The position numbers and the translations under genes were made by a program. A DNA stretch of 64,000 nt from Blasia pusilla (Eukaryota), in NCBI GenBank assembly GCA_050084515.1, contig CM114271.1, positions 7,688,001 to 7,752,000 of the forward strand, given 5' to 3'. The notes under the pieces are model-generated. The model did not search any database. It saw nothing but the letters and a program-made list of their open reading frames with translations, and had not been told where the DNA came from. Shown here one piece after another: positions 1 through 64,000 of this stretch. Positions within the stretch are counted from its first letter, which is position 1; the number at the start of each line of letters is the position of its first letter.

Positions 1-3000
1 ATTGGCATCGATATCATATGGAGGAGCAAAGACATGGAGGATCTTGGTTGGATGTGTGGGGCTACACAAATAGAGGAAACTCATGTCATTACTCGTGGAA
101 TAGCTATAGAGTTGGATCCGCGGCGAGGGAAAGCCAGGAAACAAACCAGGCTTCCTTAGTCTTTCACGTTGTTTGAGGCGATAAGGACCGCATCGATGGG
201 TCCTAATCAGAGTTCTCGAAGAGTTTATGTATGTTGTTGGTGTGTAGGCATGGAGGTCGATGGGAGAAGCAAGCGCAACCACTTCTATTGGGGATGCTCA
301 AGTGGAGCATGTGTCGAGTACATTGTTGGGGGTGTCCACTGCAATATACCACGCCCCATGGTTTTTTTCTTTTGATATTACAACATTGGGAGGTACACCC
401 GTCGAGGTTTTCCACTTGGTTGCTGCGCTATGTGACCATGGAGTTGGTATTCTTGCATCACGTTCAGAGATGATTGCAAAGGAGGCAATGGACTTGCCCT
501 TGGAGCCTATGCTCGGGCATTCCACCTCATATTCATGGAAGTTTACGGTTGCTAGGATGGCGGAGATGCTTGCTGGATCCGCGATAGAGTGTGCCATGGT
601 TTTGATAGATGTTGTTTTGCTAGATAAGCAAGGAGAGCTATTCTATTTTGTGAGTATAGAAGGTAGAGTGTTTTGTTCGCAACGCGTCTTGTTGGATTTA
701 GGAGCGCAACCCCTGATGTTGGAGAAGGCGGCATTTACAGGATTATGCCTGACAAGGGCCAATACGGAGTGTTTTCCATTCGGGATACATACATCCTTGG
801 GCGGAGCAAGTATGATGTAGTTTACCACCTGACATGAGGTCATGGTAAGGATTTTCTAGGGACATCCGTCAGATGCATCCGTGGTGCGAGCCAAGGTGAT
901 AGTCACCAATGTCGAGTCCTATGAGTCCTTGTTGGAGGAGCAATGTTGTACCGGATGGGATTTTCCTTGGATTATTGAGAGGAATCAACATCCTATAGAC
1001 CAAGATGGTAGTCAAGTGATAGGCGACTTAGTTTATTACCTGTTGGATTCACCGATGGAGTGATCGAGCGATGACTAGGCGAGATGGCAACGTTAGCAGC
1101 ATTCAATAGCGCAATCACTTGGCGTGATGATTTGATTGAGGGGCATATCCATGCAAAGGAAACACCCGCGCCTGAAACTTCTACATAGAGGAGAGTTATG
1201 GTAGCCACATCATTCCCTGGAGGAGAGGTGTCGTTGTGGAGCTCAAGTGAGGAGCTTCGACCCTTGGCCGATGAGCACTTGCAGACAACGTGGAGCCAGA
1301 TATTTGCAACAGAGCATGATGGGTCAGACAAGCCCAAGGTAGCCAGGAGTGCTACTATGACATCCTTAGACACCACACCCATTGTGTGGTGCATCCCAGA
1401 GGAGGATATTCAAGTGTTGGATCTCTTTGGAGGGATCAGCAGCTCGTTGGCTACTATTTTGCACGCAAGAGTGCGCGTACAACAATATTTGTATATTGAA
1501 ATTGATGAGATTTTGAGGCGTGTTTCACTACAACATATGACGCAATTACGCCTCCGTTTTCTTGACTTGTTGTCTACGTCAACCGTATAGGGATACCAAA
1601 GTTCCCTACCGAGGGACATTTCATTATTGGGATTGCAAGACTTGGAGCGGGTATGGACCATTGATTTGGTCATTGCTTGTTGGCCATGCCAGGGCCAGTC
1701 GAGTGTTGGACAAGGTAGTGGATTGGCTGACGCTTGTTCTAGGTTCTTTTGGGAGATGAGGAGGATTTTGTGAAATTTTCAAGAGCATCTATCCGGTTCT
1801 CCAACTTACATCCTAGAGAATGTGATGATTTTGGGTCAGGCGATAGAACGGAACTGCTTGACCTGGATCATTAACTTAGGAGTAGTTGAGTAGCATCGGA
1901 TAAGGTTGCAATAGGTCACAGTTGCTGCATGGTTGAGTCCCATGCTTACCGAGATGGTTGAGGTAGTGGTTGCGGGCGAGATCCGAGGAGATCGACATAC
2001 CAAGGGTGATTAGGAGAGACACACTTGGACTTCTTAGGATGTGTTGGAGGTACGCCGGGAGATGGCAGCCAAAGCAGTGAGTGTGGTTCATTGTCCTACA
2101 CATGGAGGAGATGAGAGTTTGTAGTTGGCTTCAGGAGAGCAATCGAGTTATGTGGTCCGAGATGGGGTTGCACCATAGCAACCACTGATACCCGCGCCTG
2201 AGAGTCCTACTGTAGTCACGATGGAGACTTGGGAGCCAGTTATAGGCCCTAGATGTTATATATTTGGTAATCCCTTTACCATCATCATTGATTATTAACC
2301 ACTTAAGTGGTTGATGGAATCTGAAAAACTTACAAAGAAGCTTGCGAGGTGGGCTCTGTTGTTGCCGGGGTATGATTTCCACGTGGCACATAGATCTAGG
2401 ACGCTTAACTAGGATGCAAATGGTTTGGGCCATAACCCATGTGCGAGTCAGCAAGATGAGACTGGAGTTTGTTGGCATGGAGAGAGTAATGAGGAGTTAG
2501 TTCCTGGATGGCACGCGTCAGCCTATTTGGACTTGTTGGCTATGGAGAGCCAGAGTGTTGACACTTCGATGGCGAGGTCTGATGGACAATCCTGAGATCC
2601 AAAGGCCGGTAAGGAGGCGACAGATAGATGAGATATTCCCGAGGATGGAGTAGTCTTGGAATACCTACGCATTGGCAACATTTTGAGCACAGTGGGTACT
2701 AGAGAGCAGGATCGGATCCTACAATGAGCCAGACGGTTTCGATAGGAGGGGACGCACATATTACGAGTTTGGGAGGAATGAAAGAGTACGTGTAGTGCCT
2801 CATCCTTCGCAGAGAGCATGTTTGGTGCAGCATGCTCGCAAGGAGTTGGGTCATTTTGGAGTAAACTGGACACACACCATACATCAGGCAACAAACTAGT
2901 GAATTGACGTTCAATAGTTTGTTGCCATATGCATGGTTTGTGATCAAGTCTATGCATCGTTTAATGCTCACACTCCACAGTTGCATCCACTTCTGATCAT

Positions 3001-4151
3001 GGGTTTAGGTTATAGATGGAGTTTGAATTCTATAAGATCTTTACCTTTGACAGAGCACCATAGTCGTTATGTGTTGGTGATGGTCAAATACTTCTCATAG
3101 TTGATAGAGTTGGTTGCATTACCTGACAAACCAAGGTAGGGAGTAGTGTATGCCTTGCTAGATCGAGTGTTGAGTCTTTATGGCGCACCAGATGAGGTGT
3201 TGACAGAATAGGATACGAAGTTTCGTAGGGAGTTTCAGGCCTTGTGTGACCATACGTTGATTGACTACCGCACCACTTTGCAAGATCATCTTGAGGCAGA
3301 TGGACTAGCTAAAAGGGTTGTGCATGTGATGAAGAAAGATTTATGCAAGTATGGCTTGTAGAGAGATCACCTAGGAGATTGGGACCTCCAGTTGCCATGG
3401 TTGGCGATGGGATACAGATTCAACAAACACACATCCTTAGTGCCTTTCTCACCGTATCTTTTGTTTTATGGCCGAAAGCGGGATTTACCTACGGCCATTC
3501 ATCAAGATTTTTATGAGGTATTAAACCTCAATGACCCTGATGTATGTATGTGAGCATGTTCTCAAAAAGCTAAGTTGTTTCAAACAGTGATGCCCATGGC
3601 ATTTGAGAACTTGGCGATTGCGCAACATCGGGATACATTGAGGTATGCGACTATTCAGGAAGGTGATTATTGACCAACTATCCGAATGTTTCATCACGGA
3701 GATTATGTCTACTTGCGAGAGACGTACCCACGACGTTGGATGTGACTGTAAGTCGCACTATCTTGAGAGTGCGTGATGTTTTGCCATTTCGTGTTTTCTT
3801 ATTTGAAGGACACGATAGTATGGTTTGGAAGGACCATGTTCGTAACTTTGCATCATGTTATCTTCCTATCATTGACAGTAAACTTGATCTTAACTTAGCA
3901 ATAGTTTGTGATGTATATTGACAATGTGTGATTCCTCCCGTGGTGAATCCACTTTGCTAGTCTATGATGGATATTTAAAGGATGGTATATGACATGTCTC
4001 ACAACACCTCTCACTAGGGTCCTTCACAGACGATAGATGTGCCCCAGATGTACATAGACTATGTAGTTATAAATTTCAACTTATATCTATGGCATGGATG
4101 ATAAGAAGACGACTAACAATGGGGTCACGTGAACACTCGACCTTTTTGCTC
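1..4151 (+). mobile_element. Copy A: degenerate Gypsy-DNMT-PHD retrotransposon fragment (end of gag, protease, DNMT, RNaseH part, integrase, decayed PHD); RT deleted
   Basis: Protease VLLDLGAQPLML ~686-720; DNMT VLDLFGGI ~1415, CWPCQGQS ~1680, YILENV ~1810; integrase remnants ~2800-3900. 4030-4151 matches the reverse complement of 30690-30815. Many stops; no terminal repeat visible. Confidence 0.88.
1405..1870 (+). pseudogene. C5 cytosine methyltransferase domain (copy A), with stops and internal deletion of motifs VIII-IX
   Basis: IQVLDLFGGISS (motif I), TIDLVIACWPCQG (IV), YILENV (VI) joined directly to LGQAIE (X). Confidence 0.85.
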
Positions 4152-5375
4152 CATAATATAGAATGGCTACTAAATCCTAATGTTTCATCATTCGAGGCCT
4201 CGATGGTCACCACTACCAAACCCAGTTCACCTTTCTAGAGCCTTCTACTCACAACTGCTAAGAGGACATAAAAAATACAACCAAGACAATTGAAATGGAG
4301 AAAGAAAGCTTCAAGCAATGGACTGCTAGGTCTACTTTAGCCTCCACTTCAAATATATGTACTTCCAACCATGAAACACGAATGTTTACCTAGTTTCATA
4401 GACGTACTTCTATGACTTGGACTACTTCAGGTAAATTTGAAACTACCAAATCAAAGTTGACCCTCAATGTTGAAGGTGAGTACAAAAACCTCTCATTTCA
4501 GATACTCCGACTGGCCTTCAGGGTTTAATCTTAACTACTCTGCAGTGCGGAATGGAGAGTACTGATGGTAAAATTCAGGCCAACGGAAGTCATGAGTGAG
4601 TGAGTTCTCAGGTACCATATGACACCACCATACCAACCACTCTACTGCAGGTGAAGAGTAAATGGCAAGTCGTACTCATGAGGCAGCTTTTGAAGATCTT
4701 GTACCAGCTCACCACCCAAAACTGCATGCTGAATGACCTCAAGTTCCTTCCCACGGAAAAGATAAATGATGACCTTTATATTAGACAAGTAAAGACCATC
4801 ACAATGGACATTCAATCAACAAAGTCGCCTTGGTGATTGTCATATCATTCGCAGTTTCGTGACATGTCTCCTTGAAAAGCTTACTGCCTACAGGTTCCTC
4901 ACAAAAGATGTGTGACCAAGGCTATAGCTAGCTGCGACTGGTTCAGCCCCTTCTGTGATGATTGACGTGGGAGTAGGAAAGCTCAAATAACTAACTAGTC
5001 TAGTACATGCTCATCCACCCACCACCAACTCCGACACCGATTATTTCACTCAATAATGGACAAAAGTATGGAAATGCGTGCATCACCAAGCCCATCCCCC
5101 CTGAATTTCTTGAAGGCACCGCTATGCTTGGATGACAGGGCCGGGAAAAAATCAGAACAAATGAGAGCATGAGCTTGGCTCTCCCAGAGGCAGTCATAAC
5201 CTTCCAACCCGTGAGAAGTAGCCGGCTCATGTGCTCCGATGGAAGATATAGCTACTGCTAGACAATGCTTCCTAAAGAGCAGCTCTGATACAACCTGTGG
5301 ATCATTAGGCCCCATAACGATTACAAAGTTTCTACATCTAACATATTTCTATCCACACCTGGAAACCATTTTTTC

Positions 5376-8300
5376 CTATAGATGATCTTGCGCCAACGAC
5401 TGGTCATAGTCACTGCGCCAGTAATTAACATCATTAAAGCTTGGGTTCCCGTCGACATCCTTAGTTCTGGGATTGAAGCCATCATCCTTAGAATTTTCAT
5501 GTGGCTGGATGGGAGCAGCTTCGCCCACAATTCCCTCTTTAATAGCCTTCTCCATCGCCTTGGCTGTCCCCTCTGCTTCCACCCCAATAAGTGGTGGGCC
5601 ACCAAACAAAGGAGTGGCTACTTCAACCACAGCATCTTGATGATTATCCGTATGCAATGTGGGCAGAGTGTCTGATACTGGGTCTTCATCAGGCTCATCA
5701 ACAACTTCAACTTGTACTGCACCCGGTTCTGAAGGAGGAAGGAAATCAACTTCTGAGCCCTCTTCCTCTGCTGTATGGGCTTCAAACACATCACTCTCCC
5801 CAAAAAGGTCCCGACCAGATGTTCCTTCCGAATCTGTGTTTTGTCTTAAACCTTCCCAATCGACAGTTCTCTCACCACGATCAAACAAAAACAAGTTGTC
5901 GGACAATCCGAATTTCTCCAGTTCAGTGGATATATCCTCCACTGATGTGATACTAGACTCCCTGGTAGAGTCTAAAACGGTATGTCCATTCTCAACTCGT
6001 GCTTCAAAACTAGGTCCCACAGCTCCTGGTGCATTCGCAGAAGTTGCAGTATCCACCAATTCCTCATCTTCGCCAACAACCACGTCATCATCACTGCTGC
6101 TCCCGCCACTGCTATTTGGTGGTGAAACAGCATTAGTGACTTGCTCATCTTCAATCCTTGGAGGTGGTGGGGATATCAGAAAATTGGGCAAGGGTTGTTT
6201 AGACCTATTGTCATCTTGAAAAGCAAACCAGTTTTTGTTGCCAAACATACTGTCTTTAGAACGAGCACTGCAGCAAGAGAACCCCAACCCAACCCCAACC
6301 CCCGCCGGGCCCAAAATCCCATTAGAACCTGATCGATTCAAAGCAGCAACTACCCTACTTCATTAGCAGATTGTTTAGCACAGATTGGAATTACCATGTA
6401 CAGGTGGCCCTCTCAAGTCCCGGATTCTAATCAATGTAGGTTTTATGGGTACACCTCAGTTCCGTAAACATTCCCTACCTCTTCAAAGAAATGGCCTATC
6501 TGAGGAAAATCCCATCCACCTTGCAAAATCTTACACTGGCAGAGATCACTACCAGAGCAAAGGTATTGGACAAGAACTGAATAGTCATTTACATGTACAG
6601 ATCCATGGACATTATGGACTAGTTATCCACACATGAGATTATGGACTCAGCGGAAGTGCAAAATACCTGTCCTGTTCATCATTTAAGCGCAATGAGGAGA
6701 TGACAACTTCGGCTGATTCATCATCAAAATAAACTTCCTGAAACCGCCGCAATGCATTTAGCAGATTACGACAGTAATCCAAGTGGCCTCAGGCAGTTGA
6801 CATTACTACCGTACCATGACAATCCTTCCTTTGGACCTAAGCTCCATTAACATTTTTCAAACTCATACAATCGGTCACACCATGTTTAACCACTATTACA
6901 CTCAAAACTTTCAATTGTGCACCTTGCCCATTTGTACAAAAAAGTATACTGATAAACAGAAGCTGGGGGAATGATAAGCAGGAAAAGTTGCACCACCTCA
7001 TCTCTTTCAAGGGAAGCATGTCCCTGCCATCCAGACAACAAAACTCAAGTTAGACATGCGCACTGGCTAGGGACACCGGATTCTCAGAAAAACTAACCAC
7101 TGAAGCCACTCCAATGAAGTCCAGATTTGAACCCATTTAGAAGCTCAACGAAATTTTAGATTTCCTTACAAATAAAACCCCATACTTGGTCTTCCTAATC
7201 CATTCCAGAAACTCCACACTACACAAGAAAAGTTAAACATTGTCCAGTGAGCTTACATACCTCATCACCATCCTCATTGTCAAACATTCCGTATCGATAT
7301 ACTTCTCCTGTCAGATTCCTTGCCATGGCTGAAATATCATAATCTCTTTCACGGAAGTCATCTTCGTCACTGTCCACAGGGCGCTCCTGTACAGCTGTTG
7401 GACGCCTGCATAAACTTGGAACTAAATATTAAAAACGTTTTCTTAGAAAAAAACAACAAAACTTGTAACCTTCACAAAATGGCAACGACTGATTCACATT
7501 ATGACTCCACACAAAGAACCAGAAAGGAGTTCTTAATCTCAGGAATATAATACATGCAGAACAATGAAATGCTCTCAGAATCATTGAAGCTGAGCTTTGA
7601 TCAGGACTACAACATCCATTCTTGAGAAATAAAATCGTCTCCAGAATTACTCCAACAAGTACAGTGCTTGCATAGGAAAAAAACAAAGCATATAGCCACG
7701 ATTGAGCAGATGAATGCTCTGGGATTTACATTGTCCCTCAAGAAAACTAACCACTATATATTATGAGATGGCAAGACACTTGGCAACAGAGATTCCAAGA
7801 CTCAAAGGAAGGAAGTCCTGGCAAGAGATCTTTAACTCATGAATATACTATATGCAAAAGGATGAGGTGTGCTCTTGATTGCTGAAGGAAATCTTAGATG
7901 AGGACCACAACATAGACTGAAATCCAGACATAAATTTCACAATCTCCTGCCACAACCAATGTCTTCCTCTTTAAATGCTTTCAGGGCTTGTTTCTGAAAG
8001 TCGTATAACTCCAAGAGTTGAGTGACCTTACCCGCATGTCCATTGATGGACGTTCTCTAGAACGTTACGATTTTGAAGAACGGTAGTCTGCCACTCATTC
8101 CATCTGGGATGGGCCTGTAACCAATCCGGACGAACGGTGTCATAACGAATTAGATTACCAAGGATTGCCAAGGAACCGACCCGCAATCGCCCACATCATT
8201 TCCTAAATGGACACTAGCCACTCTTGTCCATATGTTTGGCACATGATATCTTTCCATGGCCAGTTCCTACACAAATAAATGTCAGACCATATCATCCAAT

Positions 8301-11300
8301 TAAAAATGTTCCAAATATGCTACCATGAAAGAAGAGTGAAGTGAAAACGATAAGTCTGTGCAATAGACAAAAGTGCAGCTGTAACTACAGCAATTAATTT
8401 GTCCAACTTCGTATATTCTTACAATTGTGAGACGAACAGGTGAACAGTGTATCAACCTCATTTCCGTACATTCTAAAGTCTTATAGAAGAAAATCAGAAA
8501 ACTCTGTCTATAACAACTAGCCCAGTTCCTCAAAACAAACAATTTGACTTGAGGTAAATTTAGAGAAACCCAAGAACAGGCAGCCCTCCAGAAGAATATT
8601 CGTTGACTGTAAATGGTGGCTTGCACACAAGGAAATACTCAAAGCTGCAAGGACCCACTGCGGATTGACCTTGATTTCTCTTCCAACTCAACTCTACAAC
8701 TAAGATCAGAGTCTCATACAAACAAAATCCATTTGAAAATGGGCTGAATTGAGAGGAAAATAGAGACCTGAAGATGATTCTGTATTAGAGGATTGGTGCT
8801 CCCAGCATGCGCTATTTTATTGGCAAGTCTTGTAAGATGTCCCATATTGCCTATCCTTGGAGGTGTTCTGTTGGTGGGAGCCCTTGGCTTCTCACATTCA
8901 AAAATACAGTATGTCAGTTGGGTCTTATTTTGAAACATAGAGAATAACTTCTTGACAGGACACCTCAGTATGTCATCAAGATTTTCCCATTGCTCGATAA
9001 TGGCCAAAACTATTCTCTCGGAAGAAATTATTGGTGAATCAATTCAAATTTGGCCATGACTAAATAATTAGGAATATTGGTCTTGTCCAGGCATAGGATG
9101 ACAAAATTTCTCTGTTGGTACCTGACCTACAATATTTAAGAGAATCCAATCCAATCTACCACAAGAAGCAGTCAAGTCCTCTAAGCACAGGTAGTTCCAA
9201 CTCTTTCAAAATGTGAAGTCTCAAACTCAAGAATTATAAAACTACCCCTAAAACACAAGCACATGAGCATGAGAGTGAAACACCCATTTCCAAACAATTG
9301 ATAACTGGGCTGACATCCCCCAAGAGTCTTGACCACATGTCATATCAAGATCCCCCATGGCCGCACAAAGCCAACAATAAATGAAAAGCATTCAACAACC
9401 TCTGGTCGGGTGTCAACAGCATAAGGGTTTGCATCCACAGCAATCAGTCTCGAAATGAAGTCACAATCGACAAAAAGATGGTCAATAAGACCAGGGCTGT
9501 TGCTATCGATGCAAGAACTTAGTATACTCTCCATGTGATGGTGCAACATGTTGTTGAACGGATAACTGCAACCAAATCCACACCTCTCCAAAATCAGGTT
9601 CGAAGATTTTTGCAAAGAAGAAACTCCCAAAGCATAGAATGTACAAGCAGTCTAGATAAGAATTAAGAATGCTACTGATCATCCTTTAAATAAGCCAGGC
9701 AATAGCTTTCTATTAAACAAAACAAACAAAAAAGCGTATTGAAGGTAGACTAGACTTATCTTCATGTGATACAAAACAACAAATTGAGCAGAACCAGAAG
9801 TCCTTCATAAATCAAAAACGTCAGTTTGATCAATTGATCTAGATTCTCAAGTGTCATATTATTTGCAAGAACTCTCTCGGATAGTTCTCAGCATCCAGAC
9901 CACTTCATCTGATAACCAAGGTTAACACTGAAGGCAGTCTACAGAAACAGGGGTCTTACACAACATCATCTGTAATCACAGTGCCATCATCCAAAACTGT
10001 GCATCAGGGCAGGTAATATTCTAGAAGAAGAGAGCGGTGCACCAGGGACATTGACTTACTCAAAGAAGAGGTTCAGAATAATTTGAATTGCATCCAATCG
10101 AACAAGCTCTTGTCTAGCTCCTTCACTATTTGTCCTTAAAAGCACAGCAATGAATTCCACAATCTGGCAATACCAACATTGTTAACCAACACTGTCCAAT
10201 ACATATTCCTTGGTTTGCATGTGACAACATTAGACTCTCCCTCCTTCATAAAGAATGGCTACTGGACCATCTTCTATAGGGTAGCTATGACAAATAAGGT
10301 ATCTGATGCATTCATCCTATCTGAATCTTAAGTTTCTCAAAAAAAAACATTTCATACCCTTTATAAAATGACTCGGTCCCTGCATTTCAGTAATCCTACA
10401 GACAGGCCGTAGCAATCTAACATTCACATTACCAAGTCCCAAAAGCAAGATTAAAAGTAATAAAAATCAGTTAATACCATTGAAAGCATATATGAGGTCT
10501 GCCTACTGAAAAAACATGACTCCACATGTCAATTCAAGCATCTGCACACTGAGCCTGCAGATAAATGCTAGATATAGAGTAGGCTACAGTGAACACACCC
10601 AGAAGCTTTTAAAATCCAAAGCTTCGTGTCTGAGACCTAGTTTGGAACTGCATAAATATATATATTTCAACCCATTTCAATAGATATTCAAATTACCTTC
10701 AATCGATGAATTCCAACAGGAGGTCTCAACTGCCCGTATGTGGTGGGTAAGACCTTATCATCCTCCGATACATCCAGGATTTTGAGCAGGTCCCCTGCAC
10801 AAACAAAGACAAGATGTACTTAATAAAGAAAGGAGACATTTGGCACATTTCAGATAGACCAAAATCGATGAAAGAGGGACTTTTATCAAGGGTTGAAGGT
10901 ACATTTGAAGTTTTGTACTCCGTCCATCCAGGTTTGAAACCCCATCCAAATTTCGTGTGTACCTCAGATGGAGTTCATAAGATTGACCAAGAGTGGCGCT
11001 CACATATAAGCCCGTTTTGACCCTTTAGAGTCTGCACTCATCGGAATTCGCACTGATATTTACATATATATTTCTCCCAACCATGGATGCTTCTAAGCTT
11101 TAACACATCAACCAAATGGCCAAGGTAAAGAAGAAATAAAGATGGAGAAGCTACCACAAAAACGCCAGGCACTTCATCACATTAAGCTGAACACAATCAG
11201 ATGGTTGCAGATGACCACTTCTGTGTACATACTGACTGGATGAACAATTCAAAGCTACAAAACCAGGAAGAATGCCGACACATATGAAATCACATGTGTC

Positions 11301-14300
11301 AAGTCCTCTAAACAGGCAAAACAGAAAACCAAATTGGTAGTCATCCCTCATTCCTATTGGAGGTCAGTTCATGACATTCGTGTTTGTTGGATCAGTAGAA
11401 GAGAGAGGGTGAGGGGCGATGTAAGGTTGCCTATCTATCTTCTCGACCCAACTAATGTCAATCTGACTCAGTAGATCTTGCTATGTGCATTGCATCTATG
11501 AGAAGAAGCAACCATCCCAACCGTAAAGAAGAATGAAAAAGGTTGCGGATAGCGTGCCACAAATGAAGCAAAACTCTGAATGAAGCCCATAACTTATCTG
11601 CTGTACAGGTTAGAACTTGACCACCGACAAGTCACAGTGTTTCTTACCAAGCCTCTGTAGCATCCCTTCCACTGTCTCTGGATTGGCTGTAGGCACAGGC
11701 TCTGTTGGATGCTGGCCACGCATTGCAGCAACAGTGGCTGCTCTCTTTGGGTCTAAGAGAGAAATGCATACTGAAAGAGCATGGATGAGTGTGGACTTTG
11801 AGTTGGGATCTTCAAGAACATGATTGAATAATCTTGCAACGAACCTGTACAACAACGCATTCAACCCCACAGAACTCAAGGAATTGACCACAAATGTAAA
11901 GCACTGTAGTTTAATAAATGCTTAAGAACCAATCAATTAATCTTACCTCCAAACCAATCAACCTTCAGAGCCTACGGACATCCAACTACAGACCCAAATT
12001 AATGAGTCAGTTCCTAGATATGGTAGCGGAACGAACATTGGACTTGCAAGTTTAGAAGCAAGGGCTGATGGAGTGATTCGCGTTACTGCTGACAAGGTCT
12101 CTGCAGCATTGGCATGTACTTCTGAAGAGTGCTGCACACAGTAAACCAGGGAGTGAGTCCTCCTTTTGGCAGTTGCAACACACCTTTATCCCACCATTTG
12201 CTGTTAAACAAACAAACACCCTAATATTAATCAACCTTCAGAAGCTTGATGCAAAGGAAGTTCTATCTTTAGCAAACCTTCCCAGTCTGAGTCATTATTC
12301 TGCTTCTGCTTGTGCAGATTCCCAAGTCAAAGGTTCCAGATCTATGACATCAAACAGTGTTGAGCTAGGGACGAGTATTTACCGGAGGACTAAGCTTATC
12401 AACAAGCATCTCAAGTAGATCAGTGTCTGCCAGCCATTGAAGTGCTTCAGCATGGAACGCATATATATGCTCATCAGCTCCTACAAGCCTCACCAGTACC
12501 TGACAGCACAGCATGCCAAGATAAACTTCAGATGTAAGACACAGCAACAATTAATACCCAATACCCAATCCCAATTTAAATATACCTGTAGACGACCCAA
12601 TGTAATGGTAGGAACTCAAGTAAGAGGAGGGACAAACCTCCATGATTGACGTTATCCCGATCAGGTCAACCAGCTTTTTGAGAATCTCTTGATGGGACTG
12701 CATGAAAGGCACAAGAATGATCAGCAACCAGACAGACAATTGTTCATCAACCACAAATCAGTAGGACTTGTAGGTTCAGCTATGCCCATGAATGAAACAG
12801 TCGTCTCGGTCACACAGTTCTCACCACTGACTACAAAAACCTGAGACTCATCTTAGCCTACTCACGTGAAGCATGACACTTCCTTAAAAACAACACTTTA
12901 GGAAAAGACAACTGGTAAAGTTACTGACCCGTAAATAGCGCATCACAAGGACTGTCTTTCTAAGCAATAAGCAGATGACAACCTGGGAAAGAAGAAACAC
13001 AGAAGACACCAAAATCGTCAGTGTGATAACATACTGAATGTAAGAAAACCTACTTGTAACACAAGTAAAGCAACATCTATCATCTGCTGGTTTTCCAAAC
13101 AGAAAATCCTTCCACCAGCACACTCTAAAGAGATGAGAAAATGTCTCCAATCAGGCTAGAGTCTTTTCTTTGATCATCACAGCATTCTTCCAGATTTCAC
13201 AGACAGGAAAATCACTGAGAAAAGTTGATGACTTAAGCCATTATTATAGTTCAGAAGAAGAGCAATAATCAAATCCGGGACCAACACCATTGCTTCATTT
13301 GCTATCTTCCACATGTGGTCATGCTAAGAAGATGACGTAACAAGTCCATACCTTACTAAAATATCCAGCCAATAGAGTCCCATGAGGCCTACTAGGATCC
13401 AGGAAGGAGAAAAGCATGTTCATTAGCTGCATCCAACAAAGACAGTCAAAGGCACAAAAGGACTGGTGAGATTTGAGAACCTGTGTAGCCATTACGTTCC
13501 AGAGGATAGAAACATCTCCTGAACATCCCAGAAATTTTTCAAAGATTTTTCTGACTCTGCATCATACAATGATTTCTAAACAAGAAGATGATGAAGAATG
13601 TAGAGATTATCTTACTTACAACGAAAAGATAGATGTCCAACTAACCAAAAATTAGCTATGAGGGACAGGCAACCACAGCTTCCATTGAAGAATTGGCAAA
13701 GGCTACAAATACCTCTTCATCTTCACCAAGGGTCTTAAAGATTACATCAATCTCACATGTGAAGACCTCACATGCAATGAAAGGAAATCTGTGCAAAATA
13801 AAGTAACCAATCACCAGACAAAGAACAGTTAGGTAGTCTTCGAATAATATAACACTGAAGGCCTCATCACATGTAGGTTTTATCTAGCTGTTACAAAGCC
13901 TTGCATTTGATTTCATAATCCCATACCAGTGAAAGAACACAGCTTTAGACATTCCAAATTCCTCAAAACTGGTAGATAACCGTTCCTATTTATACTCAGA
14001 TACACTTACTTGAAAGCCCTCTTGTTCTCAGCTCCCTCGGGTGGATCCTCTATTACATAGCGAAGCATTTGCTGGACTTGTCCCTTCCCTCGAAGGCTGC
14101 AAACAAGATTGGGAAACCATCAGTTGCGATGCATACGAAGGGTTATTTCAGGACAAGAAGTAGGCTACTTCAGGTTTACAGAATGCTGTCCCCGTGGATT
14201 TTCTTTCTGGACTCGGTTAAACATACAGAATTCATTAAAAGAAAGCAATTCGATCACCTGTATACAGATCCATCATTTCCACACCATTCTTGCCGTCTGC

Positions 14301-16516
14301 TCTGGTCTCTTAGAATTCCAGATGGAGATGTAAGCACAGTGTATTAATTTCATTTCGTAAGACCTTCCCCAGGATTTGAGTTACCACACTTGAGGCGTCA
14401 GAAATTTCTGGGAAGGTGATGATAGCACTACACCTAACTCAAATGGCTCTCAGCAGAGGTTCTGCAGAAACATTAGAAAGATGAGGGGAAGTCTCAAATC
14501 CAAGCTTAGGACCTACACTCCCAAAAGTTGAGAAGCCAAGAAGTCATGCTCATGCCCATGCCAAGAAGCCAACCAGGGAGTGATTGAATCCGTCTACCTT
14601 CTTAGAGACACCTTATCATCATAACAGATGCAAACCCTTGATTACAGGTGTTCATTACCCTGACACACTTCCTGAGGTCCTTTCCTTAATCCAGAATTAG
14701 GAAGTGCCCCACTCACTTCTCTAGGTTCCTCAACCTCGCAGACCCTGGTAGGGTCTGAGAGAACTATGTTATGAGGACAAAACTAGAGGTTTAAAGAACC
14801 CAGAGACTGCAGGGGACTAAACCATTTTTTTCTCATATATCAGTTTTTCTGCCTTAGATTAATCATACCAGCTTGTGTCCACTGTAAGAGCTTCACGATT
14901 CCATATCCATTACTACATAGCCCGAGACTTCATTTCACAAAGTAAGATATATTCTGCATTTCATCCCCACAAGCAGGACCCAGGTGGCACCACTCACAAA
15001 TTGATAAGGCGGCTATTGAGAGCTTTGCATTCCTGGATAATCTCATCCTCGTCTAGAAGATCCTCCAGAGTGAAGACATCCTTGTCAAGAACAGACTCGA
15101 CCTGCACACATTCACAGACTTCTCCTAATCAGCGTCATATAATCACAAATCTATTATAACACAACGCTATTACTACACAAGACAAGGCCAAGTGAATTCC
15201 TATGTTCTAGGGGTGGCGTTCATCAGAACCAGCTTCTTCTAAGACTGAACACCTAAACAACAGAACCTCATGTTGTGAAAGCAAGGCAGACATCGCCTGA
15301 AGATCCTCGGCCCTCACTCAAACTTGAACACCATTTCTATAACAATGTAACTTCTCTTAAATCACAGTTCCGACGATTTTGAACAGCAATTTATGCCAAC
15401 AAACATGATTGCTGGTTGATCCGATAGCAACCCTTCTACTGGAAGGAGTATACACCACGGCTAAATCATATGTGGGCACCGAAACGTGGCACAAAAATGA
15501 AAATCAGCAATTATTCCAGAAGTAGACCAACTGAGCTTGAGTGGTGGTACCGCAACCTCTATCACTTTCTAGATCCAGAAGTTTGAAAAAAAACTATACC
15601 CGATTCCTCGACAAGAGATTTACAAGAAGTTCAGAACACAAATTTACGACACAGCTGCAGATCCTTCACTTGCTCTCTAACGCTAATTGCCCCATTGGAG
15701 ATAGGTTTCTTGTTGTATATTTTAGGAAGAGAGTGGACGGGTTGGAACAAGAAAGGCATCAGTGCAGAACTGACAAGCTACTACAACAACTGTATTAAGC
15801 AAGCTAAAAGGAACTCAAGTTAGTGGAAAATCAAAGAATTCATGTGGCGAATGATTTTTGACGTTAAAAGAGGCTTTCCAGAAACATTTGAATTGACAGA
15901 CCAAATGAGATCCACAGACAACAAGCAACCAACAGGACGATATATCCAGGATTCCATTTAAAACGGCTATGCAGAGACCTCACGATTGCCACTAAGACTA
16001 GAAAACCTTAGAAGTGGCTGAAAGAAATACAAAGAAGCGAAAACTTCGCTAACGTGAGAGGACGAAATGGTCGAAAATCAGAACATAGTGGAAGCCAGAA
16101 ATGTTTTCTTCATTAGGTACATCTCATAATCAAAGACGCAACCGGCACATTTTCTCAGGCTTACTTGAGTCACAACGGGTTCAAGGCATTTGTTCCTCCT
16201 GGACAGAAGAGACGAAGCGAACTGAGGTGCCGAGCCGTCAGGTCACCGTAGAGTTCGACATTGACAAGTTGAAATCTCGTTCGAACAATTTTGAGCATGT
16301 CCCCTACTCACGAAGTTCACGGCGTGCCGACGAACTGACGTTATGAAACCCACAATAATACTAGAGTGAAGTGTTCACTACCGGGGACTGTGGTGACAGA
16401 CACAGAAAACTGGAGACAGTTTCACCAACAGCTAAGCAGATCCAGGAGAGAAGAGGAAAGAGATCAAACTATCTTACAGGAGAGGTGGTAGATAATCCAG
16501 CCACGCGCCAAAACAT
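5376..16516 (-). CDS. SAPS-domain protein (SIT4 phosphatase-associated / PP6 regulatory subunit family), multi-exon, ~860-870 aa
   Basis: GT-AG exons read manually, frame-consistent: 16516-16478 (MFWRVAGLSTTSP), 15101-14998 (VESVLDKDVFTLEDLLDEDEIIQECKALNSRLINF), 14096-14010, 13788-13713 (FPFIACEVFTCEID), 13426-13352 (LLAGYFSK), 12982-12929, 12697-12638 (LIGITSIME), 12499-12383, 12131-12037, 11844-11648, 10794-10697 (LPTTYGQLRPPVGIHRLK), 10163-10060, 9565-9400 (YPFNNMLHH), ~8887-8768 (GNMGHLTR), 8114-8032 (NVLENVHQWTCG), 7405-7261, possible micro-exon ~6836-6810, 6737-6667 (VYFDDESAEVVISSLRL), 6267-5376 (ends FNDVNYWRSDY...HL*). These motifs are typical of plant SAPS proteins. Confidence 0.92.
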
Positions 16517-18963
16517 TTTTTTCCAAAAACGTGCAATATCTGAGACTCTTCGCTCTCCAAGTATCCCCGACAAGAACCTGTTTGCAACCAGTGATTCCGT
16601 ATGACAAGCTGCTGGTAAGAGGCAAAGTCTTCCTTCCACCTTTCTTACGCAGAAGCCAGAGTAAACTTTTAGATCAGCAACTCCTTTCGAAAGTCCAAAT
16701 TTTCAGCAGGTTCTTCAGCCCGAAGCAGCCGTAAGATTGCCACGCTATGAGACTCCAGCACCCAGCCACTCGTACGTAGACTCTCCGATGTTGAAATGTG
16801 AAATCGGTCTTTGTCTAAACCATTTCCAACACTGTTCGGTCACTTTTTCTTGCCTCCTGTAACCCTAATGAGCATCTGTCCCCCACCTGGTCCTGTCCCA
16901 GTACCTGGCCTAATCCACACCCTCATCCCCCTGCCTAATAGGAAGAGTTCTTGTGTTCCTATCCTCGTCAAACTGCAGCGCGGCAGCAGACTAAAGACTT
17001 TCACCACGCATCCGCTAGCAAACACGGCCTATATTGAAGCTCGTTCGTAGAGGAACCTGCCCGGCTCTACCGATTCCAAAGTCTCCAAAACTCCATCAGA
17101 TCGCCTCCACAAACCCTAAAATGAAAGAGGTCGAACTCTCAGCTGAAACAATCCTTGCAAGATTTCTCTCGGCAGACAGGCAGTCGGGATGCGGCCCTCG
17201 CAGGCGGGCGGATTCGTCAGAACGAGAAAACAGACAGCAAGGTGTTATCAACAAGCCAACCAATTGCTACCTACTGCGCTCTGCTGGCCTGTCAAAGGTC
17301 CAGTAGCCTCAGCGAGTGCGTAGTAAGTCCAACACCGACACTTCCAGTGCGATGGCTGCAGCAGGCGCTCCGAAACCCAGCAAATTCAATTTCAGACTAA
17401 GCTTTTTCCGCTCACAGCGAGGGGATGGTGCTTCACTCCTCTCGCTCGGACCGCCCGCTACAACGCAGCCGTAGCGACGCAAAACAATGGCAGTCTTCCA
17501 CGCACCTATCTCATCAAAGCCAGGGAGGGAGGAAGGAGGGGGGGAGCAACGACGCACGCAAACCAAACCAACGAGGGCGACCAAAAGTCTCGTCGACAGA
17601 CAACTAGCGGGCACATTCCAGGGAGGACGAGTACCGGTAGTAAAGTAAAAGATCTTGTCACCCCGACGAGTTACACATCTTGTTCCCCCAGCCCCGCGGA
17701 CGGAAGCCGCCAGTATCCGGTCATCCTATATGTAAATGTGACCGTCTGGGCTAACTTTTTCTACCCTCACCGAAGCGGGAGATTTGCATTTTCTCTGTAC
17801 CCTACATCAATCCTTCCACGTGGACCATCTTGCATTACCACAGCCTATGCATGTTGTAACACGGAGCACGGTCCTTTTCCGGTACCCGCAATCACTAATC
17901 AATTGCTAATGACCGCAGTTGTGCATTTACATAACCTGCCTTCACTAATCAGACTCTCTAATAACCGTAGGGTCTCTAGTTTACCGGTGTGGTCGCAACC
18001 GTCCTTTTCCGTAACCTGCCGCACACTCTCTAACTAGTGTGCGGCCTCGAGCAGATCGACGAAGAACGGGAGAGTGGCAAGGTAGAGGATATATGGCACG
18101 AAGATAAGTTCAAAGTTAGTTCACTACACAACAAGTTTTATTTTTGTTGAAAGTTGTATTTTTAGAGGGAGATGAAAGATGTAATTGGATGATAGATAGT
18201 GGGCAGCCCTTGCATTCCATTGCACTCTAATGAAAAAATTAATCTTGTTGCACAAAAAAAAAATCTTGCTACCCCTAAAGGAGAAACATTTCCTTGTTGC
18301 TGGTTGCCACGTGTCAAGCATAGAGGTGTTTACAAATCAAGAAGGCAGTCTCCTATAATCATATAAATCAGTTAGGACATGTGAGGGGACAATGCCATGC
18401 ACGTCCACTCCATGGTCCGTAACCCTCAACGCCCCGTTGCTTAAATGCCCTAAATGCTCTGTTACTTGAATGCCCCCTACCGATGCCACGTATCGCCCTA
18501 CCCATGCATGATTCAAAAGACACATGGTGAATTGTCCCATGTCACCATTTGAAAACCGCTCCTCTATTAATAGTATAGATTGGCTTATGTGCATACACAT
18601 ATTGGTGTATGGCGACCTAATGTGGAAAAACATGTGCATCTCAAATGTCGTGGCAAATATTCACCGGAGGTCAAATCGTGTCTACATTGAGGTAGGAGTT
18701 ATTTGACGTGGTACTATTGAACCTACCAAAATTCCTATCCATTGATCTTTATTTTTTAATGAATAGAAAAACTCAAGTCGATCATCACTAAGAATTCCTT
18801 CGCGTCCAACCTACATGGTAAGGTACGAAAAATTCCATAGACCAATCCATGAGACATTTTGTAAATGAACGTGACGAGACAAGACATATTATTTAGAACG
18901 TGGCGTAGGGCGCAAAAGTAGATGTTGATGTGGGATATCTTGATGAGAAGCCCTTTGAATTGA

Positions 18964-19719
18964 TGTCGTGCGCATACATATCGCTACACAACATACATCG
19001 TTGGTCACATCTACACCACACAACATCGATCTTCCCCACACACAGGTAGATCCACACATGTACAAAAATAAACTCACATATATACATGGAGATCACACAA
19101 CAAAAATAAAGAGTAGTAAAAACGGCACACCCGGCCTAAAACTCCACTCCTCAATCTACATCGGCATATCAAGCCTCGTCCACCCTACGCTATCAAGGAA
19201 TCCGGCCGCTAGCACCCTAGTTCTATCTCACACAGATATAAGAGAGGTGCTCCAATGGCCCAACATGAGAAAGATGGCTTGGGAAAGCCATCTTCCTCCC
19301 TTATATAGGGTTGGGAAGAACCAAAAGGCTCTTCCCCTAAAAATAGCTATCCTCTTGGCAACCTACGCGCACAAGTTACCAGGGGCGGGTCACCTGGTCA
19401 ACAAGTCACCCGGCTGTGAAAGACCTCAACAAGAAAGTTGTCAGAAACGACGTTCTTGACACAATGGACCTACTCCCAACCTCATCTGACACCGTGGGAC
19501 AAAGTTACACTCAAGATAGTCCGCTAGCTCCTACGCCCTATCCACGATAGATCTCGGCCTATCGTCTACTCAGATATGACAGCTGTCGTGCACATACATA
19601 TCGCTATACAACATACATCGCTGGTCACATCTACACCACACAACACTGATCTTCCCCACCCATGGGTAGATCCACACATGTACAAAAATCAACTCATGCA
19701 TATACATGGAGATCACACA
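18964..19719 (-). repeat. 3' terminal repeat block of copy B: B1 (19719-19584), spacer GC, A2 (19581-19099), B2 (19098-18964)
   Basis: 19584-19719 is a direct repeat of 18964-19098. 19099-19581 matches ~27535-28012. The junction reads ...gatatgaca-gc-tgtcgtg... on the + strand. Confidence 0.85.
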
Positions 19720-19797
19720 ACCGCCCCCCTAGCTGGTAGTTGGATCCCCCTAACTTCAGATAGAAAATATCACATCTCTCTAACATAACCTACTATC

Positions 19798-19950
19798 CTA
19801 TACACATCTCAGACACATCCATCGTCCTGTGGGAACTACATCAAGAGGGGGGGTCAGACATGACATATGCCACCCTCGAGAACAACCATCACATACCAAC
19901 ATGGTGGCTGCACCCCTCGCAGATCCGCACAACATACACCTCAAGCTTGC
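19798..19950 (-). other. PHD finger (C4-H-C3) at integrase C-terminus, copy B
   Basis: [46 protein letters not shown] has canonical PHD spacing, including the conserved W before the last CxxC. Confidence 0.92.
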
Positions 19951-21903
19951 AAGTACCACTGCCAAGCTCGGATCCACAGTCTCGTCTACGTTCGAAAGAT
20001 AACATGGCGCACAATTGCGCACATAATCCTTCCAAACCATACCATCCAGTCCCTCCAACATGAGGACTCGGATCGGTAATACCTCACGCACATATAGGAT
20101 CGTGCGCCCTGCAGTGACATCTAGCTTTGTGGGTGCCGCCTACTATAAATACACGTAATCTCCAAGATGAAACCTCCTAATCCTCAATGAATGAATGAAT
20201 GATTGAATGAATTTTATACCTCAATGTATCTCTATGTTGAGCAATAGCTAAGTTCTCAAAGGCCATAGGCATAACTCTACGGAAAATCTCCGCCCTCTGA
20301 GAACACGCTTGTACCCACACATCTGGATCATCAAGATCAAACACCTCTGCCATATAGCTACAGGTAAACCTGCCTCTCTCCCAAAGAACAAAAAGTACGG
20401 TGAAAATGACGCCAAGGGTGCCTGCCGACTAAAGCGATAGCCCATAGCCAACCATGGCAACTCTAGGTCCCACTCCCTCAACTGTCCCTGCTGCAAGCCA
20501 TACTTGCGTAATCCTCTCTTCACCGTATGTACTACTCTCTCCGCTAACCCATCCGCCTCGGGATGATCTCTGGAAGTGGTGCGGTGATCTATCAACGCTT
20601 GATCACACAAGGCCTGAAACTCTCCCCTAAACTCGGTACCCTGGTCAGTCAACACCTCCGCCTGTGCACCAAAATGACTAAGCACACGATCTAGAAACGC
20701 ACAAGCTGTTCCCTCGCTTGCCTTGTCCACTAGTGCCACCAACTCTATCCACTTAGAGAAATGCTCCACCATGACCAACACATATCTATGATGACGCCTC
20801 GTCAATCGCAAGGGTCCCGCAAAGTCTAAACTCCACCGATAACCTAAATCCATTATCGGCAAAGGATGTAACTACGGAGTGGGAGCATTGAAGGATGCTT
20901 GCACTCCGTCACATACCATACATCTGGCCACAAACTGCTGTACCCCAGTATGCATGCCGCGCCACCAATATTGAACCAGGAGTAAGCCGTAAGTACGCTT
21001 TACTCCAAAATGCCCCAACTTCTCATGGGCATGTGCACTACACGTGCTCGCTGGGAAGGATGAGGTACCACTCGTATCCTACCATCTCCCCATACCCGCA
21101 AAATATGAGTCCCCTCCCACCTGAACCTCCTCGCTTGCTGTAGGATCCGATCCCGCTCCCTAGCACTCATTGTGCTCGCTATGACGCGAGTGCGCAAGAG
21201 CTCCACAACCTGCACGTCGTCATGGTTATCACAACCACCTATCGCATCCTCACTAACCTCCAGATCCAAAGACTCATCATCCAACCCCACCATTGGAGTC
21301 ATCACCTGCGACTGACCTATCATAGTCAACCAACAAAGATAGGCACATGCATGCCATCCGGGCACCATCTCCTCATCACTCTCTCCATGCCATCGAGCTC
21401 TTGTATCGTCTCTCTGGCTCGGACATGGGTTACGACTCAACCCATCCGCATCCTGGTTCAGCCAACTTGGCCTATGAACCACTTCAAACTCATACTCTTG
21501 TAGTAATAGAGCCCACATGGCAAGCTTTCCCGTAAGCTTGTCGGACTCCATCAACCACCTCAATGGCTGATGATCAATGATAAGTGTGAAAGGGTTGCCA
21601 AATAAATAGCACCTAAAATGTGCCACGGCCCACACTACAGCCAAGCACTCTCCCTCGTAAGAGCTGTACTTTGCCTCTCCAATGTTGTTTGATCGGCTCG
21701 CGTAAGCCACAATGAACTCCCTCTCCTCGTCATCTCTCTCTGAGTAAGCACTGCTCCTAGACCCAACATGCTTCAATCTGTATGTAACTGGAACGGGCGA
21801 CCCCTAACCGGTCTCTGTAAAATGGGTGAGGACATCAACCTATCCTTGAGCTCCTGAAATGCTCGCTCCTGATTATCTCCCCACAACCAAACCTGATCAA
21901 GTC

Positions 21904-21998
21904 TTGTCAACAAGGTCAAAGACCTTGTTGACAAAAAGTGGGGCTTATATTAGTGGGGATTCTTACCAAAATGGTAAGAATCCCCACTAATATAAGCC
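21904..21998. repeat. Two adjacent perfect hairpins (14-bp and 27-bp stems, 3-nt AAA loops)
   Basis: ttgtcaacaaggtc-aaa-gaccttgttgacaa (21904-21934); ggcttatattagtggggattcttacca-aaa-tggtaagaatccccactaatataagcc (21942-21998). Confidence 0.95.
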
Positions 21999-22169
21999 GT
22001 CTTCGCACTCTCTGCTCGAACGACGTCCCAAGAAGTCCATGGGTGCCTATCTCTCCTCGTCCCACCCCCAGGAAATGCCTATACAGACCCTATGGGAAAT
22101 GGTCCAACTCCTAGACGTGACGGCATGGATGACACTCGCATCCGCCTCAGCTTAGCCATACCTAGGTTG

Positions 22170-23530
22170 ACTATCCATGTGAGACAGTTGAGGTCCATCG
22201 CTTGCCCAAGCACCTATCTCCGGGATGTCTTTGTTGTGACCCTCATAACCAAACAACACCAAATAGGCGCCAAGCGGAACATCATAACTCAAGTGGACTC
22301 AGGCTGCGATGTTTGCGCTTTGGAGAGGCGTTTGGAAAGGTCTCTTGGAAAAGTCCAAGAGATGAAAACGCGGAACAAAGTTGTGTGTTTCATGCATTAG
22401 TGGTCGCGACCAGGAAATCTAGACCAAACGCGAGCCAAGACTTGAGATGAGTTGAGTCTTGGGAGGTTGGTTGCCAAAGAGGTGAGAACCAGTTTGGAAC
22501 ACAACTAGCGTTTGGGAGAATCTGACTGTGTTTAGGACCATAACGTTGAGTTCTAAGATGCGTTTGGGACAAATAAGGGCGCGTTGGAAATCTTATCTTG
22601 AGACGCTTCCAACGCACCAAATGTCTCAGCAAACGCATAAATACAGATTGAGATATTGGCCGAAAAAAATGTTGAGAGCAATCCGGTTGAGGGCCAATTG
22701 GAGAGGTCTGTTGTAGGCTCCTCCAATTCTCGGGTCACCTCATCCCAAATCATGCCTGGCCCTCCCTGACGAAAGGCATGGGATGTTGGGAAGCTCACCA
22801 ACGTAGGTAAGGCTGCCCTCAACTCCCCCACCCTATTGGCCATCGCCAACGGTGGTCTATCATCCCGCTTCACCACCTAAGATCGACGCCTTGAGCCCAA
22901 AATAGCATCTAGTATAAGATGTGGTATTCTCTGGACTCCATCGTATGCTCAACTCAGTACCTCTGATGGTATCAAGTTTGTCCACCATAATCGTGTATGA
23001 TGGGCGCGTGATCCAACTCTTGTTATATCTAACAACACAACAGGTCCCAACCATGACCTCACATGATGCACACTCGTCATCACACGTGCACGAGTGTCTC
23101 CCAACAACGGCACATTCTCCAAAATGTACGTCGGAGAACATGTCTGACTTTCCTGCAAGTGTTGTACTACTCGCAGCATCTCCCAAAACATCCATGACCT
23201 CGGATCTTGCAATCCAAACCCTCGGCTAGCTGATGAATGACCCTGACATGGCCATCCAACAATCACCAAATGAATGGTACCAACTCTATCTAGATCCTGC
23301 GCCCCCCCTAAAGAGATGTCGGCGGGTAGTGTATGTTGATATCCTCGTAATGCGGATACCGGCAACAACTCAGGATACCTCTGGACCATTCTCCCTAAGT
23401 GACGTAATGATACCCGCTACGTGGTCTCATCTCTCTCCACATAAAGGTACCGATCCATCCGTATGGCCGCCTACAATATTGTAGCCAATCCGCTGCTAAT
23501 CCCTCCGAAGATATCTACCACCCTAACACC
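22170..23530 (-). pseudogene. C5 cytosine methyltransferase domain (copy B), interrupted by an LTR fragment
   Basis: VVDIFGGISSG, IHLVIVGWPCQGHS, YILENV, GSRAHHTRLWWTNL, VLGQAMDLNCLTWI; insertion at ~22232-22706 replaces motif IX. Confidence 0.87.
22232..22706 (+). mobile_element. Partial LTR related to the solo LTR at 49853-51163, inserted in the copy B DNMT
   Basis: Starts tgttgtgaccctcataaccaaac (cf. tgtcgcgaccttcatgaccaaac at 49853); shared blocks gcggaacatca, tggtcgcgac, caagacttgaga, gcgtttgggac, gttgagggcca. Confidence 0.75.
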
Positions 23531-26500
23531 CTCCTCTGGACACTACCACACAACGGGTTTGGTATCCAGTGGGGTCAACGTCTCCACTCTAGGAGCCCGA
23601 TCGCCACCTGACTCTCGCTGCTCCGGGATAAAGGCATGACTCTACGCCTGCCCCACGAGGTCGTTGCCACTCCTCTATAGCTCTCGAGTCGTACCCCACA
23701 ATGGTGAAGAGGTCTCGCCAACATGGGTAGAGACACCCGCCATGGTCTGTCTCTCCGTGGGACTATCCGCTACTGGGACATCCTCCGCATGTGTTCCCCT
23801 CCAACAACTCTCTTGGCCTGCTAACACTACCTATGAAAGCTGCCAACGTGGTCATAGACTCGTCTCGTGCTCCACCACCTCATCCCGCAAACTGCACGGA
23901 TAATTGACTCATCCGCCCGTCACTTGACCGCCATCCTAGCCGATAAGCAACAATCTCCTCCCAGAAGTCAAGGATGAATCCTAGGGGATATAACATTGTA
24001 CTCCCCACCAATACATCGTATGACTCAGCTGGTGTCATAATCGCACGTGTGCGCACCATAGCACTATCCGTCGCATGCTCTGACTAGACTCTGACAACTA
24101 TCTCCTGTCGAGTCATATATTGCGTAGGTGACACGCCCCCAATCGAGGTTTGTATCTAGAAGGGACAAGTCTCAATGTCGGCCTTCCGTAACCACAACGC
24201 TAAACATGCCACCTTCTCTAACATCAAGGGTTGCCCTCCTGAATCAAGTAAGACACGTTGCGGGTGGTATACTGTCCCGGTCGGACTAACCAAGCGAAAT
24301 ACTCCAGCTTCGTTATCCAATAACACTACTCAAGGTGTCACCACTGCTCGCTCAAAGGCAAGTCGAGCTGGCATATCTACCAACTTTGCCGCCGCTGCAT
24401 GCCATGACTCTCTGGGGGACGTTCCGAGCATCGGCTCTGAGGGCAAGTCCACCACCTCCTCAACTACCTCCGAACAAGAAGTAGTCACCTCTCCACGCTC
24501 AATCAATGTGGCGGCCATCCGGAACACCTCAGCTGGTCCAACACCCAACGTCGCCAACTCTATGGCGGAAAATAGCGGAGTCTGACTCACTCTAATGGCC
24601 ACCTCCAACATTATGATCCACATTGACTCCACTCGAGCCGGCATAGCAGTTTTTACTCCAACTCCTCATGATGTCGACGTACTTGCATGAGCTATAGGCA
24701 CCGCTGGTCGTCGAGGCACCATCGATGGTGTGAGTAGTGCCTCCAACAATGTAAATGACTGTGGAATCCTGGCTTGCCGCCCATCGGTCCCCTCCGGTGG
24801 GTCAATCCCAACTCCACCTCTCAATGGCTCGGTACCTCTCGTAGCACCCCGAGTCACCACTGCAACTGCCTCAACCTGAGCTACACTACACATAAACCCC
24901 ATACTAGGAAGATCCTCACCCGGATCAAGATAAGAGGTAGAAGCTGGGGCCACACTAGCTGCTCGCGGCTGCGTGCCTTCCTTGAGCTGCATCTTCGTAA
25001 TGGCAGCAATCCTCTGCTCCAACTAATCGTTGCGTGAGAGAAGTGCCGGCTCTGATGCTCTTGCTCCATCTCCTCTGGCTGGTGGTGGTCCTCTATCACC
25101 ATGTACAGGAAGAACTCCCTGACCCCCTCCAAGACAACCACCCCAGGCCCTCGGCCTACCTCTGGACGTGCCTCTCGACGAAGGTCAAAACATGTATCCC
25201 TAGTGTGACCATATCTGTGGCAATAGTCACACTTGTATTATGGTGGGGCCATCCTATGTGGCTCTTGAGAAATCGGAGGCGCTCGTGGTCCTCCCATCTG
25301 TCCCTGCTGGGCAACATATGTAGGTACGGGTCATTGCCTCATAGGCTCACGGTACCCGCCCTCCTCTCTGGGCACACTGGCCAACTCCCGTGGTAATGGT
25401 GCTTGTTGTGGCACCTGTGGGATCACCGTCGCTCGTGGACCCGTAGACTCTCGAGAAAATCCAGCGGTCATTACCTCCTCCTCACTCATCTTGAGCTCAA
25501 TACGCTCAGACAACTCAAAGACCACCTTCAATGTGGGCTTTGTTGTGTGAATCAACACCTCATCTCGGACTCTCCTCCATAGTTTTTGGTCTAAAACCTC
25601 ATACCAATACTGGACTGACTGCACCTCAGTCACACCATACGTAGCAATGATGAGCCTCCTCATGCTCGTGAATGCCTCTCTCAGACTCTCACCTGATCAT
25701 CGCTGAAAATCCTTTAGACTCTTCAGCTTGCCGGTGTGTACGCCCTGGTAGCTCTTTCCCAACTGTCGGAAGAACTCCACTGTGGGATTGAAGCTGGGTG
25801 GCCCTCTACCACCAGAGGTCTCTGCTACATCGTCTGTCTTAGTGCCCTCCTCTCAATCTAGTCTCCAGACTGATGGTGTGGGTCTCTCTCCTCTCACGAT
25901 CCCATCATATACCTCCCGACCACTAGTGGACACATACCCTAGAGCCCAATACATCCTCCAAGAATTGATCTCTACTGAATACTGATTGAAACTCCATGTA
26001 ATCATCCATTGGAGGACCCTCCAAGTGCTGGAACAACCCCTTCCATGCCATGAAAGGGTTGAACCGTGTCGGGGTCCATATCTCTTGGAAGTCGCACCAC
26101 GTGTCGAACTCCCGGATGAAATCATATAAGTCGATGGTACCCATTGCACCCGAGAAACGATGCATGCCCCAATGGCCCATGTCATCCATCTCCTGCCAAG
26201 TGATACTGCCTTCGTCTGCAATCTCATCACCAGACCCAATGTCTAGTGATGTCGATCCAGTCACGGATGAATGTCGAGGTAGCTCCTCGTTGGTAACCCC
26301 TTGGTATCTCACTCCACTCCGTGTCACACCACTACCACTGCTCGCATTACCCCGTTCTTTCAAACCTTGGAAGAACGTCGTGATGACAATCCTGTCTCAC
26401 CCGCTCAAGCCCTCAGACTCACTGAGAGTCTCCCACACTCCTCACTAGCTCACCGATGCTAATGATAATCCTGTGATGGCACACCCGGCCTCACGCACAC

Positions 26501-27033
26501 TCAACACTCGGGCTCACCATGAGCCTCCCAACTGACTCACCTAACCTACCGACACTCTCGGGTCATACATGCGACCCCTACTCGGCAACCGCCATATATC
26601 CACCAACATGCTACACATGAAAAGAGTCTACACTTGTCACCATCACTCCACCCACCAGCATCAGCTCCTACCCAGTACCCAACACTCTCAAACACATAAG
26701 ATAAGTGCGAGAAAAGAGACTCGAATGGGTAATATGATCACGTCCACCAACCTATTGCATCGTCAACATCCACTCCATATGTGTGGCATGAAAACCTCCG
26801 TAGCACAACCATCTCCTCGCACACCCGTCAAACCTCCCGTCAGCATCGGCATGTGTGTCCCCATCTCAACCCTCACAACTCCCCCGAGGGGGGGGGGGAC
26901 TAAATGCAGGAGAGGGGAGGGTAAGGGATAGGCCGCGGCTTTGTCTGCCTCCGCCTCCGGCTCGGAGTCACCTGCAACCTAGCCGCACTTGCAATCCTAG
27001 CCGTGGCGGCTATAAACTCTCGACATGTTCTCC

Positions 27034-27318
27034 CTACACTCCCGTTGTGCGCCGTTCTCTCGACGCTCCAACACTCTACGTTGCACCAGAGCGCTCGATA
27101 TTTTCTCTCTACACTCCCGTTGTGCGCCGTTCTCTCGACGCTCCAACACTCTGCGTTGCACCTAAGCGCTCGATATTTTCTCTCTACACTCCCGTTGTGC
27201 GCCGTTCTCTCGACGCTCCAACACTCTGCGTTGCACCTGAGCGCTCGATGTTTTCTCTCTACACTCCCGTTGTGCGCCGTTCTCTCGACGCTCCAACACT
27301 CTGCGTTGCACCTGAGCA
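27034..27318. repeat. 75-bp tandem repeat (~3.8 units) in the 5' leader of copy B
   Basis: Unit ctacactcccgttgtgcgccgttctctcgacgctccaacactctgcgttgcacctgagcgctcgatattttctct starts at ~27034, 27109, 27184 and 27259. Confidence 0.95.
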
Positions 27319-27534
27319 CTCCTGCGTGACCCCCACTCTGTTATTGTCCCTCGTCAACCTGCACCAGCAAAATCTGAGAAAAACAGACAGCGCTTCCGCC
27401 CACGGCCTTCTAAACAGAAAAATGACCAATGAAACGCCAACCAGCGTCTCTTGGGGCTTCCCACCGAGGCAACTCGCTTGCCTACCTACAAACAAGGAAT
27501 TTCCACCAGCCCCTTGACATCTGTCTCATTTAAA

Positions 27535-28012
27535 AATAAAGGGTAGCAAATATGGCACATCCGGTCTAAAACTCCACTCTTCAATCTACATCGGCATATC
27601 AAGCCTCGTCCAACCTGCTCTATCAAGGAATCCGGCCACTTGCACCCTAATCCTATCTCACACACATACAAGAGAGTTGCTCCAACGGCCCAACATGAGA
27701 AAGATGGCTTGGGAAAGCCATCTTCCTCCCTAATATAGGGTTGGGAAGAGCCAAAAGGCTCTTTCCCCTAAAAATAGCTATCCTCTTGGTAACCTATGCG
27801 CACAAGTTACCAGGGGAGGATGACGTGGTCAACAAGTCACCCGGTTGTGAAAGACCTCGATAGGAAAGTTGTCAGAAACAACGTTCTTGACACAATGGAC
27901 TTATCTTCAACCTCATCCGACATTGTGGGACAAAGTTACACTCAAGATAGTCCACTGGCTCCTACGCCCTATCCATGATAGATCTCGACCTATCGGCTAC
28001 TCAGATGTGATA
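27535..28012 (-). repeat. 5' terminal repeat A1 of copy B (A only, no B module)
   Basis: Direct repeat of 19099-19581; homology stops at the aaaaataaag run and the ~135-bp B module is absent. Confidence 0.85.
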
Positions 28013-28288
28013 TTGAGGAATAGTGAGAAGTTCATATGTAAATAGAGTAGTCTTTGCACTTAGAGTGGTTTTCAATGCATTATACGCAAGCAAAGAGTTT
28101 TCATCATTTACCCAGAGTCCGCATCTCATAATAGAAGATGATGGCTTCACAAAATTAAGAATGAGACTAACGAAAGATTAAATGCGTGAAGTTGAAATTG
28201 TTGTAAGTGCTACACCAGATCAAAGGTAAAGTGTACCTTTTGGAAGTTGTAGAAAACAATAATTATAAATGACAAATAATTGGAAGTA

Positions 28289-29208
28289 TGTCACGTCTTT
28301 TTGGATTGATCGATGAGTTTACAATCAAATGCCTTCGAATTCGAGGATACTAGAGAATAGCCTCAAGAGGTCAAGGATGACCTATTAAGGCCATAGGTAA
28401 CCTGAGAGAGCAAATTTTCCTTTTATTTTTGGCACATTTGAATCTATGAATAGAACTAATTGTTTTGGGTAAACTACCTTTATGAGTATATTTTACTTTC
28501 TACTTTGGGAAGTGGCCCTTGATCCCCTACAGTAGATTAAGAGCTAAAGAGATGATTTACGAGCATAGATTACCATTGAGAGAGCGTGTGTCACGTCTTT
28601 TTGGATGGATCGACGAGTTTATAGTTGAGTGTCTTTGAGGATATTGGAGGATAACCTCAAGAGGCCAGGGATGGCCTATGGAGGCCAAAGGTAACATGAG
28701 AGAGTAAGTTTTCTTTTTGTTTCGGCTCATTTGGAGCTATAAATAGAAACTAACTTTTTTGGGCAAGATACCTTTATGAGTTTCTACTTTGGAAAGTGGC
28801 CCTTGATCCCCTATAGCAAGTCAAGAGCCAAGGAAGTGACTTACAAGCATAGATTACAATGAAGAGAGCTTAGAAGAGGGAAGGGGGTATACCCTAAGAG
28901 GGAGATCTTTGGAGCTCATTCTCTCTTTGTTGAACCTCTTGGCATGAGGCAACAAAACTATGGTCCTCCTTGCCTTGTGAATAAACCAAGCCTCTCATTG
29001 GGAGAATGGGTTTGGTTTTATGAGAGAGAGAGATATGCAGTTGTGTGAACATTGCAAGAGATATTTGAGAGATCTTGATTTATTGGAGATTTTTTCGTAC
29101 TTGATGGTCTCGATGTTAAGATGGCATGAGTTAGTATGGTATCTTGTGTGTTTGTGTGTATTTGATGACAACAATATATGTTACATGGCGACGTCTATGC
29201 GCACGACA
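28289..29208 (+). repeat. Family-Y terminal repeats: partial A (28289-~28584) followed by a full A+B unit (28589-29208)
   Basis: Both start tgtcacgtcttttt; the second ends tatgcgcacgaca. Similar to 47415-48018 and to the reverse complements of 29450-29860 and 48510-48997. No TSD found. Confidence 0.8.
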
Positions 29209-29868
29209 TGATCATATTCGTCATCATCATGTTAGTTTAGCTAACCAAGATGTTAGCTGAACTAACATAAGGTCCTCTTAAAGAGGTATCAGGTTCAACT
29301 CTCCCCTTGGACAGTGGGGGACTGTCTCAATCCAAAGGCAATGGTGCCCCCAATCTAGGGTATGGATGGTCCATGTTCAAGAGAGAGAATACCTTGTGTT
29401 CCTTTCATGTGTGTGCCTTGACTATTATCGTGCCCAAACATTGATGTTGTGGGTTACACTCATAACGCAAGGGACCATAGCTCGGCCGCCTCATGCCAAG
29501 AGGTTCAACAAAGAGAAAATGAACTCTTAAGCTCTCTCTCCTTGAGGTATACCCCTCCTCTCTCCCAAGCTCTCTCCATGGTAACCTATTCTCCCAAGTC
29601 ACCTCCTTGGCTCTTGACCTGATATAGGAGGTCAAAGGCCACTTACCAAAAATAGAAATTCGATCATATATTCAAAATGATACTTACCTAAAATAGCAAG
29701 TTCCTCAATATGGCTCCAAATGAGCCTAAACGAAGGGGAAACTTGCTCTCTCCGGTTTCCCGAGGCCTCAGCAGGTCATCCTCGATCTACTAAGCATGTC
29801 ATCCACTACTCACAAAGGCGCTCTACTAGATCTCACCGATCTATCCTAAAAGACGTGACAGTTGTCGT

Positions 29869-30488
29869 TGTCACATCTGAGTAGCCGATAGGCCGAGATC
29901 TATCGTGGATAGGGCGTAGGAGCCGACGGATTATCTTGAATGTAACTTTGTCCCACAGTGTCGAATGAGGTTGAGGATTGGTCCAATGTGTCAGGAACGT
30001 CGTTTCTGACGACTTTCATGCTGAGGTCTTTTACAGCCGGGGGACTTGTTTACCAAGTCACCCGCCCATGGTAACCTGTGTGCGTAGGTTACCAAAGGAA
30101 GGGCTATTTTTAGGGGAAGAGCCTTTTGGCCCTTCCCAACCCTATATAAGAGAGGAAGATGGCTTTTCTAAGCCACCTTTCTCATGTTGGGCCGTTGGAG
30201 CACCTCCCTTGTATGTGTGTGAGCTAGGACTAGGATGCTAGCGTCCGGATTCCTTGATAGCACAGGGTGGACGATGCTCGATATGCCGATGTAGATTGAG
30301 GAGTGGAGTTTTAGGCCGGGTGTGCCATTTTTACTACTCTTTATTTTTGTTGTGTGATCTCTATGTATATGTATGAGTTGATTTTTTTGTACATGTATGG
30401 ATGGACCCGTGTGTGGGGAAGATCGGTGTTGTGTGGTGTAGATGTGACAAGCGATGTATGTTGTGTAGCGATATGTATGCGCACGACA
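29869..30488 (+). mobile_element. Solo A+B repeat (family X, as in copy B) with 4-bp TSD TCGT
   Basis: Reverse complement of 18964-19581; termini tgtcac...cacgaca; TCGT at 29865-29868 and 30489-30492. Confidence 0.9.
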
Positions 30489-30776
30489 TCGTGCGCATAC
30501 ACCTCGCTACACAACATACATCGCTGTCACCGAACACGCACGATCCCATGCTAACTCATGGCATCCAAATAACGAGACAAGAAGTACTAAAATATCTCTA
30601 ATCGCCCCCCTAGTTGGTGGTTAGGTCCCTCTAACTCTAGATAGCCATCTATCCCTACCTACCATGACATACATCTCTCGGACGCTAAGAGCAAGAAGGC
30701 CGGGTGCTCATGTGGCCCCATCGTTAGTCGCCTTCCTATCATCCATGTCATAGAAAAAGTCGGAATCGAAACCTAC

Positions 30777-32017
30777 CTAGTATCTCCTATATGTACATCT
30801 GGGACACATCCATCGTCCCCGAGGAACCCTAGTGAGAGGTGGCGTCAGACATGCCATATGCCAACCTCTCGAACATCCATCACAAACTAGCAACGTGGCC
30901 GCACCACAAGCAGAACCACACAACATACAACGCAAGCCTGCAAGAACTACTGATGAGCTTGAATCTTCTATACCATTAATATTAGGAAGGTGACATGGCG
31001 CACAATTACGCACATGGTCCTTCCATACCATACCATCGCGTCCCTCCAAGAAGATAACACCGGATGGCAAAACGTCACGCTCTCTCAGGATAGTGCGCCC
31101 TACAATCACATCCAACGTCGACGGTGCTGTCTCCTCGAAGTAGACATAATCTCCTTGATGAAACCTCCAGATAGTTGGTCGATAACCACCACACCGAATA
31201 GTCGCATATCTCAACGTATCCCGATGTTGCGCAATTTCCAAGTTGTCGAACGCCATAAGCATTATTCTCCGAAACAACTCAACCCTCTCAAAACATGCTC
31301 GCATCCATACATCTGGGTCATCAAGGTCCTGCATCTTACCAACATCTCGACGAATGGCTGAAGGTAAATCTGGCTCTCAGCCATAAAGTAGCAAGTACGA
31401 TGAAAAAGACGCTAAAGATGTCTGCCTGCTGAATCAGTATTCCATCGCCAACCATGGCAATGGAGGTCCCAATCTCCTAGGTGACCTCTCTGCAAGCCAT
31501 ACATGCGTAAACCCCTCTTCATCGTCTGCATAACTCTCTCCGCTAATCCATCTGCCTCGGGATGATCTCGCGAAGTGGTGTAGTGGTCGATCAACGCCTG
31601 ATCACACAATGCTTGGAACTCACCGCGAAACTCGGTACCCTGGTCTCTCAACACCTCAGCCGGTGCGCCATAATGACTCAACACTCTGTCAAGGAAGGCA
31701 TAAGCTACTCCCTCACTTGCTTTGTCAAGCAATGCAACCAACTCGATCCACTTTGAGAAGTGCTCGACCATCACCAACACATAACGACTATGATGCTCTG
31801 TCAAAGGCAAAGGTCCTGAAAAATCCAAACTCCATCTATACCCTAAGCCCATGATCGTTAATGGATGCAACTGTGGAGTCGGAGCATTGAACGATGCTCG
31901 AACCCGATCACACACCATGCACGTGGCAACAAACTGCTGAACGTCACTCTGCATGCCTTGCGACCAATACTGAATCTGGAGCAAGCGGTACGTCCGCTTC
32001 ATCCCAAAGTGACCCAA
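30777..32017 (-). pseudogene. DDE integrase with N-terminal HHCC and C-terminal PHD finger (copy C)
   Basis: GHFGMKRT...[76 protein letters not shown]. Confidence 0.92.
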
Positions 32018-32857
32018 CTCCTCGTAGGCATGTTGTACTAGTCATGCTCTCTGCAAAGGATGCGGCACTACGCGTATTGTGCCATCCTCCCAAACCCTCA
32101 AAATATGTGTCCCCTCCCAACGGAACCGTATGGCCCGCTGAAGGATCCGATCTCGCTCTCTAGCACCCACGGTGCTCGCAATCTGCCAATCCAGAGGTAC
32201 TCCAAGACTACTCCATCATTATGAATATCTCGGCCATCTGTCGTCTCCTCACTGGTCTCGGGATCCAAGGACTCTCCACTAGACCTCGCCATCAAAGTCT
32301 CCACACTCTGGCTCTCCATAGCCAACATGCCTAAATAGGCTGACCCGTGCCATCCTGGCACTGACTCCTCATCACTCTCTCCATGCCATCGAGCTCTAGT
32401 CGCATCTCGCTGACTCGAGCATGGGTTACAACTCAACCCATCTGCATCCTGGTTGAGCTTCCCAAGTCTATGTACCACTTGAAAATCATACTCCTGCAAC
32501 AACAGAGCCCATCTCGCAAGCTTCCCAGTAAACTTGTCGGACTCCATCAACAACTTTAGTGGTTGATGATGAGTGATGATGGTAAAGGGATTGCCGAATA
32601 AGTAACACCTGAAATGCGCGACAACCCACACTGCAGCCAAGCACTCACCCTCATACGAGTTGTACTTCGCCTCTGTAGCGTTGTTCGAGCGGCTAGCGTA
32701 AGCCACCATGAACTCTCTACCCTCATCATCATGTTGGGTGAGCACCGCTCCAAGCCCCAAAATGCTCCAATCTGTGTGAAATTGGAAAGGACCCCCCCCT
32801 GATCGGTCTCCTCAAGATGGGCGTGGACATCAACCTATCCTTGAGCAAATAAAATGC

Positions 32858-33862
32858 TCACTCATGCTCATCCCCCCAGTGCCACTCGTGATCCACCTTG
32901 GTCAGCAAGGTCAGCGGCTTCGCAATTGGACTAAATCCCTTGACATACCGCCGATAGAAGTTCGCCAATCCCATGAATGCGCGAACACGGCTCACATTTG
33001 TAGGGCGTGGAATGCGTGAGATAGCCTCTACCTTTGTCAACTGAACATCAAGGCCCCTTGGGTATATCATATGAACCAAGTACTCAATCTGGTGGTAAAA
33101 GAACTTGCACTTGCGTGGATGTAGATTCAGCCCATGTAATTGCAATCGTTGAAACATCTCCTCTAGATGTCGTTCATGCTCCTCAACCGTGGGGCTAAAG
33201 ACTACGATGTCATCAATATAACACCTAGCAAAATCCACACCAGCCAAGATCCTATCCATGACCCTTTGAAACTCATCCGGGGCATTCTTTAACCCAAATG
33301 GTAAGAACCGCCACTGGTACAAACAATCCTTCCCATGAGGATCGATGCTCGAAAATGCCGTCTTCTGCCTGTCCTCCAATCTGATAGGCAGCTGATGGTA
33401 TCCGACTCGCAAATCCAATGAACTGAAAACCTTTGCATGACCAATCGCATCAAAGATCTCCTCAGGGGTGGGCATGGCATACCTATCGGACTTCGTCTGC
33501 CGATTGATAGGTCGGTAATCCCCACACATCCGCCTATCCGTCCACTTGCCATGCACATCCTTCTTGGCGGGCATGAAAGTGGCACATGCATACTCCCCAT
33601 GCGACATCTCCACTAGTCCTGCTCCAACCAAGTCCTGGCTCCTACTCTGAATCAGAGCCCTCTCCATATCAGTGTATCTGTAGGATGGTCGAAAGATCGG
33701 CGTATCAGTCGACAACTCAATGCGGATCCCCGGTCCCTTCAGCATACCCAAATCCTCCATGCTAAACGCAAAGCAACTCCTATAACTCCTAAGGAACTGA
33801 TGTATTCGATGTTGCTCTCCTCCTGTCAACTTAGGGCCCATATCTGGCTCACAAGTCTCCAT
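32858..33862 (-). CDS. Ty3/Gypsy reverse transcriptase (334-aa open segment, copy C)
   Basis: RRMCGDYRPIN, DRYAMP, FSSLDLRVGYHQ, LPFGLKNAP, YIDDIVVFS, KCKF, VRAFMGLANFYRRYV. Confidence 0.93.
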   Translation of the reverse strand: METCEPDMGPKLTGGEQHRIHQFLRSYRSCFAFSMEDLGMLKGPGIRIELSTDTPIFRPSYRYTDMERALIQSRSQDLVGAGLVEMSHGEYACATFMPAKKDVHGKWTDRRMCGDYRPINRQTKSDRYAMPTPEEIFDAIGHAKVFSSLDLRVGYHQLPIRLEDRQKTAFSSIDPHGKDCLYQWRFLPFGLKNAPDEFQRVMDRILAGVDFARCYIDDIVVFSPTVEEHERHLEEMFQRLQLHGLNLHPRKCKFFYHQIEYLVHMIYPRGLDVQLTKVEAISRIPRPTNVSRVRAFMGLANFYRRYVKGFSPIAKPLTLLTKVDHEWHWGDEHE

Positions 33863-34209
33863 CGTGACTACCGTAGGACTCTCCGGCGCGGATATCGGTG
33901 GTTGTTATGGTGCAACCCTGTCTCGAACAACAATACTTGACCGCTCTCCTGTAGCCAACTTCAAAATCTGATCTCCTCCACATGTAGTGCCCGGAACTAT
34001 GCTCGATGTTGTGGCTATCATCTCCTGGCATACTTGCAAAACATCCCAAGAAGTCCAAGGGTGTCTCTCTCGATCTCCCCTGGTGTGTAAATCTCCTTGG
34101 GTCTCGCCCCCCGCCATTGCCTCCACCATCTCGGTAGGCATGGGGCTCACCAACGCAACCGCTGTGATCTGTCACGATCTCAGCCGACGCTGCTAAGCCA
34201 CTCCGAAGC

Positions 34210-35160
34210 TAAAGATCCATGTCAAGTTGTTGAGGTCCATCGCTTGACCCAAGACATGGCGTCGTGATGCCTCTGATACTGACGGGATTGCCGTCACTCC
34301 CGTGGGAAATCCCATCGCCCGCTCTCTCTCTTGTCGACGTTGGGCTCCACCAACCTCTGAACGTGGTCATCCCAAACCAAGCCAAGACCGGCCTCCTTGT
34401 ATGCATACGGAGCGGGAAAACGCACAAACGTGGGAAAGGCTGCCCTCGTCTTGCCTACTCTATTGACCACAGTCAACGGTGGTCAATCATCATGCCTCAC
34501 TGCCTGAGAGCGACGACCTGGATCTAGAATGGAATCCACTAACAAATGGGAGGGGCACTCCACTCTCGCATACGACTTCCGTAACACCGCATGGGGCACC
34601 AAGTTGGTCCACCATAAACGCAGGCGATGGGCTCTAGAACCTACACTTGCCGCATTCAAGAACACTACTGGGCCGATCGAGGCACACACCTGATGAGCAC
34701 TCGTCACCACTCGTGACCTGGAGTCTCCTAAGATCGGCACATTCTCCACAATGTAGGTTGGAGAACAAGACCGATGCTCCTGCAACTGCCATAAGACCCT
34801 CAACATCTCCCAAAACAACCTGGACCGAGTGTCAGCCAACCCGCTGCCTCGTCCAGCACTCGATTGGCCCTCACATGGCCAACCGGCAATGACCAAATTA
34901 ATGGTGCCTAAACGGTCTAAGTCCTGCGCCCCCAACAACGAAATATCCCTCGGTAGTGAACTCTGGTATCCCTGTACCGCGGACGCAGACAATAAGTCGG
35001 GAAAACGTAGGCGTAATTGCGCCACATGTCATAGCGAGATGCGCCTCGCAACATCATCACTCTCCACATACAGGTACTATTGTACTCGCACTCCTGCCTG
35101 TAAAACAACAACTAACCCGGTGCCAATCCCTCCAAAGAGATCTAACACTCGAATATCCTC
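34210..35160 (-). pseudogene. DNMT3-like C5 cytosine methyltransferase domain (copy C), all main motifs present, with stops and frameshifts
   Basis: I: RVLDLFGGIGTG; II-like: YLYVE; IV: INLVIAGWPCEG; V-like: GLADTRSRLFWE; VI: YIVENV; VIII: GSRAHRLRLWWTNL; IX: ERAMGFP; X: HVLGQAMD. Confidence 0.92.
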
Positions 35161-38100
35161 CTCCGCAATACACCACACAATGGGTGTGGTATCCAAGGAT
35201 GTCATCGTAGCACTCCCTGCTACCTCGGGTTCCTCAGACCTGTCATGCTTCTGTGCAAACGCCTCACTCCACGCGATTTGCACGTGCTCATCTTCCAATC
35301 ATCAAAGCTCCTCAATCGAGCCCCACAGCGGCACCTCTCCTCCACGGAATGATGCGGCTACCATAACACTCCTCTCCATAGAAATTTCAGGAACGGGAGT
35401 ATCCTCTGCATGGACATGTCCCTCAATCAAATCAGTAGGCCAAGTGATGGCACTGCTAAATGCTGCTAAGGTCGCCATCTCTCCTGGCCGTTGCTCGATC
35501 ATTGCACATGTGAATCGAATGGATAATGACCTAAGGCGCCCATCACCTTACTGCCATCTTGGTCTGTAGGACGTTGACTCTTCCCTGTAGTCCAAGGAAA
35601 ACCCCATCGGGTATAACACTGTTCCACCAACCAAGACGTCCTACGACTCTGCATCAGTCACTATCGCCTTGGCTTGCACCACCGACTCATCTGTAGGATA
35701 TCCCGGGCGAATCCTCACCACGACCTCCTATCGGGTGATATACTATGTGGTACTTGCTCCACCCAAGGATGTCTGTATCCGGAATGGACAACGCTCCACA
35801 TCAGCTCTCGTCAAACCCAATCCTTTGAATGACGCTTTCCCCAACATCAGGGGTTTCGCTCCTGAATCCAACAAGACACGTTGCAGACTAAAAGCTCTAC
35901 CTCCGGGACTCACCAATTGGAAGACCTCTCCTCAATTATCCAGCAATACAACAATAGTCCTTCCGATGTTATGACGTTGGGGGTACGCCTCGGCGGGCGT
36001 ACCCCCAACGTCATAACATCGGAAGCAGAAAATAAAGGAGCGCGATACACAATGGTGGCCGCCCCAACAACGTGCTCGACACATGCCCCTCCTGAGCATC
36101 AACAATAGGAGTCGTTGTACTTGCTTCTCCCATCACCCTCCGTGCTTGCACACCTACAATGTCACCAACTCTCAAGGAACTCTGATCAAGACCCATCGAT
36201 GGGGTCCTCATCACCTCGAACAACGTGAAAGATTGAGGAAGCCTAGTCTGTTTCTTGGCTTCCCCTCACTGTGGATCCAACTCTACGGCTACTCCACGTG
36301 TCACAATTGCAGCGGCCTCCATCCAGGCAACCCCGCACATCCAACCAGGATCCTCCATATCTCTGGCTGCTCCATATGATGTCAATGCCATGGATCCGGC
36401 GTCGGGTAATCTCAATGCCATAACAACAATCTGCTTCTAGCTGATGTATCTGAGCAGCCATCCTAGCCTCACGCCCGGCATCTCCCTCGACGTGTCTAAG
36501 TGGTACGACTCTACCTCCTCCACGCGCAGCTCCACCACCATGTTGGGCAACTCCAGCTCCTCGTCCCCCAACGGGACCACCTGGTGCACAATCTCTAGGC
36601 CTACCCGGACCGGGTACTCGTTCTGGTGCCCTCTCTGGCCCTCGGTCCGGATGTAACTCACGATGTAAAATGAAACACCTGGCGCGTGTATGACCATACC
36701 TTTGACAATAGTCACACTGATAACATCCTGATGCAGCACCATCTCCTCCTCCATGTTGAGGCACACGTCCATGACCCTGACGAGTGCAATCGTACTGATG
36801 ATGGGCTCCACCACATGACCAACAAGTAAAAGTAGACGGCTACTATTGAGCCGCATATGAAGGCGTAGGTCTCTGTGGCACGGCCTCCCGATATCGTCCT
36901 TGAGCTCGTGGTGCCACAGTCGACCTATCTCGGAGTCCACGTTGCTGCACAGGTAGTGCAGCCAATCGTGACTACTCTCGCCCAGAACCCATGGTGGCTA
37001 CGCTCTCCTCCGCCATGATGCGCTTAATGTTCTCGGGGGTCCTAAAAACATCTCTCAACGTAGGGGAGGTGTTCATAAGAAGCACCCCCTCCCGCAGCCG
37101 TGTCCGTAGGGTCCAGTCTAGCATCGCGTACCATGACTAGATAGCCTGAGCCTCTATCATCCCCTGAGTGACGTTGATCAACCGGCGCAAGCGAGTGTAA
37201 GCCTCACGCAAACTCTCACCCGGGCGCCTCTGGAAGTCGTGGATGCTCCACAAGTTCTCCGTCCGTACTCCTTGGTAGCTCGCCCTCAACTCAACAAAGA
37301 ACTCAACCACATGGTTGAACCTGGGATGAACCCAACTAGACGGTGCAACAGCTCTCGTATAAGTGACCCCTCCTAAAACGTCATAAGTGGAAGAGGAATT
37401 AGCCTCTCCTGACTCCTCCTCCTCATCTGGGAATGGCTCCGTCCATGACACATAATGTGGGTCATAGTAGAGCCTCCATGCCTCGATCTCACATGCATAT
37501 CTTTGAGAGAACTCATGGTAATCCTCCATGGGCGCCCCCTCTAAATGCTAGAACATACCGTTCCATGCTGTAAACGGGTTAAACTCTCTAGAGTTTTTGG
37601 CCTGTTGGGAGTTGCACCAACTCCTAAACTCTCTTTTGAAATCGTGAAACTCAATCGTGCCTGCTGCATCTGAAAACCTACATGGTCCTCTACCCCAATC
37701 GTCCATCTCGTACGCCCAACTAGTAGGACCACTCACAATGTGTGGCGATGTGCTCACAAAATCCTCTACATGCTCCCCCTCGTCTGAAGACCAAACTTAG
37801 ATAAAAAGAGATTGAGGTGGTCTCTCACATGGAGACCCTCAAAACCTTGCACCACTTCGGGTAAATCCTCAAGAGCTATTCTCAGGTATACTACCTCGCC
37901 TCTCAAAATCCTGAAAGGATGGCGTGATGGCCCTCGTGCCCCTCTCACACGATCACTCTCAACCGTGTGAGTAATCCCTCAATCACTCATCCCAAATATA
38001 CGGCACGCAATCTACACTCTCCCTCCCCGAGACCTGTAACGTGCGGCAACAAGCGGCGTGGTGCAGCAAATCGACCAGGCTATCATCTCATTGAAAATCT

Positions 38101-41100
38101 ACCCTCAACTCCGGACATCCCCCACAAGTCTATGTCCCCTAAAACACATACATAAATGATGCTCTCAATATCCACACAACCCAATATCCCCAAATAAACC
38201 ACCCAAATCCCAGAATCCCTCACGCGTGCAGGATAAAGGACCAGAATGGGTAACCTGAACACATGTCGATGTCGCTCCTCAGCAAATGCAAATCTCAACC
38301 CCAACTTGGTCGTGAGGACAACTCCTCCAATGAGCAAGGCATACTCCTCCTATACTGACGCTACTCAAAACTCCTTGATAGACAGTGCGGTTCCAACATA
38401 ACGGTTGCGGCGTTGCAGGCAGCACGGAACGGCTACGAACGACACGGCCCTCAATGGTGTGATGCGGCATTCGGCGGCATACCCTCCTCAATCAACAATA
38501 AACCCACACTCTGCTCCACAATGATGGTGCGACTCCGCAATTGAGATGGTGCGGTGCGGCCACGAGCGGCACGGCGCGGCAACCGGCAGTCACGGCACGG
38601 TACTTGATCGTCGTCGAGCGGCTACCAATCACAACATAGCAACATGAAATCTAAACTCAAACACCATAACCAGAGGTCATCGGCCATCACTGGTTGATGA
38701 CGAAACTTTGAGGATGGTGACGGCCAAAACAAAGTATGTGATGGCAACGCAAGTCAGAGAATCAACGAACGTCGTGGAAGAACCTCCACTCGGTAGTGGC
38801 GGCAATGGCAACCAAAGGGTGGACAACGGTTGATGGTGGCCGGTGGACGGTGGACCATTGACGGTGATGGTTGAACATTGATGGTGACAGTTGACCGTTT
38901 GACTGGTGACGGAGACGGCCGCTGCCGGCGTGGCGGCTGGTTTAGGGTTTTAACAATTCAACCATAAAAATTGCCTAGCAATGGCAGTTTTGCAAGATTG
39001 ACCATAAATTTTTACTTGCAACTCTAAATTTCACATTGTTTGTTGCACAATGTGCATAGCTTTACGATCTAAAAAGCCGCCAAAAAATATTTGAGATTGG
39101 ATATTCCTGTAAAAACTGACAGGGACTGTTGTAAAGCCCAATGTCTCTTTCTCCTACACAAAATTTGGCAGCGCTTCCGCGCTGATTTCTCCCAACCAAA
39201 ATGTAAAACCTCTAAAAATAAAATCAGAAACGGGTTGATCTCTTTTTATCTAAGTTTTTATCTAAGTTTCGTCTTCAGACGAGGGGGAGCGTGTAGAGGA
39301 GTTTGTGAGCACATCGCCACACATTGTGAGTGGTCCTACCAATTGGGCGTACGAGATGGACGATCGGGGTAGAGGACCACGTAGGTTTTCAGATGCAGTA
39401 AGCACGATTGAGTTTCACGATTTCAAAATAGAGTTTAGGAGTTGGTGCAACTCCCAACAGGCCAAAAACTCTAGAGAGTTCAACCCGTTTACAACATGAA
39501 ACGGTATGTTCCAGCATTTAGACGGGGCGCCCATGGACGATTACCATGAGTTCTCTCAGAGATATGCATGCGAGATCGACGCATGGAGGCTCTTCTATGA
39601 CCCACATTATGTGTCATGGACGGAGCCATTCCCAGATGAGCAGGAGGATTCAAGAGAGGCTAATTCCTCTTCCACAAGTGACGTTTTAGGAGGGGTCACT
39701 TGCACGGGAGCAGTTGCACCGTCCCAGATTCAACCCTGTGGTTGAGTTCTTTGCTGAGTTGAGGGCGAGCTACCACGGGATACGGACGGAGAAGTTGCCG
39801 AGCATCCACGACTTTCAAAGGCGCCCGGGTGGGAGTTTGCGTGAGGCTTACACTCGCTTGCGCCGGTTGATCAACGTCACTGAGGGGGTGACAGAGGCTC
39901 AGACTATCCAGTCATGGTACGCGATGCTAGAATTGGACCTTGCGGACACAGGTGCGAGAGGGGGTGCTTCTTATGAGCACCTCCCCCTACGTTGAGAGAT
40001 GTTTTTAGGACCTCCGAGAAAATTGAGCGCAACATGGTGGAGGAGAGTGTAGCCACCATGGGTTCTTGGGGAGAGTAGTCACGATAGTGTGCACTACCTG
40101 TGCAGCAACGTGAACTCCGAGATAGGTCAAATGTGGCACCACGAGCTTAGGGAGGATACCGGGGGGCCGTGCCACAGAGACCTGCATCTTCTTGTGCGGC
40201 TCAGCAGCAGCCGCCTACTATTACTTGTTGGTCATGTGGTGGAGCCCATCATCAGCGCCATTGCACTCGTCAGGGTCATGGACGTATGCCTCAGCATGGA
40301 GGAGAAGATGGTGTTGCAGAAGGAGGTTATCAGTGTGACTATTGTCACAGGTATGGTCATACATGCGCCAAGTGTTTCAGTTTACATCCTGAGTTAGGCC
40401 CGGACTGAGGGCCAGAGAGGGCACCAGAACGAGTACCCGGTCCGGGTGGGCCTAGAGATCGTGCACCATGTGGTCTTGTTTGGGGACGAGGAGCTGGAGT
40501 TGCCCGACACGGTGGTGGAGCTGCCCATGGAGGAGGTAGAGTACCACCACCTAGACGCGCCGAGGGAGACGCCGGATGTGAGGCTCGGATGGTTGCTCAG
40601 ATTTCGCACCTTCAGGAGCAGATTGCCATTATGGCATTGAGGTTACCCGATGCCGGATCCGTGGCATCGACATCATATGGAGCAGCCAGAGATCTGCAGG
40701 ATCCTAGTTGGATGTGCGGAGTTGCCCAGATGCAGGCAGCCGGAGTTGTGACGTGTGGAGCAGCCGCAAAGTTGGATCCACAGCGAGGGGAAGCCAGGAA
40801 ACAGACTAGGCTTCCTCAATCTTTCACGTTGTCCGAGGCGATGAGAACCCCATCGATGGGTCCAGATCAGAGTTCTTGGAGAGTTGGTGATGTTGTTGGT
40901 GTGCAGGCATAGAGGGCGATGGGAGAAGTGAGTACGATGACTCCTTTTGTTGATGCTCAGGAGGGGCATGTGTCGACCACGTTGTTAGGGGCGGCCACCG
41001 TTGTGTACCGCACTCCTTTATTTTATGTTTCCGATGTTATGATGTTGGGGGGTACGCCCGCCGAGGCTTTTCGGTTGGCCGCTTCACTATGTGAGCGTGG

Positions 41101-41744
41101 AGTTCAAGTTCCTGCATCATGTTCAGAGGTGATTGTAGAGGAGATGATGGACTTTCCCTTGGAGCAGATGCTCGGGCCGTCCACGTCAGATTCATGGCAG
41201 GCTTTGGCTGCTAGGATGGCGCAGATGCCCGCTAGACCCGCGATAGAGCGTGCCATGGCTCCTCCTGGTGTTGTGTTGCTGGATAACCCAGGAGAGGTCT
41301 TCTAGTTGGTGAGTCCCGGAGGTAGAGCTTTTAGTCCACAGCACGTCTTGTTGGACTCAGGAGCACAACCCCTGATGTTGGGGAAAGCATCATTTTGAGG
41401 ATTGGGCTTGACGAGAGGTGATGTGGAGCGTTGTCCATTCCAGATACAAACATCCTTGGGTGGAGTGAGTACCACACAATATATCACCCGACAGGAGGTC
41501 GTGGTGAGGATTCGCTCGAGACATCCTACAGATGAGTTCATGGTGCAAGCCAAGGCGATAGTGACTCATGCAGAGTCCTATGATGTCTTGGTTGGTGGAG
41601 CAGTGTTATACCTGATGAGGTTTTTCCTGGATTCCTGGGAGGAGTCAAAGTTCTACAGACTAGGATGGCCGTCAGGTGATGGGTGCCTTAGCTCATTATC
41701 CATTTGATTAAAAAATGCAGTGATCGAGCAATGGCCAGGAGAGG

Positions 41745-44660
41745 AGAGGAGAGGAGAATAAAATAACGAAGTCTAAAGACCCAACAAGAAGCTTCGAAAT
41801 GACAACAAAGCTCTGTCTATGAAGTGCTTCGCTACATACCGAAGCATGAAGAAGAGAAAGAAGTACTTCGCTCTTTAACAAAGCTCAAATAACAAAGCAC
41901 TAGGAACAAGAACAAAGAATGGAGCGCTTCGTCTTCAGATCAGGAGAAAGAGCTTTGTCTTCAAGTGAAGCAAAAGAGGTCCCAACTTAGGAGCGAAGCA
42001 AAGCTTAGATTGATAATGATTTCAAGCGACACATAGTTAGAACAGTTAGAATAGGAAAAGATGCAACCCTTTGTATCAGATTGGTATTTATGACAATTTT
42101 GTTCTGCGGATTCCCAGGGATCATAGGAAAAGCAAAGAGCACCATAGATCTAAGTAGTTACAAATGTTGAAGAGACACCATCTTCGTAAAAAATGCTTCG
42201 AATCTTTGGATCACTCCTCCTTTAGAGAGTATTTAAGAAGCAAAGAAGTAGCTATCATCATCATTCTCTTACGAAGTCCTCATGCTGTAGGAATGGTCCG
42301 AGCAAGGGAGTAGTATCCTCTCGAGCTTGTATACACTTTGAAGCTTTCTCATTCTTGATGGAGTAGTAAAGCAATCATTCCTTCATTCTGATGTGCGATG
42401 CTTATGTCTGAGTATTCTTTTTGGGTCTGCAGAGTGAAGAGTGATTTAGGCGAACCTTTCTCATCAATGGAATAATCAACATAAAGTTGTAGGAAATTTG
42501 TTTGACAGAGAGTAGCCTGCCGAGATGGATTGAGTTCCGAAAGTAGGAGAAGCCAGCTTTCATGTTCAGGTCTCTGTGAGGTTTCTTGATATGGAGAGGA
42601 AATCTACCTGAGCATGCTGTCAACTCCACTAGAGAGAATTGAGAAAAGAAACTTTGGTACTAAGAAAGATCCGAAGATATTGATAAGACATTGAATATAA
42701 ATCATACACATTTAAATATCGCTATTACAATAGAATTGTAATTTCGAACTCTCTTTTCATCAAACAATAATCCTCTTGGGGATCGAACTTATTAAACGAC
42801 TGTAAAATAGAAACTCTTGTACATTACATATAGATCCAAAACTTTTTGGCGCCGTTGCCAGGGATCATAAGCTTTGCTGGAGAGGGAGAGAGACACATGG
42901 GGAATCAAGAGCGGGGAAAAAAGCCTCGTCTCCTAGAAGACCCAACCATCTAGTTCTTACTGAAGACCATCTGCTATCTCTAGCTATCCCCCTAAGACAA
43001 TGGATGAAAGAAGATAACAACCGGTTTGCTGCATTGGTGCTAGAAGAGATAGAACAATTAATTAGTTTTGTCAAAGAACCAGTCGCCAAACGGTGCTTTG
43101 CCCATGAACGTTAGATGTACTCGATGATGACCCGATACTTCTGTTTATGGGAGGAAAACCTGGCAAGAAGATTAAGAGCACCTTCACACTCCTCTGGGCT
43201 TCAGGAATTAGGAATTAGGAATATCTAATTTTCCTCCATGGACCCCTACCTTGTGGCGATCGTGGGTGCGAAAGCAAGCTCCCGAATCCCAGAAGGGACT
43301 CATGGAAGTCTCCCGGCCCTCTTCGCGAGATCAGCGAGCTGATCGACGCAATAAGCAACAAGAAGATCACCCATCTTGGAGACCGTCGGGGGTGTCTCCC
43401 TGTCTTCATCTTTGCTTGAAGCCCAAGAGCAAGAAGAGGGACAGGAATACGCTCCCCAGCACGTCTCCTGCCAGTTTGCAGTCGAACAAAGAGTCAACCT
43501 GGAAACCCTTTGGGGACTCGGGGGACCAAGAGATGACCAAATCAACTAGATTGAAACCGTTGCCTCCTCCCTCCCAAGCATCAAGCCCGGGACCCAGCAT
43601 CAGACATTTCCCAATGGCCAACACTAGGAAGACGCTGCTAAGATACCCCACGTTTGCAGGGGGATGGCGAGATGATGTTGACAACTTTGTGCTTGAATTT
43701 ACCCATGTAGCTAAGGCTAATGGAGAAGGCTCAGAGGAGGATTTGTTGCGAGTCTTTCCTAGCCTGCTTAAGAAGCAAGCAAGCCAATTGTACGAGGGTC
43801 TCGGAGCGGACGTCACGGAAACCTGGAAAAAGGTACTAGAGGCCTTTCTTCATGAGTTCCGTGACCTGGAGTTCGAGGACAGGCTTTTGACAAAGCTTCG
43901 CGACCTGAAATGTAAAAAGAAGGAAAACTCTTAGGGCATACACCCAAAGGTTTCATAGCCTTGTGAATAAACTTGAACACACTACTACCTCACAATTGGT
44001 AGATTGGTTTGTGTCGGGACTGTCCAAAGAAATGGACCAGTACTGCCGGCGAGGCCAACGAGATTCCCTGGAAGCAGTCATAGCATCCGCAAAGGCATAC
44101 GAGGCCTCTGAGAAGTCTCGTAAAACACGAAGACGGCGTCATCAACGACGAGGTTCTTTGCAAACTAGTTCTTCGTCCGAGGACAAAGCGTCCTCTACAG
44201 ACACAAAATCCTCTACTGGGGACACCTCGGAGTCCTCGGAGTCTGAAAAAGATTTAAAATCTAAGCGGAAAAGAAAAAGCACGCGCCACCACTCTCCCAA
44301 GCATCGAAGGAAAACCATACCAACAAAGCACCTTCCCCAGCCGTCGGAAAGTCCAGTATGGGGGACAACAAGGAAGGCAGGCAAGTATGCCATTGAAGAG
44401 TTAAGTAAGCAAATGGCGGAGTTGAAGCTACATCTGGCGGCCTAGAAGGATCCCAGAAGACGACCAAGTCTGATGAGGCCCAACATCTGGTGCAGTACCT
44501 TCGGAACCCAAGGGCATACTGCTCAAGAATGTCATACTAAGAGAGATTTACGTTGGATCCAAGAAGATCCAACTATAGAAGAAGGATGGTATGAACCCAA
44601 ACAGTGGGAAGGGTGTTATGCAATCCAAGCTGTGCCACCGCCTAATCCCGGACGAAGTTG
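41745..44660 (+). mobile_element. Unrelated Athila-like Gypsy fragment: LTR part, PBS, degenerate gag
   Basis: PBS at 42847; gag-like MANTRKTLLRYPTFAGG...FPSLLKKQASQLY from ~43613; decayed knuckle WCSTFGTQGHTAQEC ~44490-44532; no pol. Confidence 0.7.
42847..42866 (+). promoter_or_regulatory. Primer-binding site complementary to the 3' end of tRNA-Asp
   Basis: tggcgccgttgccagggatc differs at one base from TGGCGCCGTTGCCGGGGATC, the recalled plant tRNA-Asp/Athila PBS. Confidence 0.8.
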
Positions 44661-44669
44661 GATCACCCG

Positions 44670-45520
44670 ATGTAATGATGTTGCGAGGCGCGTCTCACTA
44701 CGACATGTGGCGCAATTACGCCTATATTTTCCAACTTATTGTCTTCGTTTGCGGTACAGGGGTACGCAAGTTCCGTACCGAGGGATATTTGTTGTTGGGG
44801 ACGCATGACTTAGAGCAGGTAGGGACCATTGATTTGGTCATTGCTGGTTGGACATGTCAGGGCCAATCAAGTGTTGGACGAGGGAGCGAGTTGGGTGACA
44901 CTCGGTCCAGGTTGTTTTGGGAGATGTTGACGGTCTTACGGCAGTTGCAGGAGCACTAGTCTCGTTCTCCAGCCTACATTCTGGAGAATGTACCGATCTT
45001 AGGAGACTCCGCGTAACGGGTGGTGACGAATGCTCATCAGGTGCATGCCTGGATCGGCCAAGAAGTGTTCTTGGATGCGGCGAGTGTAGGTTCTAGAGCC
45101 CATCGCTTGCGTCTCTGGTGGACCAACTTGGTGCCCCATGCAATGTTACGAAGGGCGTATGCAAGAGTGGAGCGCCCCGCCCATTTGTTAGTGGATTCCA
45201 TTTTGGATCCAGGTCGTCACTCAGAGGCAGTGAGGCACAATGATCGACCATCGTTGACTGTGGTCAATAGGGTAGGCAGGCCGCGGGCAGCCTTTCCCAT
45301 GTTTGTGAGTTTTCCCGCTTCCTATGCATACAAGGAGGCTGGTCCTAGCTTGGTTTGGGATGAACAGGTTCAGAAGTTGGCGGAGCCCAACGCCAACAAG
45401 AGAGAGCGAGCGATGGGATTTCCCACAGGAGTGATGGAAATTGTTAGTATGAGAGGCATCACGATGCAATGTCTTGGGTCAGGCGATGGACCTGAATTGC
45501 TTGATATGGATCTGCAGCTT
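44670..45520 (+). pseudogene. C5 cytosine methyltransferase domain (copy D), motif I lost at the insertion
   Basis: TIDLVIAGWTCQGQS, YILENV, GSRAHRLRLWWTNL, KRERAMGFP, LGQAMDLNCL. Confidence 0.87.
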
Positions 45521-48509
45521 GGGAGTTGGTGAGCCCCATGCCTACCGAGATGATGGAGGTAGTGGCTAGGGGCGAGACCCAAGGAGATTGACACACCACG
45601 GGAGATCGCGAGAGACACCCTTGGACTTCTTGGGATGTTTTGCACGTATGCCATGATATGATAGCCACAGCATCGAGTGTGGTTCCGAGCACTGCATGTG
45701 GAGGAGATCAGAGTTTGCAGTTGGCTGCAGGAGAGCGGTCGAGTGTTGTTGTTCGAGACGGGGTTGCACCATAGCAACCACCAATATCCACGCGTGAGTC
45801 TCCTATCGTAGTCACGATGGAGACTTGGGAGCCAGATATGGGCCCTTAGTTAACAGGAGGAGAGCGGCGCCGAATACATCAGTTCCTCAGGAGTTATAGG
45901 AGCTACTTTGCATTTAGCATGGGGGATTTGAGTACGATGAAGGGATCGGGGATCCTCATTGAGTTGTCGAGTGATACGCCGATCTTCCAACGACCCTACA
46001 GGTATAGTGATATGGAGAGGGCTCAGATTCAGAGTAAGAGCCACGACTTGGTTGGAGCAGGACTAGTGGAGATGTCGCATGGGAAGTATTCATGTGCCAC
46101 TATCATGCCCGCCAAGAAGGATGTGCATGGCAACTGGATGGATAGGCGGATGTGTGGGGATTACCGACCTATCAATCGGCAGACGAAGAACGATAGGTAT
46201 ACCATGCCCACCCCTAAGGAGATCTTTAATGTGATTGGTCACTAAAAGGTCTTCAGTTCATTGGATTTGCAATCTGGATACCATAAGCTGCCTATCAGAT
46301 TGGAGGACAGGTAGAAGACGGCATTTTGGGGCATCTATCCTCATGGGAAGGATTCTTTGTATCAATGGCGGTTCTTACCATGTGGGTTAAAGAACGCCCG
46401 ATTGAGTTTCAGAGGGTCATGGATAGGATCTTGGCTGGTCTTGATTTTGCTAGGTGTTATATTGATGACATCGTAGTCTTTAGCGGCACGGTTGAAGATC
46501 ATGAGCGACATCTAGAGGAGGTATTTTGATGATTGCAATTACAATGCCCTTACCCAGCATGACAATGAGGATAGAGAATTTGTGGTGGCTTACGCTAATC
46601 GCTCGAACGACGCTCCAGAGGCGAAGTAAAGCTCGTATGAAGGTGAGTGCTTGGTTATAGTGTGGGCTGTCACACATTTCAGGTGTTATTTATTCGGCAA
46701 CCCCTTTACCATTATTACTCATAATTAGCCACCTAAGTGGTTGATGAAGTCCGACAAGCTTACATGGAAGCTTTCAAGGTGGGCTCTATTGTTGCAAGAG
46801 TATAACTTTCAGGTAGTACACAGACCTGGCACGCTCAACCAAGATGCATATGTTTTCAGTTGTAACCCATGCCCAAGTCAGCGAGATGTGACTCGAGCTC
46901 ATTGGTATGGAGGTAGTGATGAGGAGTTGATGCCAGGATGGTACGCATGAGCCTATTTAGGCTTGTTGGCTATAGAGAGCCAAAGTATTGAGACTCCGAT
47001 GGCAAGATCTGATGGATAGTCCTTACATCCATAGGCCGGTGAAGAGACAACATGTGGCCAACATATTCACAAGGACGGAGTAGTCTTGGAGTTCCTGCGT
47101 ATTGATAGCGTCGCGAGCATATAGGGTGATAGAGAGCGGGATCGGATCCTACAGAGAGCCAGATGGTTCTTGTGGGAGGGAACATATGTCTTGCGAGTTT
47201 GGGAGAATGATTGAGTACGTGTAGTGCCTCATCCTTCACTAAGTGCATATTTCGTGTGTCATGCCTACAAGGACATGGGTCATTTTGGAATGAAGCGGAC
47301 GTACAACTTGCTCCAAAAACAACATTGGTGGCGAGCCATGCAGACTAACGTTCAGCAGTTTGTTGTCATGTGCATGGTGTGTGATGGGGTTCGAGCATTT
47401 TTCAATGCTCCGAAGAGATCTAGTAGCGCGCCTTTGGAGATACTCCAGGACAACCTTAGGAGGTCGAGGATGACCTGTAGAGGGCACGCGTAACATGAGA
47501 GAGCAGGTTTCCCCTTCGTTTCTCCTCATTTGGAGCCATATGAGGAACTTACTATTTTGGGTTAGTTGTCGTTTTTGGTATCGTCAACTTTCCACTTTGG
47601 GAAGTGGCCCTTGACCCGCTACAGCAGGTCAAGAGCCAAAGAGGTGACTTACGAGCATAGATTGTTGTGGAGAGGGCTTGGGAGAGGGAAGGGGATATAC
47701 CTCCAAGAGGAAGAGCTTGAGACCTCATTCTCTCTTTGTTGAACCTCTTGGCATGAGGTGGCGGAGCTATGGTCCTCCTTGGCTTTTGTGTGTAACCCAA
47801 GTCTCTCATTAGGAGAGTGGGTTTGGTTTGACATCAAAGAGAGTACACACCATGGATAGCTTGGTGTGAGACCTTGTTGTTATGATCGATTTGATCGATT
47901 TGGGGCGATTGGAGACATTTTGGTCATCCTTGTCTCGTTGCGTGTATTCCATGAGTTAGCATAGGATCGTGTATGCTTATGTGTATGTTTAGTGACAACG
48001 GTGAGTATGCGCATGACATTTGACTTTGCCCTTAAAATCAAAATTTTCCTTTTCCTATCCACTAATATATCATTATTTTTTCATTTTTCTATCGCATAAC
48101 TAAGAATTTCACCAAAAAAATTTGAAATTATTTCTTCCTTCATTAGTTGGCTATCGAAGCCCCATCGAAACAGTCATAACTTCATGGTTAGATGTCCTAA
48201 TTTCACAAGGTTATTTTGACAGCCTGCAAACCTTCTTAATCTACGACATCCTTAATTAGTTTTCTCATTCAACCTTCTATCGTGCAAATTGGCAACAAGT
48301 GTCGTGCTGCCCGTGGCACACTCTTAGACGAAACATTCAACAACACTTCCACATTGATCTGCAAACTAAACACTCAAATGGACGGCTCTTGCTCTTGTGA
48401 GCTATTGAATAGGGAACGTAATCCCCAACCTGCCAGACGTGGGAGGAATGAGCGAGCTCTTATATTGTAGAGCTTTCAATTTCTCATCCAAAATCATTCT
48501 CTATTTGTA

Positions 48510-48997
48510 AATCAAAATCTCTCAAATATCTCTCACAATGTGCACACATCTATATCTCTCTCATGTCAAACCAAAACAACTCTCCTGATGAGAGACTTGG
48601 GTTACTCACAAGGCTAGGAGGATCATAGCTCCGTCGCCTCATGCCAAGAGGCTCAACAAAGAGAGAATGAGCTCCGAAACTTATTCTCTTTGGGTATATC
48701 CCTTCTCTCTCCCCTAGCTCTCTCCATGGTAACCTCTGCTCGTAGATCACCTTCCTTGGTCTTGACTTGCTATAGGGGATCAAGGGTCACTTCCCAAATT
48801 GGAAAGTCAATTTTACTCATAATAATAACTTTCCCTAAATAATAAATTTCTCTACATAACTCTAAATGAGTCAAAACGAATGCGAAACCTACTCTTTCAA
48901 GCTAGTTGTGGCCTCAATAGATCATCCTTGATCTCTTGAGCATATCCTCAAAGGCATCCTACTATAAACTCGTAGATCCATCCTAAAAGACATGATA
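48510..48997 (-). repeat. Family-Y repeat, A part only
   Basis: Reverse complement matches ~28589-29080 and then diverges without the B module. Confidence 0.75.
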
Positions 48998-49852
48998 AAC
49001 CGGACTTCTCGCAAACGTGCTAAACCGATCAACAATCACAAGTATTGCTTTGAATCCCTTTTGTGATTTTGATTTGATAATAATCCTTACCTTAGGTCCA
49101 TCTTGGTAAATGCCATGGATTTTTGTTCTTGATAGGTTTATTTCGAGGCATTGTAGTCAACGCACAGGCACACAGATCCATCCTTCTTCGAGATGAAAAG
49201 ATGAGGGGCTCCAAATTCCAACTTCCTCAAGTGACCGAAACCACTTTCCTCCGATGATTTAATGTGCTCATACAAGACTCGTCTTAGAGATTCATCCTCC
49301 AAGGGTTCTTCGTGATTGGGGCACTCCTAACTATGAGTTCAATCTTATGATCTATGTCCCGTCAAAATGACAAACCTTATGGAAGTTCCCCAATTAAGAC
49401 ATCTCCAAATCCTTCCAACATTTTTCTTACCCTAAGTGTAATATTTTCATTTACTTCATCTTTTAGTGGTAAAGATCATTTCCAATTAACACTCCATAGT
49501 TTTCTATGTGAATTTCCAAGATATATTGGGATCTATCCTTAAGATCCTTTTCAAAATATTTGATAGAAATCAATTGCACAACAAATTTCACTTGATTACC
49601 CCTAAGAACTTCAGGATGCAAATTTTATGTTTTAAATCTTAAGAATCCTCATGGCATTTCCATCACCTAGAGGAACCTCAAGTATGCCGTAGGCTGATCT
49701 AAACACAAAATCGTAAGTAATAAAATTATATTATGCCGCCTGACTATATAACAACAAATTCTTAACTCCCACTCTTGGAATCACCATCTTAATGTTCAAC
49801 ACTTTAGTTGTGATGGTTTTGGAATGTTCGTCTACATAGATCATAACTTAGG

Positions 49853-51163
49853 TGTCGCGACCTTCATGACCAAACGAGCGCCAAAGCGGAACATCAGAAC
49901 ACTAGCCAGCTCACGCTAAGATGGTTCGTGCGTCGAAGTGGTCTCTGAGAAGAGATAAGAGACGAGACGCAAGGGACGCTTCGCGGTTTCATGTGTTGTG
50001 GTCGCGACTGAGAAACCTAAGCCAAACGTAGATCAAGACTTGAGAGAAGTCAAGTCTAGGAATTGGGTTGCGAAAGGAATGCGTTTGGGACGAGTAAGGA
50101 TGCGTTGGAAAGCTTATGTACAGCCGGTTCAGACACACTAAAGATCTCTGCAGACGCACAATAAGCGACTGAGAAAACAATCCGAGAACGACTGTAAGTA
50201 GAGTCAAGTTGAGGGCCACAATGAAGGGCCGACTATCCTCTTCCAAAGGTTGAGGTCTTTGGAGATCCCTAGAAGTACTAGTAAGGGGAAAGGTCTCTAA
50301 GGGTGCTTGGGACTTGAACCTCACTTTGGGCGCCCCGTGGCGACTCAAGGGCACGGAACGGATCGCGAGTTTGGCGTTGGGTTTCAAAACTCAAACCAAG
50401 TCCAATAGAGGGATTCCGAATATCCCATTGGATTCCAAGTGACGACTCATATCTTTGAGTCTCGATCATAAGCTCATGCTAGGTCCGTAGGACAGTTGAG
50501 ACCGCTAGGCCCGCAAACGCCGCTTTAGATTCCTAGACTAACCACAAAGTCTATTCCAAATCTTGAAGGATTTGCCATGTTGGAAAACTAGGAATAAGGG
50601 GAGGTTGAGCTTGATGAGAAGCCGAGTTGAGGACTTGGTGGGTTGGAAGATTACTTGACCCAAAGCCAGACTAAAGTGAGTGTATTTTGGTGCAGATCAG
50701 CTATGAGAGCATGTCCTACAGAACGTACGCTTCCGCAACACTAAAATTGACATACAAGGAGAGTAGACGCACGATAAGTGGTAACAAAGTTAATCTTTGG
50801 ATTCCGAAGACCCCATTGGATTCCAAGTTACGACTCATGTTTTTCAATCTCGATTACGAGCTCATACGAGGTCCGTTGGATAGTTGGGACCGCTATGCGC
50901 ACATACGCCGTTTCAGGTACTTAGATTAACCAAAAAGTTTGTCTCGCTAAGCAAGCCTCGGAAGACTTGCCTGTTGAGTTTGTCGGAAGGTTGAGTTTAA
51001 TAAGATGCCGAGTTGAGAACTCGGTGGGTTGGAAGGCCGCTTAACCCAAAGCCATGCTAATGTGAGTGCGTTTGGGTTTAGGTCGACAATGAAAGCGTGT
51101 CATATTGAACGTACACTTTCGCAACACTAGACATTGACGTTCAAGGAGAATAGGCGCACAACA
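49853..51163. mobile_element. Solo LTR with 5-bp TSD (TTAGG) and an internal ~390-bp tandem duplication
   Basis: ttagg|tgtcgcg...cacaaca|ttagg. ~50410-50772 is repeated at ~50799-51160 (ggattccgaa...cccattggattccaagt). Confidence 0.88.
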
Positions 51164-53199
51164 TTAGGGCAACTCCGTATCGAATGTTGGCACTTCTAAC
51201 ATCCACTACCTGCAAATCTAGGAAGTCGCAGATCACCCTTGCGTCAATGCGAATGTTCCTCAACTCATTCCTTGAAGGCTCCCGATCAATCTCTCTAAAT
51301 ATATGCATTAGTCTCCATTACCTCGTTAATGTTCTAGCACTTGTTCATTTCTCGTGCTCACTATGGCTACGTTCATCGAATCCTAATGCCGCCACAACGA
51401 AACTTCATCAATGCATACACCTCCAATTTTAAAAGGGCCTCGGATTCCACACATAGTAAGTCCCTAAAACATGTTGGACAACTTGGTCACCCATTAATTG
51501 ACACTTTCGATATTCATCTCATCCTTGTAAACAAGCAACTCATTCCTATCGTCTACCAATAGATGCCATGGGGACGAGACCAAAATTGAATTCTATACCT
51601 TTATGATCTCCCCAACGACATTATCCTACTACTGCCATATTAAATCACAGTAATTCCTCCATAAGTTGTTGAGCAACATAAATTGAAATAGTAAGTCTGT
51701 TAATGAACAAACTAGTATGGGATGCAATGCATGTGCCGTCGAGCAAGTAGGTGTTTGACACAACACAAGGTCAAGCGCAATGTAAGCAGGCTATCTAAAA
51801 GACACTTCTAAGGCAACAATTGCAATCAGCTGTCGCATAGAGATGTGAAGGGTGAGTACATTATATCTAAAATTAGTGGATGAGGCATATATGTTTAAAG
51901 GTAAGATGACGTAAATGTCTTGAACTAAACACATTGCAATTTTCGCAATGTTCTTATGGTATGGCACAATTGTTTAATTTATTATGAATGGCTTAATGTA
52001 TCAACAACAGATGAAATGCCGAACAACTTGAATCAATCAATGCGTAGAACGAAATGCCTATGATCTCGATCAAACCCAAGCAAACCCATCAGGTTTCAAT
52101 TTCTACAAGTCTTTCAACAACCGGGCAGAAAAGTGTATCACTCTTTCCGCACCTCATGTAGCCACTTCCAAACATAGGCCCTTTGAGTTTGGTCATCAAA
52201 AAACGTTTCAAGGTCGCAACCGATACTTTTTCAACAACATATTGGGGGCCACATACTAATTTGAGATAGATAACTTCCTATTTCAAGAAAGTGAATATTG
52301 ACCCACTATTGCAAGTTGAGGGTCATGGAGATCACAAGCATATGGGGGGGAGAGAGAGAATATCCTCGTTAAGTAGTGCATGTCGTAGCTTTGCGATCAT
52401 AGACACCGCACCCTAATTGGACAGTGCTTGAGATTGGAATGGATGTAGAGAAGGGAGGAAGTAAAGAGGTACCATGTGAGGAGGGAGGTACTCTCATATA
52501 GTGTGAGTGTTAACCATACAATGTGTTGATGCGGAGTTTCCAAATGTCAACCAAGAAACTCTTCACCACACCATCTAATTAACTTGATTGGGAACCCAAA
52601 GAAACAAGAGTAACTTGTGCAATAGCTTTCCACAATGAATCTAGGCCATGGAATGTGTAGAACAAATCTAGTGTTACCAGCTTACCTAAATCAACGTATG
52701 CTCTTGCATTGTGTTTTATGAATTTTGTGCATGAGACCAAGCGGTGACTAGAGGTTTCATCCCTATCATTAGACGAAGTGATGTTTAGTTGTGTTCCCAT
52801 CCTGATTTGCCCCCATCCTAAACTTGTAATTAAGCCCCGTTCCCAAGCAAAGGGTTCCCTGCAAATAGTTTTTCAGTTCTGCCTGTTCAGGATATACCGT
52901 CAAGAGAGAGAGGTCAGACATTTTCATGGCTTCCTCCGTTCTGTTCTGCTGTAGACAATTCCACAAATGGTTTCTCATCTTGCCCCCACAGTTCAGGCCC
53001 TGCATGGAGCTTGGGTGCTTGCATAATCTCTTCAACCTTTTTCGTCCAAGATTTGGCCTGGTTTACAGGTCTTCTTTGGGTCCAAGTTTTCCCTATCACC
53101 TCTTGCGGATAGTGAGGGGAGTCCATTGTCTCCACTTGCCATCACCATTTAACCTTGGTGATGTCATCTCTATCCTCCAGGGGTTCTACTCCAAGTTCT

Positions 53200-54483
53200 A
53201 ATCTAACATCAACTCTGGACTTTAGTGAAAAAGCTGACATCATACCCCGGAATGCCTTCAGCTTCGCAGTTCCAAGCTTGTCCCTTTGTTTGGTATTGGT
53301 ATTCCCACATTTCTGTGCCATGTTCCAGTGAGGGACGAATGGTATGCAGAATGACAGAGCGTTTAACTTTTGATGTGATGTCTCGACAGTGTAGGAATCT
53401 CAACAGTCCATTCACCTTCTTGTGGCCTTTCTCAGAAGTTTACATAATGTGGGAATCCCACATGACGTCTTCTGAGAATTCAATGCCCAGATAGGCGTAT
53501 GTGGGGACGGAGGATCTCTTGTTCAACCCAGTACTAGTGTTGGTGTTGGTCCTCTTCCTTGCCATGGAAGATCAACACATTCCACTTGAGTACATTTGCA
53601 TCCAGGTCCCCCATATCACACCAAATTTTGGTGAAGGAGATCATCACTTGGACTTTCTCTCCCATTTCCTCTAGTCCATCAAAGTCATCAACAAACATTA
53701 GGGCAAAAATAGAGCTGTTGCCCACCCGGATGCCAAGTCCACTGTCATAAAAATGTTGAAGAGGACGGCGGAGAGCGGGCATCCTTGCATCACTCCCTGC
53801 TTGATGTCAAATGTCCCATTACTGGCCATATACTACAACTCTACTCGTGTTCTGGTACATCTTCTCTACCACCCTCCACATCTTTCCTCTGAGCCCCGCC
53901 TTCCACAAGCTATAAGATAGTCCGTCACGCCATATAGTGTCATATGCCTTCTTGAGGTCCAAGAAGAAGCAGTATGTGAGTTTCCCCTCTTTTTTCCTAC
54001 CCAGGATAATCTGAAGGAAGGTGAAGATATGATCCACCCACCCTTGGGCCTGCCGGAGACCAGCTTGGCCTTTCTTGGTGACAGTATTCTCCTCCGGAAA
54101 AAGAGCTTCCTAACTACACTCAGCAATGTAATACCCCAATAGTTTCCAGGTAACTTGAAGAAAGTAATACCCCCGTATTTTTTTTCCCACTTATCTTGGG
54201 AGAAAAAAATTATCTTTACGTTCACCCTTCTTGAAGAGGTTCACAATGACTATCACCCGCCACCTTTGTGGAATGACTTCTGCCCGCCAGACCAGGTTGA
54301 AGAGACTCACTAGAGAATTAGCCAGAGCAGCATTGCCATACTTCAAAAGCTCATTCACAAGCTAATCACAACCACCTGCTTTGTGGTCCACACGTTCTTT
54401 GATCGCCACTCCCACCTCAACCAGGGAGAACCAATCGTTGTCTGGGTTGCCCCGCTCAACCTCATCATCAACCTTTGTAAGAA
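53200..54483 (-). mobile_element. Degenerate non-LTR (LINE) reverse transcriptase
   Basis: YWGITLLSVVRKLF, DHIFT, CFFLDLKKAYDTIWRDGL, GVMQGCPLS, LMFVDDF across several frames. Confidence 0.85.
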
Positions 54484-55477
54484 TGTTAGTGTGAAACTAG
54501 ACATTGCGTAATGACTAGTATAAAGATAAAGCATTCATACAAGTCAATGGAAGGTGATCCCTGAATCCGTGACTGTTCCATTAGACTTGTGTGGATGCTC
54601 CACTCCTGGTTTAGTATTGAGCTCACACGGACTGAGTTTTGTGACCCCGTTTCATCTGGTGTCCTCGGCCAGGAGGTGGGTTCGCATGGGTGAAGATTTG
54701 TAGTCTTCTGGCTGACCATTTGGAAGAGGGTGATGTCTACGAACTTGATATGGCTCCTGGACAAGAGTAGCGTGATGCAAGAATATTTCATGAGAGTGTA
54801 AGAAAATGATTGACCACCAGAAGTATCTCCTTGTACAAAGTCAGAGCTAACATCAGCTAGACCATCCATGATTTCAGCTTATGCACAATCAACAAATCAG
54901 TTCCTATCTCTATTGCCAAATCAGAGCCCTACCATGATGTGACTCTTCTTACTATCTAAGAGATACTAAGAAGGATTCTACAGTCACACCTTGCACTCAC
55001 ACTACAGTCCTCACATGTCACCACTCGAGAGATCGACATGGCTCACCATTGAGCACAAACAATCTCCATCAAAGATACTAGACAAAACAACATGCCTTCC
55101 AGTGAGGCTCTAGCAAGCACAAACAATTAGTCTCAATCTCCTCTTCCCATTCTCGATCACTCTGCAGCGGGACCAAGAGCCTCAGAGTCCTCACCAAAAG
55201 CATGTGCATCTTTGAGAATTGGCTTCTGCTCTCTAAACAGAGACATTATATACATGAGGGTGAGACTTTTGGCCCTTGGATCTTCTTGAACAGATCCATA
55301 CCCTAAATAACAAATGGTGGTTGCCCTAACTCGAGAATAGCCCTAATTCAAGGTTACCCTAAAAAGATAGAGGAACACTAAGTTATCTCTAGCTAACTAA
55401 ATTAGTATCCAACTAAGTTAGTATTTGACTAACTACTTTTAGGGCATGACTAAACTAGATATTAACAAATTTCAACA
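54484..55477 (-). repeat. Copia-associated LTR-like repeat, copy 1
   Basis: tgtt...aaca ends; 54820-55477 is near-identical to 59321-59977 and an inverted homolog of 56896-57590. No TSD seen. Confidence 0.7.
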
Positions 55478-56895
55478 TGCATCACAAGAGTTCTTGTAGA
55501 TTTGTATGATAATGTGTTAATTGTCAACCTGCTCACGAATTTCCAACATGGTATCAAAACACGTTGGTATCAGGAGCAACTGTGACACGAGGTCCAATTA
55601 TGATGGGCTAATGATCGCCCTCAATGCATCCGAAGTCCTCTGAATGAGCAGAGACAAGGATTGGGGTCAAGAAATTGCAGCGCAATACGAGCCTGACTTC
55701 ACGAAACCCAACAGGAAGTTCTGCTTCCATCCCAATAAACAAGAACTACGAACTCGCATATTCAGGTTATCTTTGAATACGAAATTCCTCTTGGAAATTC
55801 ACGCAAGCTCTGCACTAAAGTCTGATTATGAATTTCTTCCCGCAAGGTGCAGCCCTGCCCAGTCCAGAGTGCAACGCTGTCAATAGGAAATTGTGGCATT
55901 GGGAGAGACAATTTGGTGACAAATTCCAGCAATTGGGTTTCTTTGCGAAGCCCGGCCTTCTATCCAGGCAGCATTGTTGAGAAATTGGACCTTTAATTGG
56001 AGGCGTCTTTGTGTTGACGAGAGTCATCTAAACAGGAGAAGATTTAATCTTCTGGGTCAGTGTGCCTGGATATGTTGATGTCAGGAAGGACAACACCAAA
56101 TGTAAGTATTCACTATCATCGCATAGTGAAGATGGAGGATAAAGAACACAATCATACACAAAGAGCACAGAGGAGATGAGGTAATGTTCCTCTGATTTCA
56201 ATATTGCTAGGAGACTGTTTTCCTTACAGGCAAAACTAAGCGTAAGTCCTAACCACAAGAGGCTAAGCTGTGGATCATAACGATTCACCAACAGTCGTAA
56301 CTCTTCAATGAGAGCTACGTCTCTTAGTCACTAATCAGACACTTCTTTCACACCACAGGATTAAATGACATATCCATGTCACAACAATTCTGCCCCTTGA
56401 TTGGCCAACGACTACCAGATATGGATCCATCTACAGAAGAGTGAATTGCTTCCGTAATGGATCCTAGAGAAACCTCTTGATCTCTTCTTACTGGATACTT
56501 GGGGAACGATCTGCCCCTCTATGAACTCACTCTCTGAATGGTTCAGACTGCTATAGATAATAATGAAGTAGTCATTACAAAAGTCATGTTCACACCTGAA
56601 CTTCTATCACCAAATTCGATTTCACCCACATTGCGCAGTGGAAACATTGGGTGAAATTGGATCTAACGGCCCATCAGAACCGGGCAATTGTAGAAGGAAC
56701 TCTCCCACAACCTCTTACGTCTCCATCCATCCCTAGTGGCACGAGACGGCTAATTTGGCGTGGGATGTCAAGAATGTTCAAGCTTAGTGCTTAATCTGCA
56801 ATAGTCTTGAAGTGGAATTGGTGACCCATATCTCAGGCTTCAACAAGGCAAGCGAAGCTTGGTTGCGCCTGTAAACTATGTTCCAGGCATGAGAC

Positions 56896-58770
56896 TCTTG
56901 AAATTTGTTAATATCTAGTTCAATCATTCCCTAAAAGTAGTTAGTCAAATACTAACTTAGTTAGCTAGACATAATTTAGTGTTCCTCTATCATTTTAGGA
57001 TAACCTCGAATTAGGGCAATTCTCGAGTTAGAGCTAGCCACCATCTGATATTTAGGGTATGGATCTGTTCAAGAAGATCTAAGGGCCAGAAATGCTCACC
57101 CTCATGTATATATTGTCTCTGCTTAGAGTCAGAATTCAATTCTACAATATGCACAAGTTTTGGTTTGGACTCCTAAGGCTCTCAGTGTGTCAAGCAACAT
57201 TGGCCCTGCTGCAGAGTGATCTGAGAGAAGGAAGAGGAGATTGAGACTAACTTCTGTGCTTGCTAGAGCCTCACTGGAAGGCAGGTAGTTTTGTCTAGTA
57301 TGTTGATGGAGATTGTTTGTGCTCAATGATGCGAGCCATGTATGATCTCTGAGCTGGTGACATATGAGGATCTATGTTGTGAGTGCAAGGTGTGACTGTG
57401 TAGAATCCTTCTTAATATCTGTTAGATAATAAGAAGAGTCACATCATGGTAGGGCTTTGATTTGGCAATAGAGATAGAAACAGATTTGTTGATTGTATCC
57501 AAGCTAAAATCATGTATGGTTTAGCTAATGCTAGTTCTGACTTTGTACAAGGAGATACTTCTGCTGGTCAATCATTTTCACAGAGATCATGTGTGTCTTG
57601 TCTGCACTTTAAGGACCAGATGTCACCTTAAGATGAGGGAAGGTGATAGTGTAAAATGCACGTACAGGTCCTTAAGAGCATTATCGACCAACTTGCTGCA
57701 GGAGGCTACGTTGTGGATGATGAGGATGTTGTGCTTGCATTGATGAAAAGCATGTCAGAGAGCTATAGACCGTTCATGTCCTCTCTGCGTAGCCATGCAA
57801 ACCTGACCCTCCAGGTTCTCATCAAGTTTTTACTTCAACAAGAGATTTTGCAGATTGCTGTCACGGGGGTTGATTCTTCATCAACAGCCCTTACCGCGAC
57901 GATTTCAACATCTGGTCCAACCCTAGACCAGGCACAAGAAGAAGTCGCTCTTCTCTTGGATAAGAGACTTGGCAAGTCTCATACAAGTCCTCATAAGGGA
58001 GGATCTCTTCAAGGAAGTGACAGGAAGCAGAAGTCTTCCAAGAACCCCAAGCGAAGGCTTACATGTTTCTATTGTAGCAAGGTGGGCCAAGATGGGGCAA
58101 ATACTTGCAACTCAAATTATGTTGAGCACAGAGCTCTTGTCATACTTCTCTCGTGCTGTGGAAAATCATACAATACTTGGTATGTGGACACAGGAGCTAC
58201 AACTCACATGGCTTTTGATAAGACCACGTTCACAAACTACGAGGAAGTCTCAAATGAACAAATTGTTCATGATTCTCCTTAATGGAAGAAGAATCATGAT
58301 CGAAGATGTTCTACATGTACCAGGTCTGATGAAGAACCTTTTCTGTGTGTCGAGACCCGACCTGTTTGGATGTGTGTCCAGACCCGACCTGTTCCAAGCA
58401 AGTCTGGTTATTTGGTAATATAACCTTCATTGATGATTGATCAAAATATACTGTTGTTTATCTCCTAAGACACAAGTCGGAAGCTTTTGAAAGATTTAAA
58501 CAGTATAAAGGAATGGCAAAAGCACTTCACTCCAAGAGAATTCCGATTCTCAGGACTGATAATGGGGGAGAGTATAAATCCGGGGAGTTCACTGCCTACT
58601 GCATGCACCACAGTCTTCTGAGACAGTACACAATCCATGATACTCCACAATAGAATGGGATGGCAAAGCATAAGAACGGAACGTTGAGGGAGACTGTTCT
58701 GTCCATGTTGCATCACTCAGGATTTACCAAATACTACTGGGGAGAAGCTCTGTTAACTGCTAATTACTTA
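56896..58770 (+). mobile_element. Degenerate Ty1/Copia element: LTR-like repeat, gag, protease, integrase fragments
   Basis: Gag DEDVVLALMKSMSESY, knuckle CFYCSKVG, protease WYVDTGATTHM, DVLHVPGLMKNL, integrase RTDNGGEY and YWGEALLTANYL. Integrase follows protease directly (Copia order). Confidence 0.87.
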
Positions 58771-59320
58771 TGTTATAAAACATAGTAACTTGGAATTTAC
58801 TATAGTGAAAAGTAACTGATAGAATTACTATAGTAACTTAGTGTTTTACCACAATAAATAGTAATTTCTTGTTACCATAGAGTTACCTCAGTAATTCTGA
58901 GAATTACTATGGGCGACAGGCCCTAACCCTAAAACCTAGAAACTCATCCTCTTGGCTGTATATAACCCTCTGAGGGTGCCTTGCGAATTTACATTCTCTT
59001 ACACCTTTCTGGACACAACTCTCGAGGTGAGGAGGCGATTGAGAAGCACCGAGTATGCTTTGCTTACCGAGTGGATTGTGCTTCGACCTTAGTAGTTCAA
59101 AGTGTGCTAAGCATCGAGTGTGATCGCTTCTGATCGAGAGGTCTGGCGACTTGAGGAGTTGAGAAGTCTTGTGATACAAGGTGTATAGTAGTACTAACTT
59201 GAGTGGTTGCTATTGAGATGTCTCTGCTGCTAACTGTGAGTGGTTGCTATTGCACTAAGTGTGCTTGAGAATGCAAGGTGATCTGGTGATCTTTCGCTAA
59301 TCGAGAATATGATTGATTGT

Positions 59321-59977
59321 GAAGTATCTCCTTGTACAAAGTCGAGCTAACATCGCTAGACCATCCATGATTTCAGCTTGTACACAATCAACAAATCAAT
59401 TCCTATCTCTATTGCCAAATCAGAGCCCTACCATGATGTGACTCTTCTTACTATCTAAGAGATACTAAGAAGGATTCTACTCACCACACCTTGCACTCAC
59501 ACTACAGGTCCTCACATGTCACCACTCGAGAGATCGACATGGCTCACCATTGTGCACAAACAATCTCCATCAAAGACACTAGACAAAACAACATGCCTTC
59601 CAGTGAGGCTCTAGCAAGCACAGCAATTAGTCTCAATCTCCTCTTCCCATTCTCTGATCACTCTGCAGCAGGACCAAGAGCCTCAGGAGTCCTCACCAAA
59701 ACTGTGCATGCTGTAGAATTGGCTTCTGCTCTCTAAACAGAGACATTATATACATGAGGGTGAGACTTTTGGCCCTTGGATCTTCTTGAACAGATCCATA
59801 CCCTAAATAACAAATGGTGGTTGCCCTAACTCGAGAATAGCCCTAATTCAAGGTTACCCTAAAAAGATAGAGGAACACTAAGTTATCTCTAGCTAACTAA
59901 ATTAGTATCCAATTAAGTTAGTATTTGACTAACTAATTTTAGAGCATGACTAAACTAGATATTAACAAATTTCAACA
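59321..59977 (-). repeat. Copia-associated LTR-like repeat, copy 3
   Basis: Near-identical to 54820-55477. It is flanked on both sides by copies of gtggttgctattgcactaagtgtgcttg, so it probably sits inside another repeat. Confidence 0.8.
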
Positions 59978-60099
59978 CTAACCTAAGTGGTTGCTATTGC
60001 ACTAAGTGTGCTTGTAATAGCTAGGTTGTAGAGAAACTCTGATTCTAAAATGGAGAATCTCCATTCAAGATACCTTCCACTGTGTTTTATGGAACTCGC

Positions 60100-63000
60100 T
60101 ATAACAAAAGCTGTAAGCCTTGGGCAGCCCTATTAAGCTGTTCTTTTCTGCTATGGCATCGTGAACTTGTGGGATTGTGTGTCTAGAGCAGTTCCACAAG
60201 CCTTTTAAGCGTTGTTCGTGTTTCTATTACTAGAACATGGTGACACCTGTTCTGACATATCTTCCTGTTGAAGAGAAGGATTGCGCCACCAGCATTGGGA
60301 GTGTTTGGTTGTGATGATTAGGGGAATGGGAATGTTACAATCAGGATTTCTGCAAATCAGATCTTTCAAATGAAAGCAGATAGTGGAGTTAGATGTCAAC
60401 TCCACAAGAGTGGATTCTCAAGAAGCGGTGTTGGAGTTAGACTTCCAAAGCGCAAATCCGGGATAGATTGCAGGTTTGGTTTCAATCAGAATCTACCCTA
60501 CAAAGATCCAGCAAAGGCCTGCAAGATTGCTCCCTCAAGGAATCAAGGATAGACCAGTGCTTGTGAGCAGAGACAGTGAGGGAGGATTTAAAGATGCTCA
60601 TATTGGTGAGTTACCAAAGTCAGGTGCTGGAGTCCACCAGCAATATGTCCACATGGTACAATATACCTTTTCAGTTTGGATTCTACGACTAGCTACCTTA
60701 GCACTACCATGAATTCCAGAAATGCTTTTGGTTTCATTCCAATGACTCCTTAGACTGTGCCTTTTGTAGGGTTAAGAGGATCAGATACTGGTTCTGCCTC
60801 ATCCCTTTGACAGCTGGTGATGTCACCTCCCCTGCAAAGTTCTGCAAAAATCAATAGAGATCAACAAGTATGAATAGTTGTAGCCCTCTGGCTGAGAACT
60901 GCCTGAAAATCAGGACAAACACAAATTTCAAGATTCTACAAGCACAGGTCAAAAACTACCTTTGGAAATCTCTGACGGGATGCAAACTCAGCATACACTC
61001 TAATCCTTCACTAGACTTGGCATCCCTGCAGCTCAACTCTATGACTTTAGGCAATTGCAGCATAGAGAATTTTTGGTAATTGAGTGGTAAAGTCCTTCCC
61101 TGAGTGTTAGTAAGGCACATGAAGCTGAGTTCAGGGTATAGAATACCTTTCTGGCAATGATGGTTCCCAGAGCACCTTAGGGCATGGCAACCATATTTCT
61201 GGCGTCCTCCTAATCAAAAGCTTGTATAATGTATGGGAATTTATTGCTTGAGGCACCTAAAAATAATTTGAAACATGGACTTCACCAGAAGTTCCCAAAA
61301 GGAATGCAGTCATATTGGGGTGATCAGAATCCCTTCACATCTAATTACCTTCAGACCGGATGTCCTGATGCAGTTACCACATCCATGGAATTGCTGCCAA
61401 GGGTACCAGACAAGATCTTCTCTACATGGAGCTGTAGATGATGTCTCATGTGCAACTGGAGGGTTCTCAGACCAGAAGTTACTGCTAGGAGAGAAAATAT
61501 TCCAGCCAGAGGGAAGTCTAAAGAGGCAGTAAGAATCAGCGCCGTAAAGTCTTCTTTCTTGTCTACTTTCAGAGTGGTTGTTTGTACGACATCTAAGAAA
61601 AAATTCTTCCAAAAAGAATACCAGAAAAGAGAGCTGAATAGACTGTCAGGGGAGTTCTTCTAAAGCAAGATCACATCACCTCCATTCTAAAACTACAAGA
61701 AGGGTTGAGAAAGATGCAACATCGATACACTAAATTTGGGAGATCACCTGCTCAAGTTTAAGTCGTGCCAGATCATAACCTTCTTCCAACGCCATTTGAA
61801 GTATCTGTAGAAAAAGGTCAAGAAGGTAAGTTCTTTTAATGAAGGTGTTCTAGACTTGAGCCATGTCTCTCACTAAGGTCATGGAAAGTTTGAAATAATC
61901 CACAGGAAGTACACTCCACGGCCTTGAGTTCATAGACTAGAATAAAGGACAGATAACTGATGTGAAAGCACACAGAAAAACTCTTCCAAATTTACACGCA
62001 TATCATGACAATCAGTTCCCCTGCATTAGAGTGGAGCACCTCAAATTCCTAGGAATGAATATCTTGACCTCTAGGTAAGGATCTTGAAAACCATCTTCCC
62101 AATAATTCCTTCTCCAGAGGAACTAAAACCTTTCCAACAGCATACCTCCTTCACAAAAGCATCTGTGTTATCCATTTGCTCATTGTGATTCTCCTCTTTG
62201 GTGGATTCTTCTATCTGAGGAGGCTTTTGTCGCTCTTCAAACTGCCCAAAAACATCACACACATTGAGAATGATTAGGATTCAAGGCAAGAGCTAAGGAA
62301 CCCAGAGTTTGTCTTGTCATGCACCATATGACAGGACAACATGTAGAGGAACTAGAATAAGACATTGCTGAGACTAATTTCTGGCAATTCTGAAAAATGA
62401 CAAAGGACATAACAGTACCATACCTGAGCAAGGGTTGAATAGACGAGTCTGACCCACAGTGATCGAACTCTACTCTCCTGCAGTTAGCAGCTACAGTTTT
62501 TAGTAGCCAATTCAGCATTGTTATGTCTTCCAGATATAGAATAGAATAGAAGCCTACTCAAGATCAGAAACTCATTCTAAGGAACTTCCCTCTTGGTGGA
62601 AATGAAACCTCCAGTTACCAGTGGGTCTCTTTATATGAATTTCTTTCACCCAGAGTCATAATGTAAGCCTAAATTGCTAAGAAGGTAGTGGCAGACCTTT
62701 CCGTCATGTACAGTAGCCTAAATTCACTGCCCAAGGCTGCAGCACTGGAGCCATTGCATGATGAAGTTTAGTGAACATGGGAGTGGAGATGTAAGGACCC
62801 TGCATTATGGATCTCCTAGTATTAATGAAAGTGTGGTAGTCTACTCCTCTCCCTAATTTTCCAAGACTGACTGTAATTTACTTCTAGTCGTTACCCAAAC
62901 TGCTAGAGATATAGGTGTAGAGCAATTCAGCTGAAAGATTCTTGTAAGTGCCTAAAGGCAAATCTTTGATATATACGCCCCTCTTGCAAAGCCATTCTCT

Positions 63001-63100
63001 GCATCCGTTGCCCCGATTTTTGGCCTGACAACCAGCATGCTTCAAACACTATTGCAGAAAGGCAATTTCCAACAGTCGCATAAACCATTGAAGTGGAACA
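60100..63100 (-). mobile_element. Possible highly degenerate L1-like LINE remnant
   Basis: Coding-like composition with many short minus-strand ORFs and only faint RT/endonuclease-like motifs; no clean motif is readable. Confidence 0.3.
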
Positions 63101-64000
63101 TCCACGCTAACACCCTGGCCTACAACAATTTGATCAGAGTAATCAACTATGTGTGGGGAGTCATAGATCATCATTATTAGGGGGAGGAAATGATGATTAA
63201 GATGATTAGAAGGAAGGAGATGAGGATAAAGATGATTAGGAGGAGGAGGAGAGGATCAAGAGGTGCTGTTCAAATGGTCGGGAAAGGGACTTTTTGTTAG
63301 GCTTGTAGCCAGTTCTGGTCTTGTAGGTTCCTAAAATAACAGAAGTGGGAGGAGATGATCCAGGGTAGGACAAGGTCATTGAGAGTGACCGAGAGTTAAA
63401 AGAGATTGTCCTCATTTGAGTAGTCCCTTCCGTAGCCTTGCAACTATAGACTGCACGCCATAGTTGGACGGTGTTAGAGACTGGGATGGGTGCACAAGGA
63501 GGAAGAAGACAAGGAAGTACCATATGAGAGGGCGACTAGCACTCAATCCATGTGAGTGAAATCCTGGGTCTGGACTGGAGCATCCAAGCATACCTGACTG
63601 GATAATCCTCACAACTTCTGCAGACAGTCGTGTTTGCAGAAGTCAACTCCTCAAGGGTGATTTTCCCTTGGTCCTGGGTGAAAACTGCTCTTTTAATTTG
63701 GACGCTACTAGACCAGTTGCACATCGAAACTATCAATAACCATATTCATACCAGCCAGTAAACAAGGAATCCTACACAACGACTCCTATCATGTCCTAGA
63801 GCATGCATGATAGAGTTTAAGGTTTGATACGTCACGTGTCATACTCTTTGACAATTTAACCTTGAATTGTGGGTTCCGCTATCGTCGTTTAAGGAACTTG
63901 AACATTTATGTCACTCATCGAGGATATGCTACTGGCATGCTAATGTGATGTGAATACGAGAAACCAATTACTTGATCTGATAGGCCTAGCGGCGATTAAA

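Follow-up and report, generated by a model that had tools for sequence, protein, structure and literature searches.

Split direct repeats have hitherto been regarded as diagnostic of tyrosine-recombinase retroelements. In the available text of PMC8969392 and PMC4157794, PAT-like DIRS elements and Ngaro have the layout A1-internal-B1-A2-B2, and the first of these sources describes DIRS elements as being without target duplications; the genomic copy of a PAT or Ngaro element would correspond to a BA-internal-BA two-LTR circle opened between B and A. KnitGypsy-Dnmt3 of the alga Klebsormidium nitens, according to the legend of Fig. 4c in de Mendoza et al. (2018; PMC5890265), combines a DIRS repeat structure with Gypsy domains, and from the accessible part of bioRxiv 10.64898/2026.05.21.726589 it is of the kind called 'Gypsy-DNMT3' of streptophytes. 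The split-repeat layout on a Gypsy body is therefore not new; it is already in print for KnitGypsy-Dnmt3, in the accessible portions of that work without a mechanism. A first-pass annotation of the locus described here had spoken of a possibly undescribed replication route, and while the layout proves to have been published (PMC5890265), the available parts of the literature searched contained no description of such a route.

The window, a 64,000-nt stretch of Blasia pusilla DNA, holds an element on its minus strand that we call E1. Its features, in minus-strand order, are as follows.

28013-28016, minus: left target duplication, TCAA (TTGA on the plus strand), by direct sequence reading
27532-28012, minus: A1, the sole repeat of the 5' end, starting TATCAC and with a decayed TATA-like box, by repeat comparison
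27706-27695, minus: 12-mer CATCTTTCTCAT within A1
27518-27529, minus: candidate primer-binding site for self-priming, 2 nt beyond A1, a 12-nt complement of A nt 307-318 with 1 mismatch
27013-27387, minus: tandem repeats of a 75-bp unit in the leader, by repeat comparison and read depth
25159-26396, minus: gag remnants including a CCHC knuckle (YKCDYCHRYGH), without a Pfam match
23883-24329, minus: protease remnants, without a Pfam match, containing LLDSGG, which we take to be a protease motif
22706-23641, minus: region of a C5 cytosine methyltransferase, DNMT3-like and interrupted by stops (Pfam PF00145, 7e-8)
21929-22705, minus: stretch expected to hold the reverse transcriptase (RT), with no RT remnant
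21003-21949, minus: RNase H of Ty3/gypsy type (Pfam PF17917, RT_RNaseH, 9e-25, and PF17919)
20251-21078, minus: integrase, with H2C2 zinc domain and rve core (Pfam Integrase_H2C2; rve 7e-13)
19801-20139, minus: C-terminal PHD finger, then a stop codon (Pfam PF00628, 2e-9 and 4e-11)
19722-19730, minus: polypurine tract (PPT) AGGGGGGCG, adjoining B1, by direct reading
19584-19721, minus: B1 (GTTGTGTG...CACGACA), by repeat comparison and direct reading
19582-19583, minus: 2-nt spacer gc, from the CA of B1 to the TG of A2, by direct reading
19102-19581, minus: A2 (TGTCAT...CTTTATTTTT), by repeat comparison and direct reading
19307-19301, minus: TATATAA inside A2
18964-19101, minus: B2, the right terminus, with last letters ...CACGACA, by repeat comparison and direct reading
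18960-18963, minus: right target duplication, TCAA (TTGA on the plus strand), by direct reading

E1 thus reads TCAA, A1, leader, gag, protease, DNMT, RNase H, integrase, PHD, polypurine tract, B1, gc, A2, B2, TCAA, with A2 passing straight into B2. A1 and A2 are 90.4% identical over 479 nt and B1 and B2 91.3% identical over 138 nt, lengths and identities that rule out a chance origin of the repeats. Since A1 begins TATCAC, a decayed TGTCAC, its terminal TG has decayed to TA. Two matching LTRs with an adjoining PPT and primer site, as in Ty3/gypsy elements, are not what we find: the 5' end carries A only, and the 3' end reads PPT-B-nn-A-B. The PAT-like and Ngaro order A1-internal-B1-A2-B2 is instead present, here and in an independent metagenome copy (L001), and both combine a Gypsy body with DIRS-like repeats as the available text of PMC5890265 defines them. 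Repeat comparison and direct reading thereby bear out the split direct repeat layout of PAT/Ngaro type that had been proposed for the locus, and the proposed 4-bp target duplication is present as TCAA at both ends. The earlier coordinates stand overall, with the repeat edges moved by a few bases, and to the earlier remark that no tRNA primer-binding site was obvious after A1 we can add that a site of the TGG type is likewise absent from the E1 sequence there.

In protein content E1 is an old, decayed, RT-less copy of a very abundant streptophyte Ty3/gypsy family. A Pfam search in three sense frames (E <= 0.05) detected no RVT_1 in E1, which has RNase H and integrase without a remnant of RT. 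The Ty3/gypsy order of RT, RNase H and rve integrase is found in a relative within the window, E2 (RVT_1 3e-29, RT_RNaseH 3e-32, Integrase_H2C2 and rve), and there a C5 DNA methyltransferase (PF00145) lies inside the Gypsy-type pol, between protease and RT; it is also present in E1, whose DNMT region matches the DNMT pieces of E2 and of a further relative, E3, at 7e-70 (tblastn). By match score, the best solved relatives of this domain are DNMT3A, 3C and 3B (5e-5 to 1e-3), with M.HaeIII at 3e-3. Among viral contigs the DNMT piece had 12 pattern matches, none of them a relative, and a search of the protein atlas gave generic C5-methylase clusters only, with no useful taxa.

The integrase is of the DDE kind, as the first-pass annotation had it on grounds now strengthened by the Pfam rve match and by alignment of the E2 homologue to Ty3 integrase (7q5b, 1.9e-16), in which the D, D and E columns are kept. 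The same columns are kept in an alignment to PFV integrase. The pattern D-x35-E has no match, the spacing being 34 residues, and the Ty3 alignment shows a one-residue gap. The claim that a tyrosine recombinase is absent also holds for the sense frames under Pfam: Phage_integrase was not detected in E1 (three frames, E <= 0.05), nor among the 10 pieces of E2 and E3 scanned. The lack of target-site duplication that marks DIRS and Ngaro elements is not seen here, since 4-bp duplications occur at both E1 and a solo A-B unit belonging to its family (A3B3). The termini are TGTCA(Y)...ACGACA, and the duplications, TCAA in E1 and TCGT in A3B3, sit exactly at the start of A and the end of B. The final ~40 nt of B are 83-90% alike across E1, E2 and L001; the remainder of B does not align.

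These relatives lie beside E1 in the window.

28592-29215: a second contiguous A-B unit
29869-30488, plus: A3B3, solo A-B unit of the E1 family, 89.6% identical to A2B2
29865-29868 and 30489-30492: target duplication TCGT of A3B3, by direct reading
29450-37807, minus: E2, 74% identical to E1, interrupted by A3B3
30602-30489, plus ACGACA at 29868-29863, minus: B' of E2
29860 down to about 29450, minus: A' of E2, truncated
39255-48017, plus: E3, of E2's family (86-94%)

E2 has the order gag, PR, DNMT, RVT_1, RNase H, integrase, PHD, PPT, B', ac, A'. A3B3 is inserted 2 bp inside the end of B', and once the insertion is read out E2 ends in PPT-B'-ac-A'. The A/B joint is identical in E1 and A3B3. 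In E3 a deletion has fused the integrase, at 47413, with the terminal A near nt 20 of the latter, and the right end of E3 is A-B followed by flank, at 48017; its A/B joint holds GGGGCG, equal to the 3' end of the PPT, which fits a joint formed from the plus-strand start. E2 and E3 are judged to be without a 5' A, because none of 18 flank comparisons against all A variants upstream of the two elements scored above the shuffle maximum. They share one 5' breakpoint in unrelated flanks, and an offset between the registers of reverse transcription and integration, as proposed below, leaves this breakpoint unexplained. An A-only 5' end with its duplication was read directly in E1 alone, A3B3 being a solo unit.

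The 3' arrangement recurs. L001 (65% protein identity) reads PPT-B-gt-A-B, with B1 and B2 98% alike, whereas L002 has B followed by unrelated DNA and L003 has B-ca-TGTCATG followed by unrelated DNA; these last two ends may be collapsed B1/B2 assemblies, products of B1xB2 recombination or insertions of a unit-length A-internal-B. The spacer is gt in L001 and ca in the near-identical L003, a difference that a simple inherited spacer does not predict and that speaks against the model below. The PPT ending ...AGGGGGGCG is kept, adjoining B, in all five copies that have the region (E1, E2, L001, L002 and L003). When about 1 in 100 of the raw whole-genome shotgun run X13 was compared with the window, depth was about 730-1700 in the body and about 4 in the flank bin 28009-28300; the E1 family has a very high copy number. 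Depth over the 75-bp leader repeats was ~28-52 against ~1000 in the body, so most relatives are without these repeats. Among the matches listed, 2257 X13 reads had loose ends past the end of B at 18964, with a consensus (agreement 0.43) equal letter for letter to the 'ac + A' start' of E2, and the end of B most often continues into an A-type start. The joint from the end of B to the start of A (28010 to 18964) was found in 18 X13 reads, among the joints listed, as well as in one contig of X1, two of X2 and one of X3. The read counts come from the best-supported rows, beyond which lie a further 150 joints and 5494 loose ends. Two X1 contigs bridge the A2/B2 joint with 13-14 differences each from E1 and hence are other copies. 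At the border of A1 and leader, depth (323 at leader base 27523) is similar to that in A1 (about 300-326), which is consistent with contiguity and does not prove it. The prediction that a B-nn-A-B 3' end recurs is thus borne out in L001, in E2 (as B'-nn-A') and in raw reads, and the opposing case of a one-off or artefact fails on the copies and reads examined and on the A3B3 duplication at A start and B end. Taken together, these data make it very likely that A-internal-PPT-B-nn-A-B is a family trait.

The layout with its recurrence, the element ends, the target duplications and the protein domains are observed; a transcript start, self-priming, a circle and junction cleavage we infer as follows. 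Two registers are probably offset, the LTR of reverse transcription being B-nn-A and the integrase ends A...B. Plus-strand priming would take place at the PPT adjoining B, and minus-strand priming just after A, probably by Tf1-like self-priming, the primer being the 12 nt at the 5' end of a transcript whose start would lie about 31 nt past the TATA box of A. The expected cDNA would be BnnA-internal-BnnA and the inserted DNA its permuted form: by the simplest route, joining of the cDNA ends would produce the A/B joint, as in a two-LTR circle or a head-to-tail LTR junction, and the integrase would cut one internal CA-nn-TG junction. Cutting at the 2-nt spacer would yield the same geometry as ordinary end processing, with 3' ends recessed and 5' ends overhanging by 2 nt, and the DDE integrase would act on the conserved A start, TGTCA(Y)..., and B end, ...GCGCACGACA, with a 4-bp duplication. 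Integrases of PFV and HIV-1 have been reported to cleave two-LTR circle junctions (available text of PMC1180852 and PMC1905944). The earlier model, with its putative BA-internal-BA cDNA and circle, is in part supported by the positions of the PPT and of the candidate self-priming site. As a whole explanation of E1, joined-end cDNA permuted by integrase has in our estimate a probability of about 0.5; the opening of a circle or junction as the route of integration we propose tentatively, at somewhat less than even odds, and it is more doubtful still that this DDE-integrase lineage replicates obligatorily through joined ends opened at the internal CA-nn-TG in the manner of IS circle junctions.

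The candidate primer site deserves separate mention. Self-priming has been predicted for 12% of plant LTR elements (available portion of PMC6317226). Leader nt 3-14 of E1 complement A nt 307-318, whose first base lies 31-32 nt past TATATAA; 43 of 2000 shuffled leaders (2%) did as well, and the match in E1's own letters is thus modestly unlikely by chance. At the mismatched base, 27523, 320 of 323 X13 reads carry the pairing letter. Against the model, the two nucleotides (aa) that separate A from the 12-nt site are absent from the A/B joint. Folding did not support self-priming either: when the E1 RNA from putative start to site was folded, only the first 4 nt paired at the candidate site (z = 1.04; 179 of 200 shuffles folded at least as well), and in the leaders of E2 and E3 the self-priming complement is limited to 8-mers.

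It could be argued that E1 is a conventional AB-LTR element whose 5' LTR lost B and whose 3' end gained a partial tandem LTR, as a one-off or an assembly artefact. Contiguous A-B units do exist (A3B3 and that at 28592-29215) and AB bears TG...CA ends; solo AB is, however, also expected from A1xA2 recombination of the split layout. The PPT adjoins B and not A in 5/5 copies, the spacer in B-nn-A-B (L001) and B'-nn-A' (E2) is always exactly 2 nt, thousands of reads pass from the end of B into an A-type start, and TCAA flanks A1 and B2, while at 90% repeat identity collapse or duplication by an assembler is not expected. PPT position, recurrence, reads and duplication largely refute this account, which we consider very improbable. 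Much the same small weight attaches to a composite by targeted nesting, in which an A-internal-B unit inserted beside a solo AB or the reverse. The insertion of A3B3 2 bp inside the end of B' shows that such ends can be targets, but the 4 nt before A2 (CAGC) differ from those after B2 (TCAA), the 4 nt before A1 (TCAA) differ from those after B1 (GCTG), the duplication brackets the whole composite, and the identical 2-nt spacing recurs in E1, E2 and L001; we reject nesting on these mismatched flanks, this duplication and this spacing.

Mobilisation of DIRS/Ngaro type by a tyrosine recombinase acting in trans would account for a repeat layout that equals that of PAT and Ngaro (PMC8969392, PMC4157794, in the text available). 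It is hardly credible given 4-bp duplications at both of the two insertions with both ends readable, TG...CA ends and an own integrase that keeps its catalytic columns, which lead us to reject it, and no Phage_integrase was found in E1 or the E2 pieces scanned. A linear route without a circle is unlikely, though less remote. Here RNA would run to the end of B2, perhaps being cleaved at the final CA for poly(A) addition, and the minus strand would be started there, so that the right end would already be that of B; the cDNA would be BnnA-internal-BnnA-B, and integrase would trim B-nn off the left. The product would be the same as in the circle route. B is GT/T-rich after the T-run closing A, which judging from the letters could aid 3'-end formation, and its final ~40 nt are conserved well past the usual need for integrase binding. 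Against this, a primer site or foldback at the end of B2 was not found, the candidate primer site after A1 is left without a role, and we know of no precedent for removal of a 140-nt end by an integrase.

Returning to offset registers with joined ends, we note that the E1 family has the split layout together with a working-type DDE integrase, TG...CA ends, target duplications and very high copy number. It thereby separates two questions confounded in DIRS, PAT and Ngaro, namely the role of the repeats in transcription and reverse transcription and the needs of the recombinase. If the proposal is true, split direct repeats would result from the making of RNA and cDNA and not from the kind of recombinase, and would be convergent in integrase and tyrosine-recombinase elements or a feature retained from the joining of a Gypsy body to DIRS-like ends. 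If the integrase uses the internal junction of abutted ends, circles of two-LTR type would be productive intermediates instead of dead ends, and standard LTR finders, which seek two matching LTRs, would overlook a very abundant repeat family or annotate it wrongly. With its DNMT3-like domain and PHD finger the family also has an epigenetic side.

Among known systems, E1 resembles KnitGypsy-Dnmt3, as matched by the available description, in having a Dnmt3-like methyltransferase inside a Gypsy pol together with DIRS-like repeats. It differs in its host, another plant, the nearest named proteins being from the liverworts Marchantia and Calypogeia (49-65% identity); in its very high copy number, against 'fewer copies' in K. 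nitens in the text at hand; and in the PHD finger at the integrase C-terminus and the lack of RT in E1. None of 22 protein matches (12 Marchantia, 3 Calypogeia) was from K. nitens, a result of little weight given that the search requires shared 5-residue words. PAT and Ngaro carry a tyrosine recombinase gene and insert without target duplication, in contrast to the DDE integrase, TG...CA and 4-bp duplication here. With conventional Ty3/gypsy elements the family shares the order gag-PR-RT-RNase H-integrase of E2, the PPT, TG...CA, the 4-bp duplication and a Ty3-like integrase; a candidate for a self-priming site of the Tf1, sushi and Tcn1 type is also present. Unlike conventional Ty3/gypsy elements it has no two identical LTRs, PPT and primer site bracketing B-nn-A while the integrase ends bracket A...B; DNMT separates PR from RT, and where a chromodomain would be there is a PHD finger. 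Finally, circle junctions of the IS3/IS30/IS911 type present abutted ends as transposase substrates. By analogy with these and with retroviral circle junctions, two ends lie a few bp apart (here CA-nn-TG) and a DDE enzyme could yield both reactive 3' ends; here, in contrast, the junction is permanent inside genomic copies, and the route would be obligatory and not a side path.

Read directly on the minus strand, the element at 18960-28016 (E1) runs TCAA - A1 - leader - coding - AGGGGGGCG - B1 - gc - A2 - B2 - TCAA. The first-pass annotation had described split direct repeats bounded by a 4-bp target duplication, and both descriptions were borne out: TCAA stands on both sides, and the repeats lie at 27532-28012 (A1), 19102-19581 (A2), 19584-19721 (B1) and 18964-19101 (B2), with 90.4% identity between A1 and A2 across 479 nt and 91.3% between B1 and B2 across 138 nt. 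Repeat A starts with TGTCAT (decayed to TATCAC in A1), B ends with GCGCACGACA, and the A start and B end of E1 form a short inverted repeat of the TG...CA type. Pfam matches in E1 comprise RT_RNaseH (9e-25), Integrase_H2C2 and rve (7e-13), a C-terminal PHD finger (2e-9) and a C5 DNA methyltransferase piece (7e-8), in reading frames broken by many stops. As had been claimed earlier, no tyrosine recombinase was found with Pfam in the three sense frames of E1; a reverse transcriptase (RT) was likewise not found with Pfam. When the RT of the relative E2 was used as a tblastn query, E1 matched its last 21 residues only, and we therefore regard E1 as an RT-less derivative. Window positions 21929-22705 of E1 hold no RT remnant, the E2 counterpart being a 348-aa RT frame. 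The E1 leader contains four to five 75-bp tandem repeats (window 27013-27387).

Three relatives of E1 (E2, E3 and E4) lie in the same window, along with a solo unit of its family.

Relatives of E1 in the window and their encoded methyltransferase domains
Window start to 4151, plus strand: E4, a relative of E1
29869-30488: A3B3, a solo A-B unit inside E2, with its own 4-bp duplication TCGT
30489-37807, minus strand: E2, 74% identity to E1
39255-48017, plus strand: E3, 86-94% identity to E2
22706-23641 (E1), 34212-35298 (E2) and 44579-45529 (E3): DNMT3-like C5 cytosine methyltransferase domain

E2 retains the intact plan, with gag carrying a CCHC knuckle, protease, DNA methylase, RVT_1 (3e-29), RNase H, integrase and PHD. 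Its integrase aligns with those of Ty3 (PDB 7q5b, 1.9e-16) and PFV, and in this alignment the three catalytic columns are retained. The solved structures nearest to the methylase piece are DNMT3A, 3C and 3B (5e-5), with a bacterial enzyme ranking behind. In E1, E2 and E3 this domain sits within pol, between protease and RT, and at the integrase C-terminus a PHD finger stands where a chromodomain would be. The nearest proteins in a large collection are 22 polyprotein-like entries (49-65% identity), 12 of them from Marchantia polymorpha and three from Calypogeia fissa, which marks the host as a streptophyte whose element has liverwort-like relatives. E2 and E3 stand head to head, 1447 bp apart, and share an identical 5' breakpoint (CTCTTTTTATCTAAGTTT; 37807/37808 and 39254/39255) with unrelated flanks; it corresponds to about 26276 of E1, and no 5' A was found in either. 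A deletion in E3 (47413-47415) fuses the integrase frame to about nucleotide 20 of the terminal A, with loss of the remaining integrase, the PHD finger, the polypurine tract (PPT) and the internal B. At 28292-29215 (plus strand) stands a further A-B unit, belonging to E2's family; its A is partially duplicated in tandem with starts at 28292 and 28592, and the 4-mers at its flanks differ. A further repeat pair at 54802-59977 (54820-55477 versus 59321-59977, 96%) has an inverted counterpart at 56898-57579 (84%) and probably belongs to a different element.

The observation made on E1 is confirmed, and the split-repeat layout is a family trait. The earlier alternative, that E1 is a one-off, fails on the copies and reads covered here, since the layout recurs in E2 (as B'-nn-A', nn being a 2-nt spacer) and in a metagenome locus (as PPT-B-gt-A-B). 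In E2 the PHD stop is followed by the same purine tract, by B', which has its last ~40 nt in common with B of E1, and then by A3B3, an A-B unit in inverted orientation that belongs to E1's family. With A3B3 removed, E2 reads GCGCACGACA - ac - TGTCACGTC, that is, B'-nn-A'. When metagenomes were scanned with the last 199 residues of the E2 protein, three loci (L001, L002 and L003) emerged from 63 pattern matches. L001 reads PPT - B (end CACGACA) - gt - A (start TGTCATGACA, 463 nt) - B, then flank, and its two B repeats are 98% alike; this is a young copy of different origin that has the same architecture as E1. Directly upstream of this 5'-truncated element, L001 carries telomere-like CCCTAA repeats with ATACTGGG among them (370-555). 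L002 terminates at B and L003 at B-ca-TGTCATG, in each case with unrelated DNA beyond. Because all three contigs break within the element, several readings of these two ends are possible: assembly may have collapsed near-identical B copies, B1 and B2 may have recombined, or the insertions may be of unit length. E3 terminates in A-B, then flank. A3B3 (29865-30492 with its duplications) is inserted 2 bp inside the B' end of E2, and the DNA past B in L003 is 2 nt plus TGTCATG, resembling an A start; insertion may favour element ends.

Two sets of boundaries can be read from these copies, and we consider it probable (roughly 0.7) that the registers used by integrase and by reverse transcription are offset from one another. 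The boundaries A...B form the integrase register: in both insertions with two readable ends, the duplications (TCAA for E1, TCGT for A3B3) directly adjoin the A start and the B end, and conservation across families falls on the first bases of A, TGTCA(Y), and on the final ~40 nt of B. Reverse transcription has B-nn-A as its register: a conserved purine tract adjoins B in five of the five copies having the region, B1 and B2 start at the identical base in E1 and likewise in L001, and GGGGCG, the 3' end of the purine tract, is present in the terminal A-B joint of E3. The spacer between B end and A start varies, being gc in E1 (19582-19583), ac in E2 (29861-29862), gt in L001 (2499-2500) and possibly ca in L003 (484-485); it differs also between L001 and L003, despite the 99% likeness of their B repeats.

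Reads from about 1 in 100 of a whole-genome run with the same species label (X13), together with contigs of three other runs, were placed on E1 at 85% likeness. Depth across the E1 body was ~730-1700 against ~4 in a flank bin, so the family is very abundant. The stretch without RT remnant (21929-22705) has a depth of ~730-1170, and hence an RT-less, presumably non-autonomous subfamily also seems very abundant. Depth falls to ~28-52 across 26725-27366, indicating that most relatives are without this part of the leader. Loose ends past the B end (18964) were seen in 2257 X13 reads, and their consensus (agreement 0.43) equals the E2 'ac' plus A' start in every letter. Joints from B end to A start appear in at least 18 X13 reads, counting the best-supported joints only, and in at least one, two and one contigs of the three other runs. 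The A2-B2 joint is bridged by two contigs of one run (X1), which must be other copies given their 13-14 differences from E1. At leader base 27523 the depth is 323, the same as in A1 (~300-326), which fits, and falls short of proving, many copies in which A is continuous with an E1-type leader.

How might such copies arise? The usual reverse transcription would yield a cDNA BnnA-internal-BnnA, whose outer ends (GTTG... and ...TTTATTTTT) would not be integrase ends, while each BnnA LTR would contain an abutted pair of them, CA-nn-TG. Such abutted ends resemble IS circle junctions. Joining the outer ends would create exactly the observed A-B joint, which is identical between E1 and A3B3, and opening one CA-nn-TG junction would give A-internal-B-nn-A-B, the 3' ends being recessed in the usual way by the 2-nt spacer at the cut. 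A one-LTR circle, if opened, would leave an A-internal-B copy unable to replicate again, its RNA having no 3' repeat, and L002 may represent this kind. Solo A-B units, of the sort observed, would result from recombination between A1 and A2. This circle and junction-opening model, proposed in the first-pass annotation, remains tentative, at somewhat less than even odds, and its main rival is a linear route with an RNA ending at B2. For both PFV and HIV-1, integrase is reported to cleave two-LTR junctions (PMC1180852, PMC1905944).

A candidate priming site lies 2 nt past A1, where 12 nt are the complement, with one mismatch, of a 12-mer in A. Of 323 reads covering the mismatch, 320 have the letter that pairs, and the complement was equalled by 43 of 2000 shuffled leaders. 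The partner 12-mer starts 31-32 nt downstream of a TATATAA box, a distance at which a transcript start at the 12-mer would be expected. The 2 nt between the A end and the site are missing from the A-B joint. Self-priming gained no support from a fold of the decayed RNA of E1 itself; we consider priming of this kind at the site likely, if unproven. The A/leader complement has the same arrangement as in Tf1-type self-priming, a priming mode that 12% of plant LTR elements are predicted to use (PMC6317226).

Split direct repeats of the form A1-internal-B1-A2-B2 define the PAT-like DIRS and Ngaro elements, which are described as encoding a tyrosine recombinase and lacking target duplications (PMC8969392, PMC4157794). 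On an integrase element, our literature search found them described nowhere besides KnitGypsy-Dnmt3 of Klebsormidium nitens, to which a figure legend assigns a DIRS repeat structure and typical Gypsy domains (PMC5890265, Fig. 4c), the same combination as in the E1 family; a 2026 preprint also names 'streptophytes (Gypsy-DNMT3)' (bioRxiv 10.64898/2026.05.21.726589). The first-pass annotation called the replication route possibly undescribed; for the layout, already in print for KnitGypsy-Dnmt3, such wording would go too far, and no mechanism was found in the accessible text of PMC5890265. The E1 family adds to a kind already known yet barely described, and the new detail, as far as we found, is the register offset, the candidate self-priming site and the duplications, with which the mechanism becomes testable.

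What the first reader, a model, noticed from the sequence alone, without database searches (positions are those of the whole stretch)
19798..19950. PHD finger fused to the integrase C-terminus, pairing a chromatin reader with a methylation writer
Seen: clean C4HC3 PHD fingers end the integrase in copies B and C (~30790-30935), with a decayed version in A (~3910-4055). Known: chromoviruses place a chromodomain at this position to guide targeting; many PHD fingers read the H3 tail (H3K4 state), and DNMT3 enzymes use a PHD-like ADD domain for this. Inference: the element may choose targets by histone state and add DNA methylation, a self-contained epigenetic module.
Basis: partly seen in the sequence, partly recalled or inferred. 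Interest (0 to 1): 0.7.

Follow-up and report, generated by a model that had tools for sequence, protein, structure and literature searches.

The report
PHD-tipped, DNMT3-carrying Gypsy retrotransposon
The stretch is a real histone-reading zinc finger at the tip of the integrase of a dead copy of a very abundant plant jumping gene that also carries a DNA methyltransferase; the two probably work in separate proteins, and the oddest trait of the family is how its ends are built.

Summary
Confirmed: a C4HC3 PHD at 19804-19938 (-) in copy B and 30795-30929 in C (Pfam PHD E 4e-11, 2e-10); decayed in A. In B and C decay has cut it from the integrase core, but 8 of 20 other copies keep core-to-PHD in one open frame. 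The family has over 1,000 insertions here, and INT-PHD relatives occur in liverworts, mosses, charophytes and chlorophytes. The PHD resembles unmodified-H3 readers: no aromatic cage, A1/R2 pocket kept, K4 acid lost. 'One module' is weak: the DNMT3-like domain ends ORF1, behind a conserved TAG-CAA-CCA leaky stop and about 1,040 residues from the PHD. The element works like KnitGypsy-Dnmt3 (A-ORF-B-A-B repeats). Not in the papers I searched: self-priming, att ends stored as an internal CA-NN-TG junction, 4-bp TSDs and an A|B joint apparently remade at each insertion. This points to integration of an end-joined or end-extended cDNA. Binding, targeting and methylation are untested. The scan noted the PHD+DNMT pairing before in two other genomes.

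The parts
19804..19938 (-). PHD finger (C4HC3) of copy B, the finding
19948..20430 (-). Integrase C-terminal region (GPY/F-type helix, SH3-like part; labels recalled) of B, broken near 20140-20250 by stops and a short-repeat insertion
20464..21033 (-). Integrase H2C2 + DDE core of B
   Evidence: Pfam rve E 1.5e-14
21195..21802 (-). RNase H of B; RT upstream of it is deleted and replaced by unrelated DNA
22859..23416 (-). DNMT3-like domain of B (part matched)
   Evidence: PF00145 E 7e-8
18964..28012 (-). Whole element B, A1-internal-B1-NN-A2-B2, 4-bp TSD TCAA
27532..28012 (-). Repeat A1 (5' end of B); no tRNA-type PBS after it, but a tract complementary to a site inside A
19722..19731 (-). Polypurine tract directly before B1
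19584..19721 (-). Repeat B1, ending GACA
19577..19588 (.). Internal att junction GACA-GC-TGTC (palindrome) between B1 and A2
19102..19581 (-). Repeat A2, with TATA-like box at about 19309 and the putative self-primer about 30 nt downstream
18964..19101 (-). Repeat B2 (3' end of B)
30795..30929 (-). PHD finger of copy C
31415..33904 (-). RT, RNase H and integrase core of C (frameshifted pieces); stop at 33905-33907 is the DNMT/RT boundary stop
34486..35028 (-). DNMT3-like domain of C (part)
   Evidence: PF00145 E 1.5e-9
29869..30488 (+). Solo A|B unit of the B type, TSD ACGA, inserted in the tip of C's B1
3977..4054 (+). Decayed PHD remnant of copy A

Best explanation
A dead copy of a green-lineage Ty3/Gypsy group of the KnitGypsy-Dnmt3 kind. 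ORF1 makes gag-protease-DNMT3-like protein; occasional readthrough of a TAG-CAA-CCA stop adds RT-RNase H-integrase-PHD. After protease processing the PHD stays on the integrase and tethers it, weakly, to the free N-terminus of histone H3 (A1, R2; K4 unmethylated preferred because there is no cage), as a chromodomain does in chromoviruses, steering copies away from H3K4me3 promoters. The DNMT, made at gag-like levels, most likely acts in the particle on the element's own cDNA rather than being guided by the PHD. Shown: domains, order, frames, conservation, sense transcription of the family. Inferred: readthrough, processing, H3 binding, targeting, DNMT substrate.
For: PHD calls. In-frame fusion in 8 of 20 copies and in 64 of 80 metagenome loci a PHD follows the core. 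56 of 71 homologues keep the full C4HC3+W pattern; H-2 is Gly in 54 of 56 and never Trp; Asp after Cys3 in 52 of 56. The best PDB hits include KDM5A/B PHD1, PHF21A, CHD4, AIRE, ATXR5, BAZ2 and UHRF1; no ING, BPTF or TAF3 among the 60 shown of 87. An ungapped match to KDM5B PHD1 (63) keeps the equivalents of KDM5A L309/P331/G333/W335 (A1), D312 (R2) and V330 (T3), residues from 10.1101/715474. B vs L013 PHD: 19/13/38% change at codon positions 1/2/3 (72). TAG CAA CCA in 17 of 17 copies plus window A and D; TAG CAA TCA and TAG CAG TTA in two distant relatives, one with a clean 1369-aa + 1047-aa ORF pair; UAG-CAR-YYA is the TMV signal (PMC3159437, 86). DNMT3A is the best solved match, E 4e-11. 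Stranded RNA reads cover gag to PHD, about 15-40 times more on the sense side in the PHD bin.
Against: The acid that contacts H3K4 in KDM5A (E305) is present in only 1 of 12 near homologues against 25 of 43 distant ones, and D315 and D292 equivalents are also mostly absent in near homologues; these losses lower affinity in KDM5A, so binding may be weak or altered. Several relatives have no stop between DNMT and RT (L165, L166, L206; K. nitens P0154) or a TAG with an imperfect context (CAA CCC/CCT). No insertion-site or chromatin data exist here. Every sampled copy of this genome is broken somewhere.
Confidence: 0.62

Rival explanations
1. First reader's module: PHD and DNMT act together (in the readthrough polyprotein or integration complex), so that the PHD reads H3K4me0 and the DNMT methylates the new insertion or its surroundings, like ADD plus DNMT3.
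For: Both domains co-occur over the whole clade: DNMT upstream in 17 of 20 own copies and 22 of 28 metagenome loci with enough upstream DNA. In algal-type relatives the DNMT sits between RNase H and integrase, in one ORF with the PHD. An H3K4me0 reader is the class that guides DNMT3 (recalled).
Against: Here a stop and about 1,040 residues (RT, RH, INT) lie between them; a protease motif is present. DNMT position varies (before RT or after RH) while the PHD stays on INT. INT-PHD proteins without a detected DNMT exist.
Confidence: 0.18
2. In this bryophyte-type branch the PHD has drifted from histone reading and serves as a structural or nucleic-acid/partner-binding end of the integrase, for example in handling the internal att junction.
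For: Loss of the loop acids and a neutral-to-basic loop in the near homologues.
Against: The A1 pocket (P, G, W) and R2 aspartate stay conserved (11-12 of 12 near homologues); these serve H3 binding in KDM5A.
Confidence: 0.15
3. A host PHD exon captured by chance next to a dead element, or a chance Cys pattern.
For: B and C are frame-broken.
Against: Same place in at least 150 scored genome hits, in homologues from liverworts to chlorophytes, intronless and under codon constraint.
Confidence: 0.02

Closest known systems
KnitGypsy-Dnmt3 of Klebsormidium nitens (de Mendoza et al. 2018, PMC5890265; passages and peer-review file read, Fig. 4c and the main supplement not viewable)
   Same: Ty3/Gypsy domains with a Dnmt3-like domain and DIRS-like A-coding-B-A-B repeats. 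A K. nitens protein (KFL_009030040, P0154) has the same order PR-DNMT-RT-RH-INT and a homologous integrase tail; another (GAQ92421.1) has INT-PHD.
   Different: Text never mentions a PHD (0 hits), though the figure may draw one. The DNMT is in the Pol ORF there, behind a leaky stop here. Few copies in an alga there, over 1,000 in a land-plant-type genome here. My RT tree does not join P0154 to this family with support. Priming, TSD and junction mechanism were not in the passages read.
Gypsy-7a_cRei of Chlamydomonas (Craig et al., 10.1101/2022.06.16.496473, section 17 read)
   Same: Gypsy polyprotein with a PHD finger, proposed to help targeted insertion; intergenic insertions 2.6-fold enriched.
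   Different: No methyltransferase listed; the legend lists PHD before INT; no sequence comparison was possible.
Chromoviruses and EpiLTRs (Neumann 2019 PMC6317226 passages; bioRxiv 10.64898/2026.05.21.726589 passages)
   Same: Histone reader at the integrase end; EpiLTRs pair a chromodomain with DAM and DNMT domains. Tcn1/Tf1-type chromoviruses self-prime.
   Different: Chromodomain rather than PHD; EpiLTR DNMT is DNMT4-related; ordinary LTRs. Neumann 2019 has 0 hits for PHD or methyltransferase.
TE-PHD fusions in general (Grau-Bove et al., 10.1101/2021.11.30.470311 passages; de Mendoza 2019 PMC6673714 passages; Ginger1 PMC2836005 passages)
   Same: PHD and Chromo are the commonest chromatin domains fused to TEs.
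   Different: No PHD+DNMT3 Gypsy clade is named in the passages read; their supplement (bioRxiv) was closed and may list such proteins.
Unmodified-H3 PHD readers: KDM5A/B PHD1, BHC80, AIRE, ATXR5
   Same: No cage; A1, R2 and T3 pocket residues kept.
   Different: K4- and R8-contacting acids (E305, D292, D315 equivalents) mostly absent in the near branch.

Membership tests
PHD finger (PF00628) | C4HC3 ligands and score above Pfam cut-off | tested here: met
   43.1 and 41.2 bits vs 24; 8 ligands
H3K4me3-reader PHDs | Aromatic cage (Trp two before the His; position recalled) | tested here: not met
   Gly in 54 of 56, Trp in 0 of 56
Unmodified-H3 reader PHDs | A1 pocket and R2 aspartate | tested here: met
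Unmodified-H3 reader PHDs | Acidic K4 contact (E305/D292 equivalents) | tested here: not met
   1 of 12 near homologues each; E305 in 25 of 43 distant ones
Unmodified-H3 reader PHDs | Measured H3 binding | not testable with these tools
   needs peptide assay
Ty3/Gypsy | Order gag-PR-RT-RH-INT with DDE integrase and TSD | tested here: met
   exact 4-bp TSD in 9 of 13 copies with both ends located
Ty3/Gypsy | Two complete LTRs, TG..CA | tested here: not met
   A-int-B-A-B instead; element ends are TGTC..GACA
Chromovirus | Chromodomain at INT end, or RT within the chromovirus clade | tested here: not met
   PHD instead; 7 own chromodomain elements form a separate branch (support 100), root unknown
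KnitGypsy-Dnmt3 / Gypsy-DNMT3 | Dnmt3-like domain with catalytic motifs | tested here: met
   DNMT3A best hit; PC motif 14 of 20, ENV 14 of 20 copies
KnitGypsy-Dnmt3 / Gypsy-DNMT3 | A-coding-B-A-B repeats with Gypsy domains | tested here: met
KnitGypsy-Dnmt3 / Gypsy-DNMT3 | DNMT in the same ORF as RT | tested here: not met
   same frame, but a conserved TAG between them; some relatives lack the stop
KnitGypsy-Dnmt3 / Gypsy-DNMT3 | RT monophyly with the K. nitens element | tested here: inconclusive
   quick tree only; P0154 in its own long-branch clade (55)
DIRS/Ngaro/PAT (split direct repeats) | Tyrosine recombinase, no TSD (latter recalled) | tested here: not met
   rve integrase and 4-bp TSD
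Phygy / Selgy (REXdb) | RT-RH-INT clade; NCGN target for Phygy | tested here: inconclusive
   no REXdb sequences available; none of the 9 exact TSDs reads NCGN, CpG decay possible (34, 18)

The most novel reading that the evidence does not exclude
A green-lineage-wide retrotransposon group that replicates by a route not described for DDE elements in the papers I found: self-primed RT gives a linear cDNA with repeats B-NN-A that lacks att ends; its ends are joined (circle, or RT end-to-end jump), and the PHD-tipped integrase opens the internal CA-NN-TG palindrome and inserts A-int-B-A-B with a 4-bp TSD, at H3K4-unmethylated chromatin, with cDNA pre-methylated by a gag-level DNMT3.
Probability: 0.45. 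Interest if true: 0.78.

Novelty: new variant of a known kind. Interest (0 to 1): 0.5.

Why it matters
The PHD itself is an expected kind of add-on. What matters is the carrier: an abundant, transcribed TE group with a de novo-type methyltransferase in land-plant (bryophyte-type) genomes, which LTR-pair-based catalogues such as REXdb would probably miss because it has no two full LTRs. Its Marchantia relatives are annotated as hypothetical host genes, so counts of DNMT3 and PHD genes there may include TE copies, and Marchantia's chromatin maps make the targeting idea testable. If the end-joining reading holds, it is a natural case of a DDE integrase using a circle-junction-like site as its normal substrate.

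Tried and rejected
Complex prediction of a natural PHD (L013) with the host's H3 1-30 and zinc: score 0.29, under the mark of 0.34, no verdict; not used as evidence. RT tree (42 rows, quick method only, rooted at midpoint): places the family with Marchantia and Coleochaete but cannot test one origin of all PHD elements or the link to K. nitens. Run search listed no holder on record as RNA; the three raw RNA runs laid came by species label, one study, and their identity with the window's organism is not shown. Repeat-pair mutation spectrum (41 changes in 1,535 sites, 30 transitions; 12 CG, 3 CHG, 14 CHH against 48/23/290 sites in one copy) fits ordinary host methylation and cannot separate host from element DNMT. 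Self-targeting: several fetched loci are nested in the same family, but with so abundant a family and no annotation there is no null; rejected as evidence. Symmetric circle cutting predicts an A|B-NN-A-int-B form; seen in 0 of 30 joint loci and 0 of 23 5' ends, so a plain symmetric 2-repeat circle is not enough. Literature: searches for PHD+Gypsy+cytosine methyltransferase, LTR+PHD domain (20), Chlamydomonas, liverwort/Klebsormidium, plant homeodomain, CARYYA+retrotransposon (41, 0 papers), Marchantia and split direct repeats+Gypsy showed no paper on this group in land plants or its end mechanism; listings only for most, open-licence library only. REM1 and Gao 2008 were not read. Scan notes near this place and by sequence: none.

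Full report
Observation. The window is a nest of decayed copies of one retrotransposon group. At the given place, on the minus strand, copy B has a complete C4HC3 finger at 19938-19804, Pfam PHD E 4.3e-11. Copy C has one at 30929-30795, E 1.7e-10. Copy A keeps only a remnant at 3977-4054. In B and C the finger is no longer in frame with the DDE core, and B has lost RT, so the window alone does not prove the fusion.

The fusion is real. The window lies in a 390-Mb assembly. The INT-tail+PHD query gave 14,024 first-look candidates; the 150 scored all match, the 149 others at 76-82% identity and nearly all with stops. Exact end patterns of the C-type subfamily occur 1,052 and 1,054 times, a lower bound on insertions. 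Of 20 copies fetched (mostly chosen for long open frames), 8 run from the first DDE motif to the last PHD cysteine without a stop, and 17 have the DNMT upstream of RT. A search of longer proteins gave 71 homologues, among them Marchantia, Calypogeia, Sphagnum, Coleochaete (a transcript), Klebsormidium, Cymbomonas and Haematococcus; 64 of 80 metagenome loci show a PHD after the core. The nearest named relatives are liverworts; the host is inferred to be a bryophyte from this alone. Between subfamilies B and C the PHD changes at 19/13/38% of codon positions 1/2/3, against 10/7/41% for the core, so it was under constraint.

What the finger can read. The solved relatives include KDM5A/B PHD1, PHF21A, CHD4, AIRE, ATXR5, BAZ2 and UHRF1, with no ING, BPTF or TAF3 among the 60 shown of 87. 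The cage position is Gly in 54 of 56 full-pattern homologues and never Trp. By the ungapped match to KDM5B PHD1 and the residue roles in 10.1101/715474 (passages), the A1 pocket, the R2 aspartate and the T3 valine are kept. The K4-contacting glutamate is kept in 25 of 43 distant homologues but 1 of 12 near ones. The prediction is a reader of the free H3 N-terminus that disfavours K4me3, weaker in this branch. That K4-unmethylated chromatin is mostly non-promoter DNA in plants is recalled. Binding itself was not shown.

The methyltransferase. It is DNMT3-like (DNMT3A E 4e-11, DRM2 2e-4, HaeIII 7e-3), with PC and ENV motifs each in 14 of 20 decayed copies. Protease and DNMT share one frame (693 aa in L021). 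Before RT stands TAG CAA CCA in 17 of 17 copies that hold the boundary, and in window copies A and D; C has TAA. Two distant relatives have TAG CAA TCA and TAG CAG TTA, one as the only stop between ORFs of 1,369 and 1,047 aa. This fits the TMV signal UAG-CAR-YYA (PMC3159437, passages). Against generality: six relatives read TAG CAA CCC/CCT, three have no stop, and others are decayed; K. nitens P0154 has none. So in this family DNMT would be made with gag, and INT-PHD only by readthrough, about 1,040 residues away. In algal-type relatives the DNMT lies between RNase H and integrase. The PHD travels with the integrase, not with the DNMT, which argues against an ADD-like unit.

Expression. Three raw RNA runs of one study (same species label as weak holders; identity with the window's organism not shown) put about 4,500-4,900 of 10-12 million records on gag-to-PHD of one copy, mostly 90-95% alike, so from many copies. 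In the PHD bin first mates lie 129/154/120 deep on one strand against 7/4/7 on the other, which is sense under the usual library orientation (not calibrated on a host gene).

The ends. Element B spans 18964-28012 as A1-internal-B1-GC-A2-B2 with TSD TCAA. Exact 4-bp TSDs flank 9 of 13 fetched copies with both ends located; two differ by one base and two do not match. Ends read TGTC..GACA, and the same two ends sit head to tail inside, as GACA-NN-TGTC; the spacer is 2 nt in 99 of the first 100 listed of 454 matches, with variable letters (my count). B1 starts right after the polypurine tract. After A1 there is no tRNA-type site, but a tract whose exact complement (13 nt or more in 21 of 23 loci) lies inside A; a relative at 52% identity has the same layout with a different 15-nt pair about 30 nt after a TATA box. 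This is the Tf1/Tcn1 self-priming pattern (Neumann 2019, passages). The A2|B2 joint varies: 32 of the first 100 listed of 1,052 carry extra letters, 28 of them a prefix of that tract (1 to 24 nt) and a few G or AG like PPT remnants (my count; L025 has a longer PPT-like remnant). The 22 single-A cases could be inherited; the nested series is harder to explain so. Inference: ordinary RT gives linear B-NN-A...B-NN-A; its two ends are joined, and the integrase opens the left internal junction. The mirror product was not seen (0 of 30 and 0 of 23), which favours an asymmetric route such as an RT end-to-end jump over a symmetric circle; this is unexplained. One copy is A-int-B with a TSD (L022), and solo A|B units with TSD occur (3 exact of 30).

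Comparison. De Mendoza 2018 (passages; Fig. 4c and main supplement not seen) reports a Gypsy with Dnmt3 and DIRS-like repeats in K. nitens and no PHD in the text; its authors expect the DNMT to act in cis on cDNA (peer-review file). PHDs on Gypsy and other TEs are known, and reader+DNMT pairs are known as EpiLTRs. So each part has precedent. The element works like KnitGypsy-Dnmt3; strict membership is open because the single-ORF feature is not met and the RT tree is inconclusive. My searches found no account of the group in land plants, its readthrough, self-priming or end-joining. Two earlier scan notes on other genomes reached the same PHD+DNMT reading; they are not independent evidence.

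Verdict. Observation confirmed; interpretation partly supported; new variant of a known kind; interest 0.5, carried more by the family's end anatomy and spread than by the PHD.

Noticed in passing
window 29869-30488 (+): A solo A|B unit of the B type inserted within the last bases of copy C's B1, i.e. in the att junction of another copy (TSD ACGA); single case.
   Followed up: partly
window 27013-27387: 75-bp tandem repeat (about 4 copies) in the 5' leader of element B.
   Followed up: no
window 21950-22740: RT of copy B is replaced by unrelated DNA between DNMT and RNase H.
   Followed up: partly
window 33135-37807 (-) and 39255-47415 (+): Copies C and D lie head to head at 86-89% identity; D stops inside the integrase core, with other DNA (gag-like ORF 43212-44445) nested in it.
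   Followed up: no
window 54802-59977: A Copia-type element (gag_2, Pol_BBD at 57650-58282) between 96% identical repeats, with an inverted copy of the repeat at 56898-57579.
   Followed up: no
window 5376-6359 (-): 327-aa acidic, low-complexity ORF without Pfam hit.
   Followed up: no
P0020, P0041, P0049, P0149, P0155, P0156, P0160: Relatives with DNMT between RNase H and integrase in which my pattern found no GWPCQ motif; some also have a G-patch or Tudor-like domain and 100-400 extra residues after the PHD.
   Followed up: no
P0002, P0004, P0125-P0135 (Marchantia), P0067 (Cymbomonas): Copies of this group are annotated as hypothetical host genes, one as 'Methyl-CpG-binding domain-containing protein 9'.
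   Followed up: no
L105, L110 (own genome): PPT-B-NN-A-primer site-internal arrangement, i.e. tandem elements sharing one B-A repeat.
   Followed up: no

What the first reader, a model, noticed from the sequence alone, without database searches (positions are those of the whole stretch)
30777..37760. Gypsy retrotransposon carrying its own DNMT3-like DNA cytosine methyltransferase between protease and RT
Seen: in four copies (DNMT at 1405-1870, 22170-23530, 34210-35160, 44670-45520) a C5-MTase domain lies at the same place in pol, between the aspartic protease and RT. Copy C has all main motifs in order: DLFGGIG, AGWPC, ENV, RAHRLRLWWTNL, ERAMGFP, LGQAMD. Known: motif VIII resembles DNMT3 AHRARYFWGNL and motif IX resembles ERVFGFP; the order is unpermuted (I to X), unlike plant DRM. 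From memory, DNMT-bearing retrotransposons are reported in dinoflagellates and a charophyte alga, but I do not know of them as a feature of land-plant Gypsy elements. Inference: this was a stable cargo, kept across two diverged subfamilies (B versus C/D) with different terminal repeats, and it may methylate the element's own cDNA or insertion site.
Basis: partly seen in the sequence, partly recalled or inferred. Interest (0 to 1): 0.93.

Follow-up and report, generated by a model that had tools for sequence, protein, structure and literature searches.

The report
Retrotransposon carrying its own DNA methyltransferase
The window holds four dead copies of a plant jumping gene that carries its own DNMT3-type DNA methylation enzyme, a kind already described in a freshwater alga and here found to be common in liverworts and peat mosses.

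Summary
Four decayed copies (A +, B -, C -, D +) of one Ty3/Gypsy-like family each carry a C5 cytosine methyltransferase domain between protease and reverse transcriptase. Only copy C keeps all six motifs, and it has 4 in-frame stops and a frameshift there.

The domain is DNMT3-like by sequence profile and, for a relative's intact copy, by predicted fold. Between subfamilies it evolved under constraint: dN/dS for B-C is 0.23, against 0.14 for RNase H and 0.17 for integrase.

It is not a new kind. It matches the published Gypsy-DNMT3 of the alga Klebsormidium (PMC5890265), including the odd DIRS-like A1-body-B1-A2-B2 repeats, seen in copy B and in relatives.

New here:
- Relatives are abundant in liverworts and Sphagnum. 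I found no paper saying so.
- A conserved in-frame stop, UAG-CAA-CCN, separates gag-PR-DNMT from RT-RH-INT.
- The integrase ends in a PHD finger.

The function, probably methylation of the element's own cDNA, is inferred and untested.

The parts
30777..37807 (-). Copy C: the only copy with the full domain order gag-CCHC-PR-DNMT-stop-RT-RH-INT-PHD. It is decayed and has no terminal repeats of its own in the window.
36243..37796 (-). Copy C gag, with a CCHC zinc knuckle at 36675-36716
   Evidence: aligns to gag of Marchantia protein P0005
35200..35991 (-). Copy C aspartic protease region (LLDSGA 35857-35874), in the same frame as the DNMT
   Evidence: no direct Pfam hit; homologous stretch in P0101 and P0123 hits Asp_protease_2 / gag-asp_proteas
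34196..35217 (-). Copy C DNMT3-like C5 methyltransferase domain, motifs I, IV, VI, VIII, IX, X in order; 4 in-frame stops and one frameshift near 34324-34330
33905..33907 (-). In-frame stop (TAA CAA CCA) between DNMT and RT in copy C, at the conserved site proposed to be a leaky stop
32858..33904 (-). Copy C reverse transcriptase (YIDD 33206-33220)
   Evidence: (RVT_1 3.2e-29)
32098..32811 (-). Copy C RNase H
   Evidence: RT_RNaseH 2.7e-32
31412..32041 (-). Copy C integrase (H2C2 zinc domain and rve core)
   Evidence: Integrase_H2C2 3.1e-13, rve 7e-12
30795..30929 (-). PHD finger at the C-terminal end of copy C's integrase
   Evidence: (PHD 1.7e-10)
3..4151 (+). Copy A: cut by the window start. 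DNMT 1402-1848 has an internal deletion after ENV; RT is deleted; the conserved stop TAG CAA CCA is at 2176-2178.
18964..28010 (-). Copy B: the only copy with both ends. DNMT 22193-23533 is interrupted by about 470 bp; the RT core is missing; PHD at 19804-19938.
27532..28010 (-). Copy B repeat A1 (5' end), 90.6% identical to A2, about 1.36 kb upstream of gag
19584..19721 (-). Copy B repeat B1, preceded by a purine-rich run
19102..19579 (-). Copy B repeat A2
18964..19101 (-). Copy B repeat B2 (91% identical to B1)
39255..47413 (+). Copy D: head-to-head with C. A foreign insert lies at 41704-44674; DNMT 44674-45529 lacks motif I; the conserved stop TAG CAA CCA is at 45772-45774; the integrase is cut at about 47409.
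29869..30490 (+). A-B repeat block of the B type in the opposite orientation, abutting copy C's 3' end (palindrome 30444-30530). It is not C's own terminal repeat.

Best explanation
These are four dead, rearranged copies of a Ty3/Gypsy-like retroelement family. Its polyprotein includes a DNMT3-type cytosine-5 DNA methyltransferase catalytic domain. The family is of the same kind as KnitGypsy-Dnmt3 of Klebsormidium nitens.

Shown here:
- Domain order gag-CCHC, protease, DNMT, in-frame stop, RT, RNase H, DDE integrase, PHD finger.
- Split direct repeats A1-body-B1-A2-B2 instead of plain LTRs.
- Purifying selection on the DNMT while the subfamilies diverged.
- Many relatives in liverworts, Sphagnum and green algae.

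Inferred:
- gag-PR-DNMT is the main translation product.
- RT-RH-INT-PHD is made only when ribosomes read through the conserved UAG-CAA-CCN stop. I put this at about 0.6.
- The methyltransferase is therefore made in Gag-like amounts and enters the virus-like particle as part of the Gag-PR-DNMT precursor.
- There, or in the pre-integration complex, it methylates the newly made cDNA, so a new insertion arrives already methylated. I put this at about 0.4.
- The PHD finger steers the integrase to chromatin with a particular histone H3 tail state, as chromodomains do in chromoviruses.

The copies in this window are inactive. All four have stops, frameshifts, deletions or insertions.
For: Identity of the domain:
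- PF00145 above its cut-off on copy C.
- Copy C alone against PDB sequences: DNMT3A 4.9e-10, DRM 1.4e-4, M.HaeIII 5e-3.
- Profile of 35 domain sequences (A2): DNMT3A 9.8e-26, DNMT3C 4.8e-23, DNMT3B 3.3e-22, tobacco DRM 4.8e-15, DRM2 1.3e-11, M.HhaI 5.9e-8. No DNMT1 or chromomethylase at E up to 0.01.
- AlphaFold model of the intact domain of relative L001: pLDDT 94.5. Best Foldseek matches are all DNMT3A/3B/3C; the top is 6f57_D, E 8.6e-21, TM 0.83 on the target.
- Motif residues (PC, ENV, AHRxR, WTN) are invariant or at least 90% conserved across the 35 sequences.

Cargo, not neighbour:
- Same frame as protease and same site in 4 of 4 copies.
- Same order in Marchantia proteins P0005 (gag-PR-DNMT) and P0009 (PR-DNMT-RT-RH).
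- dN/dS for the DNMT is B-C 0.23, A-B 0.14, A-C 0.25. For comparison, B-C gives RNase H 0.14, integrase 0.17 and the PR-DNMT linker 0.45.

Conserved stop:
- TAG CAA CCA in A and D, TAA CAA CCA in C, all at the identical codon.
- 22 of 24 closely related metagenome loci with the junction have TAG (15) or TAA (7) followed by CAA at the same codon.
- Marchantia P0005 ends about the same distance after motif X.
- Control: in the other subfamily the stops of L056 are Q, W or R in most of the other loci, so those are decay.

Repeats:
- Copy B shows A1, B1, A2, B2.
- The same four repeats appear in L056, L064 and L076. B1/B2 pairs appear in 9 of the 13 loci that have at least 1 kb beyond the PHD.
- The legends in PMC5890265 describe this arrangement for SymbioDIRS and state that KnitGypsy has the same.

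PHD:
- PF00628 at 1.7e-10.
- Best PDB relatives are PHF12, CHD4, KDM5A/B PHD1, KAT6A, DPF3, PHF21A, ATXR5 and AIRE.

Spread:
- 27 longer homologues: 15 Marchantia polymorpha, 2 Calypogeia, 2 Sphagnum, 8 unnamed.
- 146 clusters at E up to 1e-30 among 1.84 billion representatives.
- Marchantia paleacea and Riccia sorocarpa are also named.

Reads laid on copy C:
- One DNA run of the same species label gives patchy depth of about 5 to 365, with 170 of 4758 reads at least 99% alike. That fits many diverged copies in that genome.
- Three RNA runs give 141, 198 and 170 reads, almost all with the first mate on the + strand. In the usual stranded library that means sense RNA of the element.
Against: - No enzyme activity, methylome or particle data were available, so the function is inference.
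- All four window copies are broken, and only 1 of 28 metagenome loci spanning the domain in one alignment has a stop-free DNMT. Current activity is shown nowhere here.
- RNA reads are few, mostly 95-99% alike (so from other copies), and concentrated at 30500-31000. They are nearly absent over the DNMT, at depth 0 to about 1.
- The read-through signal is recalled from plant virus work (UAG-CAR-YYA). Only the window copies match it fully; the Sphagnum-type loci read CAA CCC. The second subfamily has no stop at all between DNMT and RT.
- A DDE integrase combined with split direct repeats has no worked-out replication scheme.
- What the PHD reads is guessed from recalled properties of its PDB relatives.
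- No tree with host DNMT3 or Klebsormidium sequences was built.
Confidence: 0.8

Rival explanations
1. The domain is a working methyltransferase, but its target is not the element's own cDNA. It might act in trans on host chromatin or on competing elements, mark the insertion site after integration, or methylate RNA.
For: PMC5890265 (Discussion, read) lists these options and reports that one retrotransposon DNMT did not methylate DNA in yeast. Placing the DNMT before the stop gives a product that could act apart from RT and integrase.
Against: The closest solved relatives are de novo DNA methyltransferases. DNMT2-type RNA enzymes score far lower, at 1.3e-4 to 9.5e-3 against 1e-25. Nothing here separates cis action from trans action.
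Confidence: 0.3
2. The shared stop between DNMT and RT is not a programmed leaky stop. Either RT-RH-INT is expressed another way (splicing, re-initiation, a separate transcript), or the stop is an old inactivating mutation inherited by a large dead lineage.
For: The sister subfamily has one continuous frame without it. Nearly all copies seen are dead. The Sphagnum-type context CAA CCC departs from the recalled CAR-YYA rule.
Against: The stop is present in 3 of 3 window copies that keep the junction and in 22 of 24 related loci, which come from a different host group and are about 59-62% identical in protein. RT, RNase H and integrase downstream stayed under constraint between subfamilies, which a dead lineage would not show. 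The CAA after the stop is kept in all 22.
Confidence: 0.3
3. The methyltransferase is a neutral passenger or decayed relic with no role in the element's life cycle.
For: Every copy in the window has a broken DNMT.
Against: dN/dS is 0.14-0.25 between subfamilies, as low as for RNase H and integrase. Catalytic motifs are conserved across 35 diverse sequences. The domain is retained in liverworts, mosses and green algae. Ka/Ks below 0.2 is reported for the Klebsormidium copies.
Confidence: 0.05
4. The DNMT stretches are fragments of a host DNMT3 gene, or an assembly chimera lying beside unrelated Gypsy fragments.
For: The region is heavily rearranged: head-to-head C and D, nested inserts and inverted repeat blocks.
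Against: Four copies have the same junctions and the same frame as protease. The same fusion appears in independent public proteins and in 458 metagenome stretches. No PWWP or ADD domain of host DNMT3 is nearby.
Confidence: 0.02

Closest known systems
KnitGypsy-Dnmt3 of Klebsormidium nitens (de Mendoza et al. 2018, PMC5890265; sections 9 and 11 and legends read)
   Same: A DNMT3-type, unrearranged methyltransferase inside the Pol polyprotein of an element with Gypsy domain content. The terminal repeats are arranged as in DIRS elements. The DNMT is under purifying selection. The host is a streptophyte.
   Different: The host group here is bryophyte-like. The exact position of the DNMT in the Klebsormidium Pol, and any stop codon or PHD finger there, could not be compared because the figure and supplements are not held. 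No Klebsormidium sequence came back in any search, so direct relatedness is untested.
Green-algal and metagenomic Gypsy elements with the order RT-RH-DNMT-INT-PHD (e.g. P0025, Monoraphidium P0071, Cymbomonas P0107, Scenedesmus P0145)
   Same: The DNMT domain is 37-38% identical to the window's and is a strong mutual hit. They have the same rve integrase ending in a PHD finger.
   Different: The DNMT sits between RNase H and integrase, not between protease and RT. This means either a relocation within one lineage or a second capture.
SymbioDIRS-Dnmt3 of Symbiodinium (PMC5890265)
   Same: A DNMT3-type domain in a retroelement polyprotein, with A-coding-B-A type repeats.
   Different: It uses a tyrosine recombinase, belongs to the DIRS order, and has a dinoflagellate host. 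It was reported as an independent capture.
PAT/Ngaro split-direct-repeat elements (definition read in PMC4157794)
   Same: The A1-B1-A2-B2 repeat arrangement, with the internal repeats downstream of the coding region.
   Different: Those elements integrate with a tyrosine recombinase. This family has an H2C2 plus rve (DDE) integrase, and no PF00589 hit was seen.
Chromoviruses (Ty3/Gypsy with a chromodomain on the integrase; recalled, and title/abstract of PMC2864245 seen in a listing)
   Same: A chromatin-reader module is fused to the C-terminus of the integrase, presumably to choose insertion sites.
Host DNMT3A/3B/3C catalytic domains (PDB)
   Same: They are the best sequence and fold matches, with the same motif order.
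   Different: Identity is only 20-23%. There are no PWWP or ADD reader domains in cis, and the domain is embedded in a retroelement polyprotein.
Leaky-stop gag-pol expression (murine leukaemia virus type) and the tobamovirus UAG-CAR-YYA context; both recalled, from no call
   Same: An in-frame UAG separates an abundant upstream product from the polymerase. The window copies read UAG CAA CCA.
   Different: Read-through is not shown here. Here the protease and a methyltransferase lie upstream of the stop.

Membership tests
C5 cytosine methyltransferase (Pfam PF00145) | Profile match above the curated cut-off | tested here: met
   38.2 bits against a cut-off of 22 on copy C; 37.8 bits on P0001
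C5 cytosine methyltransferase (Pfam PF00145) | Motifs I, IV (PC), VI (ENV), VIII (RxR), IX, X in the unpermuted order | tested here: met
   Copy C coordinates, frames. Copy C has PCE instead of PCQ; copy B and the relatives have PCQ.
C5 cytosine methyltransferase (Pfam PF00145) | Open, translatable gene in this window | tested here: not met
   In-frame stops in the DNMT number 3 (A), 6 (B), 4 (C) and 2 (D), plus deletions, an insertion and a frameshift
DNMT3 clade | Closer to DNMT3 than to DRM, DNMT1/CMT, DNMT2 or bacterial enzymes | tested here: met
   Profile E-values: DNMT3A 9.8e-26, DRM 4.8e-15, HhaI 5.9e-8, DNMT2 2e-4, DNMT1/CMT absent. The listed Foldseek top ranks are all DNMT3. This is a ranking of solved structures, not a tree.
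DNMT3 clade | Phylogenetic placement within DNMT3 together with host plant and animal sequences | not tested
DNMT3 clade | N-terminal PWWP and ADD reader domains of canonical DNMT3 | tested here: not met
   Pfam scans of copy C pieces and of P0005 and P0009 show none. It is therefore a DNMT3-like catalytic domain only.
Ty3/Gypsy (Metaviridae-type) LTR retrotransposon | Order PR-RT-RH-INT with gag upstream | tested here: met
   The protease is identified by motif and by transitive homology only.
Ty3/Gypsy (Metaviridae-type) LTR retrotransposon | Two identical long terminal repeats bounding the element | tested here: not met
   Copy B and loci L056, L064 and L076 have A1-body-B1-A2-B2 instead
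Gypsy-DNMT3 (KnitGypsy-Dnmt3 kind) | DNMT3-type domain within the polyprotein of an element with Gypsy domains | tested here: met
Gypsy-DNMT3 (KnitGypsy-Dnmt3 kind) | DIRS-like arrangement of repeats | tested here: met
   compared with the legends read
Gypsy-DNMT3 (KnitGypsy-Dnmt3 kind) | Purifying selection on the DNMT | tested here: met
   dN/dS 0.14-0.25 between subfamilies. C-D gives 0.66, which is mostly post-insertion decay.
Gypsy-DNMT3 (KnitGypsy-Dnmt3 kind) | Sequence relatedness to the Klebsormidium copies themselves | not testable with these tools
   No Klebsormidium protein appeared. The paper's supplements are closed.
DIRS order (PAT/Ngaro type) | Tyrosine recombinase instead of a DDE integrase | tested here: not met
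   rve and Integrase_H2C2 were found in copy C. The precomputed Pfam lists of relatives show PF00665 and never PF00589.
Chromovirus | Chromodomain at the integrase C-terminus | tested here: not met
   A PHD finger is there instead. One distant relative, P0104, lists both PF00385 and PF00628.

The most novel reading that the evidence does not exclude
Bryophytes, including the genetic model Marchantia polymorpha, may harbour a large and old lineage of integrase-bearing retroelements that replicate through DIRS-like split repeats. These elements would carry a two-part epigenetic kit. The first part is a DNMT3 catalytic domain made in Gag-like amounts upstream of a leaky UAG. The second is a PHD reader on the integrase. 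With this kit the element would methylate its own cDNA and choose its chromatin, so it would write its own epigenetic state instead of only being a target of host silencing. The two domain orders (PR-DNMT-RT and RH-DNMT-INT) across green algae and land plants would then mean that the cargo has been kept, and moved within Pol, since before plants came on land.
Probability: 0.25. Interest if true: 0.8.

Novelty: new member of a known kind. Interest (0 to 1): 0.55.

Why it matters
Retrotransposons that encode the enzyme normally used to silence them are a published puzzle, and their function is unknown. The described plant-lineage case is an alga that is hard to manipulate.

Finding the same kind of element in liverworts and mosses, with intact annotated reading frames in Marchantia polymorpha, moves the question into organisms with good genetics and methylome tools.

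Three features seen here give concrete handles for experiments: the conserved stop that places the methyltransferase with Gag and protease, the PHD-tailed integrase, and the split direct repeats combined with a DDE integrase.

For genome annotation there is a practical point. These domains inflate apparent DNMT3 gene counts in bryophyte genomes, since several are named 'DNA (cytosine-5-)-methyltransferase' in public records.

Tried and rejected
- **Whole genome.** None is held for this window, so no census of intact copies was possible.
- **Phylogeny with DNMT3, DRM, DNMT1/CMT, DNMT5, Dcm and algal elements.** Not built. The ranking against solved structures stands in for it.
- **Protease.** No Pfam hit on the window or on P0005, and no retropepsin in a PDB profile search. 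It was settled only by transitive homology.
- **LTRs for C and D.** None found. The C-D homology stops at 37807/39255, and nothing in 37807-39255 repeats.
- **Intact elements in the 80 metagenome loci.** Only L001 has a stop-free DNMT among the 28 loci that span the domain in one alignment. L056 has one long pol frame with 3 stops.
- **Mutation spectrum.** There is an excess of C>T/G>A in A (258 against 103) and D (168 against 77), but not in C within the window. CpG observed/expected in the copies is 0.64-0.75, not lower than in the rest of the window (0.44-0.49). This gives no clear case for methylation-driven decay. In reads of related copies, the window base is T or A where the reads have C or G more often than the reverse (174 against 64 places).
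- **Host identity.** Rfam found nothing in the window. An acidic 327-aa ORF at 5376-6359 had no Pfam or Atlas match.
- **Sequencing runs.** No RNA holder was listed by the index. The evidence used comes only from the laid raw reads.
- **Literature.** Seven searches, plus passages of PMC6453930, PMC12344493, PMC11982613, PMC9998398, PMC9940879 and the 2026 preprint 10.64898/2026.05.21.726589, gave no report of DNMT-bearing retrotransposons in bryophytes. The preprint speaks only of 'streptophytes (Gypsy-DNMT3)'. The library lacks most subscription journals and all supplements, which may hold such a mention.

Full report
**What is there.** The finding's span (30777-37760) is copy C of a retroelement on the minus strand. 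Stop-to-stop frames and Pfam give the following, from 5' to 3' of the element:
- gag with a CCHC knuckle
- a protease region with LLDSGA
- a C5 DNA methyltransferase (PF00145, E 1.5e-9, above its cut-off)
- RVT_1 (3.2e-29)
- RT_RNaseH (2.7e-32)
- Integrase_H2C2 and rve
- a PHD finger (1.7e-10)

Protease and methyltransferase are in one frame.

**The four copies.** Self-comparison of the window and tblastn with intact relatives show four copies:
- A: 3-4151, plus strand
- B: 18964-28010, minus strand
- C: 30777-37807, minus strand
- D: 39255-47413, plus strand

In each, the methyltransferase sits between protease and RT. All four are dead:
- C has four in-frame stops and a frameshift in the domain.
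- A lost the stretch from ENV to motif X, and the RT.
- B has about 470 bp of foreign sequence in place of motif IX, and lacks the RT core.
- D lost motif I to a 3 kb insert that holds a gag fragment of another element.

**What kind of methyltransferase.**
- Copy C alone finds DNMT3A, DNMT3C and DNMT3B first among solved structures (about 5e-10), then DRM (1e-4), then bacterial enzymes.
- A profile of 35 domain sequences sharpens this: DNMT3A 9.8e-26, DNMT3B 3.3e-22, DRM 4.8e-15 to 1.3e-11, M.HhaI 5.9e-8, DNMT2 about 1e-4. No DNMT1 or chromomethylase appears at E up to 0.01.
- The one intact domain among the related loci (L001) folds with pLDDT 94.5. Its best Foldseek matches are all DNMT3A/3B/3C catalytic domains, at TM 0.79-0.83 on those targets of about catalytic-domain length.
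- No PWWP or ADD domain accompanies it.

So 'DNMT3-like and not rearranged' holds. I could not build the tree that would place it formally.

**Cargo under selection.** I anchored the codons of each copy to intact reference proteins and left out stop codons. On that basis dN/dS of the methyltransferase is 0.23 for B-C (311 codons), 0.14 for A-B and 0.25 for A-C. That is as low as RNase H (0.14) and integrase (0.17) for B-C, and lower than the protease-DNMT linker (0.45). C-D, which are 87-89% identical, give 0.66, as expected if most of their differences are decay after insertion. Synonymous sites between B and C are near saturation (dS about 1.3), so these ratios are rough.

**Relatives.**
- A search for longer proteins returned 27 hits: 15 from Marchantia polymorpha, 2 from Calypogeia fissa, 2 from Sphagnum and 8 unnamed. 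P0005 is an open 1278-aa gag-PR-DNMT, and P0009 runs PR-DNMT-RT-RH.
- A domain-profile search added Marchantia paleacea, Riccia sorocarpa and more Sphagnum. No vascular plant appeared among the best 120 of 328.
- Reading all 1.84 billion cluster representatives gave 2820 hits at E up to 1e-3 and 146 at E up to 1e-30.
- A metagenome scan found 458 relatives among 598 pattern matches, and 80 loci were kept. The domain of L001 is about 90% identical to Sphagnum proteins.
- A second architecture, RT-RH-DNMT-INT-PHD, is common in metagenomes and is named in the green algae Monoraphidium, Cymbomonas and Scenedesmus. Its DNMT is 37-38% identical to the window's.
- The window's copies are only 59-62% identical in protein to any relative. 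The host is therefore none of the named species, and 'bryophyte' is an inference from best hits.

**A conserved stop.** In copies A, C and D the frame is closed at the same codon between the methyltransferase and RT: TAG CAA CCA in A (2176-2178) and D (45772-45774), and TAA CAA CCA in C (33907-33905). RT continues in the same frame.
- Of 24 closely related loci that include the junction, 22 have TAG (15) or TAA (7) followed by CAA at that codon. In the other two the extrapolated position is probably shifted.
- Marchantia P0005 ends at the corresponding distance after motif X.
- As a control, the stops that interrupt L056 in the other subfamily are Q, W or R in most sister loci, which is ordinary decay. 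That subfamily has no stop between DNMT and RT.

From memory, UAG followed by CAR-YYA is the leaky context of tobamoviruses, and an in-frame UAG separates gag from pol in murine leukaemia virus. On that basis I propose read-through, which is not shown here. The consequence would be that the methyltransferase belongs to the abundant gag-PR product, not to the rarer RT-integrase product.

**Ends of the element.** Copy B is the only one with both ends. In element orientation it reads:
- A1 (28010-27532)
- a 1.36 kb leader with 75-bp tandem repeats
- the coding region
- B1 (19721-19584)
- A2 (19579-19102)
- B2 (19101-18964)

A1 and A2 are 90.6% identical, and B1 and B2 are 91% identical. The same four-part arrangement, with B1, A2 and B2 abutting, occurs in L056, L064 and L076. 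B1/B2 pairs follow the PHD finger in 9 of the 13 loci that have at least 1 kb of 3' flank, and 4 loci have none.

This is the A1-B1-A2-B2 'split direct repeat' of PAT and Ngaro elements (passages of PMC4157794). It is what the legends of PMC5890265 describe for SymbioDIRS ('A-coding region-B-A...'), and that paper says KnitGypsy-Dnmt3 has the same arrangement despite Gypsy domains. Yet the integrase here is of the DDE type and no tyrosine recombinase is seen. How such an element regenerates its ends is unexplained.

- C and D meet head to head, and their homology stops at 37807/39255.
- C's 3' end abuts a B-type A-B block in the opposite orientation (29869-30490).
- The repeats near 29450-29860 and 47415-48995 belong to a separate inverted-repeat element.

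**The PHD finger.** It ends the integrase in copies B and C and in most relatives of both architectures. Its nearest solved relatives are PHF12, CHD4, KDM5A/B PHD1, KAT6A, DPF3, PHF21A, ATXR5 and AIRE. From memory, several of these read the unmethylated H3K4 tail. By analogy with chromodomain integrases I take it as an insertion-site selector. This is inference.

**Reads.** The run names are coded.
- One DNA run of the same species label covers copy C very unevenly, at a depth of about 5 to 365. Only 170 of 4758 reads are at least 99% alike, so the genome holds many diverged relatives.
- Three RNA runs give 141, 198 and 170 reads, mostly 95-99% alike and nearly all with the first mate on the plus strand. 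They are strongest at 30500-31000 and nearly absent over the DNMT.

If the libraries are of the usual stranded type, that is weak sense transcription of family members. It says nothing about an intact DNMT message.

**Comparison with what is known, and verdict.** De Mendoza et al. 2018 (abstract, sections 9 and 11, and legends read) described DNMT3 inside Gypsy-type elements of Klebsormidium nitens, with DIRS-like repeats and Ka/Ks below 0.2. They discussed cDNA methylation as a likely role. A 2026 preprint refers to 'streptophytes (Gypsy-DNMT3)' (passage).

The window's family meets every feature of that kind that I could test, so I file it as a new member of a known kind. Direct sequence relatedness to the Klebsormidium copies could not be tested.

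Seven literature searches found no report for bryophytes. Supplements and most subscription journals were out of reach.

What this work adds:
- The family's wide presence in liverworts and Sphagnum.
- The conserved stop, which puts the methyltransferase with Gag and protease.
- The PHD-tailed integrase.
- Confirmation of split direct repeats across subfamilies.
- The existence of two positions for the cargo within Pol.

The copies in this window are fossils. The mechanism I commit to is Gag-level expression through a leaky stop followed by methylation of the element's own cDNA, with the PHD finger guiding integration. It is plausible but unproven.

Noticed in passing
window 54820-59977: Direct repeats 54820-55477 and 59321-59977 (96.2% over 663 bp) bound a Ty1/Copia-type element. 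The ORF at 57650-58282 hits Retrotran_gag_2 (6e-8) and Pol_BBD (1.6e-6). A third, inverted copy of the repeat lies at 56898-57579.
   Followed up: partly
window 28589-29860 and 47415-48995: Two copies of a roughly 1.3-1.6 kb element bounded by inverted repeats of about 390 bp (77-80% alike), with related tandem units at 28286-28869. One copy abuts the truncated integrase of copy D. It looks like a foldback or TIR element unrelated to the DNMT family.
   Followed up: partly
window 41704-44674: A roughly 3 kb insert inside copy D carries gag-like ORFs of a different retroelement. The Retrotrans_gag hit is weak (E 0.0071, below the cut-off), and a CCHC-like knuckle lies near 44500.
   Followed up: partly
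window 37807-39255 and 30444-30530: Copies C and D lie head to head, with their homology ending at equivalent points. Copy C's tail meets an inverted B-type repeat block at an 87-bp palindrome. This suggests inverted duplications or recombination between copies, not simple insertions.
   Followed up: no
window 27013-27387: About five tandem 75-bp units (150-nt windows 93-95% alike) lie in the 1.36 kb leader of copy B, between repeat A1 and gag.
   Followed up: no
window copies A (about 1848-2251) and B (about 21918-22193): Both A and B lack the RT core but keep the DNMT, RNase H and integrase. The deletion end-points differ: relative to copy C, A lacks 33832-32607 and B lacks about 33900-32913.
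   Followed up: partly
window 5376-6359 (-): An open 327-aa acidic, serine-rich frame with no Pfam or Atlas match. It may be a host exon.
   Followed up: partly
L056 5515-10998: A Sphagnum-type relative of the second subfamily has one pol frame of 1828 codons with only three stops and complete A1-B1-A2-B2 repeats. It is the least decayed full element seen.
   Followed up: partly
P0096: One RT-RH-DNMT-INT-PHD protein is labelled in NCBI as coming from a 'Minisyncoccia bacterium' genome bin. This is most likely a eukaryotic contig placed in a bacterial bin.
   Followed up: no
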